Source: Perna viridis (lineage: Eukaryota). From it: 64,000 nucleotides of DNA. The notes beneath the pieces were generated by a model, which had not been told where the DNA came from, searched no databases, and saw only the letters and a program-made list of their open reading frames with translations. Location: contig CM074522.1 in assembly GCA_037379345.1 (NCBI GenBank), positions 3,906,001-3,970,000 on the forward strand. The letters run 5' to 3'. Position numbers and translations under genes: made by a program. Positions 1 through 64,000 of the stretch are shown piece after piece (within the stretch, counting starts at the first letter, position 1; the number at the start of each line of letters is the position of its first letter).

Positions 1-2981
1 GACACTTAAGCAACCATTCTAGAGGCCATCTTATACAGTCATGCATCTCTCCAAGCTCTCCACTGGCCAGGTAAGCATCCCTGTATTCCAGCAAGCCCCA
101 GGCGAGCAGAGTTGTTGATGCAGCCATAGGGAAACCAAATTTCACATTATCTCCCGCTGCATTGTTATGAAATATTCATATTTATTTTAAGTAAAAATAA
201 AACAATAATGATTAAAAAAAGATCAAACAGCCACGAAAAGAGTGCAATAAATGTTATCCAAAATAATAAATAATAATAAATAATAAATGTAATTGCCATG
301 ACAGTCAAAACTGTTCCTTATTTGACTTTAACACCAAAAAGAACAACAAATATTTAGGCCATTAAACAACTAACAGGCATCTAAATGACCCGACCATAAT
401 GATCTGAATTAAATAATATACGAACATGCTACTTAAACCGACATTATCATACCGGTTGGGTTGTCTATATGACGTATTCAGTATATCTCGTTATAACCTT
501 CACTGGAATATGTCGAACATTAAATAATGTACATGACTTGTATTTGCATAAGTTTGCAAAAAATGATTAGATATTACCGTGGCTGGTGTGATCGGAGACA
601 ATATTCAAGTGAAAATAAATTTTAACAAATGGCCTCAACCACTCAGTATTTCATTTAGCCCAATATTCCCTGTACATTACAATAACATTTAAACAAACAC
701 AAGTATCCCCATAGTTTAATGTACACGTACCGTCATACCACCCACCAGTCAAATCTTCACCATTTTGTCCGTGATCCTGTAATCCAGAATCTGCTCTCCA
801 TGGAATGGGATTATCTGGTGGTAGTTTGCCAGATCTTTGCGCAGCATAGAACAATATTGACTTCTCCAAGACTTCGTCATAGTTGTATTTAGTATGGTCC
901 GCTACAATTGAAGAGACGCGACTTACTATAAATCATTTTCCTTTTTTATACCAGCTACTTACCAAAAATGCAATATTTTTTTTATTGCATTCACTGGTAC
1001 TGTATCAACTTATAATATATTGTCATTACAGAACTGTTAATTCACATTTGTCAGTACAATAATTGAAATAAGTGCATTTTTAGATTTTAGCCGATGATTT
1101 TATTTAATAATTGTAGTAATGAGAAAAGTAATACATCCATACTTTTAAGAATTACAATGTGCATGATGCAATTTTTGCGAATCTAATTATGTTACATTTT
1201 GCAGTAAAAAAAAACAACTAAATCCGGGCTAAAGTACGTTTCCTTGCCTCTTAAGCTTTTGTACCTGTAGTCAACTTAAACATGCAGATACGATTTTTAA
1301 TGTAAACTAGAAAACTTCACATGTTGGGAAATTCAATGTCATTACAACATACTGTTTGGAACTGGGGGAACCGTAAATCCATCATCACCAAAATTCTTCA
1401 GAACAGCAGTTGCCGTTGGAGGACTACCTCCCGTAAATTTACCACCAATTTTGAAATCGAGTACACCTCCTGGATGCGCTATTGCAGTGTGCGGTTTGTT
1501 GACAAATGTCCATACCTTGTTGTCAGCGGAGTGGCTCACCTCATTTGCCATGTATTGCTGAATAGGAGACATGTATTTTGTTTGGTAATTAATTATACAT
1601 AGTGCAACATCAGCTACATGTACCTGCATATGTGCTCAGTATTAGCTTCATGAAATTACTAATTAAGTAGGACTCCACCTAAGGATCATGCAAAATGTGA
1701 TTCATGGGTAAAAAGGCTACATATTTTTATTTTTGATATTTTTGTATGAAATGTCATAGTAAACAGAAATTAACATGTGGTTTTTCATATAACCTGTGCT
1801 CTTAGGAGATAAAAATTATATAGAATGCACTGAAGATTTCACAATTAAGGGAGATAACTCTGTAAATGGCACTCAAATACAATAGAATGTACTGGATTTT
1901 CAATGTGGATTATCTCCTCAGAGCAGGCAGATTTGAATGACTAATCACACATTTCTTAGTACAGACCCATACAACAACCTAATTACAAAAATAAAAAATA
2001 TGTAGCCTTTTTTGGGTGTATCACATTTTTCAGATTTTGCATGATTCTTACAAAGACAGCTACTTAAAACGCTATTTTTATTGTATTTTATGACGATACT
2101 GTACACGTACTTCCGAACTAAAAGTCTTAGAACGCATGAACCTTGACGAATCACTTGAAGAATGACTTGTAAAATTAAAATACCTTAAAACTGACATTTT
2201 TAATCCTGATATTTCTTTTATAAACTTTTCTTTTGTTTTTATACCCCCACTGAAGGATAGGGTGGTTCATGTATATTGAAATTGCATTGGCCGTCCGGCT
2301 GAATTTCGTCGCAATTATGTCGGCCTCCTAACGGAAGGATTGATTTCATATTTGATTACAAGGCTTTATATGTATTGAGCCGGGTGAACACGTTGTGATC
2401 GATTTTGGATGCTGTCTAATTCCAACTTTCCATTTCTTAGGACTTTTCAATTTTTACACCATACAGAATGATAGAGAAAACTTTTGTCACAAAATTAAAT
2501 TTCGGCTCCAAATAAACGGATTGATTTCAAAATTGGTGTGTGGCTTAATAGTTGATAGCGCGTACGTTGTGAGTGATTTATTTGGTTGCGCTCCTATATT
2601 AACTTCCTGTACGAGTGGGGATGGGCCTGACATGAAAATGGAAGCTACTATATTTGTGTATATCTTGTTTCTTTGTAATTTGTTTTTTTTTATTTATTTC
2701 CTGAACATACGTATACAATTGAGACTCTTAAAATAGCATTTCATCAATCTGCACCCCCTCCCCCCAGTATGAGCAAAAGTAAACCAGCTTACAGTTATTC
2801 TTGGAATAGGTTGATCAAAGGTAATGATGGCCTCCCATCCATTCACCTCCTCCTGGAGGTTCCAGATGAGATGTGCCTCAAAGTTATCATCCCAGTCGTG
2901 CATCTTCGTAAGGGTTGTTGTCATGATTGAACCCATTGCAACCAATGGGAAGGCGAGTATGCCAATTATTTGTAGTATCAT
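1..2981 (-). CDS. Secreted endo-beta-1,4-glucanase (glycoside hydrolase family 9) with N-terminal CBM2-like domain; 5' part only, continues beyond position 1
   Basis: Phase-consistent GT-AG exons 2981-2793, 1557-1353, 901-731, 156-1. Signal peptide MILQIIGILAFPLVAMG, then a Trp-containing CBM2-like region (DWDDNFEAH..NGWEAIITFDQPI..VWTFVNKP), then GH9 motifs [47 protein letters not shown] (catalytic DAGD split by an intron) and RWPLEWLLKC. Confidence 0.93.
1663..2067. mobile_element. MITE, TTAA-flanked with GTAG..CTAC ends and subterminal inverted repeats, in GH9 intron 1
   Basis: TTAAGTAG..CTACTTAA; inverted ATCATGCAAAAT/ATTTTGCATGAT and AAAAGGCTACATATTTTTATTTTT. A second copy lies at 23738-24136. 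Confidence 0.75.
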
Positions 2982-4799
2982 GGCTTGCAAAATTAAAATG
3001 CACAATATTGATAATAACACACAGTGTGCAGTATTTTTTGACATTATACCAACATAAAGAGTTGGGCTGAAATGTAGAAATGCAAGCCGAATTTGTATAC
3101 TAGTACATGATTTGTATTAAAGTCACAGACAATGATTAAGTTGCAAAATGCTCACATTGTAATAAGTTATAACTGACTACTAGTCAAAGTGGTTAAGTCA
3201 TTGATTTCAATTTGGCTCTCTCTTACAAGTTTTAATCACATCACTATCCTGGGAGTGCGTTTACATTACTTATTTTTTTTATTAAAGTTTGGATGCCCAT
3301 GTCTGGAGCGGTAAGGTTTGTTTTATCCTCAACCGGAAGTTGATTTTTTTTCTAATAATAGCACACTTCAATAAGTTAATGATTTTGCTCAAGTATCTAT
3401 CGTGGATTGTCATGACTTTTAAAAAAATATATTTTGAGTTAAATTTAATACATAATTAGATAAAATGCTCTTAAATATGTCCTTATTGTATATTCGAGTG
3501 TCCTTACGCAGGTCAGGCTAAAACAAATGTTAATATTTTCGATTATTATTATCGTTCTGATACCGTTGATTATAATAATTTTGTTATCGGAGCCTTTCAG
3601 CGCTTACTTGAATGTGTGTTTACACTTGTTGAACTCTGTAAGTATGTACTATTTTGGTAAAGGTTGTACGATGGTGCATTTGTTGCGGTTCACCATAATT
3701 ATCCGTTCCCTTTTCTATAACTATTTATCAATTAAATGAGTATATAAATCCACGTTGATTTCAGAAAGACTATAGCAACTTCATTATTACACGACCTTTT
3801 CCTGGCTATTTCAAAATAAACAAAATGTTCTTATCGGGTATAAATAACCTTACAATGTTCCAGTATATAAAATGGGAAACAGATCCTAAGATTCGTGTAT
3901 AAGAAGAATGTGTTAAATAATACGTCTTCAGAAAATATAAAAGATGGATATCAAAATTAAATCTAAAATGAAGTATATATAATTTAAAAATCTGTACCTA
4001 AACAAATATTCTGCTCAGGTCATAGGAATCCCGGGTCGTCTTTGATTTTGAACTTTGTACAACTTCATGTAAGGGGCCTTGGGTTCTTCTTATACAAGTT
4101 GACCCCAAGATAAGAAAGTAAGACATTTTGTTTTGGAAACAGTACATCTGATCTCCGGTTACTTAATTGGGAAATCTCCGCTTTCCAATATCAATATTCA
4201 TTCGGAATAGCAATTACATTGACGAGACTTACTCGTAATAGAAGGACATAGGCGGATCCCGGGGGTGGGGTTGGGTGCTTACTGCTCCCCCTGCTAAAAA
4301 TTTTGGTATATTTTATATCACAGGAAATCATCCTTTTTTTACTCAACAATAGAAAATCATATAGATAATGATTTAATGTACATGTATATGTTTTCCAGGT
4401 TACTTAACAAGAAAGATTTAAAAACTAACATATTGATTTCGGTTGCTGCTGAACTAATAAAAAAAGGGCTTCCCTGAAAACAAAATTCTTACCCAACATC
4501 AAATCCCAGGTACCCTTCAGGATAAAAATGGCCGGTGCCTTTCTTGTCATGTCATAATTTTTAAACAAATGATGAACGATTTAAATATGACAGAATAAAT
4601 AAACCATTTGCAAGCCCCTTTTGGATTATATTTGGATAAGACTGGTTTTTCAGTTTTACCAGTGTTCAAAATACATGTACACTGTTATTAAGGAACTTTA
4701 AAAATGTCTGGTTCTGACAGGTTTTCGGATTATTAAGGTTTTGGTTTAGATAGGTTTTACTCTATCAAGAATACATCGTTCACTTCTGTTGCTTACTGC

Positions 4800-4806
4800 T
4801 ATAAAA
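4800..4806 (+). promoter_or_regulatory. Candidate TATA box (TATAAAA) for the beta-helix gene, in the divergent intergenic region
   Basis: CTATAAAATAGG about 0.83 kb upstream of the predicted ATG. This would require a 5' UTR exon; the motif is common in AT-rich DNA. Confidence 0.25.
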
Positions 4807-5634
4807 TAGGAAGTGACTCGATATTGTGACTTTTATTTCCGGTTAAATAAGTGGTCGTTTCTGAAGTCATGCTCCAGATGTTGTTACCTCTTATTTCTAG
4901 ATTCATAATTTAGACTTTTAGTGACCAAAGCCATGGCCTTCATTATAAATCTAACGTTACGATTAAGAAAATAATTCATCACTTAATGTTTTAAGACATT
5001 CAAGTGTTAAGCCGTGTTAATTTAGTATTTCTATTGCAAAAATGTTTCCAGTAAAAGTATATTTTGTCTGTAGTCTTGTTCTGGCACGCATTCTTTTTTC
5101 GGATAATGATCTTTAACTGCAGGTCTGCGTTGTCTGACTGATTTTTTTGTCGGTTGAATTCATGTCTTATCTTGGTGAAACTATTTTATTTTGAATCGAA
5201 TCTAAAACATGGACAGTTACATATAGGAACGGACAAAATGAAACGAAACCTTTTAAAATTGCATGTACACGTAAGTGTGAGATCCTCTGGATTCAACGTC
5301 AAATCTGAAATACAAGTTGATTAAACACTTTTTCTCATTTTGGTTACAGTTTACGACCTTTATTATAGAAACAAAAAATAAGTTTTATTGATGTCATGTA
5401 TAATTTTGTCTTCTGTCACATGTTAGTACTGTTTGGTTTATGTGTGGGATAGAAAAAACAAACCTTTAATTTCAATAACAAGTAGCATCGAATTACTGGA
5501 TACTATCAAATATCTTAATTTAGTACACATTCTTGCAGTCCGTTCCATCCCATTTGAAAGTAAATACCAAATATGTATGCAATATTTGAAATGCCTTGAC
5601 ACAAAAGTTATTTCCTCTACATTACATGTGTACT

Positions 5635-8600
5635 ATGATACTTGTACACGCAGCTTACTTTCTAGTTTTGTTCCATTTGAGCAATCACTTTCTGATCCCC
5701 GAGCTCCAAAATGTGCATATCTATGTTAGTCCGTCCGGATCTGATAGCTTTACCGGGTAAGGAAATTATAATGAAGTTTATTAAAAACAAGATTATTCTT
5801 CATGATTTTGCTGATATATTATTTTTTTTTTTACAATGTTTCGACTGCATATTTACAGTTGGTTCTATTTTCTTTTATAATTGGCATCAAATAGCAAAAA
5901 TAGAAATAAAAAAAACTAGAAAAAATTGTGAATAATCCTTACTGAGGGATATGTCCCGCTCTTTACCCCAGTCCCAAGGACCCTTACCCCAGTCCCAGGT
6001 AATATAAACTCAAACTGTATGTTTATGTCGCTTCAAATCGAAATAGAATCTTTGGTATTAAGTAATATAAAGCTTCTATTTAATTATCAAGTGGTTGTTA
6101 TAAGTAGTTGCACATAAAACTTTAACGAAAACGATTTGGACGGACAAACGGGTGGAGAGAGGGATATAATTCAAGTAATTCAATGAAAATATCTTACTTG
6201 CAGCACAAATATACATCAACCTTTGAAAACCTTGCACAAAGCCATTCAGAGGGTGTCTGATGCTGATATTCAAAATAAAAGTAAGTCAAGATTAATGACA
6301 TCAAAATTAATTAAGTTAATTATGTTAAGCTGCTTAACAAGTGCTACATGAGCTTGAAGAAAGTTTTTTTTTCTATAAACGATTCATACAGTCAGTAAAA
6401 TACGTTTTGTTTGAGTTCACTTTAAAAAGATTCTCTTGTTGAATGAAGCACACAATTTTAATAAAGTCCTGATACAAATTGAAGATTATGCATCTTACCA
6501 TACTAAAAAACAAAAACAAATAAAAATGAACAAACACCAAAAGACTAAGACATTTGACAACGAAAACTACGGAATTCTGCGAATTATCACGGTAATGAAA
6601 ACTATTCATTGGATACATGAAAGTTGTTTTTGTTTAAATAAAGACGTATGGATTGAACTGATGGAAGGCTACCATGACCTTGGTTCGACTTTGGTTATTA
6701 ATCACAGAAATGACTACAGACGTATCACTATCAGATCGTATCAAAACCAGAAAGTCCATGTTGTAAGTATTATCAAGGTTATAGACATCCCGAAAGGCGA
6801 TATGTATTGTTTTTTTATACTGTACTTAACCTTTTAACGACTTCTTGCACTCGTAATTTCTGTACTTAATATTCGCCTATGATTTGCATAAATATGTAGT
6901 TATACGCCACGTAATGCTGCAGATCATCGCCGTGTTTCCCGCCATAGCGTCATAGTTCTAACTTCATACGAGATAAAAATGTACTTCTTAAGTATCATAC
7001 ACGTGTGTTCTGCGTGTGATTCTTGCTTTCAGGTACTGGGAGTCGTTAAAAACTACCTACATGTATATAGATCATTTACATTAGCACGGCCCCGATATTT
7101 ACGAATATTCATTGCTGGTTGCTTAATATGGTTCCTAAACTGGTTCACTGATCAATATCATAAGCGACCCCAAAGATCGCTACAACGTACCTCTTTTAAA
7201 ACATATCACACACAATTGTGTCTATGCTTTTTTTTTGTTTTTTTTTGTTTTTATTTTTTTGTTTGTTTTTTTGTTGTTGTTGTATTAGAACGTGAAGTTT
7301 ACATCAAAAGATAAAATGATCGGTTAGCATTGGATTTATGTAATATTAACCAGTTTCCGATTCAGACACAGGATTTCGTTACAATTAACTATAAAGGTCA
7401 TATATATTATCAGGACCTCGATATCTATATATAGCTATTTTCAGCTGTTTAATCTTGTTCCGGATGATTGAAAACATTCGGTTCATCACGTTACGAAAGA
7501 GTACGCAATCATATCAAGGGAAACAAGATTTTAGCAGAAGTTACCCGATTTTAGAGCGTATCGCATTTGTACCATTTCGGATGTTGAAAGCTAAACCAAA
7601 ATCAGTGACAGTGAATATTTGGCAAATAGCGACTTTGAAGACTTCAGTCTTTGATTTATCTTTGGTAATGAGAACAAACGTAGAAAACTTTGATATCTAA
7701 GTTTGATACATTTAAAAAAAAAAATTTCTACGGCCACGCCGCAAATAAAATATGGATTCTCATTAAGAATATTAAAAATATTTCTAAACTTTTCTATAAC
7801 AAGTCAATATCCTTTTATTGTCAATACAATTAAACTACGTGTCGTCATGAAACGATATTCCTACACAAAATATTGTACGCGGATGTGAATCGTGTAATTC
7901 TTGATTATGTTGCAGACTGGAGGAAGGCGAATTCCATCAAACCTGTTTCGACGAGTTTCTGATCAAGCTATACTCAACAAACTTTCGAGTTTAGGAAGAA
8001 ATCATGTATGTTTTTTGTAATTATACTTGTTTAAACAATTTTAAGGGATTGTCGTTCGAAACGAAAATTGACATATGATAAGTCAATGTGGCAATTGTTA
8101 AAATTAAACAGGAGATGATTCATGCATGTCAAAAACACACCAAACAATTCTATTTCGGAAACGTTACAGACCACGTGCATTGTAATCACTCTTAGTTTGT
8201 ATTGAGATAAAAAGATATATAGAGTGTGTGTGTGCAAGACTTAATGTTCTTGATTTGTATTTTATATTGTTTGATACTTTAATTTAATACATATCGTTTG
8301 AAATGTTTAAAACATTGAAGTTTTTTAATCATTTAGTACATTTAATAACACAACCAATAAAAAATGAGAAAATTCGAAGATGGGTTAAATGGCCACAGCG
8401 CCGAAATATAAATGTTTGCGTGGACAGAATATGGCAAGATGATTTTGCAAACCATCGAACAAGTATATGACAAGTCCGTGCTATCTAGATCCTGACATTT
8501 CGATTTTAATGTATCTAACAAAGTCTGAGTAAATGTACAAATATTAATTGGTAAAATGCGTTTTTCTTGTAGATCTTGCAAGTAAACTTAACAGAGGCTG

Positions 8601-8831
8601 GAATAACAGATCTTGGTAAACTGGTACCATATGGGAAGTACATCTTACGACAGGCTCCACTGGAAATATTTGAAAATGGATTTCCCTTGACACTATCACG
8701 ATGGCCAAATTATGTCAGTTTATATTAGTATACTGTAAAATTAGAAAACAGGGTTTAAATAAAGCGAATCCTTAGATATCATGCCATGTTTACTGTACAA
8801 GTTTAAAGTATTGCTTTGAAGAAAACAACAA

Positions 8832-8864
<33 letters not shown>

Positions 8865-11800
8865 AATGCAAGACTATGTACGTAATTTTATACGATTATA
8901 CCTGCTTTCATTATCTGTGGTGGTACAACTTTTACGTCAAGAATGTATCACCGCTTTTCAGATAGTCAGCATCATACTTGTAAGGCAAGTCATAAGCATG
9001 GTTCAATCTGCTGTAATTCAAAGTAAATCGTCCAGTTTTGTACGTATCATATTCAATTCTTTCAATGCATCCCTTTACAACACATTGGTAGGTCCAGTGA
9101 TTTGCTCCGGGGATCAGGCCCCTATTGTTGAAAATCTTTTTTTTTTATTTTCGAGCAATTGTGGTAATATTTTGTCATTGGTTAGAACACGCCTTTTTTC
9201 TGGTACCTAAATCTTTTGCTCATCAATATCTCATTATTTCAGGGCTTCATCAACATAACCAATGTTCCATCAGGGGAAAGATATAGTACGGTGTTCCAAT
9301 ATAACAGTGATAGACCAAATAGATGGTCTAATCAATCAGATATATGGGTGTACGGTTACTGGTATGGACATAAGTGTAGTTTGTAAACATTATAGAAATA
9401 TTAGATACATGCTGTAATTTTGCTATTCAGTGACTTTGTTTATACTGTCTTAAGGCATAGCATACTGTATCCCAAATAACAATTGCAAAATGTACTTCTG
9501 TTTTACTGTATGATATTTCTCTCTTCCGTTTGGATCAGGAGCAAAGGGTAGCTGGTCTATTGTACATCAATATATTTGGATAAGTTTTACAAATACCAGA
9601 TAAAAAAGTTTTATTTTAGGAGGCAATTAAATTTTAACGTTCTCTATATTGATAATTATATGTGCTACGCCTGGTAGTCGATTCGTCAACAGACATTTTC
9701 GGTAATATCATGATGTCACAGTAGTTAAGAAAGAGCTTTGAAATAATATGTGCGTTACACAGTGAATGCATAAGCAGATGATTAGATTTAAGTCTGACTT
9801 ATATCCATGAATAGTTTATTGTCGTGATGAAACGATTTTTTTTTCAGTTGTATTAAATTCTCAATTATTTTACTAGGTATCAAAGCTGGGCGGATAAGGC
9901 TGTTCCAGTAAAATCATTAGACCCACAGACGAAAACAATATCTCTTGCACAACCTACTCATTTTGGACTACGTGCTGGTATGTTTACACCTAATGTGCGG
10001 TTAAATAGCAATCCACTTTAGACTTATGCAGAATGTGATTCATGAATGGAATGCACTCATTTTACTCTTAATTTGTAAATACATCTTATTCACTTTTAAT
10101 ATCTTTTTAACTGGACGATTTCTTATGCAAAACAAATGCTTAATGCATAAATGCAATATTATATGCCTCAAATTACATGTGTACGTCGAAAACAATATGT
10201 GATATTTTTAAGAACGAATTAAATAAATTTAAGAAATTTGAAATAAGAATGATTTTTGATATTGTCAGCATCAAAATCGAAAGTAATTATTATTCTGTTA
10301 ATCGATTTCTCATACAAGTCGTATTTCTAACCAGAGAATGATCAAAATCACTCAGAGAAGCATATATTTAGATTTGTATTAAAATCGGTATCATTCTATT
10401 TCAAATTGCTATAATTCTAATTTTTCATGATATTTAGGCGGATAGGTACACATGTTCTTTACCATTTATTCAATTACACGGGACCGATGGTGGTTGGAAA
10501 TTTAATATACCTCTCCGATGTCTAGATCAATACCATTGTCTTTGACGACTTTTCAAACAAAATTTCGCTTCTTCATCCGTTATCTCAAAACAATAATTTA
10601 AGTAAAATATTTGTGATATACATGTGCATTACATCTCGATGATGCATGGACAGTTTTAACGGTTAAAATCTATACAGATTCGCAAAGATACAAGGTCTTT
10701 TATTCATTAGAGAACTAAATATTCCGCTTTTACAAATTCTTTATATTTTCTTTAGGACAAACCCATCCAGGCGGGGGATATTTCAGATTCATTAATGTCT
10801 TAGATGAAATAGACGAACCAGTAAGGACAGTGCTTGTTACTATTATTAGCTCACCTGACCTAATGTGCCATATGAGCTATTGCCATCACTTGGCGTCCGT
10901 CGTCGTAAACAATTTTTCAAATATCTTCTTCACAACTTAACCAATTAGAACCAAACGTAGTATGAATGTTCCTTAAGGTTTGGGAATTTTGATCCGTTGA
11001 AGAACATGGCTGCCATTACAGAAAAAAAACGAACATAGGGGTCAGACATAAGTTAAACACATACTTGTATATCTCCAAAACCGTTAGGTGTAGTCAAATT
11101 CAGGCACATGTAAAAATATACTGCATGATGAAATCTATCTGTGGTCAAATTTTTGTGTTAATCTGTAAAGCCATGTTGGATTTCATGCCCTTTTTCAACA
11201 TTTTTCGCTATTTTTGGTGTTTCTTTCAAAAATCTTTTCTAATAAGAACCAAACTTGGTGTGAATTTTCCTGGAGTGTTATGCATAGAAATGATGTAGGA
11301 TTTCGGATCCGTTACTAAAAATACAAGATAGGGGTCAGACAGACGTTTCTCACATATATTTCAAAAACCTTAGCCAAATTCTGACAGAGTAAAATGTACA
11401 ACACGGTGAGATCTATCAGTCATCTAATCGTCATGTAAATCCGTTAAACCATGTAAAAATTGGAGTTATTGCCCTTTTTCGCATTTTTTCGCTGTTTTTA
11501 ATGTTATTTCATTTTAAAATCCTCTCCTCTGATACATGTACCAGACCAGTTAGAACCAGATTTGGTATTAATTTTCCTTAGGGCATTCTTCATAGAACTA
11601 AGGTGCCGATTTTTTTATATCTTATCTCATGATTGTCGTTGTTAAAAATAAAACATGGGGACATACACAAGTTTTTTTGCGCATATATCTCCAAATTTTG
11701 TCTTCGGAAGGAGGCTGTTCTTGTTCATTATTTCCTTTACACACACTGATTACAAATGCTATGAATTCAGTTAAATCCAAATCATCGGTTTTTAAAGAAG

Positions 11801-14800
11801 ACAACACTAAGCACAGAATAAATCAATGCATTCAATGTTAAACATAATATGAAAAGAGATATGGTTTAATGACATTCACCCATCCTTTGTCTACTGGCAG
11901 TCATAGTTTGTTCAAATGCAATGCTGTGTATTTTAGAAGAGAATATTTTGGTCTATTTCATTTTTACTGATTTACAGGGGGAATATTTTATCGACAGACA
12001 GACAAGTATACTTTACCTTTGGCCAGCTTTCTCTAAAGGATTCTTCTCCAGCAATGATTATATCTATGGTTCAGTGATTGATACCTGTATACAGTAAGTA
12101 TATGTATACGTAAACCTCTACTCGGGGAGCGTATTTCACCGACAGACGGACAGACATGAAACCTCGCCCAAATGATTGATACCTATGCATATACACAGTA
12201 GATAATTGCAATGTATGTTTACGTTAAACTGGGCTGATTCAGATTGCAGTACAAATTTTAACTGCGAATATTATTCAGACTGTGGAGATAACTGATAAAA
12301 ACATTGAAAATATAACCCGATGAAATAATCATTGAATACATGAATCATGATATACAAAACAATATCTACTTAATGAAAGCATATACTTGTAAAGCGCAAT
12401 ATACTGTGACAATGAAAGTTTTGTTGTAATAAGAGGTCACTAGTCATACCTGGATAGAATACAATTATATCCATAAGTGCGATGTGTTATCATGTTCTTG
12501 CTAAATGTATATTTTTGTGTTTTCATGTCCATATTACGTATTTTGTCCAGGCTTACGAGATGTACATGCAATGTTGTGTTCGAAAATTTTATTTTGGAGG
12601 CCTGCAGACATTTTGGTATTCAAGCTCAAGATGCCGTTAACATTACTATTAATAGTATGGAAATTCGTAATACAGGTACATGTAGATTCTGGAATATAGT
12701 TTTTTAGACTACCGCCTTAATATAGGATGCATCTATTACTTTAGATTCTCTTTCAATATTTTAGACCCATTTTTCTTATATTGTTTGTTTGTTTGTTGGG
12801 GCTTAACGTCCGAGCAGCAATATTTCAACTATATTCAGACGATGAACATGAAATTGATGATAAAATGAACATGAAATGATGATGAAATGAAAAAGGGATG
12901 GGACACAAGGACAATGGGGTCGACAAATTTTGATTGCCACTGGCAATAGCGAGAGGTGGGTAGGGTCGGGCAATTTAGCCTCCTGTGGCGGAGCCCTATG
13001 GTTCCTACTCCGGGAGAATACCACAGTAGGGTTCTTTAACGTGCACGGAACGTGGCATCTTTCCCAACACGGTGCACCACTATGGTTTGCGGTCAGGTTT
13101 TCCGTATTATAGCCAGACAACCTCAGCATGTAACACGCCAGGGGTACCCCATTCCACCACCTGGGGCACACCTCCCAGTTGCTCTGTGGTCGAATTGATA
13201 ATACAATTTTGCAATTATACTACTAAAGTAGGAAACTTAGTTAACAAATTATTAGAAGACATTCCACGTTGGTTTGATAGAATTTATTTTGATTTCGATC
13301 TCCCTGTGTATTTGGTTTCAATCCTGCAATTTAGAGGTTACTCCTATGAAACACGTGTACCGGAATTTTGTAATTTTTCTCTGGGTGGTACTTTGTATTT
13401 TGATCTGCAACGTTGATTTTATTTAGGATGCCTTAAAATATGCGCTGAAAATTCGAAATCTAACGAATTTGTACATGGATCAAAAATGTATTTTCAATCG
13501 TTTTCTTTCCAGGGTCATACAATATCTATTGTAGAAAAGACTGTAGAAACTTTGCTGTAACCAAGAGTTATCTTCATGATGGCGACGGTGGTATAACTCT
13601 TCAAGGTAAACATTATAACTACATAAAACGGATGCTCTGACTTGCTGTTCGTTCGTCCGTCCCCAGCTCTTATTCATAACTCCTCTGAACAGCAAAATTG
13701 AATTTGATGAAAGAGCAATCAAGGGAACTAAGGTTCTAGTGGAAATCAAAAGAATGTAACCCAGGAACAAAGACCAAACATGGAAAACAGACATACAAAA
13801 CAAAGAACATTTAGTAATGAAACTTTCGTATATTGTGTACTTTCTATTTATTTCCACCTGAATGATTTTAAGAGATTTTCTATATGGCTTCTGGAGAAGA
13901 GTAAGGAGAGTATCACGTACATGTAATGGTCTTTGCTCACATTTTTTTCAGTCTTTCTAAAATCATGATAAATTTTTTTTGTAACCAATACATTTTGGAA
14001 AGCCCGTGAGACACCTCTCAAGTGTAATCATTTTTTTTACATTTCCTTCTTCATAAATGACAAATCTGATATATACAATTCACTAGTTATTTCATTTGAA
14101 TGGGAGTGATATACTATTTGCAGGAGGTGATCGACCGACTCTTATGTCATCCCATAATGTCATATTTGACAACGAAATTTCCTTCTTTAGTCGTGTGACG
14201 TCATCAGATGCTAACGCTATCACATTAGACGGTGTTGGTGGGCAGATTCAGCACAATATTATATATAGAGGACAATATACTGCTATACGGTGGACAGTAA
14301 GGAAACTAAACCCTTTTTGGGGCTTTAAAAACAGGATTTCAGTTCACAAGGTTCAAAGTATATTTAAACTGGAGTAAGAAAATTTTTTAATTGTCCGTTT
14401 CAGATAGTTTCTGCGATTCTTCCGGATTCGGTTTAGACATTTTTCAGTGAAAAATAAATATTGTAATGTGCAATACAAAATGAAAACATATATTTTGAAA
14501 TTATGATATGCTGCTTGTTTCAATAAAATTAGGAGGGGAGGATTGTCATGCAGTACCCATAATGCATATGAAATGAAACAAAACATGATAAAATCAATCA
14601 CTTATGAGATTAGTCTGTCAAATATTTGAGGAACTAAATGTTATAATACTAATATCATTTGGTATCCTTGCAGGGAAACAACCACAAGATACAGTACAAT
14701 AATGTGTTTGAGATATGTATGAACTCCAGTGACTGTGGTGCCATACATTCTGGGAGAGACTGGACTGCAGTAAGTTTCTAACATTTTATATTCATAGTAT

Positions 14801-17800
14801 GTATAGTTCACCAAAGTAAAATGAAAGAAAAATGTAATTTAATTATCAGTCCAATTTCGCTTATGTCTAATACAAAATTTAACTAAATTAGTTTAGTATT
14901 TCTCTATGGTGATCTTGCGTGCTCTTTTCGATTTCGGCTGGTTGATTGCTATATTCTCTCAAGAATTGTGCCTATTGAGAAGGTTCGGCTGGTTGATTGC
15001 TATATTCTCTCATGAATTGTTCCTATTGAGAAGGTTCGGCTTGTTGATTGCTATATTCTCTCATGAATTGTTCCTATTGAGAAGGTTCGGCTTGTTGATT
15101 GCTATATTCTCTCATGAATTGTTCCTATTGAGAAGGTTCGGCTTGTTGATTGCTATATTCTCTCATGAGTTGTTCCTATTGAGAAGGTTTTAAACTTCCA
15201 GCAATTGCACTTTATTCATACATGTCATGATTAGAGACAAAAAATTACGTCATGACTCCTTTATCAGATGGCCGGTTTAGGAGTTAATTACATCGTTGAG
15301 TTTAATTGAAATTTTGCTGATTGTATACGTCGCACTAGAAACAAATTTTGATAAAATATTTTGTTCTTTTGTTTGAAGGTTAAGTATGTTAACTTTTGTA
15401 TTTCTTACTAAGAGAGGAACGGTAATTCGTTACAACCATATCCATCATAATCTCCAGTATTACTACGGGGCAGATGTCCGAGGGGTGATGTTAGATGACC
15501 AATATTCTAGTGTGTTAGTGGAGAAAAACGTCTTCTATGACGTAAGTTTGTTAAATATGATTATTGCTATTTTGTTTAAAATCCCTTTGATCTTGCTATA
15601 CGATACTTTTCCAGCTCATGCCAGTCGAGTGAGAATGAAAGTTATTGCTAGTTTCTATGACCTCGCATGACATACAAGCAACAGCGTAGAAATATTTGAC
15701 GACCCAAAATGACCGTCTCTTTGTTTACTGCGTATGAAATAATGGCTAAGTTTTGGCAATATTGTTTATTCTACAATGGAAAATGATTAAATACAGTAAC
15801 TTACTCGATTACAATGAATATATCTCAAAATTATTCCACAAACTTTAAACGCGACCTTCATAGTTAACCGATTTGTTTTTTTTCAAATGTGTATCACAGC
15901 TGCACAACAAACGTGACATCACGTAGCACGTCGCCGAGAAATAGTATCGAAAGGAAATTTTGCAGCCTTATAAAACTTACATATTTTGGTCAGGACTATT
16001 GAAAATAAAAGAAAACAGCGATAAACAGATTATAAAATATTTTTTCAACTCGCGGCAAAGTCGCTCGACGAGATGAGCATGAGATATTCCCTCTCGTTGA
16101 AAAAATATTAAATAATCTAATATTATCACATTATAAGTAACCATGTCTATACAGCAAATTTGAAATAAAAAACACAACACAACAAGTAATTATCAGTTGC
16201 TTTTGGATTTTGAACTAGCTTTAAGAAAAAAACGAGTACTCTTTCGAGACAAATTTAAAGCTTGTTGTCTTTTATTCTATTTGCGCTTGTATTCAGTATC
16301 AATCTCAAGAGTTCAATCCGAACTCAACCGATCTTTATAGTAAGTTTTATTGTTGTATTTTCTCATTACTGTCCCAAGTTTAAGGGGGTTGAGCATTCAC
16401 AAATATGTTTAACCGCGCCGCATACGTTGTGTTCCTGTGCTAAGCCAGGGAACTCTATAATCCATTGGTTGTTTTTTTATGTTCATTGTTGTTCGTTTAT
16501 ATTTACGTTTTTTTTCTGTAAATTAGTTTGAGTTTCGTTTTTTATTGATATTTTTACTTCATTTATTTTGAGGTCTTTTACATCTTGCTTTATGGTATGG
16601 GTTTTGCCCATCATTGAAGACCGTGTGGTGACCTGTAGAAGTTTAATTGTTTGGTTTTGGAAGTTGATTGTCTCATTGACAATTATACCACATCTTCTAT
16701 TTTTATAAGGTTAACAATGTCATCACTGTATCAATTTGAAAAAAAAATCCATGTTGCAGTTTGTTATACTTTCGTTTTGTTTTCATATGTTTAGTTGTTA
16801 ATAATTTCTTCTTGGCATTGTCTTTCTTTTTTCTTAATTATAAATTGCTTGTTTTAGCCCTTTAAATGTATTAATAGTCCTTCATAAATAGCTGTACAAT
16901 ACAGCAGTACGACAGTCCAGTTATTAGAACGTGCATTATATGGTTCAATATCAAATAAATCGTGTTTGTGCATGACAACCATAAAGCCTATATTTATTTC
17001 AGAATGCTGGACATCTGAACATTGGTGGAGGGAGAGACAACATAGTACGAAACAATGTCTTCTTCAATTCAACAAAATTTTCCATCCAAGTGGATGCCAG
17101 AGGCTCAGCTCATAGAAACGATCGATCATTAATGAACATTTTAAATGTAAGACCAAAATATGTATAATGATTAAATCAGTTTAAATTGTTTCCTGAGAAG
17201 ATCTGTTACATATACAATGTACATTTGTTTTACGTGTACAAAAACTACAGTTTTTAGTAGGAATTTCCTATCGGGCTTATAAGTTGGAATTGAGTTTGCA
17301 GGCGTCATTTACAGAAACAGTAAGAACGGGTTAAATATGATATTAATTTGTTCTCACATGTTGCAACGGGAATAAAATGCATTTACTTGGTGGATATTTT
17401 TTTGCAATTGTGTGGTAGACTTATTGCATATTCTAGATAGAGTGAAAAAAGTAAAATAGTCGAGCTGCCATATTGTTCGAGGATTATAAATTAACCAAAT
17501 GGTTTAAAACAAATGTTGGACCTGTTTGTGATAATTGAACCAAAGCTTGACCATAATTAAAATAATAGTAAATAAGCCTATTATGTTGATTTGTTTTAAT
17601 GTACCTTCATATTTTACAGCGTTTACCGTACAAAAATAAACTCTGGGCTTCAAAATTTCCTAAACTTGTGAATATCTTAAATGAACACCCAGAAGAACCA
17701 AAAGGTATGTACATATCATTGTGTTATATTTACAAAAGACACAATCATTCCTAACAAGAATTCAAGACAAACAAGATGATTGTTAATTACACTAACAAGG

Positions 17801-19955
17801 TCATGAAAAATACTTAAAAAGTCTTCTTTTGCCTTTGTTTTATTTTAAAAAGAAGTCAGGAAATTTATTTTATTTTTTTCACTTAAAAATTGTGACTTTC
17901 GTATTGCTGTATTTTCATAGCATTAGTTGAGCATGTGTTTTTTTATAAACTTCAAATCACCCCAATTAAAGCAAAGTTTTATAAACTATTTCAAACGTCT
18001 ACAGCAACAATTTGCACTTGATTTTAGATACTCATTAAAGAAAAAGGTGCTTTAAGGGCTCTATAATCGACCTAAAATGAACTGAAAATAAACTGTGAAA
18101 AGTGTTAATTACGAATTTGGAGACTTGAACCCATAACAACCAAGAGACTTCCTAAAATTTTCGTAATAATAGACCTGTTTGATGTTCACGACAATTCAGA
18201 TATTCAGTTCACTTGGCACTTTTTTCTCTTTCTTGTAATATTCCTGGCAATGAACTTGTGTCCTCAACCTAAGGAACAACTTCATATTTAGTGGAAACTT
18301 TCATAATTTCATGGTTTCATATGTAAAAATATACAAACGTTTCTTGAGTGTGGACTCAGTTTTCTTCACGTAAATTATTCCCAGTGACAGTAAGTGCTTA
18401 AGCCGCAAAACATTTGTTTTCCGAATATTTATTTATTATACTGTCTTTTAAATCATTTCATTTTATTACAACAAAGCTTGTATTTTCGGTCCATATTCAC
18501 ATCCTAATGCCCCTACACCTTTGTTAGATTAACAGGCTATTTTTTTCAATATCAATACAGGGAACCAAATTTACAACAACATATTCTACAACTCTGGTTC
18601 TCAGTATGTTGTCAAATGGGATCCACATAAACCAGAATGGTTCGACGTGCATACAAACATTATTGTATGTATAATTCTTATTTCCCAATACAACTTGACC
18701 GTAGGAGGACAACTAGCTCGTCCATCTGTATCATTGAAACGATTTTTTTTTCGTTCAAACTTGAATGACAATAATCGTGTAGGTAGCCATGCCTTGATTT
18801 GCTGTTCATTTCCATTAAATTTCTCCCCAACTGTATCCAATTACTACACATATCATTCAATATTATACTTTTTTGTACGTGATGCTACATTGTATGTCTA
18901 AACGGTAGTCAGTCATTTGTATTGCACAATATAATTTTTCTGTTTTACTTAAGTGACGAATTAACCAGATATGCAACTGGAGGGAACCCATTGTTTGGTC
19001 ATAATGCAAATATTTTTGTTATTTTTATATGATCTGACATGAGTTAAAATTCTGATGTCAGACCATTTAAACCAGTTAAATTACCTATGCTCTTACACAG
19101 TAAACTTTACCTTACCTCCTCAACAAAACACAGTCCCGAACAGAATGTTGACCTTAGGTGAAGTGTTAACCAAGTATTTATTGCATTATGAAAACGGAAT
19201 TACTGAATTATGTAAGTTCTGTTTTGAAGGCAAATACGACAAAAGATTTTTTCTACCCGAAACTTCCTTTTGCCGACTTCAGACCAAGATGTCACTTGTC
19301 ATCATTTGTCAAAAGTAATAACTTTAATGTACCGATTCTACCGAGTCAAATTGGGCCACGATATCATGTTGGACCTCTATTTGTAAGTAAGTATTTTCAG
19401 AATATACAGTCACGTGTCTCGTGGTATTCAATTGATGCAGCATTGGTTTACAGTTGTTATAGCAACAGAAAAAAAACTCGCTCAGCTATAAAGTGTAGTT
19501 TTCAAAGGAGTAAAATCTACTTTTTATATTTAATAATTAGTTTGGATATTATTAAGGTCCTAAATTATCGCACGTCATATTTCAATCTAAGAATTTAAGA
19601 GGAATTAAATTGTACCTTGTCATTTTTATGTTTCCTAAAGCCAAGTTATGTAGTTTGAGGCAGAACATTTAAAATTTTGATATCGAAAAGGGTATTATAC
19701 ATTGGCGTAGTGTACAATACAGAACCGAATAACTTACATTTCAAGCATTGGTGCTTGTTTTAATTGTAAACACTTCTCATATATTTCCATTTATGATTAA
19801 AAACTAATTTTCTGATTTGCAAAAGTAACATGAAAACAAAACAAATATGAAAAATAAACAAATATGCAGTAAATTTATTTACTTTTATAGCTCCAAAACC
19901 ATCGTGGCTTATTGGTGGGAATAATGAAAAGCAGCCAGCTCCAGACATTTGCTAA
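5635..19955 (+). CDS. Secreted right-handed parallel beta-helix protein of bacterial type (GH141-like / pectin-lyase fold), 19 exons, ~706 aa
   Basis: Exons 5635-5756, 6204-6280, 6644-6762, 7916-8005, 8573-8713, 9243-9361, 9877-9977, 10756-10820, 11978-12093, 12551-12675, 13513-13605, 14124-14296, 14674-14769, 15413-15541, 17003-17146, 17620-17704, 18561-18664, 19230-19386, 19891-19955. All are GT-AG, phases match, total 2121 nt with no internal stop. Motifs: IYVSPSGSDS..G..PLKTL, TGG, LSRWPN, WVYGYWYQSWAD, LDEIDEPGEYFID, GGDRPTL, DCGAIHSGRDWT, GTVIRYNHIH, GVMLDD, IGGGRDNIVRNNVF, DARG. AATAAA overlaps the stop. The start codon and the last exon are the least certain parts. Confidence 0.85.
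8834..8863 (+). repeat. (CA)n microsatellite
   Basis: Direct reading. Confidence 0.9.
10845..11720 (+). mobile_element. Helentron-associated (HINE/DINE-like) element with ~300-bp internal repeats
   Basis: Head TTATTAGCTCACCTG..TGAGCTATTGCCATCACTTGGCGTCCGTCGTCGT. Internal units begin (T)AGAACCA(A/G)A..TGAAT.TTCCT at about 10946, 11244 and 11551. Similar older elements at about 2238-2640 and 21355-21720. Confidence 0.55.
12781..13188 (-). mobile_element. Family A element, 5'-truncated, in an intron of the beta-helix gene
   Basis: Near-identical to the other copies from the (CAAA)n tail to CCCAGTTGCTCTGTG; the head is missing. Confidence 0.85.
14933..15190 (+). repeat. Intronic minisatellite, 51-bp unit, about 5 copies
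   Basis: Unit TTCGGCT(G/T)GTTGATTGCTATATTCTCTCATGAATTGTTCCTATTGAGAAGG. Confidence 0.9.
16290..16707 (+). mobile_element. Family C repeat with a degenerate twister-like module (about 16380-16456) and 3' tail
   Basis: GGGGGTTGAGCATTCACAAATATGTTTAACCGCGCC..TTCCTGTGCTAAGCCAGG, then the tail ..TTGTCTCATTGACAATTATACCACATCTTCT. Related pieces at about 26150-26600(-), 24375-24560(-), 38915-39050(-) and 49620-49680(+). Confidence 0.65.
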
Positions 19956-22802
19956 TAAACAATTTTCAAGTATATTTAATCAATATTAGCTTAATATTAT
20001 TTTACGTGTAAAAAAGCATTCAATTTGAAAGGACAAAAATGAAAAAAAAAAACATACCTTAATACCTTAAAGAAAGAAAAAAACGCTCTGAATAAGTAAT
20101 TGAAGTTGAATTAGAACAATGACTCAGGAGTCCTTCCGTAATTACATAAAAGCACCAGGATATATAATTGTATTCCATAACAAATATTCAACTTGTTGGG
20201 GCGTTATCACATATCAATGCTACTCAACAGTGATAGTTGAAGGTTTCAAGTATTGGCAAAACAGATGAACACGAAGCAATGCAAGACAAAAAAAAAAACG
20301 AACAAACAAAACAAAACAAAACATTACCATAATCAACATATCAATGACCTTCAAATTTGCTAAAATAATGACAGTATCGCTCAATAGACGTCATTAAACA
20401 ACTGTAAACGTTTCAGATTTTGTATCCCTGGTGGTAATTAAGAAACAATGTTAATCTGTGGGAGTTTTAACTCCCCATCACAACTTGACGGAATAAAACT
20501 GTAACGTCTTTATCTAACAGTCGTCCGTCTTAGTAACTGTGGCCACAAGTTTAAAACCGCTTCCCGTAATAATTTGCGTTGACAGGACTTATTGATATAT
20601 ATCAATATACATATTGCTTCGCCATTATTACCCGACAAACTTTGAGGACGTTATTGGACTTTTTTTTCACATGTATAAATCAGAATTGACGTACTTGGCG
20701 CATATGTTTAAAACTGTTTTTCTTATTCCTTTATAACTAGTAGGATATATTGAAATAAATTATAAAGTTGCATACCTTACTTTCTGCATTCTGACATCTC
20801 CGAGACGTGCGAACTGTCAATTCCTCTTCAATGGCAATAGACTATATACCTCTTCATTATTTACTAGTAAGACCTTTAATCCTATACAATGTGAATTGAG
20901 AAGTAAAACAAAGAAGACTTCCAACTAAAATTAATAAATTTAAATGAATATAAACGTACCAATATTGCCTGGAAACAAAGACCATACATAGAAAACAGAC
21001 ACACACAACAAAGAACATAAAATAACCAAAATAATACAAAGTAACAGAAGTAAATGAGCAACTCTGACTCTACTAATAACTGAGAGCATGGACCTGGTGC
21101 AATGGTAGGACAACCAGAACCCTGACATATTTATTTGTATGTGTAGATACACAGAGGTATTTTTAAACACCAGAAAATTTGATTTAATTGGATTTGGCAT
21201 AGAAGAAAACGATTACAAAACAAATAAAACAACAACAACACAGCAACGACAGTGATTCCATGCTAATATCACCCTTTAAACGCCATTAAACAACTTAGAA
21301 CGATGCACATGTTTGTTTGTTTTGTAATATTTAATTGCATTGTTATTTGAAAATTTTTAATTCCCCATCGAAATGCGACTATGTGAAATATCAATTGTCT
21401 ATATCCGTCCATCTGTCACAGTAGCTCTAGTGTCGCAACTCTATTACAGCGTGTTCGACTACTTCCATATTTGGTAGTACTTATTGATACAAGTGTTCAC
21501 ATTGTTACGCCATTTCGATTCGACAAATTTTTAAGCAGTTCTTGGATTTTTCAATATTTCTAAATCGAAGAGGACCCTTTCTACGCACATCATTTGAATA
21601 TTTGTCGTATTCCTTCAATATGTAGTAGAATTTAAGATGGTAGTTTGCAAATAAAGTCGCTAATTAAATTCAATTTTTATTTGTCAGACTTCTCTCATTT
21701 TTCATCATGATTAACATTGGGGATTCTTCTCCTCTGATTTATTCTTCTATTTTCAATGTAGTAGGATGTATTGTATTATTTAGTGTAAATTTGTGTACTG
21801 TGACAATGTTTTACACAGTTAAAAGAAATGTTTAGGTATCTCAATAAAAGAACACTTGGGTGCATATCCTCTACAACCGTATCCTGTATAATAATATGCA
21901 TTCATATATGAAGACATGCAAAATCTGCCGCCATTTGGGTCATTAGATTTTGTTAGTCATGTGATATTGGCGCATTCTAATGTTTTTACATTTTTACTTT
22001 CTTTCTTTCGGAACTGCGTTACAATTTACTTCTTTAGGATTTATTCATATACATATACATACTTTTTTTTGTCATTGTGTATTTATAAATTCATCACTTA
22101 ATAGAACACGGAGGACATCTTGGAGGATTGATTGATAGATTGTGGTTTAAAGTCCCAGATATTTCATGCGTTTTAGATCGAGAACGTTTGTATCGAACAG
22201 ATCATGCTTTGTTATAGTTCGATACAGTAAAGTGCATCTTATTGTACCAGCTCACAGAAGCAACCCTCCGCAGTTAAGCATGTCACCCACCTCTAAAATA
22301 TTAGTCTTATCAGTGCTTGGTGGAGAAACATTACTACGAGATCGATATTAAAGTCTTATTATAAGCGTTATTATTATTGCATCTGTATGGTAGTTAACGA
22401 TTGTAAGGTTGAATATCGAAAATCGAACATTTACCCCTATACTTATTAACAACTCTTTAAGTTTTTGATCTGGTATACAATCAGTAACTTTTGAAACAAA
22501 ATACCAGTGTAACAAACAATTTTGTGATATTCTTCACCTTGGCTTCAAGAAAACAAAGGTAACGGTCAGTGAAAGCTGAAAAACGGTAACTAGGTGCGAT
22601 CGTAACGTCAAAATGGCGCGATATTGATCATTATCGTTGCTGCAGTGGTCGTCATGAGCTTCATAGATGTTATAATCCAACGAGAACCAATTTATTTCTT
22701 TTCAATCACATTTGTTTTTCGTAATGTAGTTATGTTACGTTGGTATAGTGTTTCGACATTAAATATTTTTTTCAAGAAAAGTTATTATTGACGGAGAATC
22801 GT

Positions 22803-23176
22803 CGATTGATTGATTGATTGATTGATTGTTGGGTTTTAACGCCCGAGCAGCAATATTTCAGCTATATTCAGGCGGTGAACATGAAATGGATGATAAAATG
22901 AACATGAAATGATGATGATGATGAAATGGAAAAAAAGGATGGGACACAAGGATAATAGGGTTGACAAATTATGATTGCCACTAGAAAAAGGGACGGATGG
23001 GTAGGGTCGGGCAATGTAGCCTCCTGTGGTGGAACGAAAAGCTTCCTACTATCGAATACCACAGCAGAGTTCTTTAACGTGCGAGGAACGTGGCATCTTT
23101 CCCAACACGGTGCACCACTATGGTTTGCGGTTAGGTTTTCCATATTATAGCCTGACAACCCCAGCATGTAGCACGC
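22803..23176 (-). mobile_element. Family A element, 5'-truncated
   Basis: (CAAT)n tail and body homologous to the other copies; possible short TSD GTCGA. Confidence 0.85.
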
Positions 23177-23501
23177 ATGTCGACATACATGTATTGTGAT
23201 ATCACGAGTAAGCGTATTAGTCTGTCCAATATGAACTTTATAAATAGTAATTTAATAATGTGATACTGAGAACTACTGAATCACATGGCAAGGGGTTCTA
23301 GTCTTTGCGATTTTCTGAATAAACAAAATAGACTATAGAAGTAGTTTCCTATGTGTTGTTATTTGTTCTACTTCATATATTATTACTATCCTACAAGCCG
23401 ATGTTGTTACAGGCAATGTGTATATTAATGTACTGTGATAAATTAACTTCTTGTCTGCAACAGAATACGCATTCAAAACTTTGAACTATTCGTATTGACC
23501 T

Positions 23502-23508
23502 TATAAAT
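23502..23508 (+). promoter_or_regulatory. TATA box of the C1q-domain gene
   Basis: TATAAAT about 45 nt upstream of the ATG at 23553. Confidence 0.5.
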
Positions 23509-23552
23509 TATCTTATCTTCATTACAAATACTTATGTATTCGTGATTTCAAA

Positions 23553-26500
23553 ATGGCTTGGCGAGTTTTGTTAGTATTTGGTTTTACATTTCTAGTTTCT
23601 GCAGAAACACAGCAGGATGTATTTCGTAGACTAGGTAACAGTATCTTTCAATACAAAAATATCAGCGAAATGGTTTCAATGTTTAACAAAGCGATAAAAC
23701 AACCATAGCATAAAAGAAGAAGGAAAATTCAGAGGCATTAAGTAGCACTCCAGCTAAGAATCATGCAAAATGTGATTCATGGGTAAAAAGCCTACATATA
23801 TTTATGTTTGATATTTTGTTTGAATTGCCATAGTAAACAACAATTTTCATTCAGTTTTTCATATAACTCGTGTTCTTAGGAGATAAAAATTATATAGAAT
23901 GCACTGTAGATTTTAAAATTAAGGGAGATCAATCTGTAAATTACACTACAATAGAATATATTGGATTTTCAATGTTGATTATCTCCTAAGAGCAGGCAGA
24001 TTTGAATGAATTATTACACATATCATAGTATAGACCCATAAAACAACTTAATTACAAAAATAAAAATATATAGCCTTTTTTGGGGTGTATCACATTTTTC
24101 AGAATTGGCATGATTTTTACAGAGACAGCTACTTAAAAGACAAGTGTATGGCCAAAATGTGAAAACAGGAAACACGTGTTTATATGTTAATAGCAGGCAC
24201 AGTTATGATAATCTGAATAGGTTGTTTCAGTTATGAAAATCGATAGGTTTTTACATAGTATTTCCATATCGCCCTTGATATGGTCATGTCTGTATCATCA
24301 CTATAAGTTATACCCAGACAAAACTTAAATGTTTCACAGTTTTAAGAATTCATTACTTCCCGTGTCAAAATATAACAAGAATAGGTATGGTGAATCTGTC
24401 AAAGAGACAACAACCCCATCTAGATGAAAACGTCAGCCCAAGGCCGGCAACCATTGGTCTTCAATGAACGACAAGGAAACCTTCACACCAGATAGTATAC
24501 AGCAACAGGACCCAAAACATCATAATATACAGGAACAGCGAATGATTTGCCCCTGTATACTTAAGTAACATAAAAATAAACTAAAGGGGAATGCTCACAA
24601 TTTGAAAAATAAACAATATAACAGTAAATATTTATTTTTTATTCTTATTTTTGAAATTTTCACATAATATTAGAATTATTGCATTTAGCAAAATGTACAC
24701 AGGGTAACAATATGTCAAACTGCCGAAATTTTGTGGTTGTTTAACTTGTTTTGAGAAGCCGAGGAAAATAATGTACTTTCAGTCATCAAAAATGGTAAGA
24801 ATTCCGGAAAAACCCTGTATCTTACCAATCTTACAGCTAATTGGATTAGTTTTCTATTTTTTTTATTTAAGGTTTTTTAAACAGCTTTATACAAATAATT
24901 CAAATACATCAATTATATAGCTTTTCATCGAATTTGGTCATTTCCCAAGAAAAAAATAAGTCTAAGCAGTCCGATTACTGAACCTCATTTTGGTTCAGTT
25001 TGTATTACTGATTAATTTTTTTTTTTCATAAGCTTTTTTAATACGTGAAATAAAAATATTTCTGGAGATGGGGAGACAGGGGGACCCAACTTTTATCCGT
25101 TACTCCTCATACACAAATTAATGGAATTCAATGAAACTTTCAAAAATCATGATACTATGCTCCTGTTGTGCATCTTTTCTATATTGATTAGGATCAAAAT
25201 CTCATATTTTAGTATGCCTGACCAGTTGAAATTGAAGCATTCAAATTATTGGCTAAAGTAAAATAAGAAAGAATAAACCCACTTCAACTTTTATCAGCAT
25301 GTAACTTTTGAATTTCGTATTGATTTAGATCAAAATCTCAAAAAAGGTGAACAATGGGAACATGTAATAAAGATTTTGAGGAAGTTTCGTTCAATTCCAT
25401 ACAGTGGTGTAGGAGGTTCAACGGGGAAAGAGAAAGGAGTATTTATGGCGTTCAAGGAAATTAGAGTAGTTAGTACTTGCTCTACGGAAGCGAATCAATT
25501 GTGAAATATATACACCATATGCAGGAGATGAAGGTATATTGTTGCACAGATAAGGAAAAAATATGATATTAAAATTAAAATGAGATTTCACTAGAAGTTA
25601 CAACTACTCGTCGAATGACACAAATCTCATTTGTGACCATTTTAAAATGACAGAAATTTCAAATTATCATATACTGAACACTGCTGATCAGAATTTTATG
25701 AACCTCGATATATATTCAACACAAATATCAAATGAACGTACCTAAAATTCACGTATCTCTGCTGTCGTTTTTACAATTAGCAGCCAACATGGTCGACAAC
25801 TCACAACATATTCATATGTAGGTACTTTAAACCGTATGGATCAATAATACGCTTACAAGTTGACGATTTGAACTTTTTTGTCTCTCATTTTCAAAATAGT
25901 CAGCTCTGCTGTATAGAAATCAGCACTGACTAGTTCAGTTAAAATATATCAGTATTTTTTGGTTTCTTGGTCAAAATTATGTAGTTTAATTGACAATATA
26001 TATATTTCAATTAATAACGTATGCGAATGGGAGGCGACTTCTACACATTTCAGAAACATAGATTGTAATAAAAGGATTTGCTTTTATGAAGTTTTATACC
26101 TTACACAGATACAAAATACATAAAAATATTAAAAGATTAATATTATAACGAGAATAGTTATGGTGTATATTTCAAAAAGATAACAACCCCACCGGGGGCT
26201 GAAAATTTCAACCCAAAGCCACCCATTGGTCGTGGAAATCTTTATATCACAGGGCAATTGGCCTCAAAATATTATACACAGGTACAGCGAAAGATTTCCC
26301 AATGTATAATCAAGTAACATAAAAGAATTAAGAACGGGTCAAAACGAAACAAGATATCCATAGGCCAGAAATTCCTGAACTGGGACAGGCGCGAAAAATG
26401 CGTGATCACAATCCTCCCCCTTTAAAATCTGGCCACTGTGGAAAACGTATTCCACAATTAAACACACCTAAAAACCAGTTCAAAAAGGTCTGAGTCCCTT

Positions 26501-29500
26501 GTTACAACGGAAATATAGAAACTGAATATAAATTACACAAATGTACAAACTTAGGTCTACCATCAGTTAACTGATATGCCAGCTCCAAGCCAGTTCAAAC
26601 CTATAAAAAATTATGTCCCCATCGTATATAAAATCAATGCAAATTATTACTCCTTCCCATGCAGGTTTGCGAATCGCGGTACATCAAAGGTCATGCAATA
26701 AGGACACAACCCATATCATACCGAAATCTGCTTTTAAAATCTACTGAACCACCTCTATCTGTAATAGATAGTCTTCCCTTTTTCACCGAATGGCTCACTG
26801 TTCTGGATTTTCATCCGGTGTGCTTGGGTTTTTTTGTATGTAACATTTCATTTCTATTGTGTTTTACGATTTGTCAATTTAAAACGTCTAGCTCGTATAG
26901 TACGTTACAATTAAGACAGTTCAAAGTATCTTTAATGGGTATATCACCATCGATATAGCCAAGTATGCAATATTACAGTGTTGTAAATGACATCCATTAT
27001 TATAGTTACGATAACGTAACCCTGTGTCCTATACTCTCCCAACATCGGCACGATTCTATCTCATTGCTCATAATGGCGCAACATTGCTTCCGAATGCGAA
27101 CAAATAGGTGACGTAAACTACTATAAACATTTAGTACAACGTATATTAACCATAAATATATTATATTTTCTTGCACCAGTTGTTTCTATTCAAGTTCCAA
27201 CTGCATTTTGTTCTCTTTGCGTTCATTTAAACCTTTACTTCATGCAGAATAATTTTACTTCAGAATAATAATATTGGACAATATCTTAATATTGTTGCTA
27301 GCCAAATATAAATCAACATGATTTTAAAGTTCAGTCCGAGGTTATACATTTCAGACAACATATAAATAGAAAAAATGAAACATCCTGTCTTTTTTGCTTA
27401 TTTTACAGATTTTATTCAATTTTGATTGATTATTTGTGTGATGTTATTTTGTTCAGTGTTAAAAGAAATATAATTATTATATGACCTACGTTTAAAATTG
27501 TACTTCTTTTAAAACAAATGATCATTACTTGTAGCGCAATTAGAAAATAAAAGTGGACTCGATTGAGGCTAAAAACTCACATCTTACATCAACGGTCGAA
27601 AGTCTTCAAAATACAATTGCTGACCTTAAAGAAATTTTAGCAGAAACTACTAATGGAAATAAGAAAACAGCTGGTAACATAAAGCGACTACTAACAAATG
27701 GTAAACTTAAAAATAAATGAAATACTGTCTATTTTTTTTTCATTACATTTATCATAACATTGCACTTTGAAATTGTATATAGTAAATATTTTTTTAAGTC
27801 CATGTAAGAAGCAAAATAAATTATAATTCGCAGTTTTTAGTGGAGTCCGTTTGTTTGTTTGTTTGTTGGTGTTTAACGTCCGAGCAGCAGTATTTCAGCT
27901 ATAGTCAGACGATGAATATGAATTTGATGATAAAATGAACATGAAATGATGAAATGAAAAAGGGATGGGACACAAGGACAATGGGGTCGAAAAATTTTGA
28001 TTGCCACTGGAAATAGGGAGAGGTGGGTAGGGTCGGGCAATTTAGCCTCCTGTGGCGGAGCCCTATGGTTCCTACTCCGGGAGAATACCAAAGCAGGGTT
28101 CTTTAACGTGCGAGGAACGTGGAATCTTTCCCAACACGGTGCACCACTATGGTTTGCGGTCAGGTTTTCCGTATTATAGCCTGACAACCCCAGCATGTAA
28201 CACGCCAGGGGTACCCCATTCCACCACCTGGGGCACACATCCCAGTTGCTCTGTGAGCAGAGCGCCCTAGCCCCCGGCTAGGGTTCTGAGCTCTATTTAG
28301 TCGCCTTTTACGACAAGCTTAGCGCTGCTGCAGGCCTATTCTTTTAACACCCGGACCTGCACGGGGATATTGGAGTCTGAGTTGCTCATTTACTTTTGTT
28401 ACTTTGTATGTATGATTTTAGTTACTTATGTTCTTTGTTGTGTATGTCTGTTTTCCATGTCTGGTCTTTGTCCCTGGATTACATTATAACCTTGGTTCCC
28501 TTGATCACTCTTTCGAAATAAGCATGTCAAAAACCTACCAATCGGACAATACGCTTTAACTGAAGGAAATCTTATTTATTTGAAATGACCATTTCATTTG
28601 ACCTCTGCCTGACTTGGAAGTGTTGGAAATTTTTCATTAGAAAGTAAAAACAAATAGTGGTTTGAGAGAGTTATATGTCCCCAAAATTATCATTTGCAGT
28701 GCATTTAAGCTCATTAGACGAAATGGAAAACATGATCTCTATTCCTTTTTTTTTCGGTGGTATAAATAGTCAGGTCAAAGTGGTAGATTAATTCATATCA
28801 TTTCTTGGTCACTTCATGATTCTTACACCTTATCCGTAGGTTTCTCTAAATGATTAGAGCAACACACAAAAAGTTAGAAAACATGGTACTATAAATTCTG
28901 AAAATGACACGAGGTTGCCTACCTACGGAATATGCTATTTCATATCGCATTGACAACTCTGCTTCCAAAACATCCAGCGACCTACATGCAGCACTCATCC
29001 TTAAAGAGAATTGCTCTTAAAGCACGATATAAAGGTCAATGCAACTTCTTACGGAATGGCCCCGTGCAGGTCCGGGTGTCAAAAGAATAGGCCAGCAGTA
29101 GCGCTAAGCTTGTCGTAAAAGGCGACTAAATAGTGCTCAGAAACCTAGCCGGGGGCTAGGCGCTCTGCTCACAGAGCAACTGGGATGTGTGCCCCAGGTG
29201 GTGGAATGGGGTACCCCTGGCATGTTACATGCTGGGGTTGTCAGGCTATAATACGGAAAACCTGACCGCAAACCATAGTGGTGCACCGTGTTGGGAAAGA
29301 TGCCACGTTCCTCGCACGTTAAAGAACCCTGCTGTGGTATTCGGTAGGAGTAGGAACCACTGCGCTCCGCCACAGGAGGCTAAATTGCCCGACCCTACCC
29401 ACCTCTCCCTATTTCCAGTGGCAATCAAAATTTTTCGACCCCATTGTCCTTGTGTCCCATCCCTTTTTCATTTCATCATCATTTCATGTTCATTGTATCA

Positions 29501-30203
29501 TCCAATTCATGCTCATCGTCTGAATGTAGCTGAAATATTGCTGCTCGGACGTTAAACCCCAACAATCAATCAATCAATCAATCAATCTTACGGAATGATT
29601 CATTCAATCGGAAGTTTATAACAATACACAAAGACATCCAAGTTCGAATATGTATCTCGTATTAATTATGCAGATCTTTTAGTCTTTGCACGAATATTTT
29701 ACCGCATCCTTCACTAAATTGTAATACTCGACATTAATTATTTGCAAATATATTTTTCTTCGATAGGGAACTTTAGTTCACAGACGACTTCGGTAGCATT
29801 TGCAGCATGTCTGACGCATACCATAGACTCTCTTGGGTCTCATCAACTTATTGAATATGATAACGTTATCACAAATGTAGGGAATGCGTATGACGTGAGA
29901 CATGGACATTTCGTATCGCCATTAAAAGGAATATATCTAATAACTGTGACGGCTTATGGTTGGAGTACTGCGTCTTATACTCTTGCATTAGACTTAGTCC
30001 TGAACGGTGAAGGGAAGGCAACACTTTTCGCTGATGGCAGACAACACGAAGAGGACATAACAACTATATCATGGCCTTTTGTATTAGAAGCAGGAGATAT
30101 GATGTGGGTAAGGAACCATGCCGGCTACGAAGGAAAACACATGATGGGATCTCCTATTTGGAACATGAATTCGTTTTCAGGTGTTCTTATTCAAGCATTG
30201 TAA
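23553..30203 (+). CDS. Secreted C1q-domain-containing protein (signal peptide + coiled coil + gC1q); exon 2 has an apparent +1 frameshift
   Basis: Exon 23553-23634 (MAWRVLLVFGFTFLVSAETQQDVFRRL), exon 27535-27700 (coiled coil ..VDSIEAKNSHLTSTVESLQNTIADLKEIL..KRLLTN), exon 29767-30203 (VAFAACL..IEYDNVITNVGNAYDVRHGHFVSPLKGIYLIT..LEAGDMMWV..NSFSGVLI), a typical gC1q domain. Confidence 0.85.
23738..24136. mobile_element. Second copy of the TTAA-flanked MITE, in intron 1 of the C1q gene
   Basis: End-to-end homology with 1663-2067 and the same termini. Confidence 0.75.
25434..25620 (-). mobile_element. Second degenerate Penelope-like RT remnant
   Basis: Nucleotide homology to about 44890-45050 (TATTTATGGCGTTCAAGGAAAT..GAATCAATTGTGAAATATA..CATATGCAGGAGATGAAG). 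Confidence 0.7.
27850..28366 (-). mobile_element. Family A element, full-length copy nested in a family B element
   Basis: Imperfect TSD TGGAGTCCG (27841-27849) / TGGAGTCTG (28371-28379); the flanks join into a family B sequence. Confidence 0.88.
29059..29585 (+). mobile_element. Family A SINE-like non-autonomous retroelement, full-length copy
   Basis: 12-bp TSD TCTTACGGAATG (29047-29058 / 29586-29597). Starts GCCCCGTGCAGG; internal GCACGTTAAAGAACCC (Meta-domain-like); tail GCTGAAATATTGCTGCTCGGACGTTAAACCCCAA followed by (CAAT)n. Confidence 0.9.
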
Positions 30204-30354
30204 AATGAAGCTTCGATTCCATAAATTTGACAGCGACGTGGTAGTTTCCGTTTATTAATTAAAAAATGTCGGCGAAACGCAAATGCTAAATTCTGATCTT
30301 TAAGATCAAGAACAAGTTTAATGGACTACTAAATTTTTCGTTTGTCTACCGCGG

Positions 30355-30606
30355 ACTTAACTTTTTATGAGCAACTCAGCGGGTGTTTCTAGAAAAGCAG
30401 AGGACGCTTACCCTACCGGTGCACCTGGTCCATGCTCCCAGTTTTTAGTGGAGTCAGAGTTGCTCATTTGCTTTTGTTACTTTGTTTGTATGATTTTAGT
30501 TACTTTATGTTCTTTGTTGTGTATGTCTGTTTTCCATGTCTTGTCTTTGTCCCTGGATTACATTCTTTTGATTACCGCTATAACCTTGTTCCCTTGATTA
30601 CTCTTT
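30355..30606 (+). mobile_element. Family B interspersed repeat (~250 bp), most complete copy; probably derived from a Penelope-like retroelement end
   Basis: GAGCAACTCAGCGGGTGTTTCTAGAAAAGCAGAGGACGCTTACCCTACCGGTGCACCTGGTCCATGCTCCCAG..TTCCCTTGATTACTCTTT. About 11 copies, mostly 5'-truncated with a shared 3' end. Confidence 0.8.
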
Positions 30607-31008
30607 GAAAAGTATTAATTTCCAAGACAGATAGTAATACCATGCCGACACCTAACTAATGTTGAAGTGATTTTTATAGAAAAAGACCATGGAAGGCAAA
30701 TATCCAACATCTATATTGAATATAAAAAAAATACTTTCGTGCCATACATGATATATTATGACATACCTCACATTATTGTAGTTGTTGAATATGCTGTTGT
30801 TATACTTTTCATGAAAACTGACGGTTTCGTTTGAATTAACTATTAACGGGTCTTTCGGACACAACCGAGATACAACCCAAATCAATGTTCTTTACAAAAT
30901 TTCTAAAAAACATGACTTATCAAAGGCAAATATGTTTAAAAAGATTTATTTTTCTACTTTTTTTCAATAAGTCAACATTAACAATGTATAATCTACCTTT
31001 GAATTGCA

Positions 31009-34000
31009 CTATATATAGACTACATATTTCTGAAAAGTGGCATATATAAAACACAACATATATACAATGAAATTGTTCGTATCAACTACGACACCACTTT
31101 TGGAGCCATCGCTGTCATCTCCGCCGGAAATGTCACATGATTTTACAGTCTTCCAATCGCATATGCCGTCTTCATCACGTGAACAATAGCCTCGCTCCAA
31201 TAAACATGTGGCATTACTAGATAACTCACACAAATTTATTGTTTCGGTTCCATTAGTGTCCTCTTCAGTTAGTTGGAAATCTACAACCTGTACCAATAAA
31301 ATGAAAACATTACAAATTAAAAATCCTCGACCATCGGATACAATAATATATTGCGCAAACTTTTACCAAAGCTATGGTGAAGACAACATCGTTGGGTATA
31401 TGTGCTTGTTTTGACTATCTTTTTTTCCCTTTTGTTTAAGCTTTAAAATGATTAAATGAAGACATGTTACGCTAACGAAAATGAAACTACATTTTTCACT
31501 TAAAAAGGAAAAAAGGACTATTTAAATCTCCTTTATTGAATAAAGTATTACTTTTAGAAGGACACATGCAAAAATTAAGAAAGTATCTGAACATTGTATG
31601 AATTATTAAAAACAAAGAAACACAATGAAGTCACACAATGCACGTATACAATATTCATTGACATACATCCACACAATTCTCTGACACGCGGTTACCTTTA
31701 ACGTTGCACAGGGAGTATATCTTACCTGACAGCTACAGTTATAGTAGTGCGTTATGTGTTCAACATCTCCCTGCAGGGGAACTTCATAATTCACAAGCAC
31801 TGGTAGGTATGTTCCATTCTGTTTGTTGGCTATTTTGTCATTTGAAAACAAAAATAGTCACAGTATATGCATTGTTATTTTAAAACATGTACATGTATTA
31901 TAAGATTACACGTACTCTAAACTATCGTACAAGTATTAGCTTTGAAAATTCTAAAAAGGATATCGAGAGCTTCGCTGTGTCATATATATTTAGTTGGTAC
32001 AATAGTGTCGTTCGGAAATCTTTCATTATTTTCCGCGAATGTTTAGTTTCTAACTACTCATTTATTAAAAAAAAACCAATTTCTTATGACAATTCTATGT
32101 ACAGACTTCTTTAAAAGACTATAAAAACGATATACAAAAGTTCAACATTTCTATTTAGATAATAAATACTGCCGTTGGCTAAAAGCATCTTTTTTTCAAA
32201 CACTTGCTATGTATAGGTCACACAGTGTCCACGTCAATTAACCGAGACAAGACAAACTGTGTGTTTGTTTGTTTGTTTGTTGGGGTTTAACGTCCAAGCA
32301 GCAATATTTCAGCTATATTCAGACGATGAACATGAAATGGATGATAAAATGAACATGAAATGAAAAAAAAAAGGATAGGACACAAGGACAATAGGGTCGA
32401 CAAATTTTGATTGCCACTGGAAAAAGGGGGGATGGGTAAGGTCGGGCAATTTAGCCTCCTGTGGCGGAGCGCAAAGGTTCCTACTCCTATCGAACACCAC
32501 AGCAGGGTTCTTTAACGTGCGAGGAACGTGGCATCTTTCCCAACACGGTGCACCACTATGGTTTGCGGTCAGGTTTTCCGTATTATAGCCTGACAACCCC
32601 AGCATGTAACACGCCAGGGGTACCCCATTCCACCACCTGGGGCACACATCCCAGTTGCTCTGTGGGCAGAGCGCCTAGCCCCCGGCTAGTTTCTGAGCAC
32701 TATTTACTCGCCTTATACGACAAGCTTAACGCTGCTGCAGGCCTATTCTTTTAACACCCGGACCTGCACGGGGCACAAACTGTGTGTATTTCTATTTTAA
32801 GATCGTGCGTCGTATTATTTAAGAATTAATTTTGCACTACGAACTTTTTTAACATGAATGCATTTCAAGGAGTCCAGTCATGATCATTTATTCAACTGAA
32901 AAGTTTTCTCAGCTACCTGATTAATGTTATTTTACACCATATGAAATCGTCTGCTTAAGAATATTTAATCTATCAAATGTGAAATTTTTGTAACAGTCTG
33001 GGAAGTTGGCTTTTTTTTTAAATTTACACATTCTATCCTTTTTCACAAGGGACTGACATACACATTTTGAGTTTGTCTTTTTTTTTTTTTTAGAATCGGA
33101 CCTGAATTGTTGAATCGTTTCTGTCCCGACATTTGGTATTCGGCAATTGACCAATTAAATGCCATGTTATGAATCACTATAAAAGGAGTCGCAGCTTCTG
33201 ATAGAAAGAGAGTAATCAAGGGAACCAAGTTTATAGTGGTAATCAAAAGAATGTAATCCAGGGACAAAGACCTGACAAGGAAAACAGACATACACAACAA
33301 AGAACATAAAGTAACTAAAATTGTACATACGAAGTAACAAAAGCAAAAGAGCAACTCGGATTCCACAAAAAAAAAAAAAACTGGCAAGTTCGTAATTTCA
33401 TTTATTCAAAATGGCGTGTATATCACAAGGCATTAAATGTTTCGCTTTTGGAAGCGAAGCAAAAGGTACGAAAACACTTCAAATAAATACAGTACATACG
33501 GAAATTTTTGTGGCGTTTTTCGCTGAGATGTGTAAACGCAAATACAATGTTATCGAGAATATTTTCTATAGAATAGACAACAAGATAACTGATTAACCAT
33601 TGTGAATGGGGAATTGCCACGAAAATACATTGATAGGATAATCTCCAAAGAAAATGACAATGCAAAACTTCTTAGTTTATAGTGAACGAACAAACAAGTA
33701 AACGATCAAAGGAATGAACGAATCTTGACAACTTCGATTGTATAAATTTCGCTAAACATCTGAGGAATATGCAGCGAGCAGTTATTTAATAGATTGAGTG
33801 ATCAACATAACAACTCAGTGCAATTTAGCATTCTTAAATATGATACAAATGAATATTCATAAATATAACCTACCAAATATAAGATACTTCTTGTTAAGCA
33901 ATATCCTCTGGCTGGTATTCTCACAATGGGATGGTACAATGATTTGACCAGTAAAAGTCCTGAAAAACTCTCTTCCATTCTGCAAAGGATATGTATTTCA

Positions 34001-35717
34001 ATTATTGAATTGATCATTATAATTTTCAAATGTAATTTAGTCTAACTTGAACTGATTTTTCTAATTAAATCAGAGATGACGACATTCTGTGAAAAAAATG
34101 TATTTCGTCAGATCCATTTTTTCTGGTTTTCCTATAAGGATAAATCCACGACTTTGAGTTATCCACAAAATACAAACTACCCGCTGAACAATTAGGGGCT
34201 ACAGAAACACAAATCCACGTATTACAATACCGTGATACCCAATTTCCGGTTTTTGCCTTATTATCGCCATTTGTTATCTATTGATTTGTTTGGCTATTAG
34301 TTGGGTAGTTTTTTTTTTTTTTTTTGCTTTTAATTATCTTGAGTATCTTAGCATGTGTTTACATTTATAAGTACTAAACAAAACGAATTGTAAATTCGTT
34401 TAAGTAACTCTGCCATGTTTATATTTGAGCATTTTTTCCCTTTTAAATTTTGATTTCATACAAATTTAGTCTAAATAACGTCGTTGGAATAGGTATTTAT
34501 CTATAATGGACTTTAAACGGAGTCAATACGTTATTTAAGGACCCATCGTTATATTCAAACGGGTCCATATATAACGTATTGACTGAGAACAAATCTGATT
34601 TTTTTATATTCAGATCTAAAAAGTGCATTTTGGAAATGATACTGCATTTTGTGTATTCGAAATTACATGGGATTCGGCATGTTATTCAAGTTTCATTCAA
34701 ATCGGTGCACTTTGGAATGTTGGCGTGAAAATCGGTCACCATGGCAACGGCAACTTTCGCATCGTCCAGAAATCTAAAAGTTTGCACTCGGCTTGTCAAA
34801 TTCATCCTAAAACCCAAGTTCCATCCGAAACGGAACATTTTGAAATTAGGTGGGTAAATCGGTTGGCATTGCAACGGGCAAAAATCCTTTTCTGTTAAAA
34901 GAAATATTGTTAAGCATGTTAAACTCTATACCACTGTACTAAATTTCAAGCTCCTAGTCACCTCGGTTGTCGAGATATTGGAAAGGTTTGCTTCCAAGTC
35001 TATTTTTTTTAAATATAGCGTCAATAAAAATAACAATAGCGTTTATTTAAGGAATGACTGTCATATTTTTTTGGTCTATAAAAAATAACACCAATAACGT
35101 AGTGTACACGAAATAACCTTCAAATAGACCGAAAAATCCTTATAATTTTATTTTAGTATCAAATCATTCTAAAAGTATTTTATCCATGCAATCAGAAAGC
35201 GTGTTACTTATGAAAATTAAATTGTAAGTATAAATAAAACATGGCTTATCCTTTGAATCACGTGGCCCTGATAACCAATGAAAATAGAAGAATGCCACAC
35301 GTGTAATATTAAGTTATATAGACCATCGTGACCATTGCGTCTTGGTTGATCTGAAGGTAATGCTTGTGTACGAGTACAGTACATCTCACGCCCCTTGTTT
35401 TAGACAGATCCTTGCCCCCTAAAGGCGAGACTGTCTGAAACGGGGCCCTGTGGTACATTTATATCTACATTACTTCATCTTGAATGTAAAAAAGTTTAAA
35501 ATGACAAAAATATTAAATTTCTGGGTTAAATGCTAGCTTATGAATATGGACCGGTTGGTCGCCCCAAAGAAGTTTATATTTAGTATATATACATGTACCT
35601 TGAAAGTATGTATAATATCAACGTTGTATGTTCTATCACTTTTGTTGTTATTTTGGTCATCTGTTATATTTTCCGGTGGACTCTTGTAGAACCAACTCTT
35701 TACAACGGCTTCGAATA
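31009..35717 (-). CDS. TIMP/NTR-fold-like protein with C-terminal GPI-anchor-type signal; N-terminal exon(s) uncertain
   Basis: Phase-consistent exons 35717-35599 (FEAVVKSW..RTYNVDIIHTFK), 33979-33874 (..PSHCENT..LLNKKYLIF), 31829-31726 (..THYYNCSCQ), 31287-31009 (..LCELSSNATCLLERGYCSRDEDGICDWKTVKSC..SGGDDSDGSKSG plus hydrophobic tail). Spacing resembles TIMP V.AKV / Y.V.I..FK / C...L..KKYLI / Y..C.C / C....G.C.W. Confidence 0.65.
32265..32774 (-). mobile_element. Family A element, full-length copy
   Basis: 13-bp TSD ACAAACTGTGTGT (32252-32264 / 32775-32787); same 5' start GCCCCG; (CAAA)n tail. Confidence 0.9.
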
Positions 35718-35804
35718 CTGAAATATAAGGAATATTTGCAATAAATAGTAGAAAATTGACAAGTGTCGCTATGAGAGTTTAGTATTTTCTTTCTTGCATG
35801 ACAG

Positions 35805-36103
35805 CATGCTCGCCTCGAGTGCGGAAGGTCATGTGTTGATCCTCAACGATTTTATAATTAGCAGTCACTGCTTTCCCGCCAAGCAAGCGGATTGAGTGCT
35901 ACGATTTGTTGGTTCAGAATCAGAATAAAGTGTCAGAATGGGGTGGCATGTCCTCTGCATTGTATGAGCTAGCATTATAAACATCCGGCTCAGCCTGTCG
36001 GACTAGTATAAAACAGGGTCTATTCGATTGATCAATGATTCTCTTCCTGAAATGCTTGAAGTATCTACCGTATGACGTAAAACAAAAACCAATCAATAAA
36101 TCA
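35805..36103 (+). mobile_element. Degenerate tRNA-derived V-domain SINE
   Basis: tRNA-like head remnant (GCATGCTCGCCTCGAGTGCGGAAGGTCATGTGTTGATC), V-domain-like CTGCTTTCCCGCCAAGCA..TTGGTTCAGAATCAGAATAAAGTGTC, and tail GACGTAAAACAAAAACCAATCAAT. Confidence 0.6.
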
Positions 36104-36616
36104 TAAGTCGTGTACTTTTTAATGCCGTCTTTAGCTTTCTTCTTTTTAAACATTTTTAAGAAAAATTTTCTGTCTCCCTTTCGAGATCATACAATGTCAT
36201 TTTTCATCGTATGTATTATGGGGGATTGTTAACAAGTTCTGTTCATATATCTTAAAATAAAGGTAGTCGACACAGTAAAAGTTGTTCTTTTTACTTATAA
36301 TTCTCTACATTGCATTCAGGAAATAACATATGGCACGCAATTTCAATTTTTGATAGTTTTTTTTCATTTTTTAACGGCACTAAGTTATCAGAATTTGGCC
36401 TATCGTGAAACAGAATTGCGATCAGGTGATTTGTGTTTTCATGGAAAAGCGTCGTTAAGGTCAAAGGGTAAAAAGCGGAAATAAACCAACTGTGTCGGAA
36501 TAAATTAATTGAATTTCGGTCTCATACAGCTATAGAATACAATATAATATGTATTAATCGAAGGTCCTATAGCATATATAACATTTATATACATTTATAA
36601 TAATCCGACAGTTATA

Positions 36617-36865
36617 AGGGAGTAATCAAGGGAACCAAGGTTATAGCGGTAATCAAAAGAATGTAAACCAGGGACAAAGACCAGACATGGAAAACAGACA
36701 TACACAACAAAGAACATAAAGTAACTAAAAACATACATACAAAGTAACAAAAATAAATGAGCAACTCGGACTCCACTAAAAACTGGGAGCATGGACCAGG
36801 TGCACCGATAGGGTAAGCGTCCTCTGCTTTTCTAGAAACACCCGCCGATTTCCTCATAAAAAGTC
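36617..36865 (-). mobile_element. Family B repeat, near-complete copy
   Basis: Reverse complement of the 30355-30606 copy, including the structured head. Confidence 0.8.
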
Positions 36866-39800
36866 CTGGGTAGACAAACGAGGAAAGGAAAACTATGACC
36901 CGTTGAATAAATCAGTTTTCATGGTGCTGATGGATACACCATAATAAATTAAACATAACAGAGACAAGAGCATAATATATATGTATAATGGCAAAGTACT
37001 ACTTGATGAACTTCAATACAGTATAAAAGTATATACTGAAAAACTGGATTTTTTTTTAATTTCATCAACTTTCGGTAATTGTCCTACTAAATATAGTCTC
37101 GTGTCAAAAATATTTGACAAAATACAAGAATAGCAATAAATCTTAAATGAAACAAATTAAAATTTATTGTTAAATTGTTAATGATTATGTGGATTTGCTA
37201 ATCTTTCGTGTGTAAACCATACTACAAAAAAGTTGTATTAATACATGCATATACGTAAACGCCACATTCAATTTATTGCTTACCATAATCGGAATTACAA
37301 AAGAAATTCTGACGATGAATATAATTGGTTGAACATCCAACTACAAACACAAATGTACTTTCCAAACATAACAAAAACAAGAAAGAAATAATGGCGTATT
37401 TCATTTTCACAATATACAAATTCCGATCTTATAAACTCATTTTGTACTTAAGGTGTATTACGGTACATGTTAAGGTGTACAATTTGCCCGGAAATAATTT
37501 AAGCATCGTCGGTCATTTATTTTCTACGTCTTAATAGTAAACCTATCCTAGTCCCCGGGATACGACATTTCACCAATGCGTCACCTGCACTCCTACATCA
37601 TGTACATTTCAATCTGATGGCAAATAAATGTATATGAATCGGAGGGGGTTAGTAAAATGACGCCTTTGTTTAGAGAATACAGAAACTTCGTGCACTGAGC
37701 TTGAAATAAGGTTGAATTATCTTTCTTATGATATTTTGCTGGTAATTGGCGATGGACAGATAGGATACCTACTCCAGAAGTGCTGGAGGTTGTCTGGCAA
37801 GTTATTTTCTGACTTGGTGCCATCCTAAGGTGCCATCCTAACCTCTAGCATCTGACAGGTTGAAACCTATCGCAAATATAATAATAAGCAAACATGTGTT
37901 TTAAAACATTTTAAGTCTTTTATTTACGTTTAACCCATCGGAAGTCAAGCGATAAAAATCTCAAGTTTTTGTTAAATACCTAGAAAACATTTGTAATAAA
38001 GACAGTTACCAAAGTGTCCAGCCATTTAGAATTACGTTACTATTTTACGAAATACAATATACTTTTGACAAAACGAACTTAAAGTTAGTAATGGCAATTC
38101 GTTGGTTATTTTAATATTTTCGTTTCAGTAATTTTGTTAACCGGGTGCACCCACTAAAAATGCTGAAAACCACATGTAAAGTTCTTGTTTATAAACTGCA
38201 CATTTTTGTACAGTACATTTATCGTTTATTGCAGAACCCAAATTGAAAGACCGTTTGATATTAAAAGGGCGGGGTGCTTGAAATATTTGATCGGATCAAA
38301 CTATTTACTTTTACCACGTTACATGTAAAAATATCAGTTTTGCGAATATATCGAATCAAATTATTTTTTTCATATATGTAGAAGTATAATGTTCGGATCA
38401 GAATGGTTTCAAAGGATCAAAATATCCTTATCTGCAACCTTCATGATCATATTTAAAACTTTTCCACTCCCCTTATAAAATTATATGGTCTTCCCCTTAC
38501 TATCCGTTTCGTTGAACTTAATTTTTTTTAATATCAACTTTTCATATAACCTTTTTCATGTAGAATTACTCGCTTTTTGATATGCATTTTGTACATGTGT
38601 TCTCCTATACACCCATGGGCATATTTCCACAAGTGCATTAACATGTATATCATATGTGCTAAACCAAAAATTATTTTCTGGTGAGTTATGCAGTTTAGAG
38701 TTGAATCTTACCCTTTATCTATGGTGTAGTATGCTTATAATATAATATGTCTTTTTCACCACTACACATAGTTATCATTTTTTTATTACTAAATGCACAT
38801 CAGGCTTATGGTTTTGTTCTGTTTCCTTGTCCCCCAAAATAAAAAAAAAACAAAAGGATGTACATTTAGATATTATTATTTAAATGTACCGCGCCTTGTT
38901 TAAATATGACCAGAATAGGTATGGTGTCTATGTCAAAGAGATAACAACACCACCGGGATGAAAATGTCAGCCTAAGGCCACCCATTGGTCTTCAATGAAC
39001 GACGAAGAAATCCTCATACAACAGGGTAGGCTGTAGCTGGTCCAAAAACATCACTATAAAGCCTATCACAATTTATCAACATCTTTATCGTTGAGTTGTT
39101 TTGTTATCTCACCGTCAAAATAGATCTTTTTTCGTTTTCGATAACGCTCGTTAAGTTTGTTGACCAACTTAGATTTATACGTGTAAGATTTTCAATATAA
39201 AGTTAAGCTACAATAAATCATTGAAAACCCACATACTTGTATTTCTTTACCGGTATTTGAACGGGAATATAAAGAGATATAAGGTAAGCGAATATTCACC
39301 CTGACCTGCAACTAAATATGTAAAAAAAAAATGAAGATTTTGAACGAATTCCTTTTATATGGTGTAGAACGTGAATTTTTACATTGGCATTAGATGGAAA
39401 CAAAACATCAAATAACATAACAAAGGAATTAGGACTTGAAAATGTGGACTTAAGGTGTCTTCAATTTTAATGTTGCGTTTGCATATTATGATTATACAAG
39501 TTTCATTCACATGGGTCAGATTTATTTTCAGTACTTACCTTTTAGAGCCTATCAAATATGTATCATATGTACACTTCTTGTACACGTCTGATACATTTTA
39601 ACCTGCCCGCTTTTCTATTGGTCATTACATATATATATACTTACCACTATCAGATGGACTTTCTCGATCTACATGCAATCACCCAGTACATGTATAGATG
39701 GCTGCGTACTGACCTAACGATAGTGGTAGCAAAAGGAAAAAACTAATATGGTGAAATTTAACATGTGTGTTTTCCTTCCATGTTTGATCTTTGTCACTGG

Positions 39801-40063
39801 ATTGCTTTCTTTTTATTTCCGCTAGAACCTTGGTTCCCTTGATTACTCTTAAACAAATGCACAAGCATATAAACTAAAAACAAAATAGTAGGTACTCTAT
39901 TAGTTCTTTTAGTAATCTCCACATGACAATATCAGAACAAACGTAATATAACGACATAGAGACACATAAATGACCAACAGTGGACAATCAGTATGCTGTT
40001 TCGCAGAATCTTAAAATTAAAAAAGCTACACGATGTACATGTACATTGAACATTACAGGTACA

Positions 40064-42082
40064 ATGTCTGATTCAAAGATGAATGGCCGAATAAAAGTGA
40101 CATTTACCGTAATTCTTTTATTACTGTTCAGTGGAATGCTAGGAATTATTGCATGGCAGGTAGAAGAACATCGCAGTAGTAAGACACAGCCGAACAACTA
40201 CCAATCTAGTGCCGAGCTCACACTAGGGGCAATGAAACTTAACAAAGACAATATGTCTGTCAGAATCGTTGATTCGAAATCAACGTCAAACCGACTAACA
40301 GGGAAGCTGTTTGTTAACCGAAGTGTCAACACTACGGGAACAGACTGTGGTAGCGATTCGACCAAAATTTGCATGAACTGGGCTAATGATCGCAATGTTC
40401 AAATCACATACAAGGCGTTCGGAACTGTCGATTGCTATTTCTTCGAGTGGATAACGCTTCGTTGTGAGAGTCAGGTTCTGATGGATTGCTTCGATTTAGC
40501 AGGAGCACACTGGTATGGCGGCTATGAAGACTGGAATCAGTATTGGCCCTTGGAGCAAACCTCGATGAATACAAATGCATTTTTGGCCAATGATTCATAT
40601 CAGAAATTGTTAGGTGGTGTTCAAGAGCGGTATTTTATTAATACCCAAGGGATAGGGTTCAATGTAAGTGACGATGTTCCTCTTTTTCTAAGCATCAACA
40701 AAAGTTCAGATGGCAAAATGTGCTTCACGGCAAAGTACGATAAATATCCGTATACCAATACGCACAGGTCTCCTCCTAAACTAATGTACAAGATATGTAC
40801 GGCAGATAACGTACGGCAAATACATGACTTTATGTCAGCATCTCTCCCGAACCCCTCCGATATTCCCGACAAAGATCTCTTCCGGTACCCTATCTGGTCA
40901 ACTTGGGCACAGTATCATAAAGATATAAATCAATCAACTGTATTGGAATTTGCGTACAATATCTTGAAGTATAAATTCGGACATTCGCAGTTGGAGATTG
41001 ATGACGACTGGACTCCTAAGTATGGAGACATGGACTTTACAGCAAAGAAGTTCGAAAATGCTAGTGACATGATAAAACAACTGAATAAAATGGGTTTCCG
41101 AGTAACCATTTGGGTGCACCCTTTCTTCAACATAGATTCGCAAGCTTTCCTAGAGGCTGGTGTATTGGGTTTCTTGGTCCGACAGTATGATTCCTTGCTT
41201 CCTGCTTTGGTTTCATGGTGGGATGGCAATGCAGCTGGAATTCTAGACGTTTCGAATGAAAATGCAACAACATGGTATTTGAATAAGTTGCGGAATCTAC
41301 GCACTACTTACAATATAAGTTCTTTTAAATTTGATGCTGGTGAATGCAATTGGCTTCCAAACATCTTTGCAAATCCGTTTGACTCTCCAAACTTTTATCC
41401 AACAAAATGGGCAGAATTAGCTTACAATGCTGACAAAAACGTACGACATCAAGAAGTGCGAGTAGGCGTGAACACGCAGAATCTTCCGATATTTGTGCGC
41501 ATGCTTGATAAGGACTCAAATTGGGATTACCGGAATGGACTTAAAACGCTGATTAACACGGCTCTTACATTCGGAATTCTTGGGTATCCGTTTATCTTAC
41601 CGGATATGATAGGTGGAAATGCGTACGAAGGACATATCCCGGAACGAGAATTATTCATTCGGTGGTTAGAAGCGACGGCTCTACTTCCGTCGATGCAGTT
41701 TTCCATCGTCCCTTGGCAGTATGACGAAGAGGTTATAAACATATCAATAAAATTTACCAAGATGCACGAGAAGTATAGTGATTTAATAATTGAACTTGCA
41801 CAAGAGTCGGTCCGTACAGGAGCACCCATAATTCGTCCGATTTGGTGGGTAGCCCCGGATGATGAAGAGGCGCAAGTGATAGATTCCGAATTCTTATTGG
41901 GAAACAACATTTTAGTTGCTCCAGTATTACAGAAGAATGCCCGATCTAGAAATATCTATTTACCTGCAGGGCGATGGAATAGTACGACGAATGGAACCAT
42001 TTTCGATGGACCAATATTGGTTCAAAATTTTCCTGCAGCTTTGGACGAACTACCTGTCTTTGAACGTGTGACGGCAAATTGA
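40064..42082 (+). CDS. MYORG: MYORG-like (myogenesis-regulating glycosidase / KIAA1161-like) GH31 glycosidase, type II membrane protein, single coding exon
   Basis: ORF 39980-42082; the likely ATG is 40064, just after the splice acceptor CATTACAG. N-terminal TM helix (VTFTVILLLLFSGMLGIIAW), HWYGG, PIWSTWA, LEIDDDW, GFRVTIWVHPF, nucleophile KFDAGE, acid/base LPDMIGGN, PIIRPIWW, FLLGNNILVAPV, YLPAGRW. The symbol denotes family likeness, not proven orthology. Confidence 0.92.
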   Translation: MSDSKMNGRIKVTFTVILLLLFSGMLGIIAWQVEEHRSSKTQPNNYQSSAELTLGAMKLNKDNMSVRIVDSKSTSNRLTGKLFVNRSVNTTGTDCGSDSTKICMNWANDRNVQITYKAFGTVDCYFFEWITLRCESQVLMDCFDLAGAHWYGGYEDWNQYWPLEQTSMNTNAFLANDSYQKLLGGVQERYFINTQGIGFNVSDDVPLFLSINKSSDGKMCFTAKYDKYPYTNTHRSPPKLMYKICTADNVRQIHDFMSASLPNPSDIPDKDLFRYPIWSTWAQYHKDINQSTVLEFAYNILKYKFGHSQLEIDDDWTPKYGDMDFTAKKFENASDMIKQLNKMGFRVTIWVHPFFNIDSQAFLEAGVLGFLVRQYDSLLPALVSWWDGNAAGILDVSNENATTWYLNKLRNLRTTYNISSFKFDAGECNWLPNIFANPFDSPNFYPTKWAELAYNADKNVRHQEVRVGVNTQNLPIFVRMLDKDSNWDYRNGLKTLINTALTFGILGYPFILPDMIGGNAYEGHIPERELFIRWLEATALLPSMQFSIVPWQYDEEVINISIKFTKMHEKYSDLIIELAQESVRTGAPIIRPIWWVAPDDEEAQVIDSEFLLGNNILVAPVLQKNARSRNIYLPAGRWNSTTNGTIFDGPILVQNFPAALDELPVFERVTAN

Positions 42083-44601
42083 TTTTAAAAAATCTGTTAA
42101 TATAACTTGAACATGTTCGCTATTAACTTTTTAATTTTTTAAATCTTAAAGTTTCTGAACTTTAACGTGTTGTATCTTATATCCACATTTTCTTCTTACA
42201 TGAATATTTAAGTTATTTGATAAGTCTTTTTCGTTGCTTTGTGACATCATATCTGTTTAAACGAAAAATGGGTTTAGTGAGTATTTTAAGTTATTTTATT
42301 AAATCTGCAGACCAAAAATACCGTGCAAAGCCACGAAAACTTACAAATGTTTTATTTAAAGAGTTAAAAATGTTTAACATGCAGCATTTCTAAGGAAAAG
42401 AGCCACGTGAGCTATTCCAAATATGCGTCTGTCCTAATACACCATTTTATGAAACCATTAACTATTAAAGGCTTAAAAATATTGCCGTTTTTGCTATCTT
42501 AAAAATGTCAATACTTACATCAGCATTCCACGTTAGCCTTTCAAACAAATGTTTTCCTTCTGGAACCACCTTGTAGTTCACAAAGTTTGATCATCTGCAT
42601 TATTTGGGTGTATACTCTTAATATGCTGATCCGGTATAACAAAAATGGCTGCCATGTTTATTTGTAGATCATAAAGGGTTTGAATCGATAATATCAAGGT
42701 ATATAGAGAAAATATGGACTTCCTATCATTTGAAGAGCTTTCCATAGAGTCACGGCTATGTATAATAGAATTATACCTTATTAATCTTTATTATCAAAAC
42801 TATTATCATTACTTTGCAGTTTCTTTAAAAGAGGGATCAAGGGAACCAAGATTCTAAAGAATGTAATCCAGGGACAAAGACCAGACATGGAAAACAGATA
42901 TACACAACAAAGAACATAAAGTAACTAAAATTATACATACAAAGTAACAAAAGCAAATAAGAAACTCGGACTCCACTAAAAACTGGGAGCATATAAAAAC
43001 ATTATTATTGGAAATACAGTTACGAAATTATCCTATAATAGATAAGGCATACAAAAGTCCCTATGTGCCGAGGATGTAGGATCACTTCTTTTCAGTTAGG
43101 TCCCTTGATGGACGAAAAATTGTGTTTTACAGTATATTAGCCAATTATATCTTGATAAAAATAAATGACAGGAATATATACCATAGAACTGTAGCAAATA
43201 GGGAAAAGTTACGATGGCTGAAATAGTTTATTTTTTCCCGGAGGCTAAAGAAATGAGTTCCATGTGAGGGTTGTAGGCCTTCTAATTGCCCTTGTTAACA
43301 TGACTTCGTCACATTAACCTATTTGTAACAGATTCTTGTTGTAGTTATTGACAGTTTTATATTGCTTGTTTTTCCTAAACCTTAAAAAATAGGAAAGTTA
43401 ACTCTTATGTGACCTACATTATATGAAAACTCCGAAAAGGTTTTTTTTTCTCGTTTAATACCTATTTGACCAAATACTTCTGGGTGTTAAATATCTATCC
43501 AAAGTGGGTTTTTTTAAATCGTAAAATGGCAATTTGACTTCCTACTTCTGGTGTATTTTTTAAGACGTCTTCATCAAGGGGATATGTGAATGGAAAACAT
43601 TTTCTTTTACTTTTTCGACTTTTGAATAGGAAAATTAAGATATATCTATTTCATTCCTTTTACTTTTATTTTGAAATGATTAGTATATCTACAGAAACTC
43701 ATATAAAAATGGATCAAACTTAACGATAAACATGTGAAGTCCTTAATCTGAGACAAGTGTCAAACTCAACTACTGTACACCTCCTTCCAGTTACGCATGA
43801 ATAGTCAATAATTCGTGTACATGCACGTCTTTCAGGGGAACCTTAAAAAACTATAATAAACTTCATTTTCAAATTTCAAAGATAGAAAAAAAGTCGATGA
43901 AAGATGTTTCTCTCAATGTTTTGTAAGGCGAATAAACCACAAAGGGTGGTCCCTGGTTGATTTCTTTTAGATGTTTCATTAGATGTTTGTACACTTCCAA
44001 ATGTTTGTAATCATTTGTAAATGTTTAAAAGCAACAGTTATCAAATACAATCATATAATATTTCCACAGATAACGAAATAAAAGGTCCCAACAGAAAACA
44101 AATACGGAATCCATTAGCGTCATTTCTGTGTGTTACAGGTACACACATGATTAAGAGTCAGGCAAAAAATCCGTAATGTACTTCCATTGTGCCTTTCCTT
44201 GGTCAATCCGCCATGTTAGGATATGAAAGTACTGGTATTTACTTGTAATACATGCAACTATGACTTACAGATTGTGTATTACAATGATTATTGTCTACAT
44301 GTAATAAATTGGGTATTCAAACAAAATTCAACCCTCAAAACTTTAGAATGTAAACAATGCACGGTATTAAAAAAATGTAAGCAAAAAAGCTTTGAAGAAA
44401 GGTGTTAAATCAAACTTCAGTTACATAAACTTTCTAAGTCAATATGATTTAAATTTGAAAGCTCGTTAAAACTGTGTCCGTTGCGGACCTACAGCCTCAG
44501 TAGATAATGTTAACAACAAAACACTAATCCAATGCATGACCCAGTCAGGTCCAAAATAAATCTGGCAAAATAAATATTACACCATCGGAGCTGCTGGTAC
44601 C

Positions 44602-44691
44602 GCAATGGTCCTGTCTTGGTACAGGCATTTCGAACTAAATGGTAGGTTAAATCTAGGTTTTACAGCGCGCTAAACCTTCCTCTTCCATTGC
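44602..44691 (-). ncRNA. Twister-ribozyme-like module (P5-type permutation), slightly degenerate
   Basis: Minus strand: GCAATGG-AAGAGGAAGGT-TTAGCGCGCTGTAAAACCTAGATT-TAA-CCT-AC-CATTT(agttcg)AAATG-CCTG-TACCAAGA-CAGG-A-CCATTGC. P5 7 bp, P3 5 bp, P4 CCTG/CAGG, T1 ACC/GGT and the UAA motif all occur in twister order. Confidence 0.5.
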
Positions 44692-44757
44692 CGCGTGAAT
44701 ATACCAGTGGTGATTAAAAACATCTGCATGCTATTGTTAAAATCGGCAAATCAGCGG

Positions 44758-45063
44758 TCACAAAGAGCAACTTACAAAAAACCAAACAAACAAACAAACA
44801 AAACAAGAAGAAACTGAGACCAAGGACTTATATCTAAAAATGAATTTTGTAAGAAACCTGTTAAGACACATTTCCTCATACCCCTGATTAAGGAGTCTTT
44901 TACGCAGATATTTATGGCGTTCAAGGAAATCAGAATTGTTAGTACTTGCTGTAGAGTAGGGAATCAATTGTGAAATATAAACAACATATGCAGGAGATGA
45001 AGCAATATTGCTGCACAGGTAAGTGAAATTTTTCGTAATAGAATTAAAGTTATACACTTCCAC
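44758..45063 (-). mobile_element. Penelope-like retroelement reverse-transcriptase C-terminal (thumb) remnant
   Basis: NF.YLCSNIASSPAYVVYISQLIPYSTAS..SDFLERHKYLRKRLLNQGY matches the invertebrate PLE RT motif FxFxxxNFPxLxSNIPxxPAYGVYISQLIRY..DF..R..L..LLxQGY. Confidence 0.75.
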
Positions 45064-48000
45064 TTTGTTAATATGTATTAAATTGTCTAGTCATTGTAAT
45101 GTCTCTGTTTCATGTAAAATATTGATATCTGTATGTACCCAATCATTTAAATCATCTGTGTTTTATATATAATATATGAGTCTACAGATGTAATTAGTTT
45201 ATTAATAATTGAATATCTCGCATCTTGTACATGTCTCTTGTATCTAACAATGATCTTGAACCGAAATACAAAAAAAGAGCATCAAGTAAAAATATAGTTA
45301 TGCATTCCTTCCTACCTTATAATTACAAGGCATAGTACTAAAGAAACGTGAATCGATCTTTTTTAACAGGTAACGACCGATGTCAAAAACATGCCAGTTG
45401 TTTTGAAACAAGCATGGCCGGCGATGCTACAGCGCTAATTAGTCTAAATGAGCGTGGAACATGGTATATGTTACAACAGGCTACTGATTAATGACCACTA
45501 TATATTAGTGATGACTTGTCTAAATGCATGTATTGTACATCAGATTTGTTTCTTGTTATTCAATTTACAATGTAATAATTTGTGATTAGGAAATTGATAA
45601 TCACCATTACATGTACGTACACATGCTTTCATTTTGGGGACTTTTTTTGGTGGTCGGATTTGAAGCTTTATCTAATATTGAATGACATTAAGTGTTGAAA
45701 TACATGTAAGGACGTAAATGTATACAGAAACGTATTTATATAAGCGTCACTAACAATTTTGTATTTTTGTATTTGTTTGTTTGCGTTACTACGCAATGTT
45801 TTGCGTAATAATGCATATAAATTAGAAGTTAAGAAAGTTAGAGGCTAATATGCTTCCGTAAAAGGCTGCTTTTTTTAAAACTCAGGCTTCAGTAACAGAT
45901 CTAGCGGAGTGGTCCATAGGCTGGATCCCCTTTTTGTTGACGATTTTGTGTATTTCATGGATAGTTGGAATTAATAATAGTAGCCTAATACCCCCTTTTT
46001 AAATTTCTAGATCGACACCCCGCTTTTAAAAAAAAATAGTTGATTCGCCCTGATTTTCTTTCAACGTCGATTGGTAGAATTTTGAACAATAATAGACTGA
46101 AAATTCCATAGCCTAAACCTTTTTATCTTCAATATATGCCGCGTATATGAGGTACAGGCAACATATGCCAATTTTAAAATCTGTTATATGACTTGGTATG
46201 GTTTCGATCTCCTTGTTCTCGAAGCAAGCAACCACTATTACCACATGTTAAAGAGGTTCAGTGCAAAGAAAAGTGCGAAAGTCGCTCTACCTCCTTTGTC
46301 CCTTTAAGTTATTATCCGAGAGAGATGTAAAGTTATGAAAATAACCTCGCCATCCCTGTTGGGAAATGAGGCCTCGGGAAAGTACAAAATCTAGACGGTA
46401 AAACTAGAACAAATCGTACTGGCGACACTGAGAAAAAGATCGAAGTGTGTGATCTGGGACCCGTGTAAAACAAAACTCATGTGAACTTATTATTTTCAGC
46501 GATTGATACTTAAAACCTCATTTCATGGGTTCCAAATTCTTAGCTTTATTTCCCTGTGTGTTTTCCTATGGTGATTAACCATGAAACGGTATAAGAGGCA
46601 ACATTTTAATTCTATTGGTTTTAGTAGTGAACCTTCACTAACGTAAGAAAAAGAATTCTGTTTATTTTACGTGATTCTCTACAAACATCATGTACATTAT
46701 TCCCTTGTATTCCGTCGATCTGTTAAGCTATTCAAATTTATGTTATTCTACATCTGACTATTAGAGGAAATGAGGCGAAAAATTTAGCGGAGACAAAAAT
46801 GCTGTAGCGTGTAATTGAATAAGACATGTAAGCACGGAAGTTTTGGTATCAACAGCGATAGTTTAAGAACATTTATTTAATTGGTATCTCGCTATATGAA
46901 CACCAGTTAAACAAAATTTATGGTTATTGCATTAATCCATGCATTGTTTGTAGTATATGTTGTTATATTGAATTCATAATTTAAAAAAACTTTTTTGTCG
47001 CGGTCCGTCCGGCCTTTAATTCTATTTACGCCTCTCCCCAACCCCAAATCCTGGATCCGCCATCAAACATTTTACAAATACAAATGCATAACTATTAATT
47101 GAAATAAATATACAATGTACAGTTTGTTTTCGCGTCATCCGGCTTGTTTGTGATTTTGGCTTGCGAAATTTCCAAGTGCACTTCCTAGCACTCAAACCGC
47201 TGTCATGGGAAGATGCTGTGTTCATCTTTCCGGTTTCTTTGACTCATTTCACTTACATGTATATAAAGCCTCTTTAAAAAATGGAATATATGTTTGAGTA
47301 AAGAAAACTAATGGGATTGATAAAAATACATTTGTGACAGTAATCAAAGCAATTAAAATGATTTTAAAAAGCGTCAGACTCTTTTTTTCTTCATTCAGAT
47401 TGTTTCTTACTATAAAATGATTGTAAACGGGATTGCCGATTTGGCTAAATGGGAAAATCATAGCCGGATAAGAAAAGACAAAAGCGGGAAACTCATAACC
47501 AAATAAAAAAGGCACAAAGCGGAGACGCAGAATAACAGTTTTATGTTCATCAAATCTGTATTTACTGATTGGGATTTTTCTTTAATCCCTTGCATCATGC
47601 TGGTATGTTTTATTTTGTATAACTTAATTCGAAAGCACCTAAAAGTTTGCCAAACAAACTTCCAGCATTATCCGAAATATATTTGATATAACTCAATGTT
47701 ATTTTGACTTTAGTGTGCAAACACATGCATCAGTTATAATAACAAACTCGTGAGCTATGCGACTGCCGTGCGGTCAAATTCCCTTTCTGTTGCAAAATTT
47801 TAGATAAGAAGAAAGCTTTTCTGAAGTATCCACTAATCCTTCGAATCTTTATTAATCTCTTATATACAACCGTCCTAATCGTTTCAAGAAGAAGTGAATT
47901 ATGCAAAAACAATTTAAGTAACTAAATGACAAGTTTGAGGAATCGCGTAACGTTATGGCGATATTTGAGATTTTTTGTTGCGGAAGTAAGGATTCAAAAA

Positions 48001-49472
48001 TCGCTCTACTTCTGTTATAGTATTTACCGACCATATGCTTTCCTTAACAAGATGATAAAACACGTGTTCATAGATATCCGACTGTCTGTACGCGAATGAC
48101 TAATTACTTCTTTTTTTTTCAAATTTAGATGCCACCATTTTTATGTTAAGTGTCATTCTCATTAAAATCAATAACAGATAAAACACTGACAGGATCGAAA
48201 CGTTTGATTGTATGATGAAGCTGTATACGATTTGATTTTATGGGGAAACTTGGGAGCTAGGAATAAAGTTGAAAAAGGCAGGAGAAGAAGTTTTTGTTGA
48301 AAATGTAAGATGAACATCATAGCAAAAAAGACAGGATTGAAATGTATTAACCCATTCATAGATTGAAATGCTATTTTACAAAGGACATCTATGGAAGACT
48401 GTAATATAATTGAAATTGAATATACTGAAAAGCCTAAGATCGTTTATCCAAGTCAATCGTAAATTAAAAGTCTAAAAATCATTCTTACAAAAATATAAGT
48501 AGAACGTTTAAGAAGATTGGTCGAGGTTTGATACAGCATGTGTCGAGGTTTGATACAGCAGGTGCTACAGATTTTAACATGTCGTGTTCATTATACATGT
48601 ATCATTTATATCAACCATATTTCAAGTATACATGCAGTCTGTGAAGGGGTGCGATTTAAGGTATGCAATATAGGTCTAGGTGTGTGATATAGGGTATGTG
48701 ATATACGTCTAGAAGTGTAATATACGGTATGCGATATAGGGTAGATGATATAGGGTTTAAACAGCACTTGTAATGCAATTAAAGGACAGACACACAAAAG
48801 TAGCTTTAGAAGAGAAATCAAATACAAAGTAATCTACCCCTGAAAACATTTCCACACAAACGACATAAGAAATGAACCATTCAAATCACCGACTAGAAGC
48901 ACATAAGAATAGTATGATAGAATACTAGGACCATTATAAAGCAAATTCAACTTTGCAATGACTTCATTAAAAGATTTCGGTAGACCGTTTAATCCAGTAA
49001 GTTCGTATTCGAATTGCTTCAGTTGATATTTCATATATATCTGAAATGTGGCCTGTTTACGTGTCATCAAAATTCAAAATGTTAAAAAGAATCTAAATAT
49101 GAGGGAACTATTTCTCTCCAAACTGAGCCATACTTATCGTGTACTTTTGTGTTACGTAATTTAAATTCAATTCCGTTACTGTACTTTTAAATTTAGAACA
49201 ATGGTTAAGTGGAATGAAAACATTTGAACCATTGGTTGTCAAAACATTTCATATTTGTCCAGATGAAATATCGCGATGACTACTTAACTTGTCATTCCAC
49301 AGTTATAAAAGTACAGGTATGCATAAATTGATTCATCGACCAGGTTCTTTTTAAAGCAGTGTATGATGTGGCTTGGCAAAGTAATACACTGTTGAACGTT
49401 TGGAGATTTTTGTCTTTTGAGAATTATTCCCGTAATACCTCAAAGAGGTTATCCCTATACATCAGTGGTACC

Positions 49473-49473
<1 letters not shown>

Positions 49474-49507
<34 letters not shown>
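49474..49507 (+). repeat. Compound (GT)n(GA)n microsatellite
   Basis: Direct reading. Confidence 0.9.

Positions 49508-64000: not shown

What the first reader, a model, noticed from the sequence alone, without database searches (positions are those of the whole stretch)
5635..19955. Bacterial-type beta-helix CAZyme-like gene with 18 spliceosomal introns
Seen: an intact 19-exon ORF with a signal-like N-terminus, mostly missed by the ORF track. Established: the motif series YVSPxGxD, (A/S)RWPN, LDxPGExYxD, GGDRxTL, DxGAIxxGRDW, LDD and GGGRDN is typical of bacterial polysaccharide-active right-handed beta-helix proteins related to GH141 (fucosidase/xylanase), a type not well characterised in animals. 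Candidate catalytic acids (D in DCGAI, DD in MLDD) are retained. Inference: an old horizontal acquisition, or a patchily retained ancestral gene, used to digest algal polysaccharide. The introns rule out bacterial contamination.
Basis: partly seen in the sequence, partly recalled or inferred. Interest (0 to 1): 0.7.

Follow-up and report, generated by a model that had tools for sequence, protein, structure and literature searches.

The report
Mollusc-wide bacterial-type sugar-cutting enzyme gene
This is a real, spliced mussel gene from a family found across clams, snails and chitons, whose closest relatives outside molluscs are microbial; it is predicted to be a secreted sugar-cutting enzyme and likely helps digest a tough algal polysaccharide, but its substrate is untested.

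Summary
The gene is real. Nineteen exons (5635-19955, +) with 18 GT-AG introns give a stop-free 706-aa protein, 81% identical to a Mytilus protein. Spliced contigs from four studies confirm the exon 12-19 junctions exactly. The predicted fold matches GH141 BT1002 best (Z 34.7), and two aspartates (D467, D507) sit where the GH141 catalytic pair is expected. It is not a one-off: relatives occur in 12 bivalve genera, 8 gastropod genera and a chiton, form one strongly supported clade, and appear to share intron positions. This genome holds four copies. The next relatives are bacterial (Planctomycetota, Armatimonadota and others, 30-38%), plus Naegleria; no other animal was among the top hits, though a rotifer-rich cluster exists in the Atlas. 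The tree cannot separate a bacterial gift to early molluscs from an old, patchily kept eukaryotic gene. The substrate is unknown: the bacterial fucanase signature is absent and bacterial neighbourhoods are mixed. Best reading: a secreted, probably digestive GH141-like glycosidase of an uncharacterised subfamily, and a testable candidate for the still unclassified molluscan fucoidanases. Ten literature searches found no description.

The parts
5635..5756 (+). exon 1: ATG, hydrophobic signal-like N-terminus, first beta-helix strand
6204..6280 (+). exon 2
6644..6762 (+). exon 3
7916..8005 (+). exon 4 (start of the inserted ancillary region)
8573..8713 (+). exon 5
9243..9361 (+). exon 6 (beta-sandwich insertion)
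9877..9977 (+). exon 7 (beta-sandwich insertion)
10756..10820 (+). exon 8
11978..12093 (+). exon 9
12551..12675 (+). exon 10 (beta-helix resumes)
13513..13605 (+). exon 11
   Evidence: its end is the loose end before exon 12
14124..14296 (+). exon 12
14674..14769 (+). exon 13
14731..14733 (+). codon of D467, predicted counterpart of BT1002 D523
   Evidence: mapping inferred
15413..15541 (+). exon 14
15494..15496 (+). codon of D507, predicted counterpart of BT1002 D564; invariant in alignment A1
   Evidence: mapping inferred
17003..17146 (+). exon 15
17620..17704 (+). exon 16
18561..18664 (+). exon 17
19230..19386 (+). exon 18
19891..19955 (+). exon 19, coding part to the stop; low-confidence tail in the orthologue's model; no Cys-rich tail module follows

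Best explanation
This is an expressed 19-exon mussel gene for a protein predicted to be a secreted GH141-like glycoside hydrolase, which likely cuts a dietary algal polysaccharide in the gut and likely reached the ancestor of molluscs from a microbe. Mechanism: the signal-like N-terminus would send the protein out of the cell; a right-handed beta-helix, interrupted by a beta-sandwich insertion as in BT1002, would hold a glycan chain in its groove; D467 and D507, on neighbouring coils, would act as nucleophile and acid/base as proposed for BT1002 D523/D564. The most likely substrate class is a fucose- or other deoxy-sugar-containing, possibly acidic, algal glycan. Shown: gene structure, splicing, family range, conserved aspartates. 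Predicted: fold. Inferred: secretion, activity (about 0.85), digestive role (about 0.65), fucose glycan (about 0.35), direct bacterial donor (about 0.55).
For: Fold: AlphaFold model of the 81%-identical orthologue P0001, pLDDT 92.8, pTM 0.92; best solved match GH141 BT1002 5MQP by Foldseek (E 2e-19, next family GH120-type XylC 4e-12) and by VIA-align (Z 34.7, rmsd 2.8, 494 aligned over residues 24-692; next entry Z 29.8, 316 aligned). Profile search: 9RX2 E 5e-63, 5MQP E 1e-28. Acids: both kept in 55 of 61 mollusc-clade rows that cover both sites (5 of 66 rows lack cover), and in 337 and 336 of 340 non-mollusc rows. D523/D564 are essential in BT1002 (PMC10154630 passages; PMC12786026). Range: 12 bivalve genera, 8 gastropod genera, 1 chiton; 62 of 62 mollusc rows form one clade with no intruder among 403 rows (SH-like 100; 13 short rows dropped), 14 of 14 at SH-aLRT 100 in IQ-TREE. 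Age of the introns: the 3 paralogues in this genome each have AG..GT segments of the same phase, within 15 nt of the length and in the same order for exons 2-18 (exons 2, 11 and, on C4, 3 score weakly); 23 of 34 ends of long gaps in database gene models lie within 3 aa of a window intron against 18% by chance, including chiton, limpet, Pomacea, Batillaria and Pinctada (indirect). Nearest non-molluscs: of 80 best prokaryotic loci 39 Planctomycetota, 14 Armatimonadota, 5 Verrucomicrobiota, 5 Poribacteria. 9 of 117 scanned neighbour ORFs hit glycosidase families above cut-off and 4 hit sulfatases (22 of 139 not scanned, no background control). The window gene lies head to head with a GH9 cellulase gene. 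Molluscan fucoidanases from Patinopecten yessoensis and Lambis are listed as unclassified (PMC11943901 passages), and that scallop has a family member (P0008). All four GH141s of W. fucanilytica are endo-fucanases.
Against: Identity to BT1002 is only 13-17% and a single-sequence search of PDB finds nothing. Pfam GH141_M stays under its cut-off (18.2 and 13.5 bits against 27; none for P0001). None of the three GH141*6 fucanase signatures is present. Bacterial neighbourhoods are not conserved (largest real neighbour clusters in 8 or fewer of 80 loci) and no GH107 or GH168 was named among them. Only 16 of 401 sampled genomes of the phylum of G002 carry it. The family is also in freshwater (Pomacea, Sinanodonta), vent (Gigantopelta) and carnivorous (Babylonia, partial) molluscs, and no heterobranch such as Aplysia was among the hits, so it does not track a brown-algal diet (diets recalled). 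Six clam-clade rows lack the first Asp at that column. Two raw RNA runs show almost no reads on exon bins (tissue not known), and no tissue was identified for the runs that do hold it. Origin: Naegleria is the weakly supported sister of the molluscs (SH-aLRT 81, long branch), no alternative was rejected, and an Atlas cluster of 314 members is 53% eukaryotic, mostly rotifers.
Confidence: 0.55

Rival explanations
1. Same enzyme, different history: an old eukaryotic gene (or one passed on from a protist) that most animals lost and molluscs kept.
For: Naegleria P0357 (30% identity) groups with the molluscs in two trees; a rotifer-rich cluster of the same type exists; only 150 of 2584 strong representative hits were listed.
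Against: The grouping is unstarred and joins two long branches; trees with bacterial sisters are not rejected (p-AU 0.135, 0.123, 0.0505); in the complete 50%-cluster search every named hit above 365 bits is a mollusc or a bacterium, where a slowly evolving annelid, brachiopod or deuterostome orthologue should have ranked; many separate losses would be needed.
Confidence: 0.35
2. The enzyme is not for food: it remodels the animal's own glycans (mucus, shell matrix, egg coat) or attacks bacterial capsule or biofilm polysaccharide.
For: Kept in vent, freshwater and carnivorous species; capsule depolymerases and biofilm lyases share the fold; mollusc-specific changes near the acids (Cys after D467 in 57 of 61, Arg five before D507 in 53 of 61, Met in place of the bacterial Tyr in 51 of 61) suggest a shifted specificity.
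Against: Copy number is highest in grazers and filter feeders (Littorina, Haliotis, Patella, Mytilus); head-to-head GH9 cellulase neighbour; near absence from two RNA samples fits a tissue-restricted gene. All of this is circumstantial.
Confidence: 0.2
3. The protein is a polysaccharide lyase, an epimerase or a non-catalytic glycan binder with a beta-helix fold.
For: AlgE epimerases and PL6 lyases score Z 26-30; some clam paralogues have lost the first Asp.
Against: Those matches cover only 270-370 residues against 494 for GH141, which includes the insertion domain; the window protein keeps both aspartates at the GH141 spacing (40 against 41 residues).
Confidence: 0.1

Closest known systems
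CAZy GH141, BT1002 of Bacteroides thetaiotaomicron (PDB 5MQP; acts on rhamnogalacturonan II)
   Same: Split beta-helix with inserted beta-sandwich; best structural match (Z 34.7, rmsd 2.8, 494 aligned); two Asp at matching places and spacing.
   Different: 13-17% identity; animal, secreted-type, 18 introns; different residues around the acids; substrate unknown.
GH141 endo-fucanases Wf141_1/2/4 (CUPP branch GH141*6) and Wf141_3 of Wenyingzhuangia fucanilytica; PDB 9RX2 (named only 'parallel beta-helix repeat protein')
   Same: 9RX2 is the best PDB sequence match of the family profile (E 5e-63) and aligns at both Asp; similar length.
   Different: The GH141*6 signatures are absent from the window protein. 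Wf141_3, a separate branch, could not be compared because its sequence was not in hand.
Uncharacterised bacterial beta-helix subfamily of Planctomycetota, Armatimonadota, Verrucomicrobiota, Poribacteria (DxGAxYxGRDW / YLDD / GGGRDN)
   Same: 30-38% identity over about 600 aa, same motifs and acids.
   Different: Molluscs form their own long-stemmed clade; Tyr before the second Asp is replaced by Met; many members carry a mollusc-specific Cys-rich tail; no member has a known activity in what was read here.
Horizontally acquired or patchily distributed CAZymes in animals (e.g. GH13_1 amylases, PMC7003070, search listing only; nematode and beetle cell-wall enzymes, recalled)
   Same: Microbial-type glycosidase, domesticated with introns and duplicated.
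   Different: Different enzyme family; acquisition would predate the split of chitons, bivalves and gastropods.

Membership tests
CAZy GH141 | Right-handed parallel beta-helix catalytic domain interrupted by an ancillary beta-sandwich | tested here: met
   Model of orthologue P0001; 5MQP top, aligned over residues 24-692
CAZy GH141 | Two catalytic aspartates equivalent to BT1002 D523 and D564 | tested here: met
   D467: same Asn-to-Asp spacing of 11 as in 5MQP (stretch shown, realigned by eye; numbering offset of 5 inferred) and 9RX2. D507: 40 residues on (41 in BT1002), aligned with the 9RX2 RxD Asp; the 5MQP sequence at D564 was not displayed. No 3D superposition of side chains was possible.
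CAZy GH141 | Pfam GH141_M insertion domain (PF21231) above its curated cut-off | tested here: not met
   18.2 and 13.5 bits against 27, none for P0001; close bacterial relatives also fall short. Hence filed as GH141-like, not as a member.
CAZy GH141 | Assignment by CAZy/dbCAN/CUPP models | not testable with these tools
   No such library on hand
CAZy GH141 | Glycoside hydrolase activity | not testable with these tools
   Needs an assay
GH141*6 endo-fucanase branch | Signatures HQxWxxxD, DG...NxxxxN and RxD at the second Asp (PMC12786026) | tested here: not met
   None found in the window protein
Beta-helix lyases and epimerases (PL6, PL9, AlgE) | Best structural match and lyase-type catalytic Lys/Arg with Ca site | tested here: inconclusive
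   They match the bare helix at lower Z and coverage; their catalytic residues were not mapped
Gene horizontally acquired from bacteria | Integrated in the animal genome (introns, animal neighbours, spliced RNA) | tested here: met
Gene horizontally acquired from bacteria | Nested inside a bacterial clade with strong support, eukaryote monophyly rejected | tested here: inconclusive
   Naegleria weak sister, no topology rejected
Gene horizontally acquired from bacteria | Absent from sister animal lineages | tested here: inconclusive
   No non-mollusc animal among listed hits, but only 150 of 2584 strong hits were listed and rotifer members exist

The most novel reading that the evidence does not exclude
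This family is the missing gene behind the fucoidanase activity long reported from scallop, periwinkle and abalone digestive glands: molluscs took a bacterial GH141-like enzyme before their classes split, gave it 18 introns and a new Cys-rich binding tail, and digest sulfated fucans themselves, a job thought to belong to specialist bacteria.
Probability: 0.25. Interest if true: 0.85.

Novelty: new variant of a known kind. Interest (0 to 1): 0.62.

Why it matters
GH141 is described as 98% bacterial with a handful of characterised enzymes (PMC10154630, PMC12786026). An intact, duplicated, intron-rich branch across three mollusc classes gives animals a glycosidase type not credited to them in the papers searched here. 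Fucoidan is treated as a slow-turnover carbon sink broken down by specialist bacteria, while molluscan fucoidanases remain unclassified (PMC11943901); this family offers named genes in the relevant species that can be expressed and assayed. Even if the substrate is another glycan, it would give a first activity to a large uncharacterised bacterial subfamily and an unusually old case of gene acquisition in animals.

Tried and rejected
Contamination or chance ORF chain: rejected. Pfam on single exons gave only a weak beta-helix hit. No run was on record as RNA in the index; the spliced contigs were found by laying them. The whole-gene lay was swamped by intronic repeats and showed no exon junction. 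Single-sequence PDB search: nothing. NCBIfam: no family for P0001, P0008 or P0357. Metagenome scans with the mollusc alignment and with the Naegleria protein found no relative; a mixed alignment gave no usable pattern. The treekit AU test on 61 rows did not finish in three runs; a 32-row LG+F+G4 test with fast searches and 5000 replicates (fewer than advised) was used instead. Wf141_3 was sought by short motifs among fetched proteins and 401 sampled genomes and not found; its logo and models are figures that are not held, and they bear on the substrate question. Wider neighbourhoods of five loci in four genomes showed no fucoidan cluster. The Cys-rich tail has no Atlas match. Literature: ten searches found no paper on a molluscan GH141-like gene; the library lacks most subscription journals, and genome-paper supplements may list such genes. 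Earlier scan findings: none returned. No complex prediction was run, as no binding claim is made.
Full report
Observation. The chain of 19 exons from 5635 to 19955 on the + strand translates without a stop into 706 residues; all 18 introns are GT-AG and phases agree. The model is 81% identical over 690 residues to Mytilus trossulus P0001 with two gap positions, so the window is inferred to come from a mytilid mussel. Contigs from four runs of four studies skip the introns between exons 12 and 19 at exactly the predicted bases (five junctions in 4 of 4 runs, two in 3 of 4), join exon 11 to 12 as a loose end, and hold about the right number of letters for exons 1-11. Two raw RNA runs of unknown tissue show almost no reads on the exons, so expression is not ubiquitous. 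Junctions 1/2 to 10/11 rest on the orthologue and contig lengths, not on displayed joints.

What the protein is. Pfam sees only a generic beta-helix in the orthologues; GH141_M is hit below its cut-off. A 105-sequence profile finds PDB 9RX2 (E 5e-63) and GH141 BT1002 (E 1e-28). The AlphaFold model of P0001 (pLDDT 92.8) matches BT1002 best by Foldseek and VIA-align (Z 34.7, rmsd 2.8, 494 residues), including the inserted beta-sandwich that BT1002 has at 109-295 (PMC10154630, passages). BT1002 needs D523 and D564. D467 of the window protein lies 11 residues after the conserved Asn, as does the Asp in the 5MQP stretch printed and in 9RX2; with the numbering offset read that Asp is D523. This mapping is my realignment, since HMMER placed the weak stretch one coil earlier. 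D507 lies 40 residues further (41 in BT1002), is invariant in the alignment and aligns with the RxD Asp of 9RX2. Both are kept in 55 of 61 mollusc-clade rows that cover them; the six exceptions are clam-clade paralogues. The fucanase-branch signatures of PMC12786026 (parts 1-2 of 9 read, plus passages and a supplement search) are absent. I therefore file it as GH141-like and not as a tested member.

Distribution. Named relatives come from 12 bivalve genera, 8 gastropod genera and the chiton Liolophura; no cephalopod or heterobranch was listed. In a search of 1.84 billion representatives, 2584 hits had E up to 1e-30 and 150 were listed; names were looked up for 30 proteins in all. The molluscs form one clade without intruders (62 of 403 rows, SH-like 100; SH-aLRT 100 and stem 0.9), broadly split by class with lineage-specific duplications. 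This genome has three more copies, on C13, C4 and C9, each with segments matching exons 2-18 in phase, length and order. Long gaps in database gene models of chiton, limpet, caenogastropods and pearl oyster end at the window's intron positions far more often than chance (23 of 34 ends against 18%), indirect evidence that the introns are as old as the family. 35 of 52 long mollusc rows carry a Cys-rich tail of repeats; the window gene and the C4 copy lack it, C13 and C9 have it.

Origin. The next relatives are bacterial at 30-38% identity, mostly Planctomycetota and Armatimonadota. One protist, Naegleria, was found and is the weakly supported, long-branched sister of the molluscs; an AU test on 32 rows rejects neither that tree nor three trees with bacterial sisters. 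The Atlas holds a 314-member cluster that is about half eukaryotic, mostly rotifers, whose sequences I could not obtain. A transfer from bacteria to stem molluscs is the simplest reading of the animal gap, but a protist donor or an old gene with many losses remains open, and no donor phylum can be named.

Function. A hydrophobic N-terminus, seven N-glycosylation sequons and a mature mass near 79 kDa fit a secreted enzyme. Neighbours of bacterial relatives include glycosidases of many families (9 of 117 scanned ORFs) and sulfatases (4 of 117), with one GH29 fucosidase, but no conserved cluster. In the window the gene lies head to head, about 2.6 kb apart, with a GH9 cellulase gene. Characterised GH141 enzymes act on rhamnogalacturonan II, xylan and fucoidan, and a 2026 study classes GH141 as endo-fucoidanases (PMC13668718, passages). 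Fucoidanases from Patinopecten yessoensis and Lambis are listed as unclassified, and activity is cited for Littorina and Haliotis (PMC11943901, passages); three of these four genera have family members here. Against a plain fucoidan story stand the missing signatures and the presence in freshwater, vent and carnivorous species. I commit to a secreted two-aspartate glycosidase that digests a dietary algal glycan, with a fucose-containing glycan the leading but minority guess.

Novelty. The proteins are in public databases as uncharacterised or as beta-helix domain proteins. Ten searches of the held literature found no description of a molluscan GH141-like family; other papers named were seen as search listings only. 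Microbial-type glycosidases in animals are a known kind, so this is a new variant of a known kind. It earns interest 0.62 because it is solid, old and wide, and makes the identity of molluscan fucoidanases directly testable.

Noticed in passing
window 1-about 3050, minus strand: GH9 cellulase gene (exons at about 2-175 and 654-932 hit PF00759) running off the window start, head to head with the gene studied; its first exons look like a signal and a CBM2-type module (recalled motif, no Pfam hit).
   Followed up: partly
G000:C13 about 22,711,700-22,738,800 (+); C4 about 27,038,400-27,055,800 (-); C9 about 2,158,600-2,194,100 (-): Three paralogues with the same exon pattern; C13 and C9 carry the Cys-rich tail.
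   Followed up: partly
P0003 residues 715-957; L087:207-425: About 240-residue tail of three Cys-rich repeats in most mollusc members; no Pfam or Atlas match and found in this genome only on the two paralogues. Candidate new carbohydrate-binding module.
   Followed up: partly
window 19368: DNA run X16 shows one base left out near the end of exon 18, at codon 680 of 706; it would alter only the poorly ordered C-terminus. Not seen in the RNA contigs.
   Followed up: partly
P0030, P0031, P0171, P0331, P0332, P0341: Clam-clade paralogues lacking the first Asp at the aligned column (shifted by two in the Mactra rows); possible inactive or altered copies.
   Followed up: no
window 39974-42082 (+): Single-exon GH31 glycosidase gene, 702-aa frame with an N-terminal membrane anchor; MYORG-like by recall.
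   Followed up: no
window 29718-30203 (+): C1q-domain exon.
   Followed up: no
window 57896-58752 (+): Two frames that look like pieces of a G-protein-coupled receptor (recalled resemblance; no Pfam hit for the first piece).
   Followed up: no
window 12781-13189, with copies near 22868, 27873, 29160, 32309: High-copy interspersed repeat in intron 10, abundant in RNA reads.
   Followed up: no
window 14933-15189: 51-bp minisatellite, five copies, in intron 13.
   Followed up: no
L097-L101: Five IMG/VR contigs encode relatives at 29-30% identity; may be phage cargo or host DNA.
   Followed up: no
L005, L043, L131: URO-D-family (MtaA/CmuA-like) genes recur beside bacterial relatives; might point to O-methylated sugars as substrate.
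   Followed up: no

Follow-up and report, generated by a model that had tools for sequence, protein, structure and literature searches.

A conserved type-P5 twister variant without P1, predicted in the 3′ repeat of Naiad Penelope-like elements and carrying two covarying palindromes

The closest described relative of the RNA module presented here is the type-P5 twister ribozyme (Rfam RF02684, clan CL00120). With it the module shares, in a comparison against the RF02684 consensus outside the 20 model positions covering P1, the permutation opened at P5, the order of the strands, the G-A preceding T1, the N-A-A cleavage motif, the elements T1, T2, P2, P4 and L4 and a spacing of ~20 nt from the T1 strand to the cleavage motif. 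In contrast to these twisters, the module has no P1, possesses two palindromes in fixed register as well as a P3, scores below the Rfam gathering threshold and sits in an animal retrotransposon. A related architecture has been described for the hammerhead ribozymes of Penelope-like elements (PLEs), which also lie in the pseudo-LTR region, lack the helix next to the cleavage site, carry palindromic loops instead and were proposed to act as dimers, possibly with circularisation and more-than-unit reverse transcription (PMC4209133). The Naiad module would belong to another ribozyme class and has two 10-nt palindromes, whereas the hammerheads have one loop of 2–4 nt; moreover, the helix missing from the PLE hammerheads (helix III) is essential there, whereas P1 has been reported to be dispensable in twisters. 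A weak or missing P1 within a retrotransposon is likewise documented for the T-variants of the Schistosoma Perere-3 twister (PMC8501958) and for truncated RTE twisters (PMC7761336). As described there, these are type-P1 twisters at the 5′ end of non-LTR elements that obtain P1 from flanking DNA and whose copies start at the cut, whereas the Naiad module is of type P5, lies 3′ of the reverse transcriptase (RT), is self-contained and occurs in copies that extend past the cut.

Naiads are characterised by an N-terminal GIY-YIG domain, CxC and DKA motifs, a C-terminal RT, heavy 5′ truncation and very high copy numbers, and were reported to have no canonical hammerheads, a lack taken to suggest that these ribozymes might be passengers (PMC8557442). 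The strings “twister” and “palindrom” do not occur in the main text of that paper, though its consensus sequences hold the module, and no report of a twister in Naiads was found in the freely accessible literature searched. The CHiTA study deals with type-P1 twister forms, and its supplement might list mollusc twisters.

The locus lies in a 64,000-nt stretch of the genome of Perna viridis (the window). An earlier note, made from the letters of the window, had described a permuted twister-like ribozyme on the minus strand at 44691–44602, with two palindromes replacing P1. Direct reading of this strand recovered every listed stem, both palindromes and the cleavage motif at their positions. The helix names and numbering used in the following are those that we take to be canonical for twisters.

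44602..44691, minus strand: decayed Naiad family A copy of a type-P5-like twister module (sequence, alignment of 30 family copies, Rfam match of the intact relative L195)
44691-44685 with 44608-44602, minus strand: P5, GCAATGG/CCATTGC (sequence, predicted fold; paired in the folds of relatives, though its sequence varies by family)
44681-44679 with 44646-44644, minus strand: P2 (sequence, family alignment)
44674..44681, minus strand: P2 3′ strand, general-base position, conserved A and T1 3′ strand (family alignment)
44678, minus strand: general-base position, A in this copy, G in 27/30 family A copies
44676-44674 with 44620-44618, minus strand: T1 (sequence)
44663..44672, minus strand: palindrome 1, 10 nt, beginning one base past the T1 strand (complementary to its centre; cross-family comparison)
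44649..44660, minus strand: palindrome 2, 12 nt with one symmetric mismatch, its last base being the nucleotide 5′ of the predicted cut (linker-shuffle test, comparison)
44647..44649, minus strand: predicted cleavage motif U-A-A, cut 44649/44648, putative general-acid A at 44648 (homology to the Rfam Twister-P5 consensus)
44610..44646, minus strand: P2 5′ strand, T2, P3, P4 and loop L4 (family alignment, covariation; T2 broken at 44614)
44641-44626, minus strand: P3 (sequence)
44625-44622 with 44613-44610, minus strand: P4 (sequence)

The two defects suspected earlier in this copy are real: A replaces the family's G at the general-base position, and T2 is mismatched by A at 44614, where U is found in 24/30 family A copies. 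When natural twisters were tested on a large scale, mutation of the general base together with a pseudoknot defect was not tolerated (PMC11662667), and the window copy is therefore probably an inactive remnant, in line with the doubt expressed in the earlier note. The z-score of its predicted fold is -1.5, an Rfam scan of the 64-kb window returned no twister match at E<=5, and a loose twister descriptor proved uninformative, matching shuffled sequence just as often, with ~226 three-defect matches per shuffled window; the window copy by itself is thus weak evidence for a twister. From these same two observations, the missing Rfam match and the free matching of shuffled DNA, one might conclude that the twister likeness arose by chance within a repeat family. 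Its relatives make this exceedingly improbable. Twister-P5 was the top Rfam match of an intact relative (L195; 23 bits, E=0.0042), albeit below the gathering score of 37.6, and compensatory changes extend across families and phyla in both pseudoknots. Furthermore, a DNA search of the 723-Mb assembly for the repeat family of the module, here called family A, yielded 2746 first-look candidates, and a tight pattern with free linker gave 205 exact matches in the genome compared with 0 for the reversed pattern; the module is not a product of chance.

Among 30 aligned family A copies, the general-base position before the T1 strand is G in 27 and is followed by A in all 30; the T2 pair broken in the window is intact in 24; and the scissile nucleotide is followed by the putative general-acid A at +1 in 28 and by A at +2 in 29, both of which the window copy retains. 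A family consensus lacking the G-A before T1, the T2 pairing and covariation had been named as speaking against a twister; the majority carries the G-A and T2, and the pairs covary. The permuted fold proposed earlier, here assigned to type P5, is supported by the family majority.

The tight pattern also exposed at least four further twister-bearing families in the genome and matched at least 120 metagenome stretches, a few GC-rich matches being due to chance; among viral contigs it matched none. A module at 16380-16456, which the earlier note had taken for a second copy of the same family, belongs instead to family B (492 candidates), the majority of which shows the canonical twister core and two perfect 10-mer palindromes, while the window copy is decayed. 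A third family is likewise represented in the window:

16365..16471, plus strand: decayed twister module of family B, within an insertion at ~16198-16707 (family alignment)
26373..26418, minus strand: decayed twister module of family C, with palindrome 2, the cleavage motif and the P2 5′ strand deleted (comparison with relatives)

Within family A, the core has decayed as much as its surroundings (10-12% versus 9-10% in the flanks), whereas between families the core is better conserved than the flanking UTR (0.63-0.87 versus 0.55-0.63), from which it follows that selection acted on the active elements and not on these insertions. A genome-wide search with Rfam Twister-P5 gave no match and was flagged as uninformative. 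Rfam twister-P1 gave 19 matches in the genome, all below the Rfam cut-off and the best at 57.5 bits; none of the 10 inspected was this module, and all 10 belong to separate type-P1 repeat families. Type-P1 twister-like motifs occur in three or more repeat families of the genome (L111-L120, outside the window).

Several other features of the window deserve mention. A ~420-nt repeat is present in five copies (12781-13189, 22810-23176, 27849-28269, 29159-29581 and 32256-32675) that are 87-97% identical to a genomic relative, and its end presumably resembles an RTE-type 5′ UTR motif. A single open frame of 702 aa at 39974-42082 (plus strand) is, we assume, a membrane-anchored gene of glycoside hydrolase family 31 (myorg-like), and near 651-3116 (minus strand) there are apparent exons of a glycoside hydrolase family 9-like cellulase.

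The module adjoins a 110-aa ORF (45090-44758) that had been described as an RT thumb ORF. RT homology is found at 45069-44806 only, the rest of the ORF having none, and a Pfam search of the ORF returned nothing meaningful. Two further features on the minus strand define the insertion:

44806..45069, minus strand: C-terminal RT fragment of a 5′-truncated Naiad copy (64% identity to residues 806-894 of protein P0009)
44503..45069, minus strand: whole family A insertion, 5′-truncated, 3′ end approximate (81% identity to L029 over 45050-44520)

Protein P0009 has GIY-YIG at 32-122 and RT at 620-755, towards the C-terminus, and carries both the CxC and the DKA motif, the latter being present also in the genomic copy L104. 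Its C-terminal part matches ORFs of a metagenome locus (L142) in which the same module lies just past the stop codon, and another genomic copy (L316) displays the order endonuclease (EN), RT, twister. The RT ORFs of families B and C and of the metagenome relatives end without a C-terminal EN upstream of the twister (L128, L151, L185, L187 and L195). The 3′ end of family A matches the published Naiad_Bpla consensus (PMC8557442 supplement). In family A, the EN-RT order, the two motifs and this 3′ end identify the host as a Naiad, which sharpens the Penelope-like assignment made earlier. Copies of family A are 5′-truncated at scattered points and share their 3′ end; in the window copy, truncation has left the end of the RT. 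No pseudo-LTR pair of twisters was seen among the four best EN-bearing copies of family A, one tandem of 3′ ends exists at L345, and pseudo-LTR or partial tandem structures were observed in a sister family that has a different 3′ motif (L320, L322 and L325). At 25440-25588 (minus strand) lies another short piece of a Naiad RT C-terminus; it is related to family A and has no twister.

The conservation of the fold was assessed in 20 copies from different families. Pairing was observed in 96.9% of the cells, 9/18 counted pairs change on both sides, the covariation score was reached by 0/500 shuffles, and control structures slid along the alignment paired at 25-39%. The search pattern itself dictated P4 and much of L4, which carry no independent weight in this test, and P2 (2-4 bp) was left out of the pair count because of an alignment register shift. 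T1 was paired at 96.7% and T2 at 100%, each with one pair changed on both sides and each partly constrained by the search pattern. P2, P4 and a closing P5 are present in the folds and the alignment of the relatives, and P5 varies in sequence among families while its pairing is kept in the relatives' folds.

We further inspected by eye the last 330-400 nt of the 52 Naiad consensus sequences in the supplement of Craig et al. 2021 (PMC8557442). Seven of these 3′ ends contain the twister module, namely those of Mgal, Bpla, Mphi, Scon and Mmer (bivalves), Naiad-1_Movir (box jellyfish) and Mley (ctenophore), and their paired sequences differ in T1, T2, P2, P4 and P5, which supports the fold independently of the search pattern. 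Across these bivalve, box-jellyfish and ctenophore Naiads, T1 appears as four paired triplets, T2 in three forms and P4 in five, which agrees with the compensatory changes in P4 and T1 claimed earlier. Judging from these comparisons, compensatory changes are present across families in both pseudoknots, P3 and P4, and by the by-eye reading the module appears to span three phyla. As far as sequence comparison can tell, the Naiad 3′ repeat contains a genuine variant of the type-P5 twister that is conserved, lacks P1 and carries two covarying palindromes.

To characterise the palindromes, 18 of 27 clusters were used, decayed single copies among them; the nine left out comprised six family duplicates and three mis-anchored clusters. 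A single base separates the T1 strand from the start of palindrome 1, and the last base of palindrome 2 is the scissile nucleotide. Each palindrome outscores 5000 shuffles of the linker in which the invariant ends stay in place (p<=0.0002 for either palindrome, whether wobble pairs are counted or not), although the clusters are related, so that these p-values overstate independence, an effect offset in part by the examples from three phyla. Several of the decayed single copies score poorly, and the largest metagenome cluster has a weak palindrome 1 (4/5 pairs with wobbles). P1 amounts to 0 bp in 17/18 clusters, so that the replacement of P1 by two palindromes, as first described, holds for the clusters at large, and for this reason we file the module as a variant and not as a standard twister. 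Pairing of palindrome 1 with palindrome 2 as a substitute P1 was considered and rejected, their mutual pairing in the 18 clusters being weak. Palindrome 2 is a perfect 10-mer in families B and C and in several metagenome families. Palindrome 1 takes forms such as TGAGCGCTCA, TGGGATCCCA and TGGCTAGCCA, and palindrome 2 forms such as AAACATGTTT, AAAGTACTTT and AAACTAGTTT.

The sequence of the palindromes varies across families while the complementarity is kept up to the centre, where all four Watson-Crick forms (G-C, C-G, A-U and U-A) are found as the central pair. A hairpin formed by each palindrome was rejected, since it would leave the centre free, and a protein-binding site would keep its sequence; the simplest reading is therefore pairing between two copies, and the palindromes presumably pair between RNA molecules. 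A palindrome is identical on both strands, and sequence cannot separate pairing in RNA from pairing in DNA, so the palindromes might also act at the DNA or cDNA level, as a protein site, a cruciform or in cDNA annealing, within a P1 loop that tolerates insertions. We consider this very improbable: the sequence changes freely while the symmetry is kept, unlike in a protein site, the register is set by RNA landmarks, and a 10-bp palindrome that lacks a spacer is not long enough to form a stable cruciform.

Pairing between RNA copies was also examined by nested folding of 11 real copies, a model that leaves out pseudoknots and therefore overstates misfolding. In 11/11 copies, the predicted homodimers were 6.5-17 kcal/mol below two monomers; palindrome 1 was the main route of dimerisation, the two molecules exchanged P2 and P5, and one palindrome was paired at a time. 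In the predicted monomers, the T1 strand was paired with the linker at p>=0.5 in 9/11 copies (0.10 and 0.35 in the other two, so that this hairpin is not common to all families), and such pairing would stand in the way of the active pseudoknot. If both palindromes paired fully between two monomers that have already folded, the loops of the monomers would, for geometric reasons, interlock, which points to one duplex at a time or to a role after cleavage.

The latter leads to a rival view, in which the P1-less monomer is active and the palindromes function after or apart from cleavage, for instance in RNP dimerisation, in holding ends for ligation, in priming or in template jumping. P1 was dispensable in the twisters tested (PMC11662667; PMC8501958), so loss of P1 alone does not render a monomer inactive. 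Palindrome 2 ends exactly at the scissile nucleotide, and the 3′ end of the cut RNA would finish in palindromes 1 and 2, free to pair with a second copy; both duplexes could form without interlocking only once the loop is cut. A PLE protein has, moreover, been modelled as a dimer (PMC11167929), and a second Naiad motif with a different core also possesses two palindromes, which might indicate a Naiad-wide pairing signal. However, the start and end of the palindromes are locked exactly to T1 and the scissile site, the place at which P1 is stacked in known twisters; this suits a part in the catalytic fold, and the modelled monomers often bury the T1 strand. We regard this view as somewhat unlikely.

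The ends of the genomic copies bear on whether cleavage matters at all. In 67/88 family copies the 3′ end lies ~150 nt past the predicted cut (150 bin). The RNA being copied must therefore have been left uncut at this site, or else have been circular or longer. Contigs of four presumed-RNA sequencing runs support this 3′ boundary of family A, and loose contig ends at +16 fall at the divergence point of the sister families. Copy 5′ ends within 5 nt of the predicted cut number 5/88 and 3/60, about twice the local rate, and a cluster of 5 is also present at +19 to +24. That copies run 150 nt past the site without a clear excess of ends there would suit a fold serving as a structural handle, e.g., a binding or initiation signal for the Naiad RT-EN, with catalysis weak, protein-assisted or irrelevant. 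This would be reminiscent of the Poseidon PLE, in which hammerhead cleavage was protein-assisted and dispensable for insertion in vitro and reverse transcription started internally (PMC11167929). Yet the stems change across families and phyla, whereas the putative general base and general acid and the A-A pair persist, and nematode Naiads have hammerhead cores in this very slot, an indication that selection is for cleavage; a mere handle is in our judgement improbable.

The 3′ slot harbours other motifs as well. In a younger Naiad family of the genome it contains a different conserved motif (window 36790-36846, minus strand; L318-L330), with further copies near 30338-30606 (plus strand) and 62389-62612 (minus strand). 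In this motif, two short stems are predicted to form a pseudoknot, which is accompanied by a 10-nt palindrome, a GCUYAC box and a second palindrome of 6-8 nt. It was recognised by eye, with covarying stems, in 11/52 of the published Naiad 3′ ends (oysters, ark and pearl shells, Clytia and two hemichordates; PMC8557442 supplement), and an Rfam search gave no match at E<=10. It is a candidate uncharacterised structured RNA and possibly another ribozyme. Near-full-length Naiads with this motif are arranged head to tail at L321 (G000:C3:46039000-46048900) and L320, with periods of ~3.4 kb and 5.1 kb. In the same supplement, the Naiad 3′ ends of nematodes, octopus and coral show, by eye, hammerhead core boxes in an unusual stem order in the same slot, some of which look like non-circularly permuted hammerheads.

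Taken together, we lean towards an explanation in which a twister-type fold is kept in the Naiad 3′ terminal repeat, likely cuts itself in active elements and likely pairs with a second RNA via its palindromes, the window copy being a decayed example. Its parts differ in strength. The ancestral RNA of the family was very probably cleaved at the U-A site. With slightly less assurance, but still with good reason, we expect the palindromes to form RNA-RNA duplexes between two modules, either the pseudo-LTR pair of one tandem transcript or two transcripts. Whether such a duplex also takes the place of P1, releases the T1 strand from a rival hairpin in cis, or does both, and thereby favours cutting when two copies meet, is close to evenly balanced. 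In that case two modules, e.g., both pseudo-LTRs of a tandem transcript, would pair through their palindromes and cleavage would be promoted; by analogy with PLE hammerheads, this might release unit-length RNA from tandem transcripts and spare host transcripts that contain a solo remnant. Circularisation and more-than-unit reverse transcription could follow, as proposed for PLE hammerheads (PMC4209133).

A bolder proposal, offered tentatively and with the doubts outweighing, is that Naiads of at least three animal phyla use a dimer-gated twister, in which two intermolecular helices of about one turn each bridge the cores in place of P1 and only tandem transcripts are cut, and that ribozymes of different kinds (twister, hammerhead variants and the two-palindrome pseudoknot) can stand in for one another in this 3′ slot. 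If true, self-complementary arms in place of P1 would constitute a natural dimer-sensing architecture, of which we found no example in the literature searched, and the third motif, the further candidate ribozyme to which the 3′ slot points, would represent a novel self-cleaving class. Many invertebrate genomes are dominated by Naiads. A conserved twister in the slot otherwise taken by hammerheads argues that self-cleavage is selected while the ribozyme class may be exchangeable, and the module offers a compact RNA on which the function of PLE ribozymes can be tested directly.
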